Below, piece by piece: positions 1 to 64,000 of a stretch of DNA of 64,000 bases. Numbering within the stretch: position 1 is the stretch's first letter; every line of letters begins with the position of its first letter. Source of the DNA: a virus. The translations under genes were made by a program, and so were the position numbers. The notes below the pieces were generated by a model. The model searched no databases and was not told the origin of the DNA. It saw only the letters and a program-made list of their open reading frames with translations. The stretch is from the IMG/VR virus record IMGVR_UViG_3300044681_000369, positions 76,971 through 140,970 of that record; one strand, written 5' to 3'.

Positions 1-1146
1 ATTGTCGTTACCAACAAAGATGAGTGGGTCAGTTACAGAAATCGTTGACGAGTTGACAGTTGTGGTTGTACCAGTTACTGTCAAGTTACCGGCAACAGTG
101 ATGTTACCAGCAGTGATATCGTCCGAATAAAGTGTACCATCAACAGTTACGTCATTGAATGTTACGTTATCTGTGGTACCAACTGCCTGACCGATGCTTA
201 CAACACCATTAGTTACATCAACACCAGTGCCGGCTGTGATAGCTGCCTGCGCTCTTGCGTCTGTGAAGTAAAGGTTGTTTGCGCCTTCTTGCACATCGTC
301 TGTATCGTGGTCTGATAGTGTGAAGCCTACAACACCGCCGGCGTAAGTTAGATCGCCAGAAACGCTGATAGCTGCCTGCGCTCTTGCGTCTGTGAAGTAA
401 AGGTTGTTTACACCTTCAGCTACAGTATCAGAATCACCTTGAGTGTAGCTAATTTCACCAGTTGATGAGTCATAGCTTAGTGAACCAGTGGCAGAGATTG
501 CGCCTCTTGCGCGGGCGTCTGTATAATACTGATTGGTAGCACCTTCACCAATATCGTCTGTGTCTAGTACAACTGCACCGACTTCACCGTTTACGCTTGT
601 AACGCCACCGGTTACGTTGATGACACCAGTAGAAGAGTCATAAGTTGCGGCGCCAGTTACGCTGATTGCACCACGTGCGCGGGCATCAGTAAAGTATAGG
701 TTGCTTGAACCTTCGCTTAGACCATCTGTATCGTGGTTGCTGATATCTGAAACTGTACCAGTTACGTTACCTGTTACGTTACCAGTTACGTTACCAGTTA
801 CGTCACCAGTAAGATCACCAGTTACGTCACCAGTAAGATCACCAGTTACGTCACCAGTAAGGTCAGCGGTAATTACGCCTGCGCTGAAATTGCCTGAAGC
901 ATCACGCTTAACTAGTGTGCTTGCTGTGTTGGCATTTGTTGCTGAATCGACGGCAGAAGTATAAAACTTACCACCGATAGCTTCAATGACAGCACTACCA
1001 CTTGAGTTTACGGACTCAATATAGAGTTTCGCACCTGCGCCATTATTACTGGCGTCTTCAGCATATGCCAACTCGCCTTCTAGCAAATCGCTAGTTGTTG
1101 GAGCGGCTGAACCGGAACTTCTCTTAATTTGAATAATTGTGGACAT
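1..1146 (-). CDS. Tail fibre protein (Mtd_N-like N-terminus), runs off window start; missing from ORF track
   Basis: ATG at 1146 reads MSTIIQIKRSSGSAAPTTSDLLEGELAYAEDA..., the 'IQIKRS...P...L.EGELA' N-terminus of phage fibres. It contains TG(D/N)(V/L) repeats and 'DTDD.xEGxxNLY(F/Y)TDARA' repeats. Confidence 0.8.
   Translation of the reverse strand, partial: MSTIIQIKRSSGSAAPTTSDLLEGELAYAEDASNNGAGAKLYIESVNSSGSAVIEAIGGKFYTSAVDSATNANTASTLVKRDASGNFSAGVITADLTGDVTGDLTGDVTGDLTGDVTGNVTGNVTGNVTGTVSDISNHDTDGLSEGSSNLYFTDARARGAISVTGAATYDSSTGVINVTGGVTSVNGEVGAVVLDTDDIGEGATNQYYTDARARGAISATGSLSYDSSTGEISYTQGDSDTVAEGVNNLYFTDARAQAAISVSGDLTYAGGVVGFTLSDHDTDDVQEGANNLYFTDARAQAAITAGTGVDVTNGVVSIGQAVGTTDNVTFNDVTVDGTLYSDDITAGNITVAGNLTVTGTTTTVNSSTISVTDPLIFVGNDN
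237..409. repeat. 44-nt exact direct repeat (237-280, 366-409) inside tail fibre repeat units
   Basis: tgatagctgcctgcgctcttgcgtctgtgaagtaaaggttgttt occurs twice and encodes NNLYFTDARAQAAI. Confidence 0.85.
755..862. repeat. 12-nt tandem repeats encoding TG(D/N)(V/L) in tail fibre
   Basis: Tandem accagttacgtt / accagtaagatc units. Confidence 0.85.
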
Positions 1147-1169
1147 ATTAGCCTATTCCTCTTTTTTTG

Positions 1170-1382
1170 TTAAAATGTGCCGCCATCTACGCGGGTTATT
1201 GTTTGCTCGTCCAGGGATTTTGCTTCCCACTTCTTTGTTGTAGCATTATAAACTAAAGTGTCACCTTCACCTACATCGTCAATAACAACGTCCTTAAGAG
1301 ACGAAACCAACACAGATGACTTTGTACTAACGACACTTGTATTTATATTTTTTGTTAATGGAACGGTGACTTTAATTGCCAT
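1170..1382 (-). CDS. Small virion/tail-associated protein
   Basis: 'L.DV......GDTLVYNATTKKW' and C-terminal 'DGGTF' motifs are typical of fibre-associated proteins. Confidence 0.6.
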   Translation of the reverse strand: MAIKVTVPLTKNINTSVVSTKSSVLVSSLKDVVIDDVGEGDTLVYNATTKKWEAKSLDEQTITRVDGGTF

Positions 1383-1711
1383 TATCTGGTAACCTCCGGA
1401 TTAACAACTATGATGCCTTCTAACACACGCATAGTCTCGCCATTTCCAGTAATTTCAACATCATAAACATATCTGCCGGCTTTTACTGCACCGGACTCGC
1501 TTGCAGATAACGAAATAATAACTTCACCATCTAAAGGTGAAGATATTGTTGCATTCAAATCGATATAAGTATTAGTATAATACGACCGACGCATTTGAGC
1601 GGCAGCAGTATAATCAGACAAGTCCAACGGTTCGTCAGTCTGATCATTAACATTGAGTGAAGCGTTAAATGTACTTCCTTGATCAATGTAAAGATTTTTG
1701 ATTGTAGCCAT
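1382..1711 (-). CDS. Virion structural protein (BppU N-terminal-like, 'NLYIDQGSTF' family)
   Basis: IDQG.TF...DL..Y.A.AQMR...G.Y.YDVEI...R.LEG...V.P.VT family common in T4-like phages; preceded by TATAAATA. Confidence 0.75.
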   Translation of the reverse strand: MATIKNLYIDQGSTFNASLNVNDQTDEPLDLSDYTAAAQMRRSYYTNTYIDLNATISSPLDGEVIISLSASESGAVKAGRYVYDVEITGNGETMRVLEGIIVVNPEVTR

Positions 1712-1720
1712 TAGGGACCT

Positions 1721-1728
1721 TATAAATT
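1721..1728 (+). promoter_or_regulatory. Possible late promoter TATAAATT for GT island
   Basis: One mismatch to TATAAATA, 37 nt upstream of ATG 1766. Confidence 0.4.
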
Positions 1729-1743
1729 ATATGGTGTTTGAGT

Positions 1744-1751
1744 TATTTATA
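1744..1751 (-). promoter_or_regulatory. T4-type late promoter TATAAATA
   Basis: Exact consensus upstream of 1382..1711. Confidence 0.75.
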
Positions 1752-1765
1752 ATTGGGAAAATATC

Positions 1766-2452
1766 ATGAAGACCATTTTAATGCTAAAATATGGCACAAA
1801 ATACTCTAAAATAGATGTTGATAGAATTATTTCTGCCACCGGCGGAAAGTATCATTATGCTTGTATAACTGATGATCCAGATCTAGACCCTAGAGTCCAG
1901 ATAATCCCTATTCCAGATGATATAGACGGAACATTCCGCAAGATTTGGATGTACAGTCTGGAAAATCTGGGTGATATACTGTATTTAGACTTGGACGTTC
2001 GTATACAAAAAGATATCGATCACCTATGGAAATATATTGACAATACACCAACAATAGTGTATACTTATTGGAAAGATGTGGGTTTTGTAGATCAACCGCA
2101 TAGTGGTTACAGTATGCAGTATCTAAGCAACTACAACTCTAGTGCAGTCCTCTGGAAATCTGGATCTCCTGACGCTAAAATTATATGGGAAAAATTTTCC
2201 GAAGACCCAGATTACTATCAAATTAAGTATTGGGGAGACGATAGATTTCTTTGGCACGAAGGATTCAAATTTAAATGGTTTCCAAAAGGCGAGTTCTACT
2301 CTTTTCTATATGGAGCAGACTTCTATGTTCCAGAGTTGAAGACATGTGATCGATATCGACCAGAATATACAATAGCACTATTAAACGGATTGGACTTATA
2401 CCCGGAGCACGACAAATTATATGATGATCTTTCTAACAATAAAATGGGGTAA
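1766..2452 (+). CDS. GT-A fold glycosyltransferase-like protein, paralogue 1
   Basis: KYGTKY, ACITD, YLDLD (DxD), NSS, GDD motifs. Confidence 0.7.
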   Translation: MKTILMLKYGTKYSKIDVDRIISATGGKYHYACITDDPDLDPRVQIIPIPDDIDGTFRKIWMYSLENLGDILYLDLDVRIQKDIDHLWKYIDNTPTIVYTYWKDVGFVDQPHSGYSMQYLSNYNSSAVLWKSGSPDAKIIWEKFSEDPDYYQIKYWGDDRFLWHEGFKFKWFPKGEFYSFLYGADFYVPELKTCDRYRPEYTIALLNGLDLYPEHDKLYDDLSNNKMG

Positions 2453-3197
2453 GAAATACCCAGCCAAGTATGTAAACAATCTATACAACATGGTAAAGAG
2501 AAACTATGTTGGAGACTTTAGATTTGTATGTTACACGGATGATCCTCAACGAATCAATAAAGAAATTGAAGTCGTTCCTATTCCAGATGACGGACTACTT
2601 CATCCAAAATACTACTTTGGTAAAGAAGATTATTGCTTTGACCGAGCAAAATTCCTAGTATTCAACTCTGAAGAGTGGCTTGAAAATGTGTCTTTCGTGG
2701 ACACATTTTGCTACTTCGATCTGGATGTTGTAATTCAAGGCGACATTAGCATTATCGATGATCTGGCACAAAAGCCCAGACTAATTCATTGCTTTTGGCA
2801 AAAACCAGGCTACGACAAAGATGATAGATTTTTTATCGATACTCGAGGAACATACTACAACTCAAGTATGATGCTTTGGTCTTATCGTCAATGCAGTCAT
2901 ATATACTACGATGTCTTCGAAAACAGAGACATCATTTTTAAGACCTTCTTCAAAGGCTCAGACAACTATCACTACTGGAGACAAAAGAACTTCTGGAAAA
3001 ATATTCCAGAAACTTGGTGTTATTCTTGGAACAGAGGTCGATATTATCCAGAAGATGTAGAAGCATTTAAGTTTAGACCAGATGCCGCAATCTGTTTATT
3101 CAATACGGATAATGTTCCAGATCCTGTGTCAAAAACTCACACAGAGTTAGACAAGTGTAAAGACAAAAACATCAAAAAATTATGGACGGCAAAATGA
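2421..3197 (+). CDS. GT-A fold glycosyltransferase-like protein, paralogue 2
   Basis: KWGKKY, FVCYTD, YFDLD, NSS, GSDNY motifs. Confidence 0.72.
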   Translation: MMIFLTIKWGKKYPAKYVNNLYNMVKRNYVGDFRFVCYTDDPQRINKEIEVVPIPDDGLLHPKYYFGKEDYCFDRAKFLVFNSEEWLENVSFVDTFCYFDLDVVIQGDISIIDDLAQKPRLIHCFWQKPGYDKDDRFFIDTRGTYYNSSMMLWSYRQCSHIYYDVFENRDIIFKTFFKGSDNYHYWRQKNFWKNIPETWCYSWNRGRYYPEDVEAFKFRPDAAICLFNTDNVPDPVSKTHTELDKCKDKNIKKLWTAK

Positions 3198-4021
3198 GAG
3201 TTAATTATATCTGTTGCAAATGGGGAACAAAATATGGTCCCGAGTTTGTCAATCGACTAAATCGGATGGCTAGACTAAACACGCCAGACAAATATGATGT
3301 ACATTTCTATTGTTATACCGATGATGCTAAGGGACTAGACGAGAATATTACTCATATTGATTTTCCAGATATTCCAGAAATTCACCCTAAGTATTGGTTT
3401 GGATCTGATAACTTCAAGTATGGTATGGCTCGTTGCTGGGACAGACCAAAAACGATGATATTCAACACTCACAATTTTGCTCCAGACAAACCTACTGGCA
3501 AATTTATCTTTTTTGATTTGGACGTAATCATCCAAAGTGATCTAACTCCGATAATTGAGTATGATTATGATAATCCTCGAAAGTTGCGCTCTTGGTGGCA
3601 AGATCCAAGACCTATGAAGACTAGACAATTCAAACTCAGTCACGGAGCATACACAAATGGCTCTTGTATGGCATGGATGGATGATCAGACTGAATGTATC
3701 TGGCAAGATGTTTTAGAAAATCAAGAGCGTATATGGTTTACGTTCACAGATGGAACAGATAACTATCACAGTTGGCGTTGGGGAGATTTTAGACCTGACG
3801 GCAAACCACCTTTATGGAAACATTTTCCAAAAGAATTTGCGTACTCATATAACAGAGGAAGAGATTGGGATTCTAATGACCTAGAAGTAGGTATATATAG
3901 AAAAGATGCTATTATTTGTGTGTTCAATGTGGACTTGCTCCCATTCCAAGATAATAGTCGTGGTAAGGTAAAACAAGCATCGCTAGTTGATCCAGACCTA
4001 TTAGCGCATTGGGATATATAA
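3182..4021 (+). CDS. GT-A fold glycosyltransferase-like protein, paralogue 3
   Basis: KWGTKY, FYCYTD, FFDLD, NGS, GTDNY motifs. Confidence 0.72.
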   Translation: MDGKMRVNYICCKWGTKYGPEFVNRLNRMARLNTPDKYDVHFYCYTDDAKGLDENITHIDFPDIPEIHPKYWFGSDNFKYGMARCWDRPKTMIFNTHNFAPDKPTGKFIFFDLDVIIQSDLTPIIEYDYDNPRKLRSWWQDPRPMKTRQFKLSHGAYTNGSCMAWMDDQTECIWQDVLENQERIWFTFTDGTDNYHSWRWGDFRPDGKPPLWKHFPKEFAYSYNRGRDWDSNDLEVGIYRKDAIICVFNVDLLPFQDNSRGKVKQASLVDPDLLAHWDI

Positions 4022-4022
4022 A

Positions 4023-4706
4023 ATGATTAACATTTATACAGTAAAGTGGGGACAGAAGTATGGTCCCGAAGCAGTAAACGCAATTCATGACCAATGTAAA
4101 AAATACATTACCGAAGAATTTGATTTTTATTGCTTGACAGAATATCCTCACGATTTAAATCCGGATATTCTTGTTATTGATTTCCCAAAAGGAAATTACT
4201 ATGAGAAATGGTGGAACAAACTCCATCTATTTGACCCAAACGTTGTTTCTCAAAAAGGCGAAAAGTTATTTTTCGATTTGGATGTGCAGATACAATCGAA
4301 TATTGATTGTATTGTAAACTACGATCCCGGGGATAAACTTACCTTTGTTAGAACATGCTGGCACAATTTGAAAAAAATGAAGCGAGATGTTAAAGATATT
4401 CCTTGGGCATATACTGAGCTAAACTCTTCCGTTTTACGCTGGAACGACATGTTTGACGGAAAGAAAATCACAAAGTTTGTTAAAGATTATCCTTCTCAAA
4501 TGTTTTTCTACTATCGCGGTCTAGATAATCTTTTTGGTCATCAACGTGAAAGGCTGTTAAAGATTGATCATTTTCCAGACGGCTGGGTATACAGTTATAA
4601 TAACGGCTATATATGGCCAACAGATGTGAGAAAGCACACCCTAAGAGAAGATCCGCTAATTTGTTTGTATGATTCTATGGAGCGACCAGAAGATGTTAAG
4701 CTATAA
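4023..4706 (+). CDS. GT-A fold glycosyltransferase-like protein, paralogue 4
   Basis: KWGQKY, FYCLTE, WWNKL, FFDLD, NSS, GLDN motifs. Confidence 0.72.
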   Translation: MINIYTVKWGQKYGPEAVNAIHDQCKKYITEEFDFYCLTEYPHDLNPDILVIDFPKGNYYEKWWNKLHLFDPNVVSQKGEKLFFDLDVQIQSNIDCIVNYDPGDKLTFVRTCWHNLKKMKRDVKDIPWAYTELNSSVLRWNDMFDGKKITKFVKDYPSQMFFYYRGLDNLFGHQRERLLKIDHFPDGWVYSYNNGYIWPTDVRKHTLREDPLICLYDSMERPEDVKL

Positions 4707-5349
4707 CTTTTTGAATAATTATCGAAATTGGGGCGATGGCCTCGATAAGATTAGCCACGAAATGCCTTGGAAACATGAAGACTTTAGAAAGTCTTTGAAT
4801 CCAAATACTATGGAAGCCGCAATCTGGTTGGTAGAAGAACTAAAGCCACTTTTGCCTAAAAATAAAGGACTAGATATTACTGTTCTTAATTCCTGGCTTG
4901 GTTTTCCTTTAGTTCCACTTCTTTGTGAAAATCTTTCAATAACTAAAATCAACCTTATTGATGTTGATAATGATGCACTTGAGTTATCCAAAGTTTTTAA
5001 TAGGTATTATGTCGAACAGGGTATTGATTTAAATCATATTAATTGGGATATACCTTTTGCATATCATGATATTAATGCCCTTGAAACAGATGTTGTCATC
5101 TCTATGTGTGCAGAAACCATGTATCCACTTAGAGAAATGACCACCGCAAACAAAAAGTGTATCTTTGCATGTCAATCTTCAAACGTGTTTAAAGAAATGT
5201 ATGGCATAAATTGTGTGCCTACAATAGAAGCACACATTGAAAATGTAGGTATTAAGACTGCAAAGTATACCGGAGAGATTAAGCAGTTTTATTACAGCTT
5301 TGATGGTAAAACCGAATTTGATCGTTTTATGGCAATAGGAACAAAATAA
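4693..5349 (+). CDS. Class I SAM-dependent methyltransferase-like protein (likely start ATG 4693)
   Basis: Rossmann-like order: ITVLNSWLG (motif I-like), INLIDVD (acidic motif II), DVVISMCAE. Confidence 0.55.
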   Translation: MLSYNFLNNYRNWGDGLDKISHEMPWKHEDFRKSLNPNTMEAAIWLVEELKPLLPKNKGLDITVLNSWLGFPLVPLLCENLSITKINLIDVDNDALELSKVFNRYYVEQGIDLNHINWDIPFAYHDINALETDVVISMCAETMYPLREMTTANKKCIFACQSSNVFKEMYGINCVPTIEAHIENVGIKTAKYTGEIKQFYYSFDGKTEFDRFMAIGTK

Positions 5350-5350
5350 C

Positions 5351-6289
5351 ATGGGCAGAGTAAGAATTGTTGCACCACCTCCAGAAAACTTTATTCCTGT
5401 TCCGCTTGAGCAGACTCACGTATCCATTGATGTAAACAACGATGGAGTAATTGATGTGAAAGATGAGATTGAATTAAAGCAAGACGAAGAATCTAGACTA
5501 AAACTAGAAGAAGAGATCAAAAGAAAGGATGAAATTGCAAAGCAAATTCATCAAGACTTGCTAAAGAAAAAGAAGTTGGATGAAAAAAAGAAACTCCGGG
5601 CTGAAAAAGCGGCAACAAAAACTATATTGGCAACCAGAGAAAACTCTCAGCTTAAAGCAATTCTAAAGAAGAAAGATATTCAGATTGAAGAATTGCTCAC
5701 AAAAATCTCGTCAATCGAAAGTTCTATTTCAGAAACTGCCTTAAAGCAAGAAGGCGCAATTGATCTAATGCGCAAAGAAATCTCTCTAATGAGAGAACAG
5801 AAGCTGGCAGCCGAAAAGGCTAGAGATGAAACACTAATGAAATACCGTGAGCAATCTGTCGGACAATCTCAATTGAGAACCAAAGAATCTGCCAGAATTG
5901 TAGAACTAGAAACTGAACTAAAAGAAACCAAAGCAAAAATTCAAGTGGCTAGAGAAGAGGCATTACTGATCTTTAGAGAAGAACAGAGTCGAAAAAAAGA
6001 AACTCAGATCCGAGCCGCACAAGATTTGAAGATACAAAACATCAAGTCATCGTCAACCTGGTGGTCAAATTTTGTAGCTTTTGTAAAGCGCAAAAAGATT
6101 GAGTTGTCTATGGCAGGAATTACAAATTATGAGGCGGCAGTTATTGTCCGAACAAAATTTGCAATTCCAAAAATGTTAGATGACATTGAGAGAATGCATG
6201 AGCAACTGGCAATCTTGGAAGAAATGATTGCTATGCTTGAAAAGAATAAGTCTAAGTCTCAGAAAGAGAACCAAAGTCCTGCCCAGTAA
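5351..6289 (+). CDS. Long coiled-coil protein with N-terminal DxNxDG Ca-binding-like motif
   Basis: E/K/L heptad-rich sequence; DVNNDGVID near N-terminus. Confidence 0.6.
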   Translation: MGRVRIVAPPPENFIPVPLEQTHVSIDVNNDGVIDVKDEIELKQDEESRLKLEEEIKRKDEIAKQIHQDLLKKKKLDEKKKLRAEKAATKTILATRENSQLKAILKKKDIQIEELLTKISSIESSISETALKQEGAIDLMRKEISLMREQKLAAEKARDETLMKYREQSVGQSQLRTKESARIVELETELKETKAKIQVAREEALLIFREEQSRKKETQIRAAQDLKIQNIKSSSTWWSNFVAFVKRKKIELSMAGITNYEAAVIVRTKFAIPKMLDDIERMHEQLAILEEMIAMLEKNKSKSQKENQSPAQ

Positions 6290-6908
6290 TATCTTCAATC
6301 ATCATTTTCCAGAAACTCTCATCTGGAATAACATAGCCTAATGTAATTCTTTTACTCTTGGAACCGGCACAGTGATACCACACTTTGTCGGTTTCACTTC
6401 TTCTGCCAAAATAGCCCACTTTAACTGACCATCCTTTAGGATCCAAAAGAGTTACCATTTCTTTGGTAATAGGATCACGATACCTAAAATAACCAGCTTC
6501 AGCTTCTGGGTTGTATGTTAAAAGAATGTTATATCCAGAAGCATTCCAGTTTGTGTGCCAGCCCATAAATCCGCCTTCTGGATAATAGACATGTACCGCG
6601 TTTGTCTTTGCACCCAAGAACGAGATTAATTCTCTATTCAATAGACGTTGCTTTTCTCTGTGTGCTTCTGGTATACCTGGAGTTAAACTAATATCACAAC
6701 AATATGCGACTTCAGGAAATCCAACGTGATCTCCATCTTTTTTAACTATATGATCTAGGTACTCTTTGTTAGTTGCAGATTCCATAGTATGTCCATGGAC
6801 TCTATCTGGTTCTTTTAGCTTTGCGTGATCCGTCTGAGAGAAAAACCAATCTGTATAAGGAGTAACGATATCTAAAAGCTCATCGCTAATTGTATTTGTA
6901 AACTTCAT
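6252..6908 (-). CDS. 2OG-Fe(II) oxygenase/cupin-like protein
   Basis: YYP.GGFMGWHTN...VWYHCA...RITLGY: Hx(D/N)...H plus distal Arg, a double-stranded beta-helix pattern. Confidence 0.6.
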   Translation of the reverse strand: MKFTNTISDELLDIVTPYTDWFFSQTDHAKLKEPDRVHGHTMESATNKEYLDHIVKKDGDHVGFPEVAYCCDISLTPGIPEAHREKQRLLNRELISFLGAKTNAVHVYYPEGGFMGWHTNWNASGYNILLTYNPEAEAGYFRYRDPITKEMVTLLDPKGWSVKVGYFGRRSETDKVWYHCAGSKSKRITLGYVIPDESFWKMMIEDITGQDFGSLSET

Positions 6909-6911
6909 GTA

Positions 6912-7634
6912 TTATGCGTTCCTTATGGACGGCGGCAAAGTATAGTGATGAATAATTTTAGGTTGACCTTTTAATTCTTCTTCTTTGTATCCGATAACAA
7001 AGTTCCAACGTGCGTCTGGATCAGGAAATCTTCCAGTCTTAACTCCCATGTTACCGTAAGTCAATAGACGCCACATTGTAAAGGTGTCCCATTCCAGTGC
7101 TTCTTTTGGATAATGTTCGTGATCGTATCCAGGTTCCTGTTGCTTTAGATACTCACCCCACCAAGCACTCATTAAATTGATTGTTTTTGGATTATGTCTG
7201 TAAACAAATAGTCCACAATGCTCTGTCATCTCTTCTGTGTTTGACAGCTTTGTGATTGCCGCGTTATATGGACGATTTGCTGTAAAGATAATATCAACGT
7301 TTTTTGGAATTTGATCGAAAATTGTTGTAATATCTTCATGCACAATTTCAGTATCGCAATCCAAATATGCCGTTATATCATATGGAGTTTTGTCTAATGC
7401 CCAAAGTTTTGCCCGATGGTGTCTAGGAACACCATCGGTAATGATGTTCTCAAAAATTTCATAGTCTTCATCCTCTACCCACTCTTCATGCGTGAATAGA
7501 GTAATTTTAGCTTCAGGAAAATAATCTAAAAGAGATAACGCTGAATTCTTTGCGGCTAGATAGTAGCCTCTACGAAGAGATGCCACATAAAGAAATCCCT
7601 TTTTTACAATATTACCATCATTCTTCTGTCGCAT
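6912..7634 (-). CDS. GT-A nucleotide-diphospho-sugar transferase-like protein
   Basis: KLWALDKTPYDITAYLDCDT (DxD), WDTFTMW, C-terminal HY. Confidence 0.7.
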   Translation of the reverse strand: MRQKNDGNIVKKGFLYVASLRRGYYLAAKNSALSLLDYFPEAKITLFTHEEWVEDEDYEIFENIITDGVPRHHRAKLWALDKTPYDITAYLDCDTEIVHEDITTIFDQIPKNVDIIFTANRPYNAAITKLSNTEEMTEHCGLFVYRHNPKTINLMSAWWGEYLKQQEPGYDHEHYPKEALEWDTFTMWRLLTYGNMGVKTGRFPDPDARWNFVIGYKEEELKGQPKIIHHYTLPPSIRNA

Positions 7635-8085
7635 TGTCTTCAGCCTGAATCAACATTACTGTATATGCCAAAACTTCGAATGAGTTTTTAGCTCTACGAA
7701 TTTTAGATTTCAAAGTTTTATTCTTAGACTGTTTGACTACTGGAATTTCAAAAGCATCCAATTTTGCTTCAAATAGGGCTTCATCTTTACGTCTTTGTTC
7801 ATCAACTTTGCTACGCTCAATTCTTTCCCTTACTTCACGATGTCTACGCTCTTCTCTTTGACGAGTGTTTGCATCAATTTCTTCTTCTGTAAACGCCTTC
7901 ATTATGGCGTCATAGTCCGGATTATTTCCGCCTTCTCCAGACACAGATGCAGGTAGGCTTTTACCAGTATCTGGATAATACATAATAACCATTACCTGCT
8001 TCTGAGCCTTGTTTAGCCAGAAGGGTTCTTTATATTGTTTTGGAGTTTCCTTTTCAGGAGAGATTTCTACTTCCACTTCAATCAC
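7618..8085 (-). CDS. Hypothetical protein
   Basis: Intact ORF with GAGG RBS; C-terminal 'LFEAKLDAFEIP.VK.S.NK.LKSKIRRAK'. Confidence 0.6.
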   Translation of the reverse strand: MIEVEVEISPEKETPKQYKEPFWLNKAQKQVMVIMYYPDTGKSLPASVSGEGGNNPDYDAIMKAFTEEEIDANTRQREERRHREVRERIERSKVDEQRRKDEALFEAKLDAFEIPVVKQSKNKTLKSKIRRAKNSFEVLAYTVMLIQAEDNATEE

Positions 8086-8123
8086 CTCATTAATGTTAAA
8101 ATTACATACTATTATATAGTAGA

Positions 8124-8157
8124 GCCTGGAGGTGACCCCGTAGAGTCACCTCCAAGC
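8124..8157 (-). other. Strong RNA hairpin (UACG tetraloop) after 8168..9604; terminator or stabiliser
   Basis: TGGAGGTGACTC-TACG-GGGTCACCTCCA on minus strand; no clear U-tract on that strand. Confidence 0.6.
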
Positions 8158-8167
8158 ATTTTTCATC

Positions 8168-9604
8168 TTAAGCAGTTCTTACCCAAAGAGTTACTGTTGA
8201 GACAACATCTTTGTTTGAGACAATGGTGTCACCTGCATATGTACCAGAGTAAGAACCTGAGTAAGTTCTTGAGCCAGCGTATGAGCCTGAATAAGTTCTT
8301 GAGCCAGAGTATGAGTTTGCATATGTGCCAGAGTAAGTTCTGCTACCCGCATAGTTTGCGGAATAAGTTCTTGAGCCAGAGTATGAGTTTGCAAAGTACA
8401 GTGTGCCTGATGTATATGTGCCGGAATATGTTCTGCTACCAGCAAAGGAACTAGAAAAGTATTGTGTTGCAGAAACGTATGAGGCAGAATATGTTCTGGT
8501 TCCGGCAAAGTTACCGTTTAGATAACCACCGTAATATCTAGCATATGAGCCAGAATATGTTCTGCTACCAGAATATGGTCTTGTGCCGCCGTATGTTGAA
8601 ACGTATGAGCCAGAATATGTTCTGCTGCCCGAATAGTTTCTAGTACCGGCATATGTATTTGCATATGAGTCAGAATATGTTCTGGATCCCGCATACTGAG
8701 AGGGGCTTGACGAATATGTTCTCGTACCACCATAGGTATTTGTGTATGAAGAGCTATATGATCTTGTACCGCCATAGCTGGTGCTATAAGTTCTAGTGCC
8801 ACCATATGAGCCAGTATAGTTTTGTGATATAACCTGTTCTCTGGTATCCGAAGCGGATCCCATATTTACCCATGTTCCGCCAGAAGGCGTAGATGCTTGC
8901 AGTTTGTATGTGCCAACACCAGATGCAATAATTCTATTTCTAAAATTAGCAGTCATCTGTTTAATTTCCGCATCAGTCATTGCAGTGACATTATTTCCGG
9001 AAACTTTTAGAGGACGCAAATCTGAATTAGCAGACGAAGTTGCGGCAGTTTTTTGCCAAATGTAGTAGGTTGTATTTCCGCCGTTTGCTACGTCTGTAAT
9101 CGTATAGCGAGATGTCCATGTGCCACCGGTTGGTGCTGAACCAGAAAGACGATATTGACCGGCAGTATAATCGGATTCAGTTACCATAGCAGAAATAACT
9201 TTATCTAAGATATCTGTGCTAATTTCAGCGTTTGATAGTTGCTTAATACCACCAGAAACAGTGTCAAAACCAACTGTTCTAGCAGTAATTGATTCCGTGG
9301 CTGAAGATGTAACTTGCTTTGCGTAATATGTTACGGTTGCGGTGGAACCAGTTGCAGGGTGAGTACCAGTTGCTTCTGTTCGATCAGTATCAGAAAATGT
9401 ACCGATAGATGTTCCAGTGAGTGCGTTTGCTGTATCAAGATTGATATCTGCTGGATTGCTGCCGTTACTTGCCGCTGTTGCAAAGTCTGTTGTAATTTGA
9501 CTTGCAATATAGTTTTTTACTTCCGCGTCGGACATAACCTGCAAACCTTGAAAGTTTGCAGAGGTGATTGGCGAACCAGAAGCCTTTAGTCTTAATGGAT
9601 TCAT
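8168..9604 (-). CDS. Virion/fibre protein with C-terminal Tyr/Ser/Thr/Gly repeat region
   Basis: Structural-type composition; 14 copies of [YF]xG[ST]RxY; internal N-terminal repeats ((M/L)(S/T)(D/N)AE(I/V); G.Y.L....P.GGTW). Confidence 0.7.
   Translation of the reverse strand: MNPLRLKASGSPITSANFQGLQVMSDAEVKNYIASQITTDFATAASNGSNPADINLDTANALTGTSIGTFSDTDRTEATGTHPATGSTATVTYYAKQVTSSATESITARTVGFDTVSGGIKQLSNAEISTDILDKVISAMVTESDYTAGQYRLSGSAPTGGTWTSRYTITDVANGGNTTYYIWQKTAATSSANSDLRPLKVSGNNVTAMTDAEIKQMTANFRNRIIASGVGTYKLQASTPSGGTWVNMGSASDTREQVISQNYTGSYGGTRTYSTSYGGTRSYSSSYTNTYGGTRTYSSSPSQYAGSRTYSDSYANTYAGTRNYSGSRTYSGSYVSTYGGTRPYSGSRTYSGSYARYYGGYLNGNFAGTRTYSASYVSATQYFSSSFAGSRTYSGTYTSGTLYFANSYSGSRTYSANYAGSRTYSGTYANSYSGSRTYSGSYAGSRTYSGSYSGTYAGDTIVSNKDVVSTVTLWVRTA
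8230..8820 (-). repeat. Coding tandem repeat YxG(S/T)RxY
   Basis: Repeated gagccagaatatgttct / gagccagagtatgagtttgc units. Confidence 0.85.
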
Positions 9605-9615
9605 CGAAAGTTACC

Positions 9616-10098
9616 TTAGTTTAATCTGGTTCCAGATTCATCGTAAATTACAAGTGGGGTATTTGTATACCAGTCGGTACCATCTTTTGCAACAAAGGTT
9701 GCAGAAGTATACCCAGCCATTGTAACTGCCGCGTCTGAAGACCCGCCGTTAATTTTATCGCCAGTATTTGGATAAACTTTCAATGCTGTTCCTGTCGTAT
9801 TAACTACTGTGTAGACTAACGCGGCAGAAGCAACTGGAAGTTTAACACCTTGTCCAGCACTTACTGTGGTAACAATGCTATTTGTAGCCGATAAGGCAGT
9901 AGCACCGCTCTGATCTGTACCAGCGGCAGATACTGTAGCACTAATAGATGGCTTGAGGTCACCAGACAGAGTAAGCGTGCCAAAGCTAGGATTATCCCCA
10001 GACTGATACTTATCTGTATTAAGATTGTTAAAGTTATTATCAACCTCAGTGTTCGTTAGGGGCGAACCTTTAGCCGATCTTAAAGTGATTGTTGACAT
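9616..10098 (-). CDS. Tail fibre-associated structural protein
   Basis: N-terminal 'ITLRSAKGSPLTNTEVDNNF' motif found on phage fibre proteins. Confidence 0.65.
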   Translation of the reverse strand: MSTITLRSAKGSPLTNTEVDNNFNNLNTDKYQSGDNPSFGTLTLSGDLKPSISATVSAAGTDQSGATALSATNSIVTTVSAGQGVKLPVASAALVYTVVNTTGTALKVYPNTGDKINGGSSDAAVTMAGYTSATFVAKDGTDWYTNTPLVIYDESGTRLN

Positions 10099-10100
10099 AT

Positions 10101-10331
10101 CTACTTACCTTGATTTTTTATGATTTGTTGCAACATTAATTTTATGTCGATCATTTCTTGCTTAACTGTATTTATATCGGTTTCAATCTCACGCATCCGA
10201 TTTAGAATACTTTTTTGACTTTCTCGCTTTGCACGATATTGCTTTAGCCCTTCCAAATCATTAGAAATGATGGCCTTTGAATGCCCATCTCTTAGATATT
10301 TAGTTGTATCTTCCAAAGCATATTTCGACAT
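10101..10331 (-). CDS. Small conserved coiled-coil protein downstream of VrlC-like gene (likely start ATG 10331)
   Basis: MSKYALEDTTKYLRDGHSKAIISND...; coiled-coil C-terminus. Confidence 0.55.
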   Translation of the reverse strand: MSKYALEDTTKYLRDGHSKAIISNDLEGLKQYRAKRESQKSILNRMREIETDINTVKQEMIDIKLMLQQIIKNQGK

Positions 10332-10335
10332 AAAA

Positions 10336-13300
10336 TTATACCTGTAGAGCAATTGCACGAAGTTCCCTGACTTTAGGAACAACGCACTGTTTGGTGGACA
10401 ACATCACGATTTTAATCGCAAAAATCTTATACCCAGTGTATGTCACTCCGGCATCTGTATATTCATACACACCAGAACCATTCAAGACGCTTGCTGGTAA
10501 GTCATATGTGTATTCAGCATAACCAGTTGGTAACAATTCTGACGGAGGAGTTGTTTCCATCAGGACCCAATCTTTATCCTCAAATGCTTCTGGGTCAGCC
10601 TCGTGCTGTAGTCTTGCATATACCTTAACATCTGTTCCAGATGGAAGATTATTTGTCAAGTAAACTCGCAGGTCTTCGGCTTCTTGTCCATCATCCAATA
10701 CAACTCTTCTAGAAACATATTTCGATCTTGCAGATCCAAACCCGGTTTCTTCATCGGTGTCATCATTATTAATATCATTGGCTGTTGCTATCATAGAGCA
10801 TTTTCTCAAATCAATTACTGGAGAAACAGTAGAGGTTTGAGTGTACATGCCAACTCTAATCTTAAATGACTTTTCTCCACCAAGATTTTCATATTCATTC
10901 GAGAATGATCTAATAGACGCATCATATAGCAATTCTTCAGGCTTGTCTGCTGTGAAGTTCTCAAAATCTGTACCGGCAGTAGTTTCTGTTCCGGTATTTT
11001 CCGTGGCAGAATATGACCAAACCATTCTGCATGGTGTATGATTCATATGACCAACGTTTGCAGTGAGTGAATTGATTGCCTTATCTTCAACTTCTACAAC
11101 TTCTCCGTAAGCGGTACCGTTACCAACAACATCGCTGGCAGAGAATGCGCCTGTTACAACATACAACTTGGCAACATTATACAATGTGTCATAAGTTTGG
11201 ATTAAACCGGAATTTAATCTAACCGTTGCTGAGCCGTCTGTGCCACCAGAAATTGTACTGAATGAAATTGTTGGCGCACTTGTGTAGCCTGCTCCTGGAT
11301 TTGTAACAGTAATGCTTGAAATTTGATTTGATGAAACAACAACATCTACAGTTGCATCTGTTGTGGCTCCACCGCCAGACAGTGTAATTGAATGTGTGCC
11401 GTTTGTATATCCAGAACCGGCATCATCAATAGTAAACGAGAACCCGTGAATAGATTCGCCCACATCAAAGTTTCCGCCTGTAAATTGATCAAAGCGGAGA
11501 TAATCAATATCTTGAGTTTCCAGTTCGACCAAACCAACACTGTTGATATCAAAGTCTGCTCTGTTTAGCAGGAACTTCATGTCTTCTGCCTGGTGTGCTG
11601 TCCAAGTTCTATTGTTTGCTGAAGTGAATAGTACACCAACGCTTGGCTGTTCCGTAACTCTTGTTGTTGTGTTTACAACATTTTCACCCAACTCAGATAC
11701 CCAAACTTCATAGTCTGGAGAGTTACCTTCAGGCAACAGAACATAGCAATATTCTGTATTGTTCTTTAGATAGACAGGAGAAGGGAATGTAAACCGAGTT
11801 CTTGCACCCGCATTGTCAGCGTCAACGTTAACTTGCTCTGGTCTTAATGTTACTTCACCAAATGGTAGAATGTTATTTGAAGGATAACCATTCTGAACTT
11901 CTCTCAATTCTAATTTAATTGCGGCTGTATCTGATTTTGTTCTAAAGAAAACATCAACCGATGTTGCATACATGCCAAAAGGCATATCTTCAACCATAAA
12001 GGTCTGAGAGATAGGATCAAAGCCTGGTGTAAAAGCAAGACCACAATTCCAGTTCCACTGCCAAGCGGTATCCCACCAGAGAGACAGTTCGTCTGCAATC
12101 CAAAAATCGTCCCAACAAGCTATGTTAGGATTGGGATCCGGAACAGGAGCGGCAGTAGTTGTAGTTGGCGCCGCCGTTGTGGTGGTGGTGGTCGTAGTTG
12201 TTGGCGCCGCCGTTGTGGTGGTGGTCGTAGTTGTAGTGGTTGTAGTTGGCGCCGCCGTTGTGGTGGTCGTAGTTGTTGGCGCCGCCGTAGTTGTAGTTGT
12301 TGTTACTCTCGGAGTAGTGGTTTCCGGGTTAACAGTGGGAACTACAGGCTCATCCGGCGGCGATGGCGGAGGATAAATAATAGTTGTGTTAGTATTATTG
12401 ACAGTTGTAGTATTATCAACATAGGTATTTTGAATATTTGTAGTGTTGTTTACTGTAGTATATGTGTTATTTACTACAGTGGTTTGAATACCAACTCTTC
12501 TCCCCTCAAGTCTATTGACTGTGGTTTGAGTATCATATGTAAGTCTAGTATCCGTAAGAGTGTTGGTTGCAATCTTAGCAACTCTAGTAGAAATTACGGT
12601 ATCTTGAACATTTTGTGCTAAACCGTTTGCAGAAAATGTTTGACTACAAACTGTAGTTAAGAATTTTTCTCTATTTTGCTCATCATCAGCCAAACGGAAA
12701 ATCTTTTCGCCAACTCTAAATTGTCCCTGTGGGATTCTAAATTGTCCCATGGCTCTACCTTCATCGTTAGTGATGATGGCATCACCCCAATCACCATCCG
12801 CATAAGATGATGCTTCGACTGAATTGGTAAAGTTCTGATTCCATGCGCCAGATACTGCAACTGGTCGGCAATGTTCTGACACTGCAATACCATCAAAGAA
12901 AGGATATATCCGTGTGTTAGGCTTCATTCTCTCTGCCTTAAACGTTACGGTTATACTTCTCATGAATGGAATGATTGAAGTATTTGTTACTCTGGCTCCA
13001 GTTCTCTGAGTTTGAGTTTCTGGTGTAACACTAATTGAAATGCCCTGTCTTGTTTGACGCTGTTCAATTGTAGATGTTACAATTTGCATGTCTGTCTGGA
13101 ATCCGGTATCGCCTCCACCATAAACGGCGCTTACCGCATCTGTGGTTTCTGTTGATACAACTCTACCAGTTCCTAAATCTTGCCAGTCGCCCCACTGAGT
13201 TCCCCAGGCATCTGCCATCTGTTCCCAGGCATCATAGTTTCCATCAAAGTTTGCAGAAACATCGGGAAGAACGCTAGTATCTGTCCAGTTGTCAACCGGA

Positions 13301-16300
13301 GGATCAAGTTGCATATCACCAATATAATTGAAGAGCAACTCACCCACACAATTTCTTGGTTTGGTAGCAAATAGGTTTCTAGTATAATTTACTTCAGTGT
13401 ATGGCAATGTAATCAAATCGCCAGTCTTTTGAATATTTGACGAATTTGTAGAATTATACTGAAGATCAACGTTTTCTAAAAAGAAGAACGCACGAAGTTC
13501 TTTTTTCTCAGGATCTATAGCTGAGTGATGTTCAGAACTCTTAACGTTTGCAATATTGTGACCAGTAAAGGCATCAACTAGAATGCCGTTCTTAAATCGA
13601 TTTAAGCCTGGATCTGCGGCAGAAGGAATTACGAGGTCCTTTGCTGCCTTCTCTAAAAGATTTAGAGAACTATAATACTCTAGTCGATTAATTCTCTGTT
13701 CTAATACACCAATGTCTCGCATGGTGTATCTACGATTATCTTGTAATTTATACTTTACGCCCATTTCTGGCTTACCAATTACCTTAGCAACGTTTGGTGC
13801 CAAAGATGGATAAGGAGGAATGGTTACAACTGCTAATGTCATAGCATTGTCTGGTTCGGCTGCCTCTAATGGAGATAGAGAAGGAACGCCGTAAACTGAT
13901 GAGAAATTGCCTTCTTCATCAATAACAATTCTATCTTTTCTACCCATGTAGTATTCGATGTCAGTAATGAACTGCTCTGTAGGAACAGGTACAATTACTG
14001 CGCCACCTTGAGGACCACTCAAAGTAGATGCATATGCAGGGTTTGTATTTGATGGATCTGATTCGGCAGTAGAAACATTTGTGTAGTATGAAATTTCGTT
14101 ATCATACCTTGGTCTAAAGTCTAATGTATCTCTTAGATCGTAAGAGCTACCAGAAACCGTTGAGGTAAAGATAGGAATCTCATACGTTTTTAGTGTACCT
14201 GCCGCACCAGTTTCGTCATCTACTGGATATGAATCCACGGTGTAGAAGTTATAGTTTGTAACTGGAGAACCGTTGTGTTCAAAATAATCAAAAACAACAA
14301 CAAGTTTTGAATCAGTTAAATTCAGAGATGATGTTGGTTTCTTGATGATTCTGCAATTTGCATAGAAATTGTCTCTTTGCCCATTGTCAAAAGTAAACTG
14401 ATCTTTTACATCATCTCCCAAAGCAACAACATCTGCCGCAGTCTCATCGTACGGTCCAACATAAACGTGTTTTAGTTGCCAACCGTCTGACGCACCTAAA
14501 CTATATGTGCCTGAGGTGTCGCCACTAGTATTAGTGTTAATGATAACAACGGCATCTTCCTTCATAACCTTAGTTACAGGATCAGCGTTTGCAACATGTA
14601 CCTTAACGAGTACCTGAACTGTTGCCGCTGTTGCTCCAGCACTACCAGGAAGATTAATTGTTAACTGTGTGCCTGTGTTGCTAACGCTAAATCCAGAAGC
14701 ACTCAAATCTAGAATAGAACCGGCTGGATAAGAAGTGCCCTCAATGGTTGCAGCCTGTGTTAGAGTTACAACAACATTGTCTAGTGCTTCAGTATCACTT
14801 AATGTAGGAATTGAAAACGGAAAACTTTCACTTCCTGAAACGCCAACTGTAATCGAATTTGTTGATGTTGAAATTGATCCAGAAAGTTGTTTTGTGTAGT
14901 CAAAACTATTGTCTTGCGCAAGATTTGGCTTTGTTGTTTTTGTTGCTTTTGACGGAAGTCTAAACAACAACCTATTAAATTTTGTCTCTTTTAATACTGC
15001 TATACCAGACTCTAAAACTAGGTCTGCGTGGCCATCGGCTGTTGTATTATAGTACAACGCTCGGACAGAATCAAAATTTTGACCAGAATTAATTTTGATG
15101 TCATAGAGATAAACTCTATACTGTGCTGCCGCATTGCCTGGTGTACCAGAACTGTACTGAACGTAACGAACTTTTGCTGTACCAATTTCGCTACCACCGG
15201 CAGCTGTTGATGACAAGGTTCCAGACGTAACTGCATTTGTTGCGGCGCTTCTTAAAGATACTGTGCCGCCACCAGCAACATCCCATGAACCGCAGAAATC
15301 ATCAACGATAACATAGTTACCGTAAGACGTTGCTACAGAATTCTCTTGAATTGTTCTTGTGGTTAATCCTTTTGGTACAATAATGTATTCGGTTTTATAT
15401 GTTTCGGCTAAATAACCGCGAACATATGCTTTACCTGGCTCAATACCAATGGCAAGCAATTCTTCATTGCCTCCCATATTTGGATCATCTGAATTATATG
15501 GCAGTAAACCAGAATTTGTGCCATCATCTAGATGTTCCAAAATTCTGATAGGAAATGGTTTTACTGAATAGTTGCCAGACTCATCGTATGTTCTCTTTGC
15601 AATATTCTTGCCAAGAAGAGCATAGATTTTATCTTCAGTCTGAGTTGTGTATAATGAACCCGCTTTAATTTCAATATATTGCTGGAAGTCTTCAGATACT
15701 TGATCGTTTCTTCCATATTTTACCAAAGATGCTGTTGACAAATATCTGTCTGCACCAGGCGCGGCAAAGTTAAATGTTCCTTGCGCTGGATCAAGTAGTG
15801 TTTGATCTTCTTCGGCATTTACAATATTTTCAATTAATTCAAAACCAATCTTATATGTAGGAAGATTACTATATGGATCAAGAATCATCGTTTCTTTTGT
15901 AAACTCGACAAATTTGCCGTCAAGATATACAATACCATCATTGACGGTAACAAAAGAACCAAGACCTCTATATGCCTGATCGCCAGGAACTAAGCTATCG
16001 TTAGCAACAAATGTGTCGCCAATTAGAGTGACATCTTCTGCATCTGTAACCAAAAGAACTTCGCTTGGTTCAAAATATGAATTTGAAGTTTCGCCGTCAC
16101 CAGAAATATATCTCAAATATAATGTGTTTAAGAATGGTGCAGTTGTCTGAGAACCAGAAAGCACATTTACTACTAGTGCGGTGATCCCAGATGTTTGTCC
16201 TGTTACCGTGCATCCAACATATCTGTTTAAGTCAGATAGTGTTAGTCCAGATGCGTCTAAGTCATTGATTTTAATGAAGTTTGCGTTAACATCTAGCTGA

Positions 16301-16503
16301 AATTCGCAGCCAGCAATAACGGCACCATTCTTAAATACATGATTACCAAATTTGCCAATCTGGTCCTGAAGTAAGGTTTGAAGTTGCGTTAGTTCTCTAG
16401 CCTGAACTGCATAGCCAGGCTTAAAGAGTAGCTTTGTATATTTTTTTGCAATCGCATCTTCCGAATTATCGAAATATGGAGATACATTTAGGTCAAGTGC
16501 CAT
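10336..16503 (-). CDS. Large virion structural protein, VrlC/DUF4815-like (baseplate-fibre associated)
   Basis: N-terminal 'LNVSPYFD...LFKPGYAVQARELTQLQ', 'APGADR', 'RTYDESGNY', 'RRYTMRDIG', 'DPISQTF' hallmark motifs. Confidence 0.85.
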   Translation of the reverse strand: MALDLNVSPYFDNSEDAIAKKYTKLLFKPGYAVQARELTQLQTLLQDQIGKFGNHVFKNGAVIAGCEFQLDVNANFIKINDLDASGLTLSDLNRYVGCTVTGQTSGITALVVNVLSGSQTTAPFLNTLYLRYISGDGETSNSYFEPSEVLLVTDAEDVTLIGDTFVANDSLVPGDQAYRGLGSFVTVNDGIVYLDGKFVEFTKETMILDPYSNLPTYKIGFELIENIVNAEEDQTLLDPAQGTFNFAAPGADRYLSTASLVKYGRNDQVSEDFQQYIEIKAGSLYTTQTEDKIYALLGKNIAKRTYDESGNYSVKPFPIRILEHLDDGTNSGLLPYNSDDPNMGGNEELLAIGIEPGKAYVRGYLAETYKTEYIIVPKGLTTRTIQENSVATSYGNYVIVDDFCGSWDVAGGGTVSLRSAATNAVTSGTLSSTAAGGSEIGTAKVRYVQYSSGTPGNAAAQYRVYLYDIKINSGQNFDSVRALYYNTTADGHADLVLESGIAVLKETKFNRLLFRLPSKATKTTKPNLAQDNSFDYTKQLSGSISTSTNSITVGVSGSESFPFSIPTLSDTEALDNVVVTLTQAATIEGTSYPAGSILDLSASGFSVSNTGTQLTINLPGSAGATAATVQVLVKVHVANADPVTKVMKEDAVVIINTNTSGDTSGTYSLGASDGWQLKHVYVGPYDETAADVVALGDDVKDQFTFDNGQRDNFYANCRIIKKPTSSLNLTDSKLVVVFDYFEHNGSPVTNYNFYTVDSYPVDDETGAAGTLKTYEIPIFTSTVSGSSYDLRDTLDFRPRYDNEISYYTNVSTAESDPSNTNPAYASTLSGPQGGAVIVPVPTEQFITDIEYYMGRKDRIVIDEEGNFSSVYGVPSLSPLEAAEPDNAMTLAVVTIPPYPSLAPNVAKVIGKPEMGVKYKLQDNRRYTMRDIGVLEQRINRLEYYSSLNLLEKAAKDLVIPSAADPGLNRFKNGILVDAFTGHNIANVKSSEHHSAIDPEKKELRAFFFLENVDLQYNSTNSSNIQKTGDLITLPYTEVNYTRNLFATKPRNCVGELLFNYIGDMQLDPPVDNWTDTSVLPDVSANFDGNYDAWEQMADAWGTQWGDWQDLGTGRVVSTETTDAVSAVYGGGDTGFQTDMQIVTSTIEQRQTRQGISISVTPETQTQRTGARVTNTSIIPFMRSITVTFKAERMKPNTRIYPFFDGIAVSEHCRPVAVSGAWNQNFTNSVEASSYADGDWGDAIITNDEGRAMGQFRIPQGQFRVGEKIFRLADDEQNREKFLTTVCSQTFSANGLAQNVQDTVISTRVAKIATNTLTDTRLTYDTQTTVNRLEGRRVGIQTTVVNNTYTTVNNTTNIQNTYVDNTTTVNNTNTTIIYPPPSPPDEPVVPTVNPETTTPRVTTTTTTAAPTTTTTTTAAPTTTTTTTTTTTTAAPTTTTTTTTTAAPTTTTAAPVPDPNPNIACWDDFWIADELSLWWDTAWQWNWNCGLAFTPGFDPISQTFMVEDMPFGMYATSVDVFFRTKSDTAAIKLELREVQNGYPSNNILPFGEVTLRPEQVNVDADNAGARTRFTFPSPVYLKNNTEYCYVLLPEGNSPDYEVWVSELGENVVNTTTRVTEQPSVGVLFTSANNRTWTAHQAEDMKFLLNRADFDINSVGLVELETQDIDYLRFDQFTGGNFDVGESIHGFSFTIDDAGSGYTNGTHSITLSGGGATTDATVDVVVSSNQISSITVTNPGAGYTSAPTISFSTISGGTDGSATVRLNSGLIQTYDTLYNVAKLYVVTGAFSASDVVGNGTAYGEVVEVEDKAINSLTANVGHMNHTPCRMVWSYSATENTGTETTAGTDFENFTADKPEELLYDASIRSFSNEYENLGGEKSFKIRVGMYTQTSTVSPVIDLRKCSMIATANDINNDDTDEETGFGSARSKYVSRRVVLDDGQEAEDLRVYLTNNLPSGTDVKVYARLQHEADPEAFEDKDWVLMETTPPSELLPTGYAEYTYDLPASVLNGSGVYEYTDAGVTYTGYKIFAIKIVMLSTKQCVVPKVRELRAIALQV
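12140..12320 (-). repeat. Mucin-like (T)nAAP tandem repeat in VrlC-like protein
   Basis: Five (T)4-12-AAP units; DNA repeats gttggcgccgccgttgtggtgg. Confidence 0.9.
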
Positions 16504-16519
16504 CGCTTACTTCTCTTTT

Positions 16520-18082
16520 TTAGAAATTAATAATTGTTCGTACTTTTTCAACTTGATCTTGCTGCCTTGTGATCTGTCTACGATTCTCAATATAGAGAAT
16601 TTCGCCTGTAGTATTAATCACATCTGGCGCAGTCAAACTATTTATAGTCAAATCTGAGATCGTTTGAGTGTTGTTGCTCAATATACTTGTTGAGCTTATG
16701 CTCGGAATAATAGGAAGAAGGTAAATTTTATTTAATTCCGATACTATTTGAGCAACAACAAACCTGCCACCAGTATTTGTCCATATCTCATCATCAACGT
16801 TGTATAACGAAACATCATCAACTTCTATGATATAGCATGTTGTTCCTGTGTCATCCGTAAAGTTTGCATCGTTGGATTTAAGAACATTTTTAACTATGCC
16901 GACTTGTCTAAAGTCATTATTCAAGAAATAGTCTGAGGTATCATTATCCAAATTTACAGATACGCACACGTTTGTGGCATATAACTCTTTTATAGGATTT
17001 GATCCGTGACCATAATAAGGTGATACTGTGGCTTTTGCAACTGCGCCAGTTCCCAACCCAAGAATGTTATTGAAATAGACTTCAGCAAAAGTGTATCCGG
17101 TTCCTTGATTGGTTATTCTAACATTTGAAATTTCACCAAATGCGTTTACTTCGGCTACTGCCTCTGCGCCTGTTCCATCGCCAACAATTTGCACAAGAAC
17201 ATCATCTATAGAATAATTTTCACCTACGGCTGTCAAAACAATTCGATCTACCGTTCCTGGAATAGCGGCTGCCTCAATATTCTCTTGAATTACTGAGGTA
17301 GGATTATTGCCTAACTCAACAGAAAACTCTGCGCCGCTTCCGGTTCCATTATCAACAAGAGTCAAATATGCAAATGAATAACCACTACCGCCAGTAAAGG
17401 ATACCGAAGTAATTTCTCCAGCCTCATTAACACCATCAATAGTAACTGTTGCTCCGTTGCCGTCCCCATGAACAATAACTTGCGGAACGTTACCGATATC
17501 GTAGCCAGAACCTGGATTTACAATAGTGATTTGATCAAGTTCACCATTAATATCATATAACGGTTGACCAACACCTGCCATTTTTCTAACAGGAATATAA
17601 TCAACAGTTAAGAACTTGATCTCGTCTGAAGCCTCAACGCTAAACATGTATTTCCAAACATAGCCGTCTGGCAACAAAAATGCATTATTAACATCTTCGT
17701 TGGAGGGCTTATACTGACTAGGCGAACCATTGTTATTGTTTAGGCACTTGTATACTCTCATGTCAGACGTTAAGACATAAAAGTTTGATTGAGACAAATC
17801 AATGTCATCTTCATACTGATCGTATACAGTATCTTGTTCCCAATCAATTCGTCTTGCCATAAGGACAACATCCGTCGGCTGAACTCTCTTAACAAACATC
17901 ATATTTCTATGAGTTGTTCCATTATAGAATTCAGTGTCCAGAGGTTCTTCTTCAATTGGCTCATTAGACCATTCTGTGGTTTTACCCACAAAGATATAAA
18001 AGAAGTCGTTTTCGTTTACAATATCACGATAGAAACTTCTTGCCAATTCTTGTCTTGCAAGACTTCTTAGCAATAAGGCCAC
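16520..18082 (-). CDS. gp8: Baseplate wedge subunit gp8
   Basis: 'RRIDW...YDQY', 'FYVLTSDMRVYKCLNNN', 'DGYVWKYMF', 'G(E)ILYIENR..ITR..DQ.E'. Confidence 0.85.
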   Translation of the reverse strand: MALLLRSLARQELARSFYRDIVNENDFFYIFVGKTTEWSNEPIEEEPLDTEFYNGTTHRNMMFVKRVQPTDVVLMARRIDWEQDTVYDQYEDDIDLSQSNFYVLTSDMRVYKCLNNNNGSPSQYKPSNEDVNNAFLLPDGYVWKYMFSVEASDEIKFLTVDYIPVRKMAGVGQPLYDINGELDQITIVNPGSGYDIGNVPQVIVHGDGNGATVTIDGVNEAGEITSVSFTGGSGYSFAYLTLVDNGTGSGAEFSVELGNNPTSVIQENIEAAAIPGTVDRIVLTAVGENYSIDDVLVQIVGDGTGAEAVAEVNAFGEISNVRITNQGTGYTFAEVYFNNILGLGTGAVAKATVSPYYGHGSNPIKELYATNVCVSVNLDNDTSDYFLNNDFRQVGIVKNVLKSNDANFTDDTGTTCYIIEVDDVSLYNVDDEIWTNTGGRFVVAQIVSELNKIYLLPIIPSISSTSILSNNTQTISDLTINSLTAPDVINTTGEILYIENRRQITRQQDQVEKVRTIINF

Positions 18083-18100
18083 AATAGCGTCCTACTTAAA

Positions 18101-18559
18101 TTATTCTACAGTGACCGTCCAGGTGATGGTCATAGAGTCACCCGCGGCCTTGTTGATTACCGCAAACTCTGTACGACATAGCATTGTTCCAGCACTAGCA
18201 TCGTTAAAGATACCAGCTTCTGTAATTGCACCTGTGCCATTACCAGCCGCAAACGTGGCAACATATTGTACCGAATTGTTTGTGGTAGTTGCAGAAGTTA
18301 GTGTCGCACGATATAGCTCATGCTCTAGTGCTGTGTCGCCAGCGGCTGGGTTAGTAGCACCGCCAGCTTGGTCGCCGTCGCCAATTGCCATATGCGACAT
18401 GACGCCAGCGGATGCGGAAGTCATGCGTGATGCAATATAGTCTAAACCAGCATCAACAACTAGGTTGGTTACGTTATATTCCTGCTTTAGGTTGCCAGAA
18501 GCATCGTTAACAACGATGTTTAGCTTACCGGTTGCGGAAAGAAATTCGATATTTCTCAT
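18101..18559 (-). CDS. Baseplate/tail-fibre collar-like structural protein
   Basis: 'NLVV..G...IA.R...SHMAIG.G...TAL..E...ITEAGIF' motif. Confidence 0.65.
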   Translation of the reverse strand: MRNIEFLSATGKLNIVVNDASGNLKQEYNVTNLVVDAGLDYIASRMTSASAGVMSHMAIGDGDQAGGATNPAAGDTALEHELYRATLTSATTTNNSVQYVATFAAGNGTGAITEAGIFNDASAGTMLCRTEFAVINKAAGDSMTITWTVTVE

Positions 18560-18588
18560 GATTTTTACCTTCTTCTTGGTTTAAAAAT

Positions 18589-21500
18589 TTAGATTGAATA
18601 ATTCGTGCCGACGTAATCACCGGAATGAAAGTCGCCAGCCCAATAATCCTGTATATTTATAATGCCTGACTCACTAGTTCCTAAAGTATCTACTGTCTGT
18701 TTTGCCAGAGATGAACTCTGATTTTCCATTAAGTGTAATGTTGACTGCGCACCGCCCCCATTTGAGGCTATTGATATATTTTCATTTACTTCATTTGTCT
18801 CATTTACAACAGGACCATGGAAAACAATACGATCATCGCCTACTGATGTTGCATCTACAACACTCTTTACTGTGTGTCCAGAAAATACATCGGTTACTAT
18901 CGGATCGTCATTAGGAACAGTAAATACTGGCTGATTAACTACAGTATCCGAAGTAGATACAACTTCTGTAATAACTTTCTGATATGTTACATTATATAGC
19001 TCACCTACAATTGCGTTTTCTACTATAACTTTTTCCATAGAATATATGGCATTATCAATAGCTTTAAGAATTACGTCTGAATTTGCAACATAATCCTCAG
19101 CAAAGTAGGCTGGTTGACCTGGATCCATATATGGCGTTTCGATCAAGGAATCACTTGAAGCATCCAAATACTTCTCAAACATTGTGGTGCGATCTTCACT
19201 ATGAGATGCAACATCTGATAGTAATTTTACAACATCAATATTTGTGTTTGTTGTTGTAAGTCCATAATCAGCAAGAGATTTGCCTACATCAAACGTTTCT
19301 GCATGTAAGGTTGTTGCAGTATCGGTTTCACCTTTTTCAACTAATGTGAAAGAAGAGTCAAATGCGCCGCTCGTTGAGTCTGATGTTGGTTTATAATAAT
19401 CCGCAACATGTGATTCGGAAAGTGTGGCTACATCTGCCAGCTCTTTCAGGAATTCCACAGCAACAACTTCATTGGTATCTAACAATTCAGATACAAGATT
19501 ATAGAAGTGAATTGGCTGTCTCTGAATGTTGAACGTACCAAAAGAGATAGTATTTCGAATTAATAATTCTCCAAATAATGCCATACCTGCTGGATGTACG
19601 GTATTCTTTACCATTGTCATCCAGTTTACGGACGGGATCTTTGACCGAATTACATATGAATAGTTCTGATAGTATAAGTTGTCCTGAAGTTTATTAACAT
19701 CAGACAACATGCCTCTTCTATCTTTATTTCTTCCAAGTCTTTGTGTTATTGCACCGGTTTCAATTCGAAGTGTCGCAACACCATTTCCTGTTTTCGATGT
19801 GATGTTGACATCAATTACTTGATTTTCAAATCCTGAACCGGAAGAGAAGACGGTTACCGCTGTAGGCGCACCATCTGCATCAACAGATGTAATCTGAATA
19901 CTTGCTTTGTTGTCAACACCAGTCTTAACATAATCGCCAGCAAAATAATTTAAACTTGTATCTCGATAGGAATAGACATATGTTCCGGCAATACCGGACT
20001 CAATAATGTCATATACTTCATTTACCTTAAATCCATAATTTGGTGTACCAGTAGTTTCAATGACTGAAACACTAGAAATGCCTCTGGTTAAATAACCATA
20101 TTTTACAGTTGGATCAGTTTCTAGATATACATATGTTTCAATATCGGTGGTGTCAAACTCAACATTAGTGTCTTCTGTGTTATAATTTTCTCCACCAGCA
20201 ATCATGGTAACATATTTTATGCCACCATTTCCATCTAGAACTGCTCTTGCTTGTGCGCCACTTGCATCATTATCGCCGACAAAATTGACGGTTGGCGCGG
20301 CAAAATAGCCGCTGCCATTCGAATCTAGTGCATCAATAAATCTGTGTTCGGATCCTGTGCCTACACCAGTAAAGTTTATAAAATATTCTTTAGATAGAAT
20401 ATTATAATCGCTTGATCCTGTGCCAGTAATATTAACATTGGAATACAACGATATGCCCATATATGGTTGGCTATCGTCGGCGTCTTCCTCAGTTTCTTTA
20501 TTTGCAAAGTAACCTTCTTCGGCATATCTTGGATCTGCATCTAGTAAGGTTTCTGCAAGTTTAATCGTATTGTCATCAATTTTAATTACATAATATGAAG
20601 TCCTATCTTCCAGTCCAACTACTGGATCTACAGGATTTTGATAGATTACAAGATCGCCAGTTAAAAATCCATGATTAGGAATAGTAATAGTATCATCAGC
20701 TACGTTTACAGCACTGCTACTAAAGAATGTTTTTGGTGTTATCCTGTTTAGGGAAACATCGTCCATGTATAGACGAAAATAATCTTTGTCTATCTTCTTT
20801 ACATAATAATGACGATATGAAATTAATCCACCAATTGGTTCGTTTCCATAACCAGGATCATAGACTACAATATCTCCGGTTTCTAAACCGTGATCTTCAA
20901 CAAAGATTCTGCCGTATCTTAATCCTACAGACGACCCAATTGTTGTCATATAATCTTCAGCAAAATAATCGCCTGGATCATCGTCTGTTGATGCAACATA
21001 TGCCGTTGAGTTTGCGCCAGGATCAAACACATATGATCTATCGGCAGGATCGGCAGTAACTGCCACAATTTCGCCGTCTACAATTAATGGTTGACCAGAT
21101 GCACCAGAGCCAGGAAGTGTAATTGTATCTTGGTCCAAACGCTCAACCACAAGTTCATATGTGGGTTTTGTTGAATACGCAAGTTTAGAAATTGAGATAA
21201 CCCGCAAATCGTGGGTATCAAAAGTGTTTACTCCAAATAATGTTTTTGGAGAATAAACTTTAATGTATTTTCCTGCTAATTCAAACGGATTACCTGTAGT
21301 TAATCCGTTTGTCTGAATTCTTATTATTTGTTCTCTTAACCATACACCATCAGATGCTCTGAGCATGTATTTTGATGGGTATATAATTTCAGGTTTTTCA
21401 TTGAAAAAGGTTCTGAAAAGAAACTCAATAGACTTTTCAGAACCCTTTGCCTCATAAAATTCTCGAATAAATTTAACAAGAAGTCTATCAGTAACTAATG

Positions 21501-21735
21501 TATTTGTCGGAAACATTTGGAGAAATTGTTCACTAAATTTAGGAACAAAGACATCCAAAGTTTCATTAATGTCAGACCAAGACGCGGCGTTTAATAATAG
21601 TCCGTTTGCTTGAGTTTCTTGATCCAAAAACTCATAGTATTTTTCTAGGAAAAGAACAAATTGAGGATATTCCTGCCTAATATAACTAGGCAGTTGATTC
21701 TCAATTAAATACGATAAAGAATTTTTAAAATTCAT
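18589..21735 (-). CDS. gp7: Baseplate wedge initiator gp7-like
   Basis: 'QLP.YIR..YP.FV.FLEKYYEF', 'FY.AKGSE.S..FLFR', 'LQDN.YYQ.YSYVI', 'VHPAG..LFG'; located between gp6 and gp8. Confidence 0.75.
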   Translation of the reverse strand: MNFKNSLSYLIENQLPSYIRQEYPQFVLFLEKYYEFLDQETQANGLLLNAASWSDINETLDVFVPKFSEQFLQMFPTNTLVTDRLLVKFIREFYEAKGSEKSIEFLFRTFFNEKPEIIYPSKYMLRASDGVWLREQIIRIQTNGLTTGNPFELAGKYIKVYSPKTLFGVNTFDTHDLRVISISKLAYSTKPTYELVVERLDQDTITLPGSGASGQPLIVDGEIVAVTADPADRSYVFDPGANSTAYVASTDDDPGDYFAEDYMTTIGSSVGLRYGRIFVEDHGLETGDIVVYDPGYGNEPIGGLISYRHYYVKKIDKDYFRLYMDDVSLNRITPKTFFSSSAVNVADDTITIPNHGFLTGDLVIYQNPVDPVVGLEDRTSYYVIKIDDNTIKLAETLLDADPRYAEEGYFANKETEEDADDSQPYMGISLYSNVNITGTGSSDYNILSKEYFINFTGVGTGSEHRFIDALDSNGSGYFAAPTVNFVGDNDASGAQARAVLDGNGGIKYVTMIAGGENYNTEDTNVEFDTTDIETYVYLETDPTVKYGYLTRGISSVSVIETTGTPNYGFKVNEVYDIIESGIAGTYVYSYRDTSLNYFAGDYVKTGVDNKASIQITSVDADGAPTAVTVFSSGSGFENQVIDVNITSKTGNGVATLRIETGAITQRLGRNKDRRGMLSDVNKLQDNLYYQNYSYVIRSKIPSVNWMTMVKNTVHPAGMALFGELLIRNTISFGTFNIQRQPIHFYNLVSELLDTNEVVAVEFLKELADVATLSESHVADYYKPTSDSTSGAFDSSFTLVEKGETDTATTLHAETFDVGKSLADYGLTTTNTNIDVVKLLSDVASHSEDRTTMFEKYLDASSDSLIETPYMDPGQPAYFAEDYVANSDVILKAIDNAIYSMEKVIVENAIVGELYNVTYQKVITEVVSTSDTVVNQPVFTVPNDDPIVTDVFSGHTVKSVVDATSVGDDRIVFHGPVVNETNEVNENISIASNGGGAQSTLHLMENQSSSLAKQTVDTLGTSESGIINIQDYWAGDFHSGDYVGTNYSI

Positions 21736-23612
21736 TAGTTATTGGTTCCAACAACAGAAATATTAAGTCCTCTAAGATAGCCGGACTCGGTATTTGCTAC
21801 CGTATTATCTCTTGCAATAACAGAGCTTTTGCTAGGATTAGCAAAAACGGCTTCAGTAGATACTTCTGTATTTCTTAGTGGTCTAACAATGACATCCGGA
21901 GAATTGTGTTGGCACTTGCTATAAACCCTAAAAGTTACACCATTTCCAGATATTCCGGTTATTAGTAATGCCGGAAATTTAATTCTACCAGTTTCATAAT
22001 TTACAGTACCAACACTATATGAAACTGGACTATCGTCTTCAACCCTAAACATAGTTAACGTGTTTGTATTGCTTGTAGTATAAGTATCCGCAATATACAC
22101 TTCTGCATTACTTCCACCAGCTAAAATAGTATTGAAGTTGCAAGACCTAACAGTTCCTGGTCTTAATGGTGTGTCAAATTTAAAATCAATAGTATTCTTT
22201 TCTCCTAAATATGGAGTATGTCTCTTGTGTAAAGTTACATCAAGATTTACCGAATACAAAGAGTTTGTTGTTTGTAAAATGTTATCCAAAAGTTCAGAAT
22301 AGTAAAAGTTCTTTTTAACTTTTGCAATATCATTTACAAAATAATTATTAATCTGCTCTGATATATACCCTTGAATCTGAGATGAAGATAGTGTCGATTT
22401 TCTTGCATTAAATTTAGCATTGACATTCAATGAAATGTAGGTATATTCTGGATCAACAAAAGCTGCCTGAATTCCAACTACACCTCTTGGTTCTAAGACC
22501 TCTTTCACAATCATATCTTTATCTTGTTGAGTAACAAATGACCCAGCAAGAGGTTCAATACAAATAAACACCTTTCCATAAATTGGCGGATCATTTTCTT
22601 CTCCGCCCCAGACAGTGATTGAATTGATATTCGAATATCTGCTATAAATTAGAGCCTGATAATCATCTTTAGTTACCGCTCTATTTTTTGTAGCATTAAA
22701 TTTAGGTGCAATATATCGGATTGAGTCTAAAGTTTGTTTTGGTGCCCCACCAGAGGTTGGACCTTCCGAAACATAAACAGACTCGCCCTCTGCTACAATT
22801 GTGGCACTTGTTGTTAACGATCTGATACCATTTGCAAGTTGTCCTGAACTTACAAGATATTCAACAAATACAATATTACCGGGCAATAATGCTTTTCCTA
22901 AAACATTATCTCCAAAACGCAACTCATGTTTTCCTGATCCATTTTCTTCAATGAAGAAAATTTCAGATTCTCCATCAACATCCAGAATGCTCTCTACTGC
23001 ATTCCACTGTGAAAGTACCTCTTGAGTTGCGCTCTGTTTAACTCTAACCAAAATGGTTGTAGTGTCAATGTCGGCATTGTTTAAAACCAAAGGACCAGAA
23101 ACGTTTTCGGTAGTTATAGTAAACGATTGTGTCACTCGTTTACCTTGAATTAAATCTACGGTAAATAAAAATTGGTCATCAGAAAGATCCGCATACACGG
23201 TTTCTTTAGGATAAAAAGAATATACTGTTCCGGTAGGAGAAGTTCCTCTAAATTCCGTAGTTCTGGAAATTGTTGCATTCCTATACAAACCAAGGTCTTC
23301 AGCTGGAGGAACTACAGTAATAGTTGCATCAAAAAGTCTTGCCGATCTTGTTGATGTTGGAGTATATCCCAATGCTTTTGCAATCGATACGGCAGAAGAA
23401 CGTTTTACTGCACTGTCAATGAACATCTCATTAGATAGAAGATGTGCTAATGTTGCATTATAGTGTGTATTGTATGCAAGCAAATCGATTAACACAGAAA
23501 GACCTGCGCCATCAAAATTATAATCAGCAAACTCTTCTTGCTGACTTAAAAATTGCTTTAAGTTTGCTTTGATACCATCAAAGTCTAATTCTGCTACGTT
23601 TAACTGTGCCAT
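21735..23612 (-). CDS. gp6: Baseplate wedge subunit gp6
   Basis: 'ELDFD.IK.NL...F.DYNF.G.GLSVLIDLLAYNTHY', 'RAVT..DY', 'WGGE.N.PP.YGKVFI'. Confidence 0.92.
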   Translation of the reverse strand: MAQLNVAELDFDGIKANLKQFLSQQEEFADYNFDGAGLSVLIDLLAYNTHYNATLAHLLSNEMFIDSAVKRSSAVSIAKALGYTPTSTRSARLFDATITVVPPAEDLGLYRNATISRTTEFRGTSPTGTVYSFYPKETVYADLSDDQFLFTVDLIQGKRVTQSFTITTENVSGPLVLNNADIDTTTILVRVKQSATQEVLSQWNAVESILDVDGESEIFFIEENGSGKHELRFGDNVLGKALLPGNIVFVEYLVSSGQLANGIRSLTTSATIVAEGESVYVSEGPTSGGAPKQTLDSIRYIAPKFNATKNRAVTKDDYQALIYSRYSNINSITVWGGEENDPPIYGKVFICIEPLAGSFVTQQDKDMIVKEVLEPRGVVGIQAAFVDPEYTYISLNVNAKFNARKSTLSSSQIQGYISEQINNYFVNDIAKVKKNFYYSELLDNILQTTNSLYSVNLDVTLHKRHTPYLGEKNTIDFKFDTPLRPGTVRSCNFNTILAGGSNAEVYIADTYTTSNTNTLTMFRVEDDSPVSYSVGTVNYETGRIKFPALLITGISGNGVTFRVYSKCQHNSPDVIVRPLRNTEVSTEAVFANPSKSSVIARDNTVANTESGYLRGLNISVVGTNN

Positions 23613-23613
23613 A

Positions 23614-24012
23614 TTATCTGCTTCTAGTTAACATTGTGGTGAATTTTGCCGGGTCTTTAATACCGTAAACATAAAATGTAATAGTCACCGAATAAGCATT
23701 TAAATCTGGATCTGGCTCAACGACAATTTGCTGTCGCCTAACTCTGGGCTCAAACTGATTAATCATCAAGTCAATCTGAACCTCAATTGAGTTTGCCGTA
23801 ATTGCATCAAGATTTTCAAATAGTAATTTGTATACTGGTGATCCCAAATTTGGCTGAAAGGGTCTTTCGTAAAACTGAGTTAATATCAGATTTTTTAAAG
23901 ACTGTTTTACCGCATTAACATCATATTTTTTAGACACATCCCCGGTAACTGGATTTGCGGTAAAGCCCAGATCAAAATCGGAATAAAGTCTTGTTATCTC
24001 TTTTGTTCTCAT
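23614..24012 (-). CDS. gp25: Baseplate wedge subunit gp25
   Basis: 'YSDFDL.F..NPVTGD', 'NLILT...ERPFQP.LGS', 'FEPRV'. Confidence 0.92.
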   Translation of the reverse strand: MRTKEITRLYSDFDLGFTANPVTGDVSKKYDVNAVKQSLKNLILTQFYERPFQPNLGSPVYKLLFENLDAITANSIEVQIDLMINQFEPRVRRQQIVVEPDPDLNAYSVTITFYVYGIKDPAKFTTMLTRSR

Positions 24013-24018
24013 AACTCT

Positions 24019-24025
24019 TATTTAT
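24019..24025 (-). promoter_or_regulatory. Late promoter ATAAATA 6 nt before gp25 ATG
   Basis: ATAAATA-AGAGTT-ATG. Confidence 0.6.
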
Positions 24026-24038
24026 GTCGTTTTGCGGT

Positions 24039-27000
24039 TTACCATCCGGGGAATTGAACAAAACCTGTAAACGTTGCTGACGGACCGCTTCGAACAGTCG
24101 AGTCATTATTCATGGTAAACTTCTGCCCTCTTTGCTGACCCGTTGTAGGATTAGCAATACCTAAGTGAATCCATGGGTTACGGCAACGATTTGCTCTTTC
24201 CAGAATAATCTGGTCGTGAGGAATATTCATTTGTGCAATAATTCTTGCCGCCTCAATAGTTCTTTGTGGAGAATAACCACAACTGATATATTGAGTATCT
24301 GCCGCAAGACCGCAATTGTGTGCTGAATATGCTCTACCGCGACTATCCAATCTGTTGTTTCTATAGCAAGAGCTAATTACAAAATTGCTTCCAAATCTTG
24401 CTCTAACAGGATCAAGAACCAATACCGCAAGCGTTCTTAGGTTCTTGACGATATCCCACGGAGAATACGTTTTGCCGCCAGTTGTTGTAACTGTTCTGGG
24501 CGTCATTCCAAACAACAAGTCTCGCAAGTGATAATACTTGGATAGTTTTATGCTCGGATCAATAGGTCCTTGCATTCTTAGTGGTGGCAATCTATTGCCG
24601 TCCATGTCAACATCAATATTTCTTCCAGAAATCGATGGGCTTGTTCCAAACGGACCAGCCTCAGATGATGGTGTGTAGTCTCCATCGCCCACATTTGCAC
24701 CACCGGAAGACGGTTCTGAACATGCGCTATCTGGAACAATTCTTGTTCCTGTAGTCTCATCAATGTCTCCGCCATCGTTTTGCATTGGAGCACTTGCGCC
24801 GCCATGGGAGCTTGCTGAACCACCACCAGAAGTTGATCTACCGCCTCTACCTGAAGACTGTCCCGATGATCCCTCAGACACAGATGCAACAGAAACAGAA
24901 ACTGGTTGCTCAACTGGAACAATTATTGCTTGTTCGGCAACAAGAGCCAATTCAGGTTCGCTTGCTGGATCTGCTGTGTTTGCTTCGCCCGCCGCAAGAG
25001 CATCAGAAACCGTAGGCGCAGATACAGATGCACCACTTGGACCCTTAATATCTGTCGTGTCATCCGGTGATGTATGCGTTCCTTTTAGATTTGTTGCTTT
25101 CGCATTCAATGAATCCGTATTTGTCGTTGATGCATTGAGTGTAGTTGTATCAACAATATCGGTAAGAATTTTAGATGATATTACCTGGCTAGCTTTATGA
25201 TATGTTACATTTGCAGACTGGGTAATAATTTCATTATCCGCCTTAATATTTGTTGTGCCTGTAGAATGTGTATTAAATGATGTTTCAGTTTTGACATTGA
25301 TTGCATCTTCTGCCTGCACATTTACAACGTTTTCTGACTTGATATTAAATGATGCAATTGACTCGGAATTTACCGAACCTGCTGCCTTAATATTTGTATT
25401 TCCTAAAGACTCAATATTGGTGTGCGTTCCTGATTTACTATTAACCTCTTCTGCCGCTCTCCACATAGAGTTCGCATCGGTAGATACGTTAATATCACCA
25501 ACAGATGTTAAGTAAGTTTCGCCCGCAACCTTCGTGTGATGATCTGCTTTCGATGTTACACGATACCCTGTCGTTGCAGTCTGGTTAATTGTGCCATCTA
25601 CAGTAGTATTAAAGTCCGAAGGAGTATGAACCTCAATGTTGCCGGTATTTTCCAGAGAAAATACACCTTCATTTCTCATGAAAATGCCTTGACCAGCGGC
25701 AATTGACAAAGCACCAGCAACGTTAAGATTGAAGTCGCTATGTACGTCCATGTTCAACTTGCCGTTGGTAGTCAAGTTACAATCATTCATGATCATGACA
25801 TTACATTCACCGGCAATGTGAATAGATGCTTTACCTTGAATAGAGATAAAACCATCATTGTCAACAATCATGTAACCATCGCCAACAATACGATTTACTT
25901 GTGTGCCATCTGGACCAATTTCAGTGAATGTGCCTGTTCGATGAGATATGTTAATACGCTCTGCGCCGGGTGTGTCATCGATCTCAATAGCATGACCAGA
26001 TTCGCCAGCAAAAACCTTGTTGTAGGGATATTGCGCATTATATGGGCTTTCAGGTTGTGACCATGAGCCGCCATGTCTACCGGCTTTAGGAACATCTCTA
26101 AGTCTTGTTGCAGTCTTTGCCGCTGGAGATGAGCCTCTACCCAAAGTATCTTGAGTTGTCGGTTCGTTTGGACTACTCTGAATATCAGGAGAATTTGTGC
26201 CTACGGCAAGAGGATTGGTGTCTGGTTTACCAGCAAGTTCAACCTTAGGATATTGCCCGTGTGGATCTTTAAATCCAGCATTAGGTGACTGCCTTTCTGG
26301 AGGCAAAATCGATTCGTTTGACGGAATAGATGTTGCATCTGCTGGTGCAGGATTAGGTGGCGTATTGTCGCTTTGTGCCGGAGATACAACTGAGTCTTCG
26401 TTTACCGTAGTTAAGTCTGGCAAAAATCCAATAATCGGTGGAGCAATGCGCTCAACACTCTTTGTTACTGTAACAAATCCAGTTTGAGTTTCGGTAATAG
26501 TTGTTGTAACTTTAGAACCGTCACCAAATTTTTCAACTACTGTTGTTACTGTTGATCCATCTTCTGTAGGAACACTACCCTCTTGCGATGCAACAGGCGT
26601 ATTATTTGAGAATGTCTTTTTGACTTTTTGTAGATTTGTTACAATTTCGCCAGGTAAAGCACTTCTCAGAGATTTTAGATCGGAAGAAATTGCAGTAGGT
26701 TGAATACCACTCTTGCGCTCTTCCAATATGGATTTAATATAAGTCTCATGCTGTTTTACAATTTCAGCAACCGATTCGAAATTGCTGTCTAACAAGGCAG
26801 CAATCATGTTGCTATAAGAAGTAGATTTGCCGTTGTTTAATGCAACGTCATCTTGTTTAACGCCTACTCCTACAGTTTTCTTTGTTCCAGAATATTTTGA
26901 TATTACTTGCCAAGTGCTACCATAAAACTCATGAGTTGTTGTGTGGTTAATATCTCCGGTTTCAACATTAGCAGTTTCTTCTACTCTAATTGCACCATCT

Positions 27001-30000
27001 ATAGAGCCAACAAGAAGTGCCTTTTTCTTTTCCAGCATGTTGGTATCATCAAGATCGATTCCGTTGACCGATGAGATAATTACATCATTTGCCTTAATCG
27101 CAACTATACCACCAGTAGATGCCCAATAATATTCTGCTTTGACCGTTGCACCATATGGAACAACAATAGGATTAGGATCAGTTGGCGGAGTAGATGGCTC
27201 ATCACCAGTTATTGCCGCAATTTTTGATGCTGGTAGCTGAGGTACAGCTTCTGCCGAATTTGTTCCGGTATCGGGAATAGGAGGAATTTCCGCTGGATCA
27301 ACCGGCAAGAATGAAGATATAATTTTACCTGTTGTTGATGCTGGTGCACCATCCGAGGGAATTCCAGTCTTTAGAGTCTCTGTTATGCTGTTTGATGCAT
27401 CTGCCAATGTCGCATCAATTGCCCCGCTGGCATTTGTTAGTGATGATTTTGTATCAGATAGTAAATCTTTGCCAGCAGACACGGCATCGGCTGCCGCACT
27501 TCCAGGAACTTTTGTCATTGCGGCGGCGCCTAATGCACCTGCGGCCGCAACGGCATCTTGTGCGCCAGTTGTTAACGATGACATATCTGCGCCAAGATTG
27601 TTGATCTTTCCTACATCTGGAACAGAAGACAACATAGACGATGCCGCTTTTTGTGCATCGGCTGCCATAGACTGTACTGAGGCTGTGCCAGCTTTGCCTA
27701 TAATTCCGGCTTTGTCTCCGCCTACTGCAACTATTGCCTCAGACTTAGCTTTGGTAAAGGCATCTACCATTCCCTTTTCTGCGCCCGTAGACTCAATCAA
27801 CTTCATGTTGAGAGATGGAAGAACTGAACCTGTTCCGCCCTGCTTGGCTGAAACTGTAGCAATCTTATCTGCAATTTTTGCAGGATCAGTAATTCCTTCA
27901 AGAGAAGAATTTAAAAGTGCAGTTGCGCCAGGAGGACACATACCTCTTCTATTCAACTCATTTACAACAGCCGCATTAGGATCACATCCTAAACCCATGC
28001 CGCCTTTTAAAGCCTCGCCAATAAAACTTAAGGATTCTGGACTACATTCACCAGAAGCGGCAACCGCACCAACGGCTGTACCAACAGCCTCATGTGCATC
28101 TTGCTCAACTTCATTTGCCAGCGTAGTGATCTTTTTAGCTATTGCAGTTGTGCTTTTTAAATTTGAAACTGAATCTGTTGCAGAAACGCTAGCCAAGTTT
28201 GGAGACAGTAGTGCTCCTTCAACACTTGTGCTAAGTTTATTAATGGTTGTTAGTGATATTCCTGTTGTTTGCTTTGTTATTGTATCCATTGAAGGAACAA
28301 TACTCGGCGCATCAGAAATTGCATTTGATATGCTTGTTACTTTATCAAGAGAAGATGCTGCCGCAGTTAATGGGTTGGCATCTAATGCTGTTGATGCGCC
28401 CTTTGCGGCAGTCAATAAACTATTTGTTCCGGGTAAACTCTTTGCGGCATCTTTTGCGGCACTTAAACCACTTGCAAGACCGCCAGCGGCACCGCCGACG
28501 GCAGATAATGCAGAGGATGCTGAAGGAACTTTAGGTAAAACTGCACCAGCTTTATCCAAAGCCGCCTTTGCAGTATTGATTTCTTTAATCTTCTCTTTAA
28601 TGGAATCTGCGGCCATGCCTAGACCAGCTTTTAGAATTCCACCAGTAGACCTTGAAAGATTGCCTGATCTAACTAGCCCATCAACAACTTTGTTTAGATT
28701 TCTGCTTGCTAGAATTCCAGACAATTCTGTTGCGGTATCTAATAATGCCTTGTTGCTGACTTTTGTTGTCGGCTTCTTTGCACCAGGCTTTAAAACAGGC
28801 TCTTCGGTTGTTACTTCTCTAGGAACTTCAGCAATAGCATTCCAACCCAAATCATACCAATATTTTGTATTAATACCGTCCGAATTTGTTCTAGTTGTAC
28901 CGCTTGCATATAAAATTGCAGTATCGGGATTTTCTGCTAAAGAAAGTGCCAACAAACCAGCAACAGTTTTTCTGTCGGTTTCTGGTGTGATGGTTTTTGC
29001 AAATAGCAACTTCTTATATGCATTTTCCATAATCCAATATGCAACTTGGTCCTGAAGTTTTTCATCAGTGACAAATTTTGTCATATTACGAACTTGAGTT
29101 GCGTAATTTGGTGGAATAGGATTATACATGAAGAAGTATTGCTTACTATTTGCCAACTCCTGTTTATAAGGAGCAACATCATAGTCTGCGCCAGCTCGTT
29201 CAGAAATTACTTCTGCATATGTCTTGTATCGATCAGCATTACCGGATTTGGTCCCGGCTTTTTCCATTGCTCGTTCTGACCAATCAAGAATGTCTTCAGT
29301 AATAAAATTTGTTTCAACCATTTGCGCAAGAGTAATACGATATGCGCCGTACTCACCTCTGCTGTGAACTTTTTTCCAATGATTTCTAGGACCATTAACT
29401 GGATATTTTTCCGCAATACCTTTGCGAATTTCCGTTAAGATAGTAACAATATCAGTCTTTGTTAGTTTTCCAATACCAACAGAATTTCTCGGAAGAGTGC
29501 TTGGCTTACTTTCATACCCTCGCTGTCTCTCTGCCGTTTCTGTTGTTGTGAGTAGCGCATCGAATGCGGCACCCAAAATTCTTGTTGTGTTTCTATCAAG
29601 ACCAGCAACCCGCATTGCTCCCTGAGCAACCGAACCCCAATCGCCCTTGTTAGCGGAGTTTAAGATACCAGTTGTGTCTCTTAGTAGACTGGCTTGACTG
29701 TTTGTGATAGCACCAACTGCTCTCAACTGAGCGATTGTTCTCTGCGTTGTTTGTGTTGGAGCTAGTCCACCCAAACCAATAGCAACAGCCCTAGATAAAT
29801 TTCTGCTATCATTTCGACTTAAAACGCCAGATCTGGTTATTGCTGAAAGTGCATCACCAATGTCTGGTGTTTTACCTTTAATTAAAGAATCTGCAATTCT
29901 TAATCCGCTTTTAACAGCACTTGCTTGCCCACGATTAATGACACCAACCTGCGCGGCAACATTGACAACAGTTTGTAAATCTGGTGCCTTTTTATTTTTA

Positions 30001-30050
30001 TATGCACTTATCGCAGTTGTAATTAGCGATCTAGACTGTAGTAACGACAT
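24039..30050 (-). CDS. gp5: gp5 C-terminal part: giant central-spike protein with beta-helix repeats and C-terminal peptidase M15
   Basis: 'YPYNKV...ESGH..EIDDTPGAERI...HRTGTF.EI.PDG' gp5 signature and VxG repeats; C-terminal 'SSCYR...SAH..G.AAD...WIHLG' (M15 Zn peptidase); lysozyme-like segment near residues 230-410. Confidence 0.8.
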   Translation of the reverse strand: MSLLQSRSLITTAISAYKNKKAPDLQTVVNVAAQVGVINRGQASAVKSGLRIADSLIKGKTPDIGDALSAITRSGVLSRNDSRNLSRAVAIGLGGLAPTQTTQRTIAQLRAVGAITNSQASLLRDTTGILNSANKGDWGSVAQGAMRVAGLDRNTTRILGAAFDALLTTTETAERQRGYESKPSTLPRNSVGIGKLTKTDIVTILTEIRKGIAEKYPVNGPRNHWKKVHSRGEYGAYRITLAQMVETNFITEDILDWSERAMEKAGTKSGNADRYKTYAEVISERAGADYDVAPYKQELANSKQYFFMYNPIPPNYATQVRNMTKFVTDEKLQDQVAYWIMENAYKKLLFAKTITPETDRKTVAGLLALSLAENPDTAILYASGTTRTNSDGINTKYWYDLGWNAIAEVPREVTTEEPVLKPGAKKPTTKVSNKALLDTATELSGILASRNLNKVVDGLVRSGNLSRSTGGILKAGLGMAADSIKEKIKEINTAKAALDKAGAVLPKVPSASSALSAVGGAAGGLASGLSAAKDAAKSLPGTNSLLTAAKGASTALDANPLTAAASSLDKVTSISNAISDAPSIVPSMDTITKQTTGISLTTINKLSTSVEGALLSPNLASVSATDSVSNLKSTTAIAKKITTLANEVEQDAHEAVGTAVGAVAASGECSPESLSFIGEALKGGMGLGCDPNAAVVNELNRRGMCPPGATALLNSSLEGITDPAKIADKIATVSAKQGGTGSVLPSLNMKLIESTGAEKGMVDAFTKAKSEAIVAVGGDKAGIIGKAGTASVQSMAADAQKAASSMLSSVPDVGKINNLGADMSSLTTGAQDAVAAAGALGAAAMTKVPGSAAADAVSAGKDLLSDTKSSLTNASGAIDATLADASNSITETLKTGIPSDGAPASTTGKIISSFLPVDPAEIPPIPDTGTNSAEAVPQLPASKIAAITGDEPSTPPTDPNPIVVPYGATVKAEYYWASTGGIVAIKANDVIISSVNGIDLDDTNMLEKKKALLVGSIDGAIRVEETANVETGDINHTTTHEFYGSTWQVISKYSGTKKTVGVGVKQDDVALNNGKSTSYSNMIAALLDSNFESVAEIVKQHETYIKSILEERKSGIQPTAISSDLKSLRSALPGEIVTNLQKVKKTFSNNTPVASQEGSVPTEDGSTVTTVVEKFGDGSKVTTTITETQTGFVTVTKSVERIAPPIIGFLPDLTTVNEDSVVSPAQSDNTPPNPAPADATSIPSNESILPPERQSPNAGFKDPHGQYPKVELAGKPDTNPLAVGTNSPDIQSSPNEPTTQDTLGRGSSPAAKTATRLRDVPKAGRHGGSWSQPESPYNAQYPYNKVFAGESGHAIEIDDTPGAERINISHRTGTFTEIGPDGTQVNRIVGDGYMIVDNDGFISIQGKASIHIAGECNVMIMNDCNLTTNGKLNMDVHSDFNLNVAGALSIAAGQGIFMRNEGVFSLENTGNIEVHTPSDFNTTVDGTINQTATTGYRVTSKADHHTKVAGETYLTSVGDINVSTDANSMWRAAEEVNSKSGTHTNIESLGNTNIKAAGSVNSESIASFNIKSENVVNVQAEDAINVKTETSFNTHSTGTTNIKADNEIITQSANVTYHKASQVISSKILTDIVDTTTLNASTTNTDSLNAKATNLKGTHTSPDDTTDIKGPSGASVSAPTVSDALAAGEANTADPASEPELALVAEQAIIVPVEQPVSVSVASVSEGSSGQSSGRGGRSTSGGGSASSHGGASAPMQNDGGDIDETTGTRIVPDSACSEPSSGGANVGDGDYTPSSEAGPFGTSPSISGRNIDVDMDGNRLPPLRMQGPIDPSIKLSKYYHLRDLLFGMTPRTVTTTGGKTYSPWDIVKNLRTLAVLVLDPVRARFGSNFVISSCYRNNRLDSRGRAYSAHNCGLAADTQYISCGYSPQRTIEAARIIAQMNIPHDQIILERANRCRNPWIHLGIANPTTGQQRGQKFTMNNDSTVRSGPSATFTGFVQFPGW

Positions 30051-30067
30051 TCAAATTTGCTCCGCAA

Positions 30068-31024
30068 TTACGCTGTTGCTGTCGATTGGACACTTGACGG
30101 AACAGATGCAACTCTGGTCCCTCTATAATTCCAGGAAAATCCAAACTTGTTAGAAGATGAATTTCTTTGTACTTTGCTGCCGTTGTTGGTCATTGTTTCG
30201 GCTGGCTGATCTGCACCGAAAAAGTCCGTTCTTGGACCAACAAAACTTCTTGCATTTGCCTGAAGTGTTGGATTTCTAAGATTTTCCGCAACCCGCAACA
30301 TTTGTTGTGGAGTTATTCCTCTACCAGCGGCGGCGGCGGCAGAATTTGCGTCTGAGATGTTTCTCCAATATCTATTAGGAATATTCTCTGGACTTAACCC
30401 GCGTGTAGGAAATCTCCAAGCAGATTCAAATTGTTTTTCGCCTAGCATATTGCCTAAAAGTCCACCATTTTTATACCCAACAGCACTTCCTACTGCCGCT
30501 CTATTGTATATTGCTTGTGCTACGTCACACTGACCTTGTGCATCATTAATACCAGCCTCACATGCGCACATTGCAACTAGCGTCCAGAATACTTGATCTG
30601 GTGCACCAGAATCCACTGGTGTAATTGTGCCGCCTGCGCCTAGTCCACCATTACCGTCTGATACTGAGCCAGGCATTGGTGCACATCCGTCACCAGCTAG
30701 TCCACCAGGAACTGCTCCGACTGTGCCAAAAAACATCGGATGTTGTCCATCTGATCCATCGGCAAAAAATCCAACAACCCAAGTTCCGGTCACTGCCCCG
30801 GTTGGTGACCAACCAACGCCACCGGTGCTTGCCGAATTTGCTGGCATAATTGGCATTGCCCACGGTAAGTCTTCTGTTGGTAAGATTGACTTATCATCAA
30901 CATGATATCCAATAATCCGAACCTTACAGCGTCCCATTCTAAGGGGATCATCACGATCTTCAACAACACCAAACCACCAATAAAATTGTGGATTGTTGTC
31001 GCTTGTTCTATTATCCATTGGCAT
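30068..31024 (-). CDS. gp5: gp5 N-terminal OB-fold fused to SleB/Hydrolase_2-like domain
   Basis: 'WWFGVVEDRDDPL..GR.KVRI.G.H...LPWA...G.WV.GFF.DG...Q.P'; then 'EAG...GQ..VAQAIYNR...QFE'. Confidence 0.85.
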   Translation of the reverse strand: MPMDNRTSDNNPQFYWWFGVVEDRDDPLRMGRCKVRIIGYHVDDKSILPTEDLPWAMPIMPANSASTGGVGWSPTGAVTGTWVVGFFADGSDGQHPMFFGTVGAVPGGLAGDGCAPMPGSVSDGNGGLGAGGTITPVDSGAPDQVFWTLVAMCACEAGINDAQGQCDVAQAIYNRAAVGSAVGYKNGGLLGNMLGEKQFESAWRFPTRGLSPENIPNRYWRNISDANSAAAAAGRGITPQQMLRVAENLRNPTLQANARSFVGPRTDFFGADQPAETMTNNGSKVQRNSSSNKFGFSWNYRGTRVASVPSSVQSTATA

Positions 31025-31030
31025 AATTAA

Positions 31031-32539
31031 TTATTCTCCACCGGACTGTTGAGGTTGAGTATTTTCACCAACCGGTGATGGTGCAACTGTGGGTGAAACA
31101 AATGAATCCTTAGCAATTTCCATAATCATAGTGTGTCGCTTTGTAGTTATTTGATGATGAATTGCGGTAACCAAATAGAATCCGCTAACGTGCTTATCAT
31201 AAAATTCTTCTATTGTCATAGACGTAGATTTTGGTCTAACAGAAGGATATTTAAATTCAATAATTTTACCAACATGCATGTGTGTTTGCCCGGGAACCTT
31301 AATGCTCAATTTTAAAGTATTGACATCAAGAAACAAACTATTCCTGTTTGCAGTAAACTCATCCGGGCGCAAATTCATAAGTTCTCCATCGTCATTATCG
31401 GTTACGCCTGGATGAATAGTTTTAATGAACATTTTACTATTATATGATCTCATAATAGTTGCTGGGAAAATTGTATTTTGATATCCTCTAGATGTAGTTC
31501 CTTCTTTGTCTCTAGTATATTTTCCGTCTTCACCTTTAACGTAGTCTTCTAAGTGTGCATATAGATCAGCTTGAATGCCATGATCGTATATTGTTTGCTT
31601 AACTTCTTTTTTAACCATGTCATACACAAAGGTACTGCTCGTATAGTGACCTGTATCTTGTCCTTGAAGCATGTCAAGATTTGTTAGAAATTTAACTTCT
31701 TCCACTTTACCGTATTTTTTAATTAATCCCGCTGCCGTATTTCTTTCTGTTGCTGTTTGATCCATGTAAATATATGATCCACCAAATGAACCAGCAGTAA
31801 ACTGCGCATCAATTAGATTTTCTAAAGATGTAAAATAAAACCCGTGTAGTGTTTCAAAAAACAAAAAAGTTGGTGCTTTATTGTTAGCACCGACACTTCT
31901 TTGTGCAATATAATTTAGACACTGAAAAGGAGTCCAAAACGGAGCAACAAACGAAACTGAAGATGAGTGTGGTGTATCGCCAATAATAAGTGCCGACTTA
32001 TTTTCTTCATCATCTGTTGAGTTTTCACCCAACGGAAGATATCTTGGCATCTTAATATGCTCATCAAATATTTTCTCAACAAGTTCATCTGTTTTTCCAT
32101 CAAACTTTTGAGACAAATATGTAATGTTATCTACTGCACCCTCAAGAGATATAAAATGCAGGAGATACATTTGTTCCTTATCTTGATTTGTAAGAATTCT
32201 GTTCTTAATGGCATATACAGCAAAAGACTTCTGGATTTTTGCCAAAGAATTCACATCCCCTGGCGAAACTTCAGCCGCAGGAGTATTAATATCAATACTA
32301 ACAAGCTCATTTCCAACAATAGGTAACAAGTCAATTAAATTGATCGTGTCTCTTACTGCAATTGTGCCAGTTAATACGTTAGAAAAAATATCTTCATATA
32401 CATTAACTTCAAGAACATAATTTGTGATGTCAAGTTCCTGAGCCTCCGTTTTTAGGACTACACTATTAATCCTAACGTCACCAGGCTCAATAACCGCATC
32501 ACGGGAAGTATTTGTATCATTTGCCGTTTCGGTTGCCAT
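31031..32539 (-). CDS. Baseplate hub protein (gp27/late control D-like)
   Basis: 'NVYEDIFSN.LTG', 'FLFFET..GF.F.SLE', 'VPG', 'SG.YLVTAI.H'; located between gp53 and gp5. Confidence 0.7.
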   Translation of the reverse strand: MATETANDTNTSRDAVIEPGDVRINSVVLKTEAQELDITNYVLEVNVYEDIFSNVLTGTIAVRDTINLIDLLPIVGNELVSIDINTPAAEVSPGDVNSLAKIQKSFAVYAIKNRILTNQDKEQMYLLHFISLEGAVDNITYLSQKFDGKTDELVEKIFDEHIKMPRYLPLGENSTDDEENKSALIIGDTPHSSSVSFVAPFWTPFQCLNYIAQRSVGANNKAPTFLFFETLHGFYFTSLENLIDAQFTAGSFGGSYIYMDQTATERNTAAGLIKKYGKVEEVKFLTNLDMLQGQDTGHYTSSTFVYDMVKKEVKQTIYDHGIQADLYAHLEDYVKGEDGKYTRDKEGTTSRGYQNTIFPATIMRSYNSKMFIKTIHPGVTDNDDGELMNLRPDEFTANRNSLFLDVNTLKLSIKVPGQTHMHVGKIIEFKYPSVRPKSTSMTIEEFYDKHVSGFYLVTAIHHQITTKRHTMIMEIAKDSFVSPTVAPSPVGENTQPQQSGGE

Positions 32540-32545
32540 ATTAAA

Positions 32546-33040
32546 TTATTTTCTAATTAGTGAGTTATAGTCTGTTAAGAACTCAGACAAATACCTCTTG
32601 TCTAACAATTTTATTTCGCTCTTTTTGTCGTTCAACATCTCTTCATATTGAAAATTTTGAATTGCAGTTTTATAGCCATCCGCATAGTCGGCATCTACAA
32701 TTAATCCGTCGTCTGTCTCATAATGATGAACATCGTAAATGTTTTCTATTCCATTATATTTTTTAATGCAGTATTTTACCAAATCTGATTGAGATTTTGG
32801 CCATTCTTCACGAACATCTACAATATTATTTGTAATTAATATTACCCAGTGATAATAAGGATTTCCATAATATCTGCTTGCCACAATTTCTGGAGTCCAA
32901 CCACTAGGAACAGTAAATGACTCAAGAATGGTATAATCATCTATACCAGCCTTGGCTGCAACACGCCGAAATATATCGGTTACGGTTACAAACTCGCCGT
33001 TTATTGTTGCTAACGTTTTAGGAAAATTTTTGAATAACAT
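32546..33040 (-). CDS. gp53: Baseplate wedge gp53 (LysM-like)
   Basis: 'F.NFP', 'PE.VA..YYG...YHWVIL.TN.I.D...EWP', 'VHHYE'. Confidence 0.9.
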   Translation of the reverse strand: MLFKNFPKTLATINGEFVTVTDIFRRVAAKAGIDDYTILESFTVPSGWTPEIVASRYYGNPYYHWVILITNNIVDVREEWPKSQSDLVKYCIKKYNGIENIYDVHHYETDDGLIVDADYADGYKTAIQNFQYEEMLNDKKSEIKLLDKRYLSEFLTDYNSLIRK

Positions 33041-34197
33041 TAGAATCCAGCCTCAACTCTCTGAGATGTTAATGTCTCTAGTTCAGTAAACTTCAGTTTG
33101 ATTGTACATTCTGAAGGATATCCCTCGGAGCCTTGAAAATATACTAGACCTTCACCGCCATACTGTATGTCTATGGAGTTTAATGCACAGTTTGAAATCT
33201 TTCTTAGCTTTTTATTTTCTTTACCATTGTAAAAAAACATAATTAAAAATTCTGACGGATATACCAAAAATAGTCCATGATCAGAAGACGTAGGATGCAT
33301 GTGCTGAATAAAAGTTTTTATTATTCCTGGTTCCGTGCCATCTCCAAATATTGCCCTAGCCTCAGCTAAATTTTTTGGCATAAATCTATATTCAAAGTCA
33401 AATGTTCTGAAGTCCATATTTTTAAACAATTGCTCTTTATATGGATTCTCTACTTTTTTGGTGCCAGCTTCCATTGCCGCCTTCATTTTAGGACCACCTA
33501 AAGACGCTCCAACTTTTCTTAGCGCATATTGACCGACATCGCCAGCTTCACTGAAGAAATCCATAACTCCAGATATATTTGCTTGACCTGTACCGACTGC
33601 GCCCATAATAGCACCGATATCGGCTGTATCCCAGTTTGATGAGTAACGCTGACTTATAGAGTTGTGAATTCCAAGACTAACAGATTTTGCTCCAAACATT
33701 AGCTTGTTATCTTCATTTACTAAAAGTGCTAGTCCTGCACCGGCAGCACCACCGGCAGCCGCAGTACCTACAACTTGACCTGTGGCTCTCGCAAGTCCAG
33801 TCAGTGCGCCTGTAATTTTACCACCAATTCCTTTACCACCAGAATTTGTTAAAATGTCTTTTAAACCTGAAGCACCTATGCTTCCTATTGCGGCAGTTGC
33901 CGCTTGCTCTACTCCACCGGCAGCGAGAGCGGCTGTCGTATTTGCTGGATCCATTCTCATTTGACCGCTTTGATCAAATTCTCTGTTTGCGCCAGAGAAA
34001 GCAGAGAATGATCCTCCGGTTGCAGTAATAGCACCCTTACGGACAAGAGGATAAAAAGTTACCCAAGAAGGAAACTCTTCTGTAGACAATTCTTCAGGAT
34101 ATCTGTAAGTTGACGAGGAATTTTGACTGAGAATGTCATCCTCAGTCACTCGGTTTGTGTCCCTACTAAATCTTGATGTATTTTCTGTATCTGACAT
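33040..34197 (-). CDS. gp48: Baseplate tail tube cap gp48
   Basis: 'YRYP', 'NPY.EQLF....FR.F.F.Y.F.PKN..EA', 'YP..F', 'L.F.ELE'. Confidence 0.85.
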   Translation of the reverse strand: MSDTENTSRFSRDTNRVTEDDILSQNSSSTYRYPEELSTEEFPSWVTFYPLVRKGAITATGGSFSAFSGANREFDQSGQMRMDPANTTAALAAGGVEQAATAAIGSIGASGLKDILTNSGGKGIGGKITGALTGLARATGQVVGTAAAGGAAGAGLALLVNEDNKLMFGAKSVSLGIHNSISQRYSSNWDTADIGAIMGAVGTGQANISGVMDFFSEAGDVGQYALRKVGASLGGPKMKAAMEAGTKKVENPYKEQLFKNMDFRTFDFEYRFMPKNLAEARAIFGDGTEPGIIKTFIQHMHPTSSDHGLFLVYPSEFLIMFFYNGKENKKLRKISNCALNSIDIQYGGEGLVYFQGSEGYPSECTIKLKFTELETLTSQRVEAGF

Positions 34198-34201
34198 GAG
34201 A

Positions 34202-34248
34202 ATAAATAACCTATTGAGGGTATGCTTGTGTGCTTCGGACTATTTATA
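34202..34248. promoter_or_regulatory. Divergent late promoters (ATAAATA + at 34202; TATAAATA - at 34241-34248)
   Basis: Consensus boxes between divergently oriented gp48 and gp4. Confidence 0.65.
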
Positions 34249-34703
34249 TGACATATGCTAACGATACTTTAAGGGGTTTATATAAAGTTATAAATCCAAA
34301 GAAGTATGTCGGAAATCCAGATAATGTTATATTTCGATCTAGCTGGGAACTGAAGTTCATGAAATGGTGTGACTCAAACCCGAATATCATACAGTGGGGT
34401 TCTGAGGAGTTATCAATACCATACGTGTCGCCAATCGACAAGAAAATACACAGATATTTTGTAGACTTCTACATTAGTGTTAAAGACGGATCTGGAAATA
34501 TCAGCAAATATTTAGTTGAGATTAAGCCATATCGTTTTACTCTCCCACCAAAACAGCCAAAACGACAATCAAAACGATTCCTCCAAGAAGTTGCAACCTA
34601 TGCGGTAAATCAGGCAAAATGGAAATTTGCTGATGAATTTTGTAAAGACAATGGTTGGAAATTTCTTGTATTAACCGAAAAAGAACTTGGAATAAACGCA
34701 TAA
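34248..34703 (+). CDS. gp4: Head completion nuclease gp4 (likely start ATG 34248)
   Basis: 'G.Y...NP.KY.G.P..V.FRSSWE..FM.WCD.NP....WGSEE..IPY', 'HRYFVDF', 'EIKP', 'N.AKW'. Confidence 0.92.
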   Translation: MTYANDTLRGLYKVINPKKYVGNPDNVIFRSSWELKFMKWCDSNPNIIQWGSEELSIPYVSPIDKKIHRYFVDFYISVKDGSGNISKYLVEIKPYRFTLPPKQPKRQSKRFLQEVATYAVNQAKWKFADEFCKDNGWKFLVLTEKELGINA

Positions 34704-34706
34704 ATA
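34700..34706 (+). promoter_or_regulatory. Late promoter ATAAATA upstream of gp2
   Basis: Box followed by GAGGA RBS and ATG 34728. Confidence 0.55.
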
Positions 34707-34727
34707 TAGAATGCGTTAGAGGATTAT

Positions 34728-35312
34728 ATGGCTACTAAGAACAACAACATTTTTTCAAATCTTCATGCCAAGGCTGGTGACCAGGACAGGTCTATCCAAT
34801 GGTACATGAAAAATGTGAAAGCATTGGTTGGCAATAATGTAACCTCAAATGCCGTTATGAAATCGGAAATTGGAAGACTAGAAACCAAGATCGAAATTGG
34901 ATCGATGTACCTGTATTTTTATGATCCAAAAACAAAAGACAAGTTGCCGTTTTACGACACCTTTCCTTTAGTGTTTCCCTTTAAGCCAGCACCAGGCGGT
35001 TTCTATGGCATCAATCTACATTACTTACCATATATGCTGAGAGCCAAAGTTTTAGGTGAGCTATTGAACTATACGGACCAAAATCTGACAGAGACAAGTA
35101 AGATAAAAATGTCATATGGATTTTTACAAGGTCTGGCAAGCACAAACGAACTTATGCCGTGTGTTAAGAGATACTTAACAACTCACGTTCGATCAAGTTT
35201 TATGAAAATTAATCCTAAAGATTGGAAAGCAACAATATTTTTACCTGTAGAAGGCTTTATCGGAGCATCTAAAGATGTGGTATTCAGAAATACCAGGAGC
35301 AAAATTAAATGA
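34728..35312 (+). CDS. gp2: DNA end protector gp2
   Basis: 'G.MY...YDPK.K..LP.YD.FPL', 'G.NLHYLP', 'KRYL..HVRS', 'W....FLP'. Confidence 0.92.
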   Translation: MATKNNNIFSNLHAKAGDQDRSIQWYMKNVKALVGNNVTSNAVMKSEIGRLETKIEIGSMYLYFYDPKTKDKLPFYDTFPLVFPFKPAPGGFYGINLHYLPYMLRAKVLGELLNYTDQNLTETSKIKMSYGFLQGLASTNELMPCVKRYLTTHVRSSFMKINPKDWKATIFLPVEGFIGASKDVVFRNTRSKIK

Positions 35313-35854
35313 CCTACGGGTATAACATCGAAAATTTTCTTGCGGCAGTAAGACCAAAAGATTTGGCACGTTCGCATAGATATCAATTTCGCTTTACTCC
35401 TCCCAGAAGTCTTTCTGGTGTAACAGATAGAGGAAGCGATTTTGCAGAAATGTCGTTATACACAGAAGATGCGACTATTCCAGGTACACTTGTTGGAACA
35501 TCACCACTAAGGTTGAACAATCAAAACTATCAAAGAGCCACTGGCATTGATTATATGGGTGACTCGATCACAGTAACCTTTTTAGTGGAAGATGACTGGA
35601 GAGTAAAAGACCTATTTACATCTTGGATGGAAAAAATTGTTGATCCAATATCAAGAGAAGTTTCTTATCCAGCTGACTATTATTCTGAAATTTATATAGA
35701 TGCATTAGATCAGTCAAATGAGCCAAAAGCTGGTTGGAAACTTTGGGACGCATTTCCAAGATCGGTTGCTCCGGCGGCTTTGTCTTACGGCAATACCCAA
35801 GTAGTTAGATTACCTGTGACGTTTACATATCGAAAGTGGACTAAAGAGTATTAA
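35309..35854 (+). CDS. gp54: Tail tube initiator gp54 (gp19-like fold)
   Basis: 'LAR..RY', 'A.IPG', 'F..W...I.D', 'L..AFP..V....LSY', 'VTF.YR.W'. Confidence 0.75.
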   Translation: MTYGYNIENFLAAVRPKDLARSHRYQFRFTPPRSLSGVTDRGSDFAEMSLYTEDATIPGTLVGTSPLRLNNQNYQRATGIDYMGDSITVTFLVEDDWRVKDLFTSWMEKIVDPISREVSYPADYYSEIYIDALDQSNEPKAGWKLWDAFPRSVAPAALSYGNTQVVRLPVTFTYRKWTKEY

Positions 35855-35871
35855 TAGAGGATAAAAATACC

Positions 35872-36561
35872 ATGGCGCTACCAACATTGAATACACCAAA
35901 ATTTAAAGTGAAAGTATATTCTGAAGATAACAAAGAATATCAACTAAGACCGTTTTTGGTCAAAGAAGCAAAGTTACTCTTAATTGCACAGCAATCCGAG
36001 GATCCAAAGGAAATGATCCATGCTATGCAAGATTGTGTGACTAGATGCTCAGACGGTAAGCTAGATGGCAAGAAATTGCCATTTTTTGACCTACAACATG
36101 TCTTTATCCAGTTGAGGATTCAGTCTGTTGGTGCGATTACAGAATTTAAACTGGTTTGCGGAGAATGTAATACACATACTCCATCAAAACTGGATTTGAA
36201 TCAGATAGAACTCCAGATTGATCCTAACAATAACAAAAAGATTATGCTAACTCCAGAAGTTGGAGTAATGATGAAGTATCCAAGCGCAGAAATTTTGGCA
36301 GACCTAGAAAAGCCAGCTTTTGATTTGGTTGTAGATTGCATCGATAAAATTTTCGATCAAAACGAAGTCTATGATGCCAAAGAGGAAGGTAGAGAAGAAG
36401 TTGTTAAATTTGTTGAAGGATTAACAAACGACCAATTTGAACTCTTTTCGGTCTTCTTTAAAACTGTGCCAAAAATACAGAAAGTCATAAACTACAAGTG
36501 CAAGACATGTGAAAAGGAAAATGTTGTAGTTATAGATGGCGTACAAAATTTTTTCGGATAA
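35872..36561 (+). CDS. gp26: Baseplate hub assembly chaperone gp26
   Basis: 'MALP....P', 'RPFLVKE.K.LL.A', 'FD...F..LR..SVG', two CxxC motifs, ends in 'G.QNFF'. Confidence 0.88.
   Translation: MALPTLNTPKFKVKVYSEDNKEYQLRPFLVKEAKLLLIAQQSEDPKEMIHAMQDCVTRCSDGKLDGKKLPFFDLQHVFIQLRIQSVGAITEFKLVCGECNTHTPSKLDLNQIELQIDPNNNKKIMLTPEVGVMMKYPSAEILADLEKPAFDLVVDCIDKIFDQNEVYDAKEEGREEVVKFVEGLTNDQFELFSVFFKTVPKIQKVINYKCKTCEKENVVVIDGVQNFFG
36549..36555 (+). promoter_or_regulatory. Putative -1 ribosomal frameshift slippery site T TTT TTC
   Basis: X XXY YYZ heptamer just before the gp26 stop; the -1 frame is open into gp51. Confidence 0.55.
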
Positions 36562-36581
36562 CCCTTTCTCATGACAATTTG

Positions 36582-36737
36582 ATGAACTATTATAAAACGA
36601 ATTTTATATTAATGCAAGAACACAAATATAGTTTATCGGAACTTGAAGATATGATGCCATGGGAAAGGGAAGTTTACATAGGATTATTGATGCAACATTT
36701 GAAAAAACGAGCAGAAGCCAAGAAAAAGAAAAAATAG
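36582..36737 (+). CDS. gp51: Baseplate hub assembly catalyst gp51 (missing from ORF track)
   Basis: MNYYKTNFILMQEHKYSLSELEDMMPWEREVYIGLLMQHLKKRAEAKKKK: the characteristic gp51 motif. Confidence 0.85.
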   Translation: MNYYKTNFILMQEHKYSLSELEDMMPWEREVYIGLLMQHLKKRAEAKKKKK

Positions 36738-36746
36738 GTAAACTAA

Positions 36747-39311
36747 ATGGCAAACGATGTCAAATCAAATTTGGGTAAACTAATCAAAAAGGTAAATCCT
36801 TTTGGCGAAAAGCAAGACCCACAAAGACAGGTACAAAGCCTGGAGGAAGTCAGGTTTGCTGCCAACGTTGGCTCTGTTGGTTTGACAGATGAGAAATCTG
36901 GTCTTAAAATTGCACAAGATGTTTCTCTTTCCATCAAGGAAGTTGGTTCAGACTTCATAAAGGAAATGAGCGAAGAAAACCAGCTCCTCGTAAAGGATAT
37001 GGTCAAGCAAATTGGTGGTCTATTGACTGCTAATGCCGAAAAACACAAGAAAACTTTAGATGAAGTAATTAGACTTTCAAAGCAAGTTGCCGAAACTGGA
37101 AAAGCCAGTGGCGATAAGAAAATGCAGAAAGTTGGAGAAGATACTTTAAAGTCTGCAATTGCTGAACGTGAAAAAAACATGGGAATGAATTACCATGGAG
37201 CAGATGATAATAAGGGCAATAGACTAGCAAGAAAGTTATTTGGAAACGATGTTGATATGTCGACCAAATTGGTCGAAGAGGATGTTGAAGAAACATACGT
37301 TGATCCATACACTGGAGAAAAATCAAAGCGTAAAAAACTTGATGCTGAAGGCAACGTAGTAAAAAGAGAAAAGCGTGAGGCTAAAGCGTGGCAAGATAAG
37401 GCGCTAGAAAAAAGAAACGTATTTAAAAAAGGTTTTAATTACGTTGAACGCTTCGATGAGATCGATGACAAAGGATATGCCGTCAAACTTGACGAAAAAG
37501 GAAATGAACTTAGATACGGCGATGAGGGTTGGAAAGAAGCAAGCCAAGTTAAGACCATCGACAAGTCGTTAACAAAAGATGAACTACGAGAGCATGTAAA
37601 AGAAGTTAATGCTACAACTGCTAGGGGGTTTGCAGAACGAACAGCAAAGGTTGCTTGGGGTGGAGCAAAAAGCATGGGCTCCGCTTTCCTAGAAGGACTC
37701 AAGACGCCAATTATTCCTGATGTTTTAGAGTGGGATAGACAGCCTGACGATTTGACCGATGCGCAAAAACGTGCAATAGATGAAGCAGAGCAGGCTCAAG
37801 GAAAAACTCCAAGAGAACAAGGTACAGCGGCTGTTGGTAAACTCTCTGAAGTATTGTCTGCTGAGACAGCCACCGGGGAATCTCTAAGTTCTGGTGCAGA
37901 AGAAGCGGCAGGACTAGCACAAGATCCAAGAATAAAACTTCAAGAAGAAGCAAACGCAAAATTAGATGAGGTTGTAAATCAACTAAAACTTCTAAACGAA
38001 AAAGGCGGAACTGGTGGTAACGGGAATGAAGAACAACAGCCTGCGCAACCACAAGAAGAAGGTGGTGGAATTCTTGACAGCATCATTGACGTAGGAAGCA
38101 ATTTTATAGGAAAAAGAGCTGGCACATCTTTGTTGGGAGGCATGGGCGGAACATTAGTTGCCGGCGCGGCAGGCATCGGCATGGCTGGTTATGCCGCATA
38201 TAATGCATACAACGATTACAATGAAGCAGATCAACTTGTAGAGTCTGGTGGAATAAACGAAAGAACAGGAATAGCCTATACGCAAGCCGACGAGGACGCT
38301 AGAAAGTCTGAAGCAGTTGGAAGAGGTGTAGGTGGCGCATCAGGTGCATTAGCAGGCGCGGCTGCTGGTGCTATGATTGGTTCTGCTGTACCTATTGTTG
38401 GCACAGCAATAGGTGGGCTTGTTGGTGCTGGTATAGGCTATTTTGGTGGTGATGCCATCGGCAACACAATAGGCGACTGGATGTCAACCGACACAGAAGA
38501 GCAAGCAATGTCTGATGCGGAAGACAGTGGATTATACAATTCAAACTGGCTAGGCAATTCAGAAATTGATAAGGAAAAGCTGGCACAAACAACAGATGTT
38601 GCCCAATTAAATGCAATTCTAAATGATGATGATCTTAGCGATGAAGACAAAGCGGCAGTCCAAGAAAGACTTAACCAGCTTCAAAATAGTCCATCTCCAG
38701 TTTCGACAACAACTGGCACGGGTGCATCTACTGGCGCTGCCCTTGAGAGTGCATCTACTGGCGCCGCCGGGGCGTCTACTGGCACTGCCCCTGAGAGTGC
38801 TTCTAGCGAAAATACTTCTACCGAATCTGGAAGAAGTTCGCTTGCTACTGGTACCAAATATGCTGCCGCTATGGCTCTCGGTGGACCCCTGGCTGCTGGT
38901 GGTATGGCACTATGGAATAACAAAGACGCTGTAGGTGAAACTCTAGGGAATGTAGCAAGTGGTATAGGAAGTGTTGCTAGTGGTGCATTCAGCGGCATTT
39001 CAAATTTTGCTAAAGAACATCCAATGTTAGCAAGTGTTGTGCCAGGCTTAGGCGCGGCTGGTGCAATAGGCGGTGCCTGGGATTGGTTAACTGGCGATGG
39101 AGAAAATCCAGATGGCGATATTCTTGAATCTGGCTCTGATGACGCTAGAGACGAAATGAGTGTTAACGTGCCTCCACCAACAGTTATTCAGCAAGGCGGA
39201 AAAGGAGAAGGTGCACCAGCTGGTCCACAAATGCCAATGACTCCAATGAGAGTAAGAAATGATGAGTCAAGTTGGATGAGATTTGCAGATAAACGGACTA
39301 TGGCAATATGA
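36747..39311 (+). CDS. Tape measure / baseplate hub gp29-like protein
   Basis: Follows gp26/gp51; helical N-terminus; Gly/Ala-rich glycine-zipper segments (GALAGAAAGAMIGS.VP.VGT.IGGLVGA). Confidence 0.65.
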   Translation: MANDVKSNLGKLIKKVNPFGEKQDPQRQVQSLEEVRFAANVGSVGLTDEKSGLKIAQDVSLSIKEVGSDFIKEMSEENQLLVKDMVKQIGGLLTANAEKHKKTLDEVIRLSKQVAETGKASGDKKMQKVGEDTLKSAIAEREKNMGMNYHGADDNKGNRLARKLFGNDVDMSTKLVEEDVEETYVDPYTGEKSKRKKLDAEGNVVKREKREAKAWQDKALEKRNVFKKGFNYVERFDEIDDKGYAVKLDEKGNELRYGDEGWKEASQVKTIDKSLTKDELREHVKEVNATTARGFAERTAKVAWGGAKSMGSAFLEGLKTPIIPDVLEWDRQPDDLTDAQKRAIDEAEQAQGKTPREQGTAAVGKLSEVLSAETATGESLSSGAEEAAGLAQDPRIKLQEEANAKLDEVVNQLKLLNEKGGTGGNGNEEQQPAQPQEEGGGILDSIIDVGSNFIGKRAGTSLLGGMGGTLVAGAAGIGMAGYAAYNAYNDYNEADQLVESGGINERTGIAYTQADEDARKSEAVGRGVGGASGALAGAAAGAMIGSAVPIVGTAIGGLVGAGIGYFGGDAIGNTIGDWMSTDTEEQAMSDAEDSGLYNSNWLGNSEIDKEKLAQTTDVAQLNAILNDDDLSDEDKAAVQERLNQLQNSPSPVSTTTGTGASTGAALESASTGAAGASTGTAPESASSENTSTESGRSSLATGTKYAAAMALGGPLAAGGMALWNNKDAVGETLGNVASGIGSVASGAFSGISNFAKEHPMLASVVPGLGAAGAIGGAWDWLTGDGENPDGDILESGSDDARDEMSVNVPPPTVIQQGGKGEGAPAGPQMPMTPMRVRNDESSWMRFADKRTMAI

Positions 39312-39913
39312 TAACTTTTAAAGAATTTTTATCTGAATCAAAAGAACTGGCTGGGTTGACCATCTGGGACATTGACGAAACTCTATTCAGAACATCTGCT
39401 AGGGTCAATATCATGAAAGATGGTAAGGTTGTCAAGCGTTTGGGTAACAAACAATATAATACCTATCACTTGCAACCAGGGGAATCTTTTGACTTTAGTG
39501 AATTCAAGAATGCACGACATTTCAGAGACACTAGCGAACCTATCGTTCGAGCAATTCGCAAGCTAATTGCAATACACAAAAATGTCAAAGCCAAAGGCAG
39601 TAAAATGATTATTGTTACTGCTAGATCAGACTTTGATGATCGGGATGTTTTCTTAGACACGTTTCGTAGCCAAGGTATCGATATTGATGATATCTATGTT
39701 CATAGGGCTGGTAATCTAGGCACAATGCCATCAGCACAAGCAAAAAGAATTGTTATAAAACAATATCTTGATACTGGTAAATATGGTAGAGCAAGACTTT
39801 TTGATGATGCTATTTCCAATTTAAATATGTTTAAAATGCTCAAACATGATTATCCAGATATTTCATTTGAGGCTTATCTAGCACATGAAGATGGAAGAAT
39901 GACACGCATGTAA
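39308..39913 (+). CDS. HAD-superfamily phosphatase-like protein
   Basis: WDIDETL (DxDxT), VTAR, K, LFDD motifs; 'MITFKEFLSE' N-terminus is typical of T4-like capsid-targeted proteins. Confidence 0.7.
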   Translation: MITFKEFLSESKELAGLTIWDIDETLFRTSARVNIMKDGKVVKRLGNKQYNTYHLQPGESFDFSEFKNARHFRDTSEPIVRAIRKLIAIHKNVKAKGSKMIIVTARSDFDDRDVFLDTFRSQGIDIDDIYVHRAGNLGTMPSAQAKRIVIKQYLDTGKYGRARLFDDAISNLNMFKMLKHDYPDISFEAYLAHEDGRMTRM

Positions 39914-39916
39914 AAG

Positions 39917-39942
39917 AAAGGGGAGCCGAAGCTCCCCTTTTT
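39917..39942. terminator. Bidirectional rho-independent terminator
   Basis: AAAG-GGGAGC-CGAA-GCTCCCC-TTTTT between convergent genes; cUUCGg loop on minus strand. Confidence 0.85.
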
Positions 39943-39957
39943 AATGATTAAAATATA

Positions 39958-40896
39958 TTAATCATCGTCTGCTAGACTTGCAAAATAACTCATGTTATCT
40001 GCATCGTCATCATCACTCCAAGGCGGAGTATTATCGGTCTTAGACTCAACCTTAGGCGCAGTCTTAGCCTTCATACGAGTTTCAATAAACAACTCATCTT
40101 CGGCATCAGTTGGCTGTACGCTCTCAACAGTAGTGGCACGAACACCAGTATTGGCAAGAACCATATCCAACTTCTTCTTCAGTTCGTCATATGACTTGAA
40201 GTTTGAAGGATCAAGGAAAGCATTTAGTGAATGTTGCTTTTCCCAGATGGCATTGAGCGCCTCATCACTTTCCGCAACTGGAGTCGGAGTTGTATCAAAC
40301 TCAGACTTATCGTAGTTGCGATAACCTTCAACCTGACGAATGCGGAGTTTGAAGTTCACTCCCTCATCAAAGTCAAACGGATTGATCGGATTTTCGTCTT
40401 CAAAAGTAGGCTGCATTACATCCTTGATCTTATCAAAGATTTTCTTACCATACTTGTAAAGAAATACCTGACCTTCGTTTGCCGGATTAGCAGGATCCTT
40501 GATAACAAGAATGTTAGAGAAGTAAGAAAGCCTACGCTTCTGCTTACGGGCAATTTCCTTGTTTGCCTCGATACCCGAATTCCACAATTCGCTGTTGAGT
40601 TCACCAACAGGATCGGGCTTGTTTAGGGTAGTAAGAGAGTTTTCGATGTACCACTTGCCAGTCGGGCCTTGGAATCCATGATCCCAAACTCGTACCCATG
40701 GAAACTCCTCACCCTTAGGTGCAGGCAAGAAACGAATGATAGCCTGTCCGTTGCCAGCCTTATCGACTGTTGGCTTCCAGAACTTATCTTCTTCGTTTGA
40801 CTTTTGTCCGCCGGTAGAGATTGCTTCTACTTGCTTGAGAAGTGTATCGAAATTTCCGCGATTTTTGCGGAGGTCTGATAGGGAATTAAACGACAT
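39958..40896 (-). CDS. gp32: Single-stranded DNA-binding protein gp32
   Basis: 'D..FWKPTVDKAGNG.A.IRFLPAP', 'GKWYIENSLTT', 'YKYGKKIFDKI', 'SYF..LA' acidic tail. Confidence 0.96.
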   Translation of the reverse strand: MSFNSLSDLRKNRGNFDTLLKQVEAISTGGQKSNEEDKFWKPTVDKAGNGQAIIRFLPAPKGEEFPWVRVWDHGFQGPTGKWYIENSLTTLNKPDPVGELNSELWNSGIEANKEIARKQKRRLSYFSNILVIKDPANPANEGQVFLYKYGKKIFDKIKDVMQPTFEDENPINPFDFDEGVNFKLRIRQVEGYRNYDKSEFDTTPTPVAESDEALNAIWEKQHSLNAFLDPSNFKSYDELKKKLDMVLANTGVRATTVESVQPTDAEDELFIETRMKAKTAPKVESKTDNTPPWSDDDDADNMSYFASLADDD

Positions 40897-40924
40897 AGTA
40901 TTGTCTCCGTATTACGTTGTATGT

Positions 40925-41116
40925 TTAGTTTTGGCGATATGTATCATAATAATCATCACGATCATCATCTTCAAATTCTTCATCATCATCAATTTGCTGA
41001 TCGCTAGAATATTTATACATGTTCTTACGGTGCTTTTCAAATTTATTTGCACCTTTACGAACTTCTTTCATGCGAGGTTCATCATACCATCTACGATCTC
41101 GGTGTGATTTGCTCAT
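40925..41116 (-). CDS. Small hypothetical protein (basic N-terminus, acidic C-terminus)
   Basis: Intact ORF between gp59 and gp32. Confidence 0.55.
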   Translation of the reverse strand: MSKSHRDRRWYDEPRMKEVRKGANKFEKHRKNMYKYSSDQQIDDDEEFEDDDRDDYYDTYRQN

Positions 41117-41121
41117 TGTTG

Positions 41122-41712
41122 TTAGACCTTTTGGTCTTTCTCCTTGGTCCAGATTGAAAAGAATTTATCCTTATCAAACTTGATAAAGATACGATACTTC
41201 TTTACAAGACGAGCAAAGTCTTTCCAGATAAAGTCGTTTTGCATTGAAGTATCATTACTATACACGAAATCGAATAGCTTGTCAAGAACAATTACCGATT
41301 CCAATGTAATTTTTTTACCTAAGAACAGCTTTAGGACTATAGGATGCTGACCAGAATACGAGACCAGCGGATCTTGACCCGTTGCCTCAGCCCATTCCAT
41401 TATGGTTCCAGCATCTTGTTTAAATTGATATGAGAGTCTGCCCTGTAGAGTTTTCCAGTTTTCATAAACTTCTACAGATTCGGAATCAAAAACTCCGTTG
41501 TGGCCATTTACAAAGTTTGAAACGAAAAAATTTATGAGGTCTTTCTTTTCGTACTTTTTTGCTAATTTACGAAACAACAGAATATCTTTACGCTTCATAA
41601 AAGTTTCAGGCTTACACTTTACCGCGCTTTTTGTTTTTGTTATATCGTATTGATCTGAGGTAAAGTGAAGTTTTAACGACATGTAAAGTCGATAAACATC
41701 AAAGGGTTCCAT
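41122..41712 (-). CDS. gp59: Helicase loader gp59
   Basis: 'F.VY..Y..LKLHF....YD', 'F.KR.D...F.KL', 'FFVSNF', 'HP..L...L...I.LE', 'KY..F'. Confidence 0.9.
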   Translation of the reverse strand: MEPFDVYRLYMSLKLHFTSDQYDITKTKSAVKCKPETFMKRKDILLFRKLAKKYEKKDLINFFVSNFVNGHNGVFDSESVEVYENWKTLQGRLSYQFKQDAGTIMEWAEATGQDPLVSYSGQHPIVLKLFLGKKITLESVIVLDKLFDFVYSNDTSMQNDFIWKDFARLVKKYRIFIKFDKDKFFSIWTKEKDQKV

Positions 41713-42008
41713 CAGAGTGGCAACTTCCCGTCTTTCTTTCGTTTCAACATGTTGAGGTCTTCTGCCTCAGCACGAATCTTCTCTTTTAAGGAAGTTGTCA
41801 GTAATGACGAAACCGATTCCATTTCCAGTTCTTTCTTGACACAATAATCAACTAGTATATCCATGCAAGACAAGCCTGCCAAATATGCCTGTTTTTCAAT
41901 GTATTGCGAAAACTCGGTAGCGGTATTAAATTCCTTCGTAATTAGGAATTGTGAGCTAACCTTTTCAGACATTGGTACATCCTCTACCATAAATTCTGTC
42001 GTTGTCAT
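41712..42008 (-). CDS. gp33: Late transcription co-activator gp33
   Basis: 'FS..IE', 'D.LV.YC', 'LKEKI..EA..LN.L', ends 'KLPL'. Confidence 0.88.
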   Translation of the reverse strand: MTTTEFMVEDVPMSEKVSSQFLITKEFNTATEFSQYIEKQAYLAGLSCMDILVDYCVKKELEMESVSSLLTTSLKEKIRAEAEDLNMLKRKKDGKLPL

Positions 42009-42042
42009 AATATACCTTTTAAGTGTTTAATGCGTTAAACAA

Positions 42043-42071
42043 ATAATACACTAAGTCAATCATTGTGTCAA
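42043..42071 (-). promoter_or_regulatory. Sigma70-type promoter for gp33-gp59-gp32
   Basis: TTGACA-17 nt-TATTAT. Confidence 0.75.
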
Positions 42072-42078
42072 GAAAAAT

Positions 42079-42630
42079 TTACACTTCTTTATAAAAAATA
42101 TGTAATCCAATTTGTCTAACTCTACGAAGACCAGACCATCCAGGATTAACATATATTGCGTGATAATATGTAGCACCTCTAGTATTGTCGGTTTCATTCC
42201 CCAACAGTACATCCCGAGATACTGTTACAATTTCATCAAATTTTGTCGGGTTTTTAATACCGTCTGGTTTACCATCACAGTACCAGCTGAACTGGCATCT
42301 ATTTCTCAATGGATTTCCATGTCTATCTTGTTTCGATTGATAAACGACATCACAGATTGTATCTGGAAATCGTTCGCTATTTTTCCTATTTAGCGTAACG
42401 TGAGCAACGGCTTTCCAGCCTTCGACCGATTCGTTTCTAGCCTCAAAATATACATTCTGAGCAAGACAAAATAGTTCTTTCGAATCGACACTTTCAATCA
42501 ATGGAGAAGGCTGCACAGTTGGTGTAGGTGCAGCCTCGAAAAATGATCCATTGTCTATATTTTTAAATAAAACGCTACTTGGTACTATACTAATCGCTAA
42601 TAAGGATATAATCTTTACTGGTATTCCCAT
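42079..42630 (-). CDS. SleB/Hydrolase_2 cell wall hydrolase with N-terminal signal/TM segment
   Basis: 'CLAQNVYFEARNE...G..AVA.VTLNR....FP.TIC.VVYQ', 'CQFSW.CDG', 'GATYYHA.YV.P.W', 'IG.HIFY'. Confidence 0.92.
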   Translation of the reverse strand: MGIPVKIISLLAISIVPSSVLFKNIDNGSFFEAAPTPTVQPSPLIESVDSKELFCLAQNVYFEARNESVEGWKAVAHVTLNRKNSERFPDTICDVVYQSKQDRHGNPLRNRCQFSWYCDGKPDGIKNPTKFDEIVTVSRDVLLGNETDNTRGATYYHAIYVNPGWSGLRRVRQIGLHIFYKEV

Positions 42631-42694
42631 TCAGATTACCTCTATATTGTTGAACTTAGGAGTTATTTAACGGTGGTTCCTCACACCGTAAGTT

Positions 42695-42701
42695 TATTTA
42701 T
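42695..42701 (-). promoter_or_regulatory. Late promoter ATAAATA upstream of SleB gene
   Basis: Box followed by a small hairpin (42670-42689) and GAGG RBS. Confidence 0.5.
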
Positions 42702-42889
42702 TCCTCAACCTCGTTTTGAATCTTGGTGAGTTCATCAGACAACTTAGAATATGCACGTTTCATCGCCTTTACGATTTTTGCCCGCTTCTTTTCGTCTTTT
42801 GTTTCAATTTCAACATTAATGTTTGCCGAAACTCCAGAGTATTCTCCTTCACCCGACAAAATTTCCTGAACGTAAACATTCACCGACAT
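42698..42889 (-). CDS. Small hypothetical protein (likely start MSVNVYV)
   Basis: GGAG RBS before ATG at about 42889; the upstream extension of the tracked ORF overlaps the tmRNA. Confidence 0.55.
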   Translation of the reverse strand: MSVNVYVQEILSGEGEYSGVSANINVEIETKDEKKRAKIVKAMKRAYSKLSDELTKIQNEVEE

Positions 42890-42919
42890 AATTATATCTC
42901 CACAGGTTAAATAAAAAAT

Positions 42920-43215
42920 GAGTGCTTCTGTTGCCAGGTGCACCCGAACCCCGTTCTAGCCTCAAGCGGCTAGAGCATAGCCTTCGTTATCGTTGGCAGT
43001 TATAAAATGACCACTCGGTCAGCGAATCAGTCTCGGTTTGTCCTATACAATCGCAGTCGATCCTGGTTCACCCCCATCATAGATACATGGCAGCCACCGT
43101 AGCAGCCGTTCTGGATTAACATGGTGTAAACAACATGCATAGCCATGTATCTATGGTGGAGGTGGCGGGAGTCGCACCCGCGTCCTACAATCTTTCAGTC
43201 TACGTCAACAACTGA
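42920..43215 (-). ncRNA. ssrA: Circularly permuted two-piece tmRNA, alphaproteobacterial type; tag ANDNEGYALAA
   Basis: Acceptor piece ending ...GCGGGTGCGACTCCCGCCACCTCCACCA (3' end 43154) precedes a hairpin spacer and the coding piece starting GGGGGTGAACCAGGATCGAC (43075). GGGGGUG/CACCUCC stem has G3.U70. Resume context ATAACT-GCC; tag ORF 42997-42962. Confidence 0.93.
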
Positions 43216-43220
43216 TTAGA

Positions 43221-43254
43221 TATTTAGTATATCTGAGTTTTTAGATATTGTCAA
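43221..43254 (-). promoter_or_regulatory. Overlapping sigma70 (TTGACA-17-TATACT) and late-type (CTAAATA) promoters for tmRNA
   Basis: TTGACA-ATATCTAAAAACTCAGA-TATACTAAATA. Confidence 0.75.
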
Positions 43255-43261
43255 GAGGTTT

Positions 43262-43924
43262 TTAATCATATTGACCGTTTTCGTACATTCTTTTTGACTC
43301 CAAGAGATAAGGAACATAAGGATCTCGTCTATCAATAAAGACAAGCGGTTCTTCATCATCCACAGCCATAAGAATGACGCTACGATTGATGGGAGTGCCC
43401 GTACGTTCTTCATACATGATAGCATACGCGGCACATTGGGCAAAATATCCAGGAATGTCCTCATGTCTTTTGACACGCTTGGATGTTTTGAAGTCGATAA
43501 CAGACAGTCTACCATCAAACTCGGCAATACAGTCAACTTGACCTGCGATGCCTAGATGATCGCTGTATAGAAATGCTTCGATATAGTGAATGTTGTCAAT
43601 TCGATCCAAGACAGGAGCAAACTTTGTCCACATCTCTTTTTCAATCAAATTGAGTTCCGGCAAAGGTTCATTCTTCAGATAACTCTCACAACAAGCGTGG
43701 ACCTTGGTACCACGAACGGTAGCCTTTTTGGATATCTGATCTGCTACCTCTGAGCCGACTCTTTGGCGCCACTCATAGATGGCTTTCTTGCCACGAACAG
43801 AGAGAACAGTGGTGACAGACGGATATCTGTCACCACTTTCAGTCTCATAAACCCTTGATCCATCTATGTTTTTTCTGGTCAGGGTCGGTAGTTTAGGTAA
43901 AGCCAAATGAGTAAATGTTTTCAT
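43262..43924 (-). CDS. PD-(D/E)XK exonuclease (RecB/Cas4-like, T4-like phage exonuclease); likely start MKTFTH
   Basis: 'YPSVTTVL', 'RGT.VH...E.YL', 'AG.VDCIAE.DG.LSVIDFKTS', 'Q..AYA.M'. Confidence 0.88.
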   Translation of the reverse strand: MKTFTHLALPKLPTLTRKNIDGSRVYETESGDRYPSVTTVLSVRGKKAIYEWRQRVGSEVADQISKKATVRGTKVHACCESYLKNEPLPELNLIEKEMWTKFAPVLDRIDNIHYIEAFLYSDHLGIAGQVDCIAEFDGRLSVIDFKTSKRVKRHEDIPGYFAQCAAYAIMYEERTGTPINRSVILMAVDDEEPLVFIDRRDPYVPYLLESKRMYENGQYD

Positions 43925-43930
43925 GATGTA

Positions 43931-43959
43931 ATCATAACACAAATCTACCCATTTGTCAA
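43931..43959 (-). promoter_or_regulatory. Sigma70-type promoter giving a probably leaderless exonuclease mRNA
   Basis: TTGACA-17 nt-TATGAT-6 nt-ATG. Confidence 0.7.
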
Positions 43960-43966
43960 GAGGTTT

Positions 43967-44716
43967 TTAACAGTGTCTTTCTTCGTACTCCATTCTGGCC
44001 AAGATATACTCTTTTACCAAAGCCGACCGTACAATATCGTCTGCCGTAAATTCCACAGTTTTGAAGGACGGCATCAACTCTGCAATATGCATGAACTTGT
44101 GCAATCCAGACATATCATGTCTTTTGTATAAGTCGGTCTGTCTAAAGTCACCACAGAAAATAATTTTTGAATTATTTCCAATTCTAGTCATAATGGAATT
44201 TAGTTCCATATCTGTCATATTTTGACATTCATCGACAATTACAATTGCATGATCTAATGTGATACCTCTAACATAAGAGGTAACCATAAAATCTATAGAT
44301 TTTTGTTCCTGCAATCTTTGAAATGGCTGAATGTGATTGAACAACTCATTACAGATTTCAATGTAAGGTTGCATATAAACTTCGGTCTTTTCTTTCTCGT
44401 CTCCAGGCAAATGACCAATTTCTCTAGATGGCACAGCCGATCGCACAATAATTACTTTTCCGTATGTTGAGCCATATAGAACTTCATCTAGGGCTTTATA
44501 GAGGGCAATATATGTTTTCCCTGTTCCTGCTACACCGTGTAAGAGTATAGCTCTGGAGTCTTTGTCGAACATGTCCCAAAATAGTTTTTGATTCAAGTTT
44601 TTTGGTGACATCCTTTTTAAGTCTGAATATTTTACTTTGCATAGCTTACTTTTCTCTATAGTAATTTGCTCGTCTGTCGGGTGGATAACATGAAGGTTAT
44701 TCTTTTTTCTCGACAT
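43967..44716 (-). CDS. phoH: PhoH-family ATPase (likely start MSRKKNN at 44716)
   Basis: Walker A GVAGTGKT, 'IG.LPG...EK', 'RG.T', 'DECQN', 'TR.G', 'GD..Q.DL', 'DIVRS'. Confidence 0.93.
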   Translation of the reverse strand: MSRKKNNLHVIHPTDEQITIEKSKLCKVKYSDLKRMSPKNLNQKLFWDMFDKDSRAILLHGVAGTGKTYIALYKALDEVLYGSTYGKVIIVRSAVPSREIGHLPGDEKEKTEVYMQPYIEICNELFNHIQPFQRLQEQKSIDFMVTSYVRGITLDHAIVIVDECQNMTDMELNSIMTRIGNNSKIIFCGDFRQTDLYKRHDMSGLHKFMHIAELMPSFKTVEFTADDIVRSALVKEYILARMEYEERHC

Positions 44717-44830
44717 AAATGCCCTTTTGCGGTTGGAGTTATGATAAAGGCGACACTGCTTACGCGGTGTCGCCCGTGAATGCCTACGATGCGGCATGAA
44801 ACTTTCTATGTCTTCTTCTATGCATAACTT

Positions 44831-44837
44831 TATTTAT
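44831..44837 (-). promoter_or_regulatory. Late-type promoter ATAAATA upstream of phoH leader
   Basis: Box at the start of a 120-nt structured leader. Confidence 0.5.
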
Positions 44838-44839
44838 GA

Positions 44840-45382
44840 TTATGAGACTCCATACCAGCTAGGAACTTCACGATTTTTCCATTTTGCCATATTATTTTTT
44901 GCACCAATATAATAGTTGCGATATGACTGCAATGAGTCGCCAGGAACTTTATATTGATCTGGCATCGCAGGTGTAGGCTGAGTCAAATGACTTACCGGAA
45001 TATTTTTGGGTGGCTTACGCAACCAATACACTAGGCGTTCGGTAGAATGTATCTTACCGTATCGATAAGTGTACTCTGCAAGGAGGGACTGGAATAAACA
45101 CATAAGCCAATTATAATTATTGTTAGATTGACGAACCCACACAGCACTCGGATGATTGATGTGTGTGGCCTTATAGAGTTCTCTATCAAGTGTACTATCC
45201 TCTAATCGCCAACGCCTGATTGATCTACCGTTGGCAGTTTTATCCGTGTATTCAATTCCATCAATAACACGATGCGCGGTAGATAGTAGTTGCGCATACT
45301 CCAGGATCATTTTAACAACATGCTTGTCATTGTGATATTCAGCACATTTGGCAACATCACGGTCCAAATAAAATATATTCAC
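44840..45382 (-). CDS. Pyrimidine dimer DNA glycosylase/endonuclease V-like protein
   Basis: 'MNIFYLD.....CA..H.DKHVVKM.LE.AQLLSTAH', 'H.NHP...W', 'EYT.RY.K.H', 'AMPD.Y'. Confidence 0.8.
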   Translation of the reverse strand: MNIFYLDRDVAKCAEYHNDKHVVKMILEYAQLLSTAHRVIDGIEYTDKTANGRSIRRWRLEDSTLDRELYKATHINHPSAVWVRQSNNNYNWLMCLFQSLLAEYTYRYGKIHSTERLVYWLRKPPKNIPVSHLTQPTPAMPDQYKVPGDSLQSYRNYYIGAKNNMAKWKNREVPSWYGVS

Positions 45383-45657
45383 TATATGTCAACCTCTTCA
45401 ACGGAATCTCGAATTGCTTTAACATGCGATTTTGCACTATTAGATAGTATATCAGATTGGTACGCAATGTCAAGACATTTCATGACATAAATTGGGTCCA
45501 AAACGCCCAAATCGTGAGAATTTAGTCTTTCCTCGGTGTTTCCAAAGGCATTTAAGCAAAAAAGCACCAGATCAACGTCTGCCTGGCTATATAGCGGAAT
45601 CCTATAGTGTCGGCGTTCCGTTGTGTACTTATTAGGAAACTTGACTACGTTATTCAT
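45382..45657 (-). CDS. Hypothetical protein
   Basis: ORF overlapping both neighbours (translational coupling); 'NVVKFP' N-terminus. Confidence 0.55.
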   Translation of the reverse strand: MNNVVKFPNKYTTERRHYRIPLYSQADVDLVLFCLNAFGNTEERLNSHDLGVLDPIYVMKCLDIAYQSDILSNSAKSHVKAIRDSVEEVDI

Positions 45658-46765
45658 GCAAGTATTTATCTGCCAACAGTTTATTCAACATCATTTTTGG
45701 ACCACTATTATGGCACAAAAAGTTATAGTGTGAATACTTGTCAAACTTATTGGCAGAGTTTATTGCATCTATAAGAGTTTCATGTGAAACTTTCTCTGGA
45801 GACACTATCTCTATATAATCTGAAACTAGCTGTGAACTAATTGCGTTTTCTCCGGTTTGAGGAATTGCAATTTGTGCCGCGTTTGTCCAAAAACATTTAC
45901 CCACAGTTCCCACCCCACCATGGTGTACAACAGCTTTTGCTTTGTTGAAAATTTTATGATGAGGAACAACTTTACGAATAACTTTAAAGTTTTCGGATTC
46001 TTTGATGGAACACGGTCCTAATACTAAAACAGGATAAGTTTCAGATATCTGCTTTGCAATTTCGTATAGATTGTTGGGAAACAAAGTATTTTTTGCTCCT
46101 GTTCCCATAGAAAATACGACTGGTCTTTTTCTTAGAAAGGACTCAACACTTTCTTGCAACTCATCTTTTTGAAGAAGAAAAAAGAAGTTAGTAAAATTGA
46201 TCTTGTCAATTATATCTGAGTTTTTAATTTTGTCAACATAAAATTTTGGTATATCCAAAAATATTGGATTTGATCTAGAGAATACATCCATGGATGTGGT
46301 CTCTTCTGGAGGCAAACCAATCTCTTCTCGTATTCTGTTCCATGGTCCTATTGTGACCTCTTGAAATCTCTTTTTACCTTCGTCTGAAATAAAGTATGCT
46401 AAGGACCCGCCAAACTCAACTCTAGGAATTTTGGTAAAGTCCGAATACAATGCGGCAAGAGGCATTGTAATCGGATCTCTAATTATTAATTCTGGGGCAA
46501 AAGAATCAGCAAAATCAAAGAATTGATGATATGCAGTTAAATTAAATAAATGATAATCACATAAAATCTTGCCAACATCATAATCATCATATGTTTTGGT
46601 GTGATGTGTTGATACTGCTTTAAATCCGTATTTTGTAATTTCGTTCAAAAACGAAGATTCAGTTATAAACAATACTTCATGACCCAAACTAGTTAACTCT
46701 TGGGCAAGCCTAATATAAAGAGCCACGTGACCATATGATCCATATACGGCTAACAATATTCTCAT
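45650..46765 (-). CDS. GT1/GT28-like GT-B glycosyltransferase
   Basis: 'GSYGHV....LA..L...GHEV', 'VFSMGT', 'VPH..IF....AVVHHGG.GT', 'IP'. Confidence 0.88.
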   Translation of the reverse strand: MRILLAVYGSYGHVALYIRLAQELTSLGHEVLFITESSFLNEITKYGFKAVSTHHTKTYDDYDVGKILCDYHLFNLTAYHQFFDFADSFAPELIIRDPITMPLAALYSDFTKIPRVEFGGSLAYFISDEGKKRFQEVTIGPWNRIREEIGLPPEETTSMDVFSRSNPIFLDIPKFYVDKIKNSDIIDKINFTNFFFLLQKDELQESVESFLRKRPVVFSMGTGAKNTLFPNNLYEIAKQISETYPVLVLGPCSIKESENFKVIRKVVPHHKIFNKAKAVVHHGGVGTVGKCFWTNAAQIAIPQTGENAISSQLVSDYIEIVSPEKVSHETLIDAINSANKFDKYSHYNFLCHNSGPKMMLNKLLADKYLHE

Positions 46766-48198
46766 GTCACAACTTTCACACCATAAAATTGCTCAAAGTC
46801 TTGAGCATCTCTTCTGTTATTTACCATAGGTTGTCCCTTAATATTCAAGCTAGTATTAAGTAACATTGGACAACCATAATTCTCATACATTTTTCTGAGT
46901 AATGTATACAGTCCTGGATGCTGATCAAAGTTTACAGTTTGTACACGGCTTGTTCCGTCACCATGAACAATAGCAGGATACTGGTCAGGAAATTTGCATC
47001 TTGCAGTAAACTGCATATAAGGGGATTCCTTAACTGGCATCTCAAAATATCGTTCTGCAAGTTCTTCCATGATAACCGGCGCAAATGGTCTAAATTTCTG
47101 TCTACGCTTAATTTCATTTACTCTATCCTTCATGTCTGATCGTGTGGGATCTGCAAGTAGTGATCTATTTCCTAAAGCTCTAGGACCAAATTCTGCTCTA
47201 CCATTGGCAACACCAACCATTCCGTTTGTTACCAGTTCGTGCATCAATTCTTTGACTGGATATGCTCCACCAATATTTTCTCCTAAATACGGACCATTCC
47301 AATCCAGATGTTCCTTGTTATTTGCCGCAATTGCACCTAGAGAACTTCCAGCGTCACTAGGATTAGGCATAATCCAGATGTTCTTAAAGTATTTTGTGGC
47401 AATATGATTTGCACTACAGTTTAAAGCACAACCTCCCATAAGAACAAGGTTTTCCTGATTTGGATCACTATCCTTTGCTCGTTTCAGAAGTTTCTCAAAC
47501 TCTTCTTCATACACCTTTTGGGCGGCAGCGGCAAGATCATATGGATGTGGTTCAGAATCACCTTTAGGATTCCACCATCTACAGCCCCGATGAAGATTTT
47601 GTGTGTCGTATAATTCCCGAGTTTCCGCATAAAATCTATCTGGATCACCATACGCAACCATTCCCATAAGAATATACTCATCTTCGTTCGGCTTCAAAGA
47701 TACTCTGTCGGTAATTGCTGAATAAAAAAGACCTAGTGATTTTGGATATTTCATTCTCCAAACTTTTTTGAGTTTGTTTGCATGACAGTGCCATATGGAT
47801 GCAGTATCAAACTCACCAATAGCATCAATAACAAGAGTTGTTGCTGATACCATTCCTGAAGTAAAATAACCCGCGGCCGCGTGTGACTCATGATGGTCAG
47901 CCATCTTAATCTTCACACCGGTAATTCCATATTTTGCAAGATAGTCTTTAGGATGAAAATAGACATATCCCATGCCACAAACAAATCTACGAAGCATTCT
48001 CATCCAAGAATTTTCATACCAATGAATTACATCGGGCTTACCAAATTGAAGCGCGGCAGAAATTAGAGAGGGACACAGGTCCTTATCATTTTTCTTTCCA
48101 CTATATCTTTCGGAATGAGATGCAAACAAAATCTTACTCCCGCTAACCACGGTAAGCGATGCATCATGGGCGCCAGCAGAAATTCCCCACTCAATCAT
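46762..48198 (-). CDS. Carbamoyltransferase (NodU/CmcH/TobZ family)
   Basis: 'HDAS', 'ER.S..KND', 'HH.SHAA', 'D.IGE', 'SLGLFY', 'MG...YG', 'GGCALN', 'EFGPRALGNRS.LADP', 'FRPFAP', 'LNTSLN'. Confidence 0.95.
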   Translation of the reverse strand: MIEWGISAGAHDASLTVVSGSKILFASHSERYSGKKNDKDLCPSLISAALQFGKPDVIHWYENSWMRMLRRFVCGMGYVYFHPKDYLAKYGITGVKIKMADHHESHAAAGYFTSGMVSATTLVIDAIGEFDTASIWHCHANKLKKVWRMKYPKSLGLFYSAITDRVSLKPNEDEYILMGMVAYGDPDRFYAETRELYDTQNLHRGCRWWNPKGDSEPHPYDLAAAAQKVYEEEFEKLLKRAKDSDPNQENLVLMGGCALNCSANHIATKYFKNIWIMPNPSDAGSSLGAIAANNKEHLDWNGPYLGENIGGAYPVKELMHELVTNGMVGVANGRAEFGPRALGNRSLLADPTRSDMKDRVNEIKRRQKFRPFAPVIMEELAERYFEMPVKESPYMQFTARCKFPDQYPAIVHGDGTSRVQTVNFDQHPGLYTLLRKMYENYGCPMLLNTSLNIKGQPMVNNRRDAQDFEQFYGVKVVT

Positions 48199-49687
48199 TA
48201 AAGTATTCCTCTAGTTGCGGAAAGGTATTTTTCCAATCTGTACCACGTCTCTTATCATGTTGGTCAAAGTGACTTAGTAAGTTTCTCTTGTGTCTAGGAT
48301 CAGTAACACGATGTTCTTTCATCCATTCCAGATTGCGCTTTAATTTATTAACCTCAAAATCATAAAATCCAATAAAGCCGTTTTCTGGATTTGCTTCCAT
48401 AAACTCAATAGCTTCTTCTAGATACTTTTCAAATTGTTCGGGCAAAGAGTTTATTGCCATCCAATCTGGATATCTCAATAATGGAATATCAAACCAAACA
48501 CGCTGTCTTGGATGAACCTCAAAATCTGGATGTTTATGGTTAGGATCAAAAATAGGAATATATTTTACACCCTGCTTTTCGTGACTGTATTTTGTTCTAA
48601 GTTCCAAAATATATTCAAGATATTTTTTGATACCAAACAAAGACAAGGTATTAAATGTGTTAATAAAATATATTGATGTGTTGCAGGTCTCAGATAAAAT
48701 TCTCTCAACATTTTCTTGCATGTAAGAATAATTCAGACCAGTTCTAATATATTCTGCTTGTTCACCTACGCTATCTAAACTCACATATACGGCAACATTT
48801 TTTAATGCCATATTAACATACCAATGATTGCCGGAACCAGGATTGAATCGTTCCTCGTCTTTCCAGATTTGGATCTCTTCTAGCTTCTGAAGTTTATCGA
48901 CAAACTTGTCCATAAGCTCTGGCTTAGGAGGACTCATATTGCTAGTTACAGAAACCTCTAGCCAAGCATTAGGATGCTCATAGATATAGTCCAAAACCTT
49001 ATATGTATTGCTGTCCATTAGCGGCTCACCACCAGTCATACGGAACACTTCTAGTTTCTTGTATAACTCTGGCCACCACCGCCAAAATGCAGTCAGATAT
49101 GGATTATCTGCTTGCTTGACTTTCAAAGGCATAAGCCCCTGTCTAGCAAGATATCCCATGTCATTGTGACCCTCAATTTGACCAGACGCATTCTCTATCT
49201 GCAACGGACCATGCTCTTTGATCTCATCTTCCCAAGTGGTACTTAGATGAGGCGAACAATACATACATTTAAAGTTACAAGCCTGGTTAAAGTTGACTTC
49301 CACATATCGTGGCGTCATATTGCCTACATCAAGGGCTTCAATAATATCGCTTCTGGAGTTTTGTGCCCAATCTTCTCCTGAGCGATATATTCTATCACTT
49401 CTGGCTCCAGCATCCTCAATTTTCCAACAGTAGGAGCAACCAGCTGGACGCTCACCAGAAAGCATCTGCTTACGCTCTTCTTTCTTTTGTTTTGTGTTGT
49501 GTAGTGCTGAAGGATTATCCTTCAACTCAAGAACATCAATCTTGTGTGTTGGTGGATGGTAGCAACTGTGTGTCATGCCATTGGTCAAGTGCATAGACAC
49601 CTGTGACCATTTAGCATAACACATGCTACTAGAAATGCGTCTTAATTGATTTTCGGCTTTAGTCGCGGCATCATCATATATGCTCAT
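48191..49687 (-). CDS. Radical SAM protein with N-terminal twitch-like Cys cluster, paralogue 1
   Basis: CNFKCMYC, TGGEPL; N-terminal C..KW...SCYHP...CSYCW. Confidence 0.9.
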   Translation of the reverse strand: MSIYDDAATKAENQLRRISSSMCYAKWSQVSMHLTNGMTHSCYHPPTHKIDVLELKDNPSALHNTKQKKEERKQMLSGERPAGCSYCWKIEDAGARSDRIYRSGEDWAQNSRSDIIEALDVGNMTPRYVEVNFNQACNFKCMYCSPHLSTTWEDEIKEHGPLQIENASGQIEGHNDMGYLARQGLMPLKVKQADNPYLTAFWRWWPELYKKLEVFRMTGGEPLMDSNTYKVLDYIYEHPNAWLEVSVTSNMSPPKPELMDKFVDKLQKLEEIQIWKDEERFNPGSGNHWYVNMALKNVAVYVSLDSVGEQAEYIRTGLNYSYMQENVERILSETCNTSIYFINTFNTLSLFGIKKYLEYILELRTKYSHEKQGVKYIPIFDPNHKHPDFEVHPRQRVWFDIPLLRYPDWMAINSLPEQFEKYLEEAIEFMEANPENGFIGFYDFEVNKLKRNLEWMKEHRVTDPRHKRNLLSHFDQHDKRRGTDWKNTFPQLEEYFND

Positions 49688-49702
49688 AATATATCCAATT
49701 AA

Positions 49703-49816
49703 TTAATCGTAAATAAAGGGGTCTTGCTTTCTCAACTCTTCAAGTCTTTTCTTAATCTGTTTTTCACGCTTTCTGCGCTCAAACCAATCTCGAATCTTTT
49801 GTACTAATTTTTTCAT
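49703..49816 (-). CDS. 37-aa basic peptide ending DPFIYD (missing from ORF track)
   Basis: MKKLVQKIRDWFERRKREKQIKKRLEELRKQDPFIYD; ATGA overlap with upstream gene; fills the intergenic gap. Confidence 0.7.
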   Translation of the reverse strand: MKKLVQKIRDWFERRKREKQIKKRLEELRKQDPFIYD

Positions 49817-50781
49817 TTCATTTGTCCTATAATGTACTGTGCGGCAAGTTTGTGTGAAAGTTTACCATGATGAACCATATCTCTTGCCCTGTCTGTTCTT
49901 GTCCCCACTGGATCAAGTGCAACTGGCAAGTGACAATTTACAATTTTTGCGGCATCTGGATAAAAACTAAACTCTATCAATTTTGTTTTGCCTTTTAGCA
50001 ATGCCCTAACAGTTCTGGCAGTATACTGAGTTTGCACATGTGCATGATATTTATTGCTGTTGTAAAAGTATAAAAAATTTTGATCATCGGTGTTTTTGCC
50101 AAAATTTTTTGTGTTGAAATGACCAAAACTCCATGCACCTAGATTTAATGCGTCACTGTTTCTAAAGTATGTTGCTCTATCAACACATGTCCAACCAATA
50201 ACAACATATTTTGGAAAATCTGCTGGATGAACAGTTTCAATTAGAGCAACAACGTTCTTCAAAATAGTATCATTAGAACCTGACGGATATCCAAAGTTTA
50301 TAGGAACGGCTTGTGCCTTAGTTGCAACTAAAGATGTAACTACATCTTCTTCATTTAATCCTACACCAAAAACACTAGAGCAACCAAAAAATGGAATAGT
50401 CTTGTTCCACTCAGTTATTGAGTCGAACTCCACAGTCCTGTATCCCATAGAATTTATGTTGTATGAAATCTCTTTATCATAATATTCCCAAGTTTTGCCA
50501 AACTGTTCCTTGTGTTTAGCATGTTCATTTGGTCCATCAGTCTGACAATATCTGCTATCTATCGCACCCATTTCGGTCCTATATAGTAAAGACCTGTTAA
50601 ATTCAAACTTATTTTTTCTGTGATACGCTAGATATATTGGATAATGGAATCCTGGCTCAAAGAAGCCAGCAACAGTCTCATCTTTTGGGGTCGGAGAATA
50701 ATCCATTTTCTCTGCAGGAGCAGACGAATATATGACCAGATTGGAAATATACTGAGACAGGATGTCTTTTGTCAGAGACAC
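49813..50781 (-). CDS. SGNH/GDSL-like protein
   Basis: 'N..GYR..EF', 'FFGCS..FG.G', 'NFG...GSN', 'ARD..H.G'. Confidence 0.7.
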   Translation of the reverse strand: MSLTKDILSQYISNLVIYSSAPAEKMDYSPTPKDETVAGFFEPGFHYPIYLAYHRKNKFEFNRSLLYRTEMGAIDSRYCQTDGPNEHAKHKEQFGKTWEYYDKEISYNINSMGYRTVEFDSITEWNKTIPFFGCSSVFGVGLNEEDVVTSLVATKAQAVPINFGYPSGSNDTILKNVVALIETVHPADFPKYVVIGWTCVDRATYFRNSDALNLGAWSFGHFNTKNFGKNTDDQNFLYFYNSNKYHAHVQTQYTARTVRALLKGKTKLIEFSFYPDAAKIVNCHLPVALDPVGTRTDRARDMVHHGKLSHKLAAQYIIGQMK

Positions 50782-51821
50782 AAATGTTTTTCCTTCAGCA
50801 AAAATTCATACAAAGACATTGCAATTGCTGTATGACCATATTCTGATGGATGGGAACACTTTGACCAATACTTATTAGGACTACCAGTTTTTATATATTT
50901 TTGAAAATATTGAAAATCTTTTTCCGGTGGTGCGCCTGTCTCAACTGTTTCGACTATTTCCGAAATTGTTTTGCAACCATCAATAACGATATATTTATCC
51001 CAAGGATGCTGTTCATACATCAGTCGAAGTCTCTTGCTATTTTCATTACTTCTTTTATGATTGAGAACTTGTTCCTGATTTGTAATTCCTTCGGTTGGAA
51101 GTTCTTTTGGAATATGTCTATACATAAATCCATCTTTTTCATAGAAATTGTCAAATGCTGGCATAATAAACAATTTTGCATTGTATGTTTTACACCAAAG
51201 TCTTAGAATTTCTACTGCATGATAGTATTCCTGTATGACATGAGTTTCACTCCATGCAGCCATAGCATAGGCTTTCCAAAGATCACCTTCAACGCCCGTT
51301 ACTCCTGTGCCGAAATGTGGCCATATAGTTTTGTGTGAGAAATGTTCCGATACATGTGGTGCTGCCATGTCGTATCTGTCAATTCCTGTAGGAAAAAACA
51401 TGACAATAATATCTTCCAAACTGGAATAATCAAACTCGGAAAATCTAAACAAGTTCATTATACTCGCTTTATTTCCATTTCCCTTCATACCAAAATTTAT
51501 GGGAGTATATTTGTTTTTTAAGTATTTGCTACACAGAACATTAGTAAACGCATTATCAAATTCCATTTTAGTGAAGTCAATGGGATTTTCTTCACTTGGC
51601 GTTTTAGCAAGTCTTGGATATTTCTTTAAAACATCTTCAAGACACCGTGAATCTCCGGCAAAACACATGGTATTTGACTTGTTTAATTTAAACGGATATT
51701 TGTCAACAATTTCCTGATCCATAGATCCTTGTCCTTGAACAAATGAACAGCCCAAGGTAATAATTGCTTTTTTTGTCCGCTTTAAACTGTCAACGGTCTC
51801 TTGTACTTGACACTCAAGCAT
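50772..51821 (-). CDS. SGNH/GDSL-like protein
   Basis: 'LGCSFVQGQG', 'NFG..G.GN', C-terminal 'HPSEYGH..IA'. Confidence 0.7.
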   Translation of the reverse strand: MLECQVQETVDSLKRTKKAIITLGCSFVQGQGSMDQEIVDKYPFKLNKSNTMCFAGDSRCLEDVLKKYPRLAKTPSEENPIDFTKMEFDNAFTNVLCSKYLKNKYTPINFGMKGNGNKASIMNLFRFSEFDYSSLEDIIVMFFPTGIDRYDMAAPHVSEHFSHKTIWPHFGTGVTGVEGDLWKAYAMAAWSETHVIQEYYHAVEILRLWCKTYNAKLFIMPAFDNFYEKDGFMYRHIPKELPTEGITNQEQVLNHKRSNENSKRLRLMYEQHPWDKYIVIDGCKTISEIVETVETGAPPEKDFQYFQKYIKTGSPNKYWSKCSHPSEYGHTAIAMSLYEFLLKEKHLCL

Positions 51822-53112
51822 TGAAATAGTCTCCTACATGTTTCTCAAACGTGAGATATGCCTCAGGAAGAATATCTCTAGAATTTTTTCTAAGCACTTC
51901 TCTATTGTGTTCTAAAATATCCGATACCGACTTATACCATTCAAGTTTATCTTCTACTTTATGGAACTTGTGTAACGAATCGGTAATTGCTACCATTCTT
52001 TCCCAAGTATTTAGTGTGTCATACGTTTCGTCTATAAAAGGATGAAAAGTTTTATAACCCATCTCTCGTATGTAGTGTAGAGAGTTTTTATTACCCCATA
52101 TCATAAATGGATGATAGCACATGATTGGTTTAAAGGTCTTTTCGCTAATAAAACAAGTATTGTCTCCATCGGCAAAAGATGCCTCACTGACAACAGATAT
52201 CCAACTGTCAAGCATGATATCATCTGTAAATCTTGTTATATAATAACCATCATCTTTAACATTGTTCGGCTCATTAACAAACATAGGAAGATGTCTGTTC
52301 AAAACTTCAACATGACTTTCAGATATGCAGGTTCCTTCCATCCAAGTATTAATATGATTGAAAGGATTCATGTTAATTAAGCCAAATCCTAAAACACCAG
52401 AATCATGGAACTGCTTAAACCCCCACATACGATGACTGCGCAATCGTTTCTGTAGAAAGTTATAGTCTTTTATTTTTCCAAGATTATCAGTTTTGTACTT
52501 TAACTGATCTTCTAACGTTGGTAAAGGATTATTTTCAAATCTTCTTCTATTAAATCCAGTCTCAAATATCATATGCTCAAAATGTGTGTGAGGTATAACT
52601 TTAACCTTACTAACGACACCTAGAGTTTTACACCAAGTCTGATATTGATTGTTCGCTAAAAGATTACCTGTAACGTATATAACTGAGCCACTAGGCAAAG
52701 AAAATTTAGACATAGCTTGGTGAAACCAGTCCCAAAGCCACTCACTCTGATACCCTTCATGAGACTGATCTATGACAAGAATTGCTTTGCCAGTCTTCAT
52801 GTCTTCTAGATATCGTTCATTTAGAAAGGAGAATAGACACTCACGTTTAATTTGTCGTTGACTCAGATATGGTGCACCACACCATTCTTCTGGGCTTTGA
52901 GCAACTCCTACACCAATAACATACTTACCCTGAGCATCCTCAAAATTACATTTTTTATAGTTAGAAATATCAATGTTTGTAAAGTATTGCCTAAGACTTG
53001 CATGCCTCAACACTCTTGTTGTGAAGGGGCAAGGAATAAATCTATTCTCATCGGTACAGCTAATGAAGTTTAGTTCTCTATGCTGTGCCTCAAACGCAAA
53101 TTCAATATTCAT
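51814..53112 (-). CDS. Putative glycosyltransferase-like protein (GT-B/GT10-like)
   Basis: 'R.HR', 'SVVSE', 'FISEKTFKPI...HPF...G....L..I..MGYKTF...IDE.YD', 'LEHN'. Confidence 0.55.
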   Translation of the reverse strand: MNIEFAFEAQHRELNFISCTDENRFIPCPFTTRVLRHASLRQYFTNIDISNYKKCNFEDAQGKYVIGVGVAQSPEEWCGAPYLSQRQIKRECLFSFLNERYLEDMKTGKAILVIDQSHEGYQSEWLWDWFHQAMSKFSLPSGSVIYVTGNLLANNQYQTWCKTLGVVSKVKVIPHTHFEHMIFETGFNRRRFENNPLPTLEDQLKYKTDNLGKIKDYNFLQKRLRSHRMWGFKQFHDSGVLGFGLINMNPFNHINTWMEGTCISESHVEVLNRHLPMFVNEPNNVKDDGYYITRFTDDIMLDSWISVVSEASFADGDNTCFISEKTFKPIMCYHPFMIWGNKNSLHYIREMGYKTFHPFIDETYDTLNTWERMVAITDSLHKFHKVEDKLEWYKSVSDILEHNREVLRKNSRDILPEAYLTFEKHVGDYFNA

Positions 53113-53113
53113 A

Positions 53114-54115
53114 TTACATTTTCTTCTCAGACCAAGTTTTTGGCGTTTTCTCGTTTACGATCTCTAAATTTACAAAATGATTAAATGGCTTTGCGCCTTC
53201 TTGCTTAATCCAACTTACAGTTTTCTGTATTGATTCAATTAGTGTTGCGCTTGGATTATAAGCCAACAACTTTCGTGCCTTGTCTGCACTACAATTTGCA
53301 TGTCTAACTTCTTGTGGTCTTGCAGGAATATGAATTGGTTCAATATCGCAATTCATTTCTTTTAGAATTAAAGAAGCCAGTTGATTAATAGTTACTTCGC
53401 CAGCATCTGGTCCAATATTAATTGTTTCACCAACAATAGACTTGTCAAACAATACTGGCATGATACAATCAATACATTCATCTACATATGAAAAGCAACG
53501 AATTTGCTCACCATCACCATAAATGTATATAGGTAATCCTTGAAGTGTTCTATTGATCATAATGCTCATTACATTACGATACGGATCTGTATAGCATTGT
53601 CTTGGTCCAACAATGTTATGTGGTATAACAATATTATACTCCATACCATGAACCGCTGACAAGACTTTTAGTGTATCTTCCACTGCAACTTTCGAAATTG
53701 CATATGGATCAACCGGAGCCGGTGGCATGTCTTCTGTAAATGGAGCTGGATTGTTGCCATATCTTGCCATACTGCTACAGAAGACAAAACGCTTAACACC
53801 GGCAGATATTGCGGCGCTAATTGTTGAGACTGATGCCTGATAGATGTTAGTTGTGATAAATGATGGAGAAAATATACTTAATCCCTCATGCGCAGTTGCG
53901 GCAGCATGAAAAACAACATCTACGCCATGCATCAATTCTTTCATGGTGTCAAAATCACAACAATCGGCAAATTGGAAGTCCACATTACAGGGAACATTCG
54001 CAAGTTCACCTCCCATAAGATTGTCATTACCAACAACCTCATGTCCTTCCGACAAAAGTCTTTCGCATAGGTGACTACCCAAAAAGCCAGCCGCGCCAGT
54101 AACTAAAACTTTCAT
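53114..54115 (-). CDS. NAD-dependent NDP-sugar epimerase/dehydratase
   Basis: GAAGFLG, HAAA, SSMA.YG, YAISK (YxxxK), N.VGP, GDG.Q.R.F.YV. Confidence 0.93.
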   Translation of the reverse strand: MKVLVTGAAGFLGSHLCERLLSEGHEVVGNDNLMGGELANVPCNVDFQFADCCDFDTMKELMHGVDVVFHAAATAHEGLSIFSPSFITTNIYQASVSTISAAISAGVKRFVFCSSMARYGNNPAPFTEDMPPAPVDPYAISKVAVEDTLKVLSAVHGMEYNIVIPHNIVGPRQCYTDPYRNVMSIMINRTLQGLPIYIYGDGEQIRCFSYVDECIDCIMPVLFDKSIVGETINIGPDAGEVTINQLASLILKEMNCDIEPIHIPARPQEVRHANCSADKARKLLAYNPSATLIESIQKTVSWIKQEGAKPFNHFVNLEIVNEKTPKTWSEKKM

Positions 54116-54118
54116 GTA

Positions 54119-55537
54119 TTAACCTCTATCCGTTGCAATAATGTTATCGCTTAGTGACTTACACTCATTCCAGAATTTTTCCATGTCTGGAAACGTCTCT
54201 AAGAAGTTCGTATTTCTTCGGCGATCTAGTTCAGTAAACCATCGATAAAAATCTTTTCTGCCTTCCATTACCTTGTCTTGTTCGTAGTTGTGATTTGCAA
54301 AATAATCACGAACTCGACGGAAACGCTCATATTCTAGATTTGAGAATTTCTTACAATCGCTCTCGTCTCTGTTATCATCAATAAACTGCAAAATCTTATC
54401 AAAATACGGAAGATATTCTTCTTTTGGCAAAATGTGCATATCATATTGAAGTGGTTCCTTCAAATAAGGAGTATCAAATCGAATTTTTCTTGTTTCTGGA
54501 TATTTAGGATCAAAAACAGGAATAACATCATCATACTTCTGTCTCCATTCCAAAACCTTTTCCAGGAAAGAAATAAATGAAGTTACAGAAAGAATATTGA
54601 AGGTGCACATAAACGTAACATGAGTTTTTGCGGTGCGAACAAAGGTATCCAAATTTTCTTCCCAAAGAGGCAATTTTAACCCTGTGCGCAAATACTCTGC
54701 TCTGTCACCCCAAGTGTCCATAGAACTAAAGAGTTTGAACTTTTTAATGTGACCTTTGCCAACAAGCACGTTGACTTCTTCGCCTAATTTTTGAACCAAA
54801 GAATTTTTAACGCCAAGGTTGCTGTTTAAATTAATTTCTAGATGGGGTTTTGAATCTGCCTTCAATTCATCAAAAGTTCTCCATGTTGATTTGTGGAGAA
54901 GCGGTTCGCCGCCAGTAATGCGTAGAATACTCAAAGTTTTGGACATTTCTGGCCACCAACGGAACCAAGCATCAATATATGGGTTTTCGTCTTCTTCCAT
55001 CTTCTTGATGTAGTCGATATCAAGAGCATGGTTTTTTACCATATGGAAAGGACCATGCTTTTTGATTTCCGCATAAAAACTACTACTTACGGCTGGGTGA
55101 CAGTAACCACACTTAAAGTTACATTCATTGCTGAATGCCATTTCGATATACTCTGGATTGATATTCATATCCCAAGGAGCATCGACAATTTCTTTCATCC
55201 GCTCTGGTGTGTAAATTGAGGTATTTCTGATCATACGATCTGAAATGTGGTCTGATCCCATACCCTCAACGTTCCAGCAATATTGACAACCCTTAGGCTT
55301 TGCGCCCACAAGCATCTCAGCACGTTCTTTTTTCTTAGTGCTTGTATTATGCAGTGCGGCAGGATTTATCTTGATTTCTTCTACAGAAATATCATGGGGT
55401 CTTGGATGATAGCAACTATGCGTCTGCCCAGAATACATGTAGATTGAAGTGTGGTGCCATTTTGCTAGACAAAATGTAGGGCTTACCTCATCTGTAATTT
55501 TGATAATATCTCGGATACGATTTACGTCATCACTCAT
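54119..55537 (-). CDS. Radical SAM protein with twitch-like Cys cluster, paralogue 2
   Basis: CNFKCGYC, TGGEPL, N-terminal CLAKW...SCYHP...CQYCW. Confidence 0.9.
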   Translation of the reverse strand: MSDDVNRIRDIIKITDEVSPTFCLAKWHHTSIYMYSGQTHSCYHPRPHDISVEEIKINPAALHNTSTKKKERAEMLVGAKPKGCQYCWNVEGMGSDHISDRMIRNTSIYTPERMKEIVDAPWDMNINPEYIEMAFSNECNFKCGYCHPAVSSSFYAEIKKHGPFHMVKNHALDIDYIKKMEEDENPYIDAWFRWWPEMSKTLSILRITGGEPLLHKSTWRTFDELKADSKPHLEINLNSNLGVKNSLVQKLGEEVNVLVGKGHIKKFKLFSSMDTWGDRAEYLRTGLKLPLWEENLDTFVRTAKTHVTFMCTFNILSVTSFISFLEKVLEWRQKYDDVIPVFDPKYPETRKIRFDTPYLKEPLQYDMHILPKEEYLPYFDKILQFIDDNRDESDCKKFSNLEYERFRRVRDYFANHNYEQDKVMEGRKDFYRWFTELDRRRNTNFLETFPDMEKFWNECKSLSDNIIATDRG

Positions 55538-56870
55538 TGGCTTCTCTCACACATTCTTGTAAAAAGTTTGATAACTCAGGAAAGGTCTCGTTAAAATTTA
55601 AATTACTGCGTCTATCGTACTCCGGGAAAAACTTACCAAAGTCTTTCCTGGCATTAGTACGATATTCTTCGGAAATGGCGTGGGAATCATTATAAAAATA
55701 GTCTCGCACTCTTTCCATCTTATTAATTTCAATTTCTGAAAAGTATTTATGCGACCGCATAAAGTCTACACAATCGATAATATACGTTCCAAAGTCCTTA
55801 GGCAAGATGTTCATTGTCCAATGCGGCGGCTCTTTAAGGTGTGCAATGTCTAGAGTAATTCTATCTCCCCATTTTTCACGCAACTGCACAACCAGCTTTA
55901 AGAAGTCTTTGAAATATGGCACAGTAAGAACATTATATGTGGTCATAAAGCTCAAATAGCCAGTAGGAACTGTTTCCAAGAATGTATTAATATTTTCTAA
56001 AAACAACTCATAGTTTAATCCCCTACGCATATACTCAGCTTGCTTGCCGGTGCATTCTAGGCTGGTAAACAATCTAATATTTTTGATATGCTTGGTTTCA
56101 ATTAAACCTTGAACCCTAGTTACAAATTCTGTAACCCGGCGATTTGTGACTCCCATGTTTGTATTAATCTGGAGAAACAGATTGCTGTTTCCTTCTTCCT
56201 CTAGCATATCAATTAGCTTTGATGTATGTCTAGAGATTAACGGTTCACCGCCAGTGATACGAAATATCTTTAAGTCTTTCTTTAAGGATGGCCACCATTT
56301 CCAAAACGCTTCAACGTATGGATTATACTCTTTATCAGAATATATTCCATCCCAAAGATTATATTGACCATCTTTAATGTCATACGGACCATATTGCTTT
56401 ATTTCATCTTCCCACAGTGATGAAAACGATGGACAACAGTAGCCGCACTTGAAGTTGCAAGCGTTACTAAAACTAATTTCCATGTTATACGGATTTACAT
56501 CAACGTCCCACGGCAAATTGCGTAGAACTTCTGTTTCTTCATTAACATCAAACAGTTGATTGACGTTATCGATATTTTTAACATAACGATCTGAAACATT
56601 GCCCATATCTTCAATGTTCCAGCAATATGAACATTCCTGAGGGCGACCACCCTCAAGCATCATCTTGCGCATTTGTTTTTCGTGAGAAGTGTTATGAAGT
56701 GCGGCAGGATTCTCTGCTATCTCGTTTAGTGGGATATGGAGAGGTGGTGGATGATGGCAACTATGCTTGTGTCCAGTCTGTAGATATAATGCCAACCAAC
56801 GCCATTTTTGTGGACAGAATCCTGGACCAACATCATTCAATACATTCTTAACTGGAATTTTATTAGTCAC
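55530..56870 (-). CDS. Radical SAM protein with twitch-like Cys cluster, paralogue 3
   Basis: CNFKCGYC, TGGEPL, N-terminal CPQKW...SCHHP...CSYCW. Confidence 0.9.
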   Translation of the reverse strand: MTNKIPVKNVLNDVGPGFCPQKWRWLALYLQTGHKHSCHHPPPLHIPLNEIAENPAALHNTSHEKQMRKMMLEGGRPQECSYCWNIEDMGNVSDRYVKNIDNVNQLFDVNEETEVLRNLPWDVDVNPYNMEISFSNACNFKCGYCCPSFSSLWEDEIKQYGPYDIKDGQYNLWDGIYSDKEYNPYVEAFWKWWPSLKKDLKIFRITGGEPLISRHTSKLIDMLEEEGNSNLFLQINTNMGVTNRRVTEFVTRVQGLIETKHIKNIRLFTSLECTGKQAEYMRRGLNYELFLENINTFLETVPTGYLSFMTTYNVLTVPYFKDFLKLVVQLREKWGDRITLDIAHLKEPPHWTMNILPKDFGTYIIDCVDFMRSHKYFSEIEINKMERVRDYFYNDSHAISEEYRTNARKDFGKFFPEYDRRSNLNFNETFPELSNFLQECVREANE

Positions 56871-56995
56871 TTAGTCTTCTTTTTAAAAAATCCAATGTCT
56901 TGCAAAAATTTCCATGAGGAAATAAGAGCAAAAAATACGGATGCTCCAACAACACCATAAACAAAGGTGACGAATATGAATTCAATAATAGCCAT
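56867..56995 (-). CDS. 42-aa single-TM membrane peptide (missing from ORF track)
   Basis: MAIIEFIFVTFVYGVVGASVFFALISSWKFLQDIGFFKKKTK; overlaps both neighbours. Confidence 0.6.
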   Translation of the reverse strand: MAIIEFIFVTFVYGVVGASVFFALISSWKFLQDIGFFKKKTK

Positions 56996-57183
56996 TATCT
57001 TTTAAACCACTCGTTAATAAGAATTGAACATGCATTATGTGGCGGATAGTCTACACCGAATCGATCAAGTGCTTCCGAAGATATAATCCATCCAACGTGA
57101 AAGTTAGTTAATCGACTGGAGTTAAACATACCCATGGACATCATCTTTTTGGCAAATCGAAATCGCCAGAATAAGGTTTTCAT
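56995..57183 (-). CDS. Hypothetical protein
   Basis: TAATG-coupled ORF. Confidence 0.5.
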   Translation of the reverse strand: MKTLFWRFRFAKKMMSMGMFNSSRLTNFHVGWIISSEALDRFGVDYPPHNACSILINEWFKR

Positions 57184-57566
57184 TAATTTCTTCTCATTTG
57201 TGAGATTTCTTTTGCTTGCTCTTCGTTGATGATAGGAACAGCATTAGATTTATGCATCGTGGCTATACCCTTAATCAACGTGCCCGTATACTGCATGGTC
57301 TCTTTCTTCGCAGTTGATCCACCCATGCTGAATACGCTCGGATACTTTTCTCGGTGTTCCCTAGACAATCGATCAAACACAGTTTCTTCCCTAACGTAAG
57401 GTTTGAACTCTTGCTTTACTTTAAGTTTTCCGTGTATCTTATCTATATATTGATCTAGCGTAAGCGGCTGCAGCCTACACCGCTTCATTAGCTTATTGTA
57501 ATCTTTATGCTCTGCTTCCCACTTGGCAAGTTTAGCTTTAGTAATCTTTATGGATTTATGGGGCAT
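57183..57566 (-). CDS. Conserved phage hypothetical protein
   Basis: C-terminal 'YTGTLIKGIATMHKSNAVPI...A.EIS.MRR' motif seen in T4-like phages. Confidence 0.65.
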   Translation of the reverse strand: MPHKSIKITKAKLAKWEAEHKDYNKLMKRCRLQPLTLDQYIDKIHGKLKVKQEFKPYVREETVFDRLSREHREKYPSVFSMGGSTAKKETMQYTGTLIKGIATMHKSNAVPIINEEQAKEISQMRRN

Positions 57567-57580
57567 TTTTAGCTTGTCCT

Positions 57581-57588
57581 TATAAATA
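57581..57588 (+). promoter_or_regulatory. Late promoter TATAAATA for membrane protein pair
   Basis: Exact consensus upstream of 57686..58299. Confidence 0.6.
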
Positions 57589-57595
57589 CTATACT

Positions 57596-57624
57596 ATAGT
57601 AGCATACCTGCCCGCCAAACACAA
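57596..57624 (-). promoter_or_regulatory. Possible sigma70 (extended -10) promoter heading the radical SAM operon
   Basis: TTGTGT-17 nt (ending TGC)-TACTAT. Confidence 0.45.
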
Positions 57625-57697
57625 GACTTTTTTGGACCTTTATTTCGGCTGTAAACCGTTGAATTTGCTATAATTTTTACGGAGCTTGCCGAGTAAC

Positions 57698-57994
57698 GTG
57701 GACGAAATTTTTAAACTTATAGCAGACGTAGGTACACCTATTGCCAGCTCTTTGGCAATGGGGTTTTTCATTTTCCTCGCAATCAAACAACTTCTAGTGG
57801 GTATAGTAGAGCAGGTTAAAACGCTAACCATGTTCTGCAAGTCTTTGGAAAATCGTGCGACTACAATGAGCAACGAAATGATAAAAATCGACTTGCTTGT
57901 CAGTAGCGCATTAGACCTTAGACCAGATACCGATCGTATTTCCAGAGCCGAAAACTTTATAGAAGACGGTAAAGTAGACGCAAGGAGAGATTGA
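57698..57994 (+). CDS. Membrane protein, holin-like candidate (likely GTG start)
   Basis: One N-terminal TM 'VGTPIASSLAMGFFIFL', then coiled coil. Confidence 0.55.
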   Translation: MDEIFKLIADVGTPIASSLAMGFFIFLAIKQLLVGIVEQVKTLTMFCKSLENRATTMSNEMIKIDLLVSSALDLRPDTDRISRAENFIEDGKVDARRD

Positions 57995-58299
57995 TGGAAG
58001 GTATAGCAGAGTTAATTAGCCAGTTTGGTTTCCCAATAGTAGCTATGGTAGCTATAGCATATTTTATCTATTTCATATGGACATTCATAAATGAGCATCT
58101 TGGTCCAGCATTAAACGAAATGCAGATAGCTCTAGTTCGTGTTATCGATAAGACTCGTATGCTTGATCAAGATATGATCCGACTTCAACAGAAAGTTAAT
58201 GTTGTGTTAGAGTACAGGGAAGCACAAAAGATTTTTAGAGAAACTCTTAAAGATAAAGAACTTGAAGAGTTAAACAAAAAAGTAAACGAAATAAAATAA
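57991..58299 (+). CDS. Membrane protein, holin-like candidate (paralogue of the previous gene)
   Basis: 'QFGFPIVAMVAIAYFIYFIW' TM segment, then coiled coil. Confidence 0.6.
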   Translation: MMEGIAELISQFGFPIVAMVAIAYFIYFIWTFINEHLGPALNEMQIALVRVIDKTRMLDQDMIRLQQKVNVVLEYREAQKIFRETLKDKELEELNKKVNEIK

Positions 58300-58325
58300 A
58301 AAAGAGGAGCCGAAGCCCCTCTTTT
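58298..58325. terminator. Bidirectional terminator
   Basis: AAAAGAGG(A)GC-CGAA-GC(C)CCTCTTTT between convergent genes. Confidence 0.8.
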
Positions 58326-58351
58326 CCATTGTAAGTTAGCGGTTAGGTTAC

Positions 58352-58624
58352 TTAGAAGCTAACGCCCTGTGAAGCGAGAGCCTTGTAGCCAGCCGCTACT
58401 ACTGAACGACTGGGTGTGCCCAGACGATAGAAGGTGCGGGTTTCGCCCTTGCTATTAGTGCGAGCATTGCCATAAACTGCATAGCCCTTCATACGCAGGC
58501 TTGAAACAAGCGCACGAGGATTAGCAATACCAAAACGAGCCTTGATCTGGGCTGCGGTCAGAGTTTCACCTGCTTCGAAAGCAGAAAGTACACGATCAGT
58601 CTTATTTACAGTAGTGGTTACCAT
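58352..58624 (-). CDS. Winged helix-turn-helix DNA-binding protein
   Basis: 'RVL.A...GE.LT..QI..RFG.ANP.A.VS.LR..GY.VY', 'YRLGTP'. Confidence 0.75.
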   Translation of the reverse strand: MVTTTVNKTDRVLSAFEAGETLTAAQIKARFGIANPRALVSSLRMKGYAVYGNARTNSKGETRTFYRLGTPSRSVVAAGYKALASQGVSF

Positions 58625-58684
58625 ATTAAATCTCCAAAAAAGAATTATAAAGTGTTTTTCAATAAGTGCTAACTTACATTTACT

Positions 58685-58713
58685 ATAATAGCAAGGCTAT
58701 ATAGGAAAGTCAA
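58685..58713 (-). promoter_or_regulatory. Sigma70-type promoter for HTH gene
   Basis: TTGACT-17 nt-TATTAT. Confidence 0.7.
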
Positions 58714-59660
58714 GAGATTTTTGTAAAATTCTTTATTTCCATACCCATACTATACTTGGCATCATCAGGAAGTTGTACCAAGGACAGTCCATAGTCATTG
58801 GTACCGGTAGGTAGAACTACACCAGGCTTGAGCCTCAGCTTGTTCTTCTTGAATGGGGTATAGTCAACAAAGTGATGCCACCGACCGTACTTCCAGACAA
58901 CCCTAGCCACGTCCGGGTGCATATCAACAAGCATTTGAGACTTGTTGATGGTACCCTTCTCATGGTATCTCTTACCTTCGATTTCCTCACCATCTTCGAG
59001 GAACTCTTTGTGGTAAAACTCGTCGGTATTGCCACCCTTGATTGTCTGGGTGGCAACCTTGCCTTGTAGAAAAGCATTAAACTGTACAGTGCAGTTACCG
59101 TCCTTCAATACACGGAGGCAGATATCGGTGTCTTCATTGTAGCGTCCACGCCAGCGGTGCGGACAATCGTTGCGAATAAGCAAACATGAGTAAATGCGAG
59201 TATTTGCCACATACGGCGGATACTTCTGATTGGGTGCAATGAAGAACCGATACTGAGGACCAGCGATATACAGGTTCTCATAGCGATCAAAGAAGTCTTC
59301 CATGATCTTAAACATCACACCAGACTCAACACGGATTCTTTCATTCCTATGCAGTCGGTAAAAGTCTGAAAGATTGTCATCCATTACCCAATGTGCATCA
59401 TGACCAGTTGCGATTGAGTGATCCCAAGCCCAGTTTCTGGCACGACCTGGACCATCACCATGATTGCTGAACGGCGCAACTAGGAGGGTAACATAGTCGG
59501 AAAGACCAAAGTTTACCAGAGCATCCTTGTACGGCTGTTCATCTTGAGGCTCAATAATGATGTAATGTGGCACCTTCATGCGAGTCAGTGACCGCGAGGT
59601 AATCATAGTGTCAGCACGACCTTTAGAAACAATGTAAACTGGATACTTAGGATTTGTCAT
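58710..59660 (-). CDS. TET/JBP-associated glycosyltransferase (TAGT/GREB1-like GT-A)
   Basis: 'YPVYI.SKGR', 'G.G.ARN..WDHS', 'HWVMDDN', 'NTRIYSC.LI', 'WRGRYNEDTD..LR.LK.G.CT', 'GGNT'. Confidence 0.8.
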   Translation of the reverse strand: MTNPKYPVYIVSKGRADTMITSRSLTRMKVPHYIIIEPQDEQPYKDALVNFGLSDYVTLLVAPFSNHGDGPGRARNWAWDHSIATGHDAHWVMDDNLSDFYRLHRNERIRVESGVMFKIMEDFFDRYENLYIAGPQYRFFIAPNQKYPPYVANTRIYSCLLIRNDCPHRWRGRYNEDTDICLRVLKDGNCTVQFNAFLQGKVATQTIKGGNTDEFYHKEFLEDGEEIEGKRYHEKGTINKSQMLVDMHPDVARVVWKYGRWHHFVDYTPFKKNKLRLKPGVVLPTGTNDYGLSLVQLPDDAKYSMGMEIKNFTKIS

Positions 59661-60736
59661 TAAAATAAACCACTCAAGGAATTTGATGAATACCGAGAAT
59701 AACTGTCGGCGAACATCTTATTTAGGTTCGCAACCCAGTTGTCCTTAGAATGCTTTTGTTTAGTTCTATAACTTATATCACACCTTTGCTCATAAGTCAA
59801 GTCTTTTAATTCATTAATTACCGAACACAGTTCTTCGGTGGAAACCGACGTTGAAACCATTCTATAGTCAGTTTCCCTGTCAGCAATACACTGACTACCA
59901 TGAGTTCCAGTCGAATCCGTTACCAATATCAGTGGAAGCCCTCTAGTTAGTGCTTCCAGCGCGGTAATACCCCAGGATTCGACTGGACACGTTGAAACAT
60001 AGACCTTTCCAGTCGCTAACATCGACATGGTAGTCTTATGGTCTGAATTTTTTACGGTAAATCGCGGACATCCCCATTTTTCGTTGCATCTTGCATACTC
60101 CAACTGCTGGATAGACTGAAAAAGTGGGTCGGAAGTCAACACGCACGTTGTCAAATCGCTTCCGTTGACCTTTTTGTGAAGAAAAAACGGATTTTTAGTC
60201 GGATCCGAGCGTCCAACAGTGATTGCATCATATCTTTTGTTGTTGGAAACTTCTTCCAAGCCGTCGGAAAAGCAAGAATTGACATATCCTCGAACTTTTT
60301 CGACTTTATGACCAAGAATTCTCTCGGAAATAGCATCAAATTTCGATTTTTGATCTTCGGAAACAAAATAAATTGATCCTTGGTTGTCTGTAAACTCTTT
60401 CATAGCTTTAACAGACTCAACATTATAGATGGATCTGATGCCAGGCGAGTGATTTAGCCAAATAACCGGCAAATCATACTTCTGAAATCCTACGGTATAT
60501 GTTGCGTTGAAGTGATTTGTAAAGATGATGTCTGGATTATGCTCATTTACTGCCCTCTGCATAACAGAAGACACGTTTCTATTCATCCTATCTTCATAGG
60601 AAATATAAACTGGTATCACATTGTCAATGTTTTTGTAAACCAGCTTCTGAAACATCTCAACTCCACCTAAAATGGTGTCGCTATCTAAAGAGACGTTCTT
60701 GCCCTCATGCTGGATGACAGGCATCAATATCTTCAT
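59660..60736 (-). CDS. GT4-like GT-B glycosyltransferase
   Basis: 'GGVE', 'VGR.DP.KN', 'ESWGITALEAL..G.P' (E-x7-E). Confidence 0.85.
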   Translation of the reverse strand: MKILMPVIQHEGKNVSLDSDTILGGVEMFQKLVYKNIDNVIPVYISYEDRMNRNVSSVMQRAVNEHNPDIIFTNHFNATYTVGFQKYDLPVIWLNHSPGIRSIYNVESVKAMKEFTDNQGSIYFVSEDQKSKFDAISERILGHKVEKVRGYVNSCFSDGLEEVSNNKRYDAITVGRSDPTKNPFFLHKKVNGSDLTTCVLTSDPLFQSIQQLEYARCNEKWGCPRFTVKNSDHKTTMSMLATGKVYVSTCPVESWGITALEALTRGLPLILVTDSTGTHGSQCIADRETDYRMVSTSVSTEELCSVINELKDLTYEQRCDISYRTKQKHSKDNWVANLNKMFADSYSRYSSNSLSGLF

Positions 60737-61347
60737 TCTTCAATCCAACGAAGCAGATAGTTAGGAGTACGTTCTAGTTTAGGATGCCAAATAGCTTTGG
60801 TTTTATCGGACAGTGGCTGATCAATTCTCTTAGAGAATTCTAGATAATCCTTTTCGTTGCGGAACTTGAAGTTGACACTACGATAGGGTCCATTATCTTC
60901 AATATATTCATACGAAGGCATGCCAACCCAGTGCTTTTTCCATTCCTTCTCATCAACATCTTCAATTGGGATGTCTAGGGATTCTTCCGACTTAACTTTT
61001 CGTGGTGTGACAAGGTTAATGTCTACATTTTCCAAAGACTTTTGTTCTTCTGGAAACAAGGATGCCGACTGATCAATAAGCGGATAAAACATATCCTTGA
61101 TATTGTAACTCACAATAGCTCCAATTTTCTTGCTAAAGTCTACAATATCTTCGGCATTCCGAAAATGAACATATATTACCTTCCAAACTTCTGGATCAAC
61201 TTTCTTTTTCCCAGAATTGTCGGCAAGAGGAGTATCAATTACCTCACCAAGCGCCTGCTCCAAGGTCATACGATACTCGTCATTGAGCCTAGAAGTTTGA
61301 TCTAGGTAGTTTTCGTATGCGGCGGATTCTTTAACTGACATATTCAC
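60733..61347 (-). CDS. TAGT-associated hypothetical protein with internal duplication
   Basis: Two 'V.FRN..D...FS..I....' repeats flanking 'WKKHWVGMP'. Confidence 0.6.
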   Translation of the reverse strand: MNMSVKESAAYENYLDQTSRLNDEYRMTLEQALGEVIDTPLADNSGKKKVDPEVWKVIYVHFRNAEDIVDFSKKIGAIVSYNIKDMFYPLIDQSASLFPEEQKSLENVDINLVTPRKVKSEESLDIPIEDVDEKEWKKHWVGMPSYEYIEDNGPYRSVNFKFRNEKDYLEFSKRIDQPLSDKTKAIWHPKLERTPNYLLRWIEE

Positions 61348-61368
61348 TCCTAAATTTTCACTAGTATA

Positions 61369-62226
61369 TCAGTGTTTTGCTTTAAAGTCAAGAATTTTTC
61401 GAATACCATCTCGCAATCTGACATATCTCGTATAGCCCAAGTCGGCATTTAACTTACTTCCATCCATTCGCTGATAAGGTATCTCAGAAAATTCCTTCTC
61501 AGTATATAGGATTGGGAAATTTGTGCCCATCTCTTCTTGGATTATTTCAATTACCTCTTGCGTAGAATAATTATCATCACTTGTTACATTATATGCGCCA
61601 GTAAGATTGTGCGCCTTCACAAACTGCATAATGATATCACATAGATCGGTTATGTACATGTAATCCCTTCTGTGGGTTTCAGATCCCTTCCAAATCATTG
61701 GCGGATCGCCACGGCTCAAACGATTAATTGTTCCTGGGATAAGTCTAGACAAATTGTTGTCAAGAGGACCATATGTGTTGGTAAGTCTTAAAGATATCAC
61801 ATTCATACCATAATAGTCACGGTAGAAGTCACACAGTTCCGCAGCCAATACTTTAGACATTTCATATGGAGAAAAGCCGAGAAGAGGTGAGGTTTCGTCT
61901 GCAATTTTTGTCTGCTGAATCCCATAAACCTTATCAGATTCTAAGATAACAACAGGAATATTTCTGTTACGGAAAGATTCCAAAACAGAAGCAACAGTCA
62001 TTGTGTTATTCTTAAAGGCATCCCGAGGAGACAGTTCACATTCAGATACTATGGAATTTCCAGCACAATGAATTACTCCGGTTAATCCTTCTAACTCCGA
62101 AACTTTATGCTGAAATTCCAATGTTGAAACATCAAGATCGGAAGGAAATGTAATCCATGGTTGATCTGGGTAGCTTTGTAGTAGCGATCTGCCAATAAAC
62201 CCATCATGACCAGTTAGTAAAAGCAA
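61369..62226 (-). CDS. NAD-dependent NDP-sugar epimerase/dehydratase (start uncertain)
   Basis: TGHDGFIG, SDKVYG, YEMSK, N.YGP.D, RD.MY. Confidence 0.85.
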   Translation of the reverse strand: MLLLTGHDGFIGRSLLQSYPDQPWITFPSDLDVSTLEFQHKVSELEGLTGVIHCAGNSIVSECELSPRDAFKNNTMTVASVLESFRNRNIPVVILESDKVYGIQQTKIADETSPLLGFSPYEMSKVLAAELCDFYRDYYGMNVISLRLTNTYGPLDNNLSRLIPGTINRLSRGDPPMIWKGSETHRRDYMYITDLCDIIMQFVKAHNLTGAYNVTSDDNYSTQEVIEIIQEEMGTNFPILYTEKEFSEIPYQRMDGSKLNADLGYTRYVRLRDGIRKILDFKAKH

Positions 62227-63093
62227 TCAATGATCTCCATCCTGCAACATTTTTAAAACTTCTTCTGCCTTATATCTGTGCCAAGGTATCCCTGGATGCA
62301 GATAGTCTCTAGCTTGCATAGGATATAGTTTCGAATCAAATCCCAATATATTCCAGGTATGGGAATTGGCATTTCCTTTAAAGTCGGTTATAACAAGTTT
62401 AGCACCATTTTTTTGAGTAAGATAGTCAAGCGCAAAAAGATTTTTCAACAGATTTTGTCTGGCAATTTGAGGATTAAGATTTCCGTGCATAATCTGATAT
62501 TCATGAACATCTTTTGTATAGGATTCTTCTACATGACTCCAGCTTCCCATCTGAACAAATTTGCTACCGTGCGCTACTCCAAATGATTCATATCTTATGC
62601 CAGGAGATGGCATCAGAAATACATATGAATGTGGAATCTCTGTTCCCCATGCATTATATACTCTAAATGCGGATTCTAAAGATCCGCCGGAAATACCAAG
62701 ATTGACTTCATTTAAGTTTAGTCTGTTAGCAACAATATTTGTCCATGTGACCTCTTTTGCTACACCAATACCAACGGTCAATGAGCAACCGAGAAATATT
62801 GCCGTGTCTTTTTCTGGATCAAGGGCGTCAAACTCGCTTGTTCTGAAGCCGTATTTGTTGTAGTAATACTCAAACGGATTGGCTAGCCAAAACCTACGAT
62901 GGTCCGGGTTATAGTCTTCCCAGACATTGGCAAGATTATCAAATCGTTCTTTTGTATCTGGCGTTACCCAATCATTATATCCAGTCAATTCCGGAATACC
63001 AATCCGCTCAGATGAAAAGTCTAGACGAGGATCATCATCATTAACATAAAGAGATCGGTCTAAAATAAGGTTAGTGATACGGTTGTTTAGCAT
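62227..63093 (-). CDS. SGNH/GDSL-like protein
   Basis: 'N.YGFR..EF', 'FLGCS.T.G.G', 'NLG.SG.S', 'ARD..HPG'. Confidence 0.7.
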   Translation of the reverse strand: MLNNRITNLILDRSLYVNDDDPRLDFSSERIGIPELTGYNDWVTPDTKERFDNLANVWEDYNPDHRRFWLANPFEYYYNKYGFRTSEFDALDPEKDTAIFLGCSLTVGIGVAKEVTWTNIVANRLNLNEVNLGISGGSLESAFRVYNAWGTEIPHSYVFLMPSPGIRYESFGVAHGSKFVQMGSWSHVEESYTKDVHEYQIMHGNLNPQIARQNLLKNLFALDYLTQKNGAKLVITDFKGNANSHTWNILGFDSKLYPMQARDYLHPGIPWHRYKAEEVLKMLQDGDH

Positions 63094-63244
63094 ATGATGT
63101 CGTTTCTACTTTTTGCATACCAAGGCAGTGTCTAGCCTCATCACGAACCTCAGCGGATACGGCAAAGCCAAATGCTTCGGGATCCAAAAGCCGCCTAATA
63201 AAGCGTTCGTACATATACAGTCTTTCAATATCAGATTTTTCCAT
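63071..63244 (-). CDS. 57-aa hypothetical protein (missing from ORF track)
   Basis: MEKSDIERLYMYERFIRRLLDPEAFGFAVSAEVRDEARHCLG...; fills the gap and overlaps both neighbours. Confidence 0.6.
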   Translation of the reverse strand: MEKSDIERLYMYERFIRRLLDPEAFGFAVSAEVRDEARHCLGMQKVETTSYAKQPYH

Positions 63245-63452
63245 TATTTATTCCGAAATGATCCATTAACATTCTTGCTGAACTTTTATGCGATACGGGT
63301 TCACTATCAAGAACAAATATAAACTGCGCACATTCCTGAACAATCAACTCGGCGAACTCTCGCATCTGTTCAAAGGTGTAGCCATGTATATCACCCTTCT
63401 CAGGATCATACCCTAACCACTCTTGAGCAGGTAGTTTGATTCGTGTGTTCAT
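63231..63452 (-). CDS. Small hypothetical phage protein
   Basis: 'MN.RIK..A', 'EFAELIV.EC', 'HFG' pattern common in phage small ORFs. Confidence 0.6.
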   Translation of the reverse strand: MNTRIKLPAQEWLGYDPEKGDIHGYTFEQMREFAELIVQECAQFIFVLDSEPVSHKSSARMLMDHFGINNGKI

Positions 63453-63456
63453 TAAC

Positions 63457-63987
63457 TCAAATCTCCTTCAAACGATTTTTAGCTTCTTCCAACTGCTTTT
63501 CAAGATCATTAATAATAGACTTCAAATCATCTTTCTCTTTGCTTTCAAATGGAGTAAACTTATTGATTAGATTGCGAACAACATCATCAAAACCATATTC
63601 AAGATCTTCGATAGCAATATTTCTACCATCAATATTTAATTCGTAACCCGCTTTATTGAGACTGCGATATCCAGTTAAATTTTTGTCGTTATAGATGAAA
63701 GAGAACCAATCGTCATTCGATTGAATGTCAGCATTACCACATACCCAAGCATTATCAAAGACCCTAGCATTACCAGAGACCCTAGCATTACCACATACCC
63801 AAGCATTATCAAAGACCCTAGCATTACCAGAGACCCTAGCATTATCAAAGACCCAAGCATTACCAGAGACCCTAGCATTATCAAAGACCCAAGCATTATC
63901 AAAGACCCAAGCATTATCAAAGACGCTAGCGTCCCCAGAGACCTTAGCATTACCAAAGACCCTAGCGTTATCGAAAACATTTTTCAT
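63457..63987 (-). CDS. Hexapeptide-repeat left-handed beta-helix protein
   Basis: About 14 V(F/S/C)(D/G)NA(R/W) hexapeptides encoded by 18-nt DNA repeats (63735-63980). Confidence 0.8.
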   Translation of the reverse strand: MKNVFDNARVFGNAKVSGDASVFDNAWVFDNAWVFDNARVSGNAWVFDNARVSGNARVFDNAWVCGNARVSGNARVFDNAWVCGNADIQSNDDWFSFIYNDKNLTGYRSLNKAGYELNIDGRNIAIEDLEYGFDDVVRNLINKFTPFESKEKDDLKSIINDLEKQLEEAKNRLKEI

Positions 63988-64000
63988 TATGAAAAATCTC

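Follow-up and report, generated by a model that had tools for sequence, protein, structure and literature searches.

Radical SAM enzymes of the twitch/SPASM type that act on sugars, such as BtrN, DesII, BlsE, and AprD4, combine a radical SAM core bearing CxxxCxxC and GGE motifs with a second domain that holds a further Cys-rich cluster, and the carbamoyltransferases TobZ, NodU, NovN, and GdmN, of about 570-700 residues, contain both Carbam_trans_N and Carbam_trans_C domains. In phages, 5hmC is a known substrate of a carbamoyltransferase (PMC8670742), and pairs of epimerases and glycosyltransferases (GTs) are known to glycosylate it in DNA (bioRxiv 10.1101/2023.12.21.572611). Radical SAM cassettes have also been reported from the host-recognition hypervariable region of pelagimyophages (PMC7029224), a study that only notes the presence of these genes. 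The locus described here resembles each of these systems in part.

The window, a 64,000-nucleotide stretch of viral DNA, derives from an uncultured aquatic T4-like phage whose baseplate protein is 34% identical to those of Pelagibacter and Methylophilales phages. A first-pass annotation had described an eleven-gene coupled operon at 45650-56995, and the open reading frame listing bears this out: eleven minus-strand genes run in the same direction and overlap by 4-10 nt or are separated by gaps of 1-15 nt. The true operon is wider, starting with the minus-strand gene orf127 (57183-57566), whose conserved C-terminal motif reads YTGTLIKGIATMHKSNAVPVI..RMRRG and which also lies upstream of the radical SAM genes in the nearest relatives (loci L111-L119, L191, L192, L003, and L036). 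It is followed on the same strand by a small ORF, orf62 (56995-57183), with no family match in our search, and by a 42-aa hydrophobic micro-ORF (56867-56995) with a single predicted transmembrane helix, which overlaps the GTG start of the first radical SAM gene. At its other end the operon is translationally coupled to orf91 and a denV-like gene (44840-45657, minus strand), a conserved flank that is probably outside the pathway. The island sits between orf127 and denV/PhoH and does not adjoin fibre genes. A sigma70-like sequence (TTGTGT-17-TACTAT) was read upstream of orf127, and no T4-type late promoter (TATAAATA) was found on the coding strand within the operon or just upstream. Neither a clear signal peptide nor a membrane anchor is apparent in the N-termini that were read.

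Three of the genes, rSAM_A (55530-56870), rSAM_B (54119-55537), and rSAM_C (48191-49687), encode radical SAM proteins with pairwise identities of 34-42%. All three are members of NCBIfam family NF033640 (N_Twi_rSAM, twitch domain-containing radical SAM protein), scoring 301, 294, and 328 bits, respectively, across all 398 positions of the model, whose cut-off is 170 bits; rSAM_A also matches Pfam Radical_SAM. The family carries a name only, and a full-text search of the available library for this name or the accession found no paper about it. It is a large and predominantly viral family, with 9,455 clusters at 50% identity, and is expanded in Bdellovibrionota to 16-17 copies per genome. The N-terminal Cys motif that the first-pass annotation had placed ahead of CNFKCxYC corresponds exactly to the residues invariant in the trio, C19..K22-W23, S37-C38-x-H40-P41, and C80-x-Y82-C83-W84, followed by C138-N-x-K-C142-x-Y-C145. 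The C-x18-C-x41-C-x2-C spacing resembles that of the four auxiliary-cluster ligands of BtrN. The phage proteins share the core motifs and the presence of a second Cys-rich domain with BtrN, DesII, BlsE, and AprD4, but their auxiliary domain is N-terminal, where that of BtrN-type twitch/SPASM enzymes is C-terminal, and there is no sequence-level membership. A structural model of rSAM_C (AlphaFold2 pLDDT 90.2) returned tied matches to BlsE (Z 13.5), SkfB (13.4), anSME (12.7), MoaA (12.5), and viperin (12.1), with DesII also among the matches (11.6), all limited to the generic radical SAM core at residues 127-461. The earlier assignment of these proteins to the BtrN/MoaA class consequently does not hold, and dehydrogenase or epimerase activity is an analogy, not evidence.

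Between rSAM_B and rSAM_C lie the candidate sugar genes. The first encodes an extended SDR (53114-54115), and the epimerase previously proposed agrees with its match to Pfam Epimerase (3.8e-49); its best PDB match is UDP-glucose 4-epimerase (4zrm, 4e-46), making it NDP-sugar 4-epimerase-like, and it falls below every NCBIfam equivalog cut-off. Neither the two putative GTs nor the two SGNH-like proteins matched Pfam, PHROGs, or NCBIfam above threshold, and their assignments come from other comparisons, which support those of the first-pass annotation. The 432-aa protein encoded at 51814-53112 is predicted to adopt a GT-B fold (AlphaFold2 pLDDT 92.5), its Foldseek matches are GT-B enzymes, and a structure search placed an alpha1,3-fucosyltransferase best (5zoi, Z 12.0), with T4 BGT (11.7) and FUT9 (11.0), suggesting a GT10/fucosyltransferase-like enzyme; homologues keep the motif F(I/V)(S/T)EKTFK..PF..G, and R228, E324, K325, and K328 are invariant. 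The next two genes encode proteins of 349 (50772-51821) and 322 residues (49813-50781, with a 130-aa N-terminal extension) whose S, G, N, and H blocks are conserved among their homologues. In the former, whose block I is GCS, G24, S26, and H324 are invariant and N109, G111, G116, and N117 nearly so; in the latter, G133, S135, G164, S169, D301, and H304 are invariant and N170 nearly so. The two are mutually homologous (hhalign 96.8%), and in the PDB their profile matched only SGNH/GDSL esterases, weakly (E 0.01-0.6 for the 322-aa protein).

The gene that follows rSAM_C (46762-48198) encodes an O-carbamoyltransferase of the NodU/CmcH/TobZ family. Pfam confirms this earlier identification, with Carbam_trans_C (5.6e-52) and Carbam_trans_N (1.5e-32) both above their cut-offs, as do phrog_1601 (5.5e-95) and PDB matches to 7xb6, NovN, GdmN, and TobZ (1.4e-49 to 1e-36). 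All solved relatives of the enzyme O-carbamoylate sugars or polyketide hydroxyls. At 478 aa it is shorter than the characterized enzymes with which it shares both domains, and its 143 bits fall short of the 1000 required by the NCBIfam NodU equivalog. Upstream of rSAM_C, and joined to the second SGNH gene by an ATGA start/stop overlap, is a 37-aa basic micro-protein (49703-49816) with the C-terminus DPFIYD. ORFs ending in (R/N/H)DP(F/Y)IY occur in 15 related loci, near-identical contigs included, and in all ten loci with mapped neighbours they immediately precede rSAM_C or the carbamoyltransferase. The last gene (45650-46765) encodes a divergent, accessory GT1/GT28-like protein with sub-threshold matches to Glyco_transf_28 and EryCIII (Pfam) and to MGT (NCBIfam, 1.3e-12).

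The first-pass annotation had made co-occurrence in other genomes a test of its reading, and the outcome does not refute it: a recurring core of rSAM_B, SDR, GT-B, two SGNH genes, rSAM_C, and often the carbamoyltransferase was found in about 20 related IMG/VR loci. Of the 22 related loci with sufficient upstream sequence, 20 carry rSAM_B, 20 GT-B, 19 the first SGNH gene, 15 the SDR, and 13 the second SGNH gene. A carbamoyltransferase gene comes after rSAM_C in 14 of 33 loci; rSAM_C itself has at least 136 IMG/VR relatives. Outside this core are rSAM_A, which is rare in the clade with sugar genes and has orthologues 66-74% identical in the nearest relatives, and the GT1-like gene, for which no relative was found in 80 loci and a single match (94%) among 5.8 billion proteins. 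The island is a hypervariable cassette island, because at the same locus the nearest relatives keep only arrays of 4-6 radical SAM genes and the carbamoyltransferase, without SDR, GT-B, or SGNH genes. The pelagimyophages are of the same phage type, aquatic and T4-like, with the same cassette-like gain and loss of radical SAM genes, but the island studied here is located outside the fibre module. More distant phage arrays lie directly behind GT-A-like genes or fibre-like genes (E1_FCCH, a Peptidase_G2 IMC domain, and a Ser/Thr/Gly-rich 317-aa protein), may be accompanied by GT-B relatives (clusters 25 and 62), and in some cases include a SAM synthetase, which is consistent with heavy use of SAM. 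Many bacterial family members lie among housekeeping genes; of the non-housekeeping families among 128 bacterial neighbours, those seen three times each were carbamoyltransferase, GT2, and GT4. In Bacteriovoracaceae MAGs the family occurs in a GT4-x-x-carbamoyltransferase-GT4-rSAM-rSAM block, in one Bdellovibrio MAG a member adjoins an ABC-2 transporter, and Bdellovibrionales genomes contain pure arrays of 7-8 radical SAM genes that lack sugar genes.

These pure arrays, like those of the nearest relatives, indicate that the radical SAM proteins need not act on sugars, and their substrates may instead be nucleotides or proteins, fibres for example, with no more than a variable island shared with the sugar genes. 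The nucleotide-acting (viperin, MoaA, BlsE) and peptide-modifying (SkfB, SuiB, anSME) enzymes among the nearest structures, weak NCBIfam matches to MoaA, viperin, and QueE, and the fibre-like genes directly ahead of distant arrays agree with this. We nevertheless consider it improbable: genes within the arrays follow one another so closely that precursor peptides would have no room, the radical SAM genes bracket SDR, GT-B, and SGNH genes in the window and in about 20 relatives, and their constant partner is a carbamoyltransferase with the solved relatives noted above. Still less likely, to the point of being remote, is that sugar, carbamoyl, and acyl groups are placed on a base of the phage DNA after a first step by a neighbouring TAGT glycosyltransferase. 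A full-length TAGT domain (PF20691, 1.7e-44) does lie 2 kb upstream, adjoining a GT4 and a second SDR gene, and with the carbamoyltransferase, epimerase, and GTs it recalls the 5hmC carbamoylation and TET/TAGT systems (PMC8670742; PMC8256090; bioRxiv 10.1101/2023.12.21.572611). However, the search for genes of 5hmC or 5hmU synthesis found none: Tet_JBP, thymidylate-synthase-family (hydroxymethylase), and C5-methyltransferase genes are absent from the 141-kb contig, and the first two also from a 100%-complete close relative of 171.6 kb. TAGT belongs to the core genes of the phage group, with at least 421 contigs at >72% identity, is usually far from any radical SAM gene, and has as its usual neighbours genes whose counterparts are about 40-60 kb away on the studied contig. 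Between it and the operon lie a strong terminator (58330-58295) and two divergently oriented genes, five other contigs have the radical SAM core without it, and the carbamoyltransferases flanked by GT group 1 genes in PMC8670742 are those on unmodified contigs. The first-pass annotation had held that the window cannot say which acceptor is used, but the window and its relatives do inform this: DNA is disfavoured because TAGT belongs to a separate operon, Tet_JBP and thymidylate-synthase-family genes are missing, and bacterial homologues adjoin GT4, carbamoyltransferase, and ABC-2 transporter genes.

Those polysaccharide-type bacterial contexts fit with a diversion of the host's NDP-sugars into a changed surface glycan, such as the O-antigen or capsule, which could block superinfection or keep progeny from re-adsorbing to debris. 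Neighbouring GTs are read in this way in pelagimyophages (PMC7029224), and the promoter ahead of the operon is sigma70-like, not late-type. All of the operon's enzymes look soluble, however, and family searches of the operon detected no polyprenyl-phosphate glycosyltransferase, flippase, polymerase, ligase, or membrane acyltransferase. Known phage seroconversion systems rely on membrane proteins of the Gtr/Oac type. Remodelling of the host envelope is, on balance, rather unlikely, though less so than the preceding alternatives.

We return to the tailoring of a glycan, for which we infer each chemical step and the acceptor from genes whose identities, operon structure, conservation, mosaicism, and family size were observed directly. 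The SDR would convert a host NDP-hexose to its 4-epimer, and the GT-B enzyme, joined in this phage by the GT1-like protein, would pass the sugar to an acceptor. Each of the three radical SAM proteins could then abstract the hydrogen of one particular C-H bond in a sugar, the N-terminal four-Cys cluster serving as its second redox centre, and yield oxidised, epimerised, or otherwise rearranged residues. The SGNH proteins may attach or strip O-acyl groups, and the TobZ-type enzyme would consume carbamoyl phosphate and ATP to O-carbamoylate a free hydroxyl, in which the DPFIY micro-protein may be an accessory. Because polyprenyl-phosphate transferase, flippase, polymerase, and ligase are all absent, we tentatively favour a virion protein as the acceptor, itself only a possible assignment, over a host envelope glycan precursor, which appears unlikely. 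Weighing against glycan tailoring are the distance of the island from fibre genes, the missing late promoter, the generic nature of the structural matches, the sugar-free arrays, and the housekeeping surroundings of many bacterial members. The sugar-building pathway of the first-pass annotation stands as the best-supported general reading, as a mosaic and not as one fixed pathway, and we give an even chance to an island of soluble cytoplasmic enzymes that assemble a glycan and alter its chemistry on a glycoconjugate of the virion or the host envelope.

The source contig (140,970 bp, with the window as its final 64 kb) has a CheckV completeness of 86%, so that 14% of the genome is missing, and derives from a distant T4-like myovirus whose baseplate wedge protein shares 32-35% identity with its counterparts in Methylophilales, Pelagibacter, and Synechococcus phages. 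Within 45650-56995, eleven minus-strand ORFs either overlap by 4-10 nt or lie 1-15 nt apart, in agreement with the tightly packed 11-gene unit described in the first-pass annotation. In order of transcription these are a 42-aa hydrophobic ORF, the radical SAM genes rSAM_A (55530-56870) and rSAM_B (54119-55537), a short-chain dehydrogenase/reductase-type gene (SDR; 53114-54115), genes for proteins of 432 aa (51814-53112), 349 aa (50772-51821), and 322 aa (49813-50781), a 37-aa ORF, the third radical SAM gene, rSAM_C (48191-49687), a carbamoyltransferase gene (46762-48198), and a GT1-like gene (45650-46765). The transcription unit starts at orf127 (57183-57566, minus strand), downstream of a sigma70-like hexamer pair, and the coupling continues past the GT1-like gene as far as 44840, taking in orf91 and a denV-like gene. 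Neither the operon nor the stretch immediately before it had a coding-strand match to the late-promoter sequence TATAAATA, whose count across the whole window was not above chance. As sigma70 and terminator predictions across the window were not enriched over shuffles, only a strong terminator at 58330-58295 is relied on here. The 11-kb operon had no megablast match among 50,697 phage records.

Two small ORFs of this unit are conserved in relatives. The product of orf127, a gene that every near relative has ahead of its rSAM genes, has no family match and a strongly conserved C-terminus (YTGTLIKGIATMHKSNAVPVI..RMRRG); it was weighed as a substrate or regulator, and this motif was the sole result. 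The 37-aa ORF (49703-49816, minus strand) encodes a basic micro-protein ending in DPFIYD. ORFs ending in (R/N/H)DP(F/Y)IY occur in 15 loci, directly upstream of rSAM_C or the carbamoyltransferase gene in all ten with neighbours mapped, and the micro-protein may be an accessory subunit. Elsewhere in the window, ARAGORN called a permuted tmRNA with the tag ANDNEGYALAA (42871-43246, minus strand), and Pfam gave no useful match in a GT-A island at 1766-8085. The window's only plus-strand TATAAATA box is followed by a pair of plus-strand ORFs of 102 aa each (57581-58299), one of which has weak, sub-threshold matches to the membrane-protein families DUF6106 and DUF4131; in the nearest relatives the pair is kept (43-52%) between the rSAM operon and the gene for a TET-associated glycosyltransferase (TAGT).

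The three radical SAM proteins are 34-42% identical to one another and match the NCBIfam family NF033640 (N_Twi_rSAM) with 301 (A), 294 (B), and 328 (C) bits against a cut-off of 170, covering model positions ~1-398. All three share the N-terminal cysteine motifs ahead of CxxxCxxC that had been noticed in the first pass. In an alignment of 47 diverse members, using rSAM_C numbering, the CxxxCxxC motif (C137, C141, and C144) and the N-terminal C23, C84, and C87 are invariant and C42 is nearly so, while the GGE motif is likewise invariant or nearly so. A related 370-aa member matches Pfam SPASM at residues 24-84, and the N-terminal cysteine-rich domain is predicted to be twitch-like; as family members the proteins would bind two [4Fe-4S] clusters and cleave SAM. 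In the BtrN/MoaA class, to which the enzymes had been assigned, the twitch domain lies C-terminal to the core, whereas the cysteine cluster here (residues 23-87) precedes CxxxCxxC (137-144), which argues against that assignment. The MoaA model gave 34 bits against a cut-off of 284. An AlphaFold model (pLDDT 90.2) gave structure matches restricted to the common radical SAM core, with BlsE, SkfB, PFL-AE, anSME, SuiB, MoaA, viperin, and DesII at Z 11.6-13.5; MoaA (Z 12.5; VIA) was level with about ten unrelated classes, and BtrN was absent from the matches listed. The first 126 residues of the model had no structural match and Foldseek returned weak, generic matches only. As the model matches the common core alone, the fold points to no substrate. 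A full-text literature search found no paper naming the NF033640 family or its accession, and the sole real tblastn match of rSAM_A among isolates was in Ralstonia phage RsoM2USA, where every neighbouring gene is annotated as a hypothetical protein.

The remaining enzymes of the operon point to sugar chemistry. The SDR matches PF01370 (Epimerase; 167.7 bits, 3.8e-49), with UDP-glucose 4-epimerase 4zrm as its best PDB match (4e-46), and scores 101 bits against the GalE equivalog TIGR01179, below the cut-off of 262; it is an NDP-sugar 4-epimerase-like extended SDR. The carbamoyltransferase contains Carbam_trans_N (113.9 bits, gathering 24) and Carbam_trans_C (176.2 bits, gathering 27), and its solved relatives 7xb6, NovN, GdmN, and TobZ are all O-carbamoyltransferases, although with 143 bits it falls under the cut-off of 1000 for the NodU equivalog NF041651. 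Both identities had been proposed from the sequence and are borne out by these domains and PDB matches. Pfam, PHROGs, and NCBIfam searches with the 432-, 349-, and 322-aa proteins were all empty, even at E up to 10. The 432-aa protein has a predicted GT-B fold of two Rossmann domains (pLDDT 92.5), with 41 GT-B matches at E up to 1e-3 by Foldseek and alpha1,3-fucosyltransferases at the head of its structure matches (Z 12.0 over 275 residues, rmsd 4.7); its family profile had no match among PDB sequences. The family keeps an (S/T)EKTFK..PF..G motif, the 'TEK' of which we take to resemble that of GT10. The 349- and 322-aa proteins are homologous to one another, and their families conserve SGNH blocks (S26, G111, N117, and H324 in 25 homologues of the former; S135, G164, N170, D301, and H304 in 18 of the latter). 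Their profile matched PDB sequences weakly (E 0.0095-0.6), the six best matches all being SGNH esterases. The GT-B fold and SGNH blocks support a glycosyltransferase and two SGNH-like proteins, in line with the first-pass annotation. The GT1-like protein is sub-threshold for every GT1/GT28 model.

At least 136 relatives of rSAM_C were found in IMG/VR, and in a clade of loci at 60-75% identity (L002-L036, including some near-duplicates) the order rSAM_B-SDR-GT-B-SGNH-SGNH-rSAM_C-(carbamoyltransferase)-orf91-(denV)-PhoH-PDDEXK-cell-wall hydrolase recurs. Upstream sequence was long enough in 22 loci, of which 20 contain rSAM_B, 20 GT-B, 19 the first SGNH gene, 15 the SDR, and 13 the second SGNH gene, so that the co-occurrence check proposed with the initial annotation found the core genes recurring together; the carbamoyltransferase gene follows rSAM_C in 14/33 loci. 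The GT1-like protein had a single, near-identical match in 5.8 billion proteins and no relatives among the compared IMG/VR loci. The phages closest by their other genes (G006 to G010, of which G009 is a 100%-complete genome of 171.6 kb) have matching flanks, with orf127 upstream and the carbamoyltransferase (68-70%), denV (87%), and PhoH genes downstream. In G006 and G009 the segment enclosed by these flanks holds four to six rSAM genes but lacks SDR, GT-B, and SGNH genes. More distant phages, mostly represented by large contigs, have head-to-tail arrays of as many as eight or nine rSAM paralogues, and many of these arrays immediately follow genes for fibre-like proteins and GT-A-like genes. 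Some hold or adjoin genes for a SAM synthetase, a 2OG oxygenase, a SPASM radical SAM protein, or a methyltransferase-like protein, the last label being read from a sequence motif. Blocks upstream of the distant arrays (L055 clusters 15, 6, 12, 4, 3, 2, 11, and 1; L051 cluster 9) were mostly unannotatable. Because gene content varies between shared flanks and rSAM arrays occur elsewhere, the locus is a cassette island that changes quickly, and the elements that stay constant in this lineage are the rSAM and carbamoyltransferase genes.

Several further features of these loci were recorded. G006 and G009 (L192 and L191) carry ~7 kb of extra genes between the plus-strand ORF pair and orf127, so variability extends upstream of the island as well. 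A complete metK (SAM synthetase) gene lies inside large-phage rSAM arrays at L038:12368-13516 and in relatives (cluster 39), as if to supply the co-substrate. PhoH was considered as a pathway partner, since it adjoins the island in phages and one Bdellovibrionales array, and was left as a coincidence, having no further support.

Searching 1.84 billion representatives with the rSAM profile yielded 9,455 family clusters (50% identity) at E up to 1e-30, and the look-alike clusters listed in the ESM Atlas are 97-100% viral. Many family members of 790-1466 aa (P0005-P0036 and P0058) match the profile at two or three distinct places and may therefore be fusions of as many rSAM modules. Among 185,579 species genomes, a pattern-limited scan picked out 27 loci, of which ~20 belong to Bdellovibrionota MAGs. 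Three Bacteriovoracaceae/Bacteriovoracales MAG loci (L097, L100, and L103) share a carbamoyltransferase-rSAM arrangement, annotated in L097 as GT4-x-x-carbamoyltransferase-GT4-N_Twi_rSAM-N-terminal-SPASM rSAM; an ABC-2 transporter adjoins the rSAM gene in one Bdellovibrio locus, and in other bacterial loci the rSAM genes lie amid housekeeping genes. Three Bdellovibrionota genomes of 1.9-4.1 Mb (G011, loci L193-L196; G012, L197 and L198; G015, L199) carry 12-17 NF033640 genes each, with pure tandem arrays of 7-8; those of 1.9-2.7 Mb hold 16-17 copies, the 1.9-Mb chromosome having 16. One Bdellovibrionota array adjoins a PhoH-like gene, as in phages.

DNA as the acceptor of the sugar modification seemed at first sight to be favoured by a second sugar operon just upstream (58352-63987, minus strand), which runs off the contig end, ends at the strong terminator, and contains a full-length TAGT gene (PF20691; 58710-59660, minus strand; 152.7 bits vs 27.5, 1.7e-44) outside the rSAM operon. 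Its other genes encode a left-handed beta-helix (LbH) protein with a hexapeptide or YdcK repeat, an SGNH paralogue of the 322-aa protein (62227-63093; Lipase_GDSL_3 match at 0.008), a second SDR (epimerase/dehydratase), a 204-aa protein (60733-61347, minus strand), a GT4, and a wHTH protein. However, TAGT and the 204-aa gene form a conserved core pair of aquatic T4-like phages, found on at least 421 IMG/VR contigs at >72% identity and, at 45-52% identity, in Aeromonas phages Aeh1, 65, and phiAS5, Tenacibaculum phage PTm1, and Vibrio phage Kuja. The pair usually sits among genes whose counterparts here are ~40-60 kb away, far from any rSAM gene. With the terminator (bidirectional) and a divergent gene pair separating TAGT from the rSAM operon, and with five rSAM-core contigs that have no TAGT, TAGT and the tailoring genes are not one conserved unit here, unlike in TET/TAGT glycosylation systems. 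The TAGT domain is common to both, whereas the TET/JBP dioxygenase plus C5-methyltransferase, or the hydroxymethylase, of those systems was not found here: searches run without a positive control for Tet_JBP identified no Tet_JBP or thymidylate-synthase-family gene in the contig, 14% incomplete as it is, or in the complete relative G009, and the contig likewise had no C5-methyltransferase gene. Systems with a 5hmC carbamoyltransferase have a thymidylate-synthase-like dCMP hydroxymethylase partner, whereas neither the contig nor G009 has a PF00303 match. In MetaGPA (PMC8670742), moreover, carbamoyltransferases flanked by GT group 1 genes were those on unmodified contigs. We therefore consider DNA a very improbable acceptor, and gene order and occurrence demonstrate that the adjacent TAGT gene is, by all appearances, a red herring for the rSAM operon.

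The most economical reading of the operon is a soluble cytoplasmic pathway in which the SDR would epimerise an NDP-hexose, one or more glycosyltransferases would transfer the sugar, and the radical SAM enzymes would edit it by radical chemistry, with O-acylation or deacylation and O-carbamoylation as further steps. As the operon contains no polyprenyl-phosphate transferase, flippase, polymerase, or ligase gene and the enzyme N-termini examined show no obvious signal peptide, the evidence tilts towards a virion protein, assembled in the cytoplasm, as the acceptor over host LPS or capsule, although the rSAM island is not beside fibre genes in this phage. In view of the pure rSAM arrays found elsewhere, the family may instead act on substrates that are not sugars. 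For the operon itself, what the first-pass annotation observed was confirmed, and its proposed route to a carbamoylated, acylated sugar is partly supported, the BtrN/MoaA class being one part that did not hold.

The system consists of phage glycan-tailoring genes, of a known kind, built around an uncharacterised enzyme family, and the locus described here is a small T4-like version of it, away from fibre genes. We tentatively propose, as a possible though rather unlikely generalization, that the NF033640 enzymes form a new class that edits glycans, or glycosylated structural proteins themselves, by radical chemistry, each paralogue making a different C-H modification, and that aquatic phages and predatory Bdellovibrionota have multiplied and shuffled them, in cassettes of up to 8-9, to vary the chemistry of their attack surface in an arms race against host or prey recognition, with carbamoylation as the constant final step in this lineage. 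Sugar genes in phages tend to be written off as 'LPS-related auxiliary genes'; in this compact operon they are tied to a radical SAM family of very large size that has no description in the literature searched. With three rSAMs, one epimerase, two GTs, two SGNH proteins, and one carbamoyltransferase, the system in the window is small and tractable, and its chemistry, once solved, would give a function to thousands of viral genes and could reveal a new virion or cell-surface glycan modification that bears on host range and phage-phage competition.
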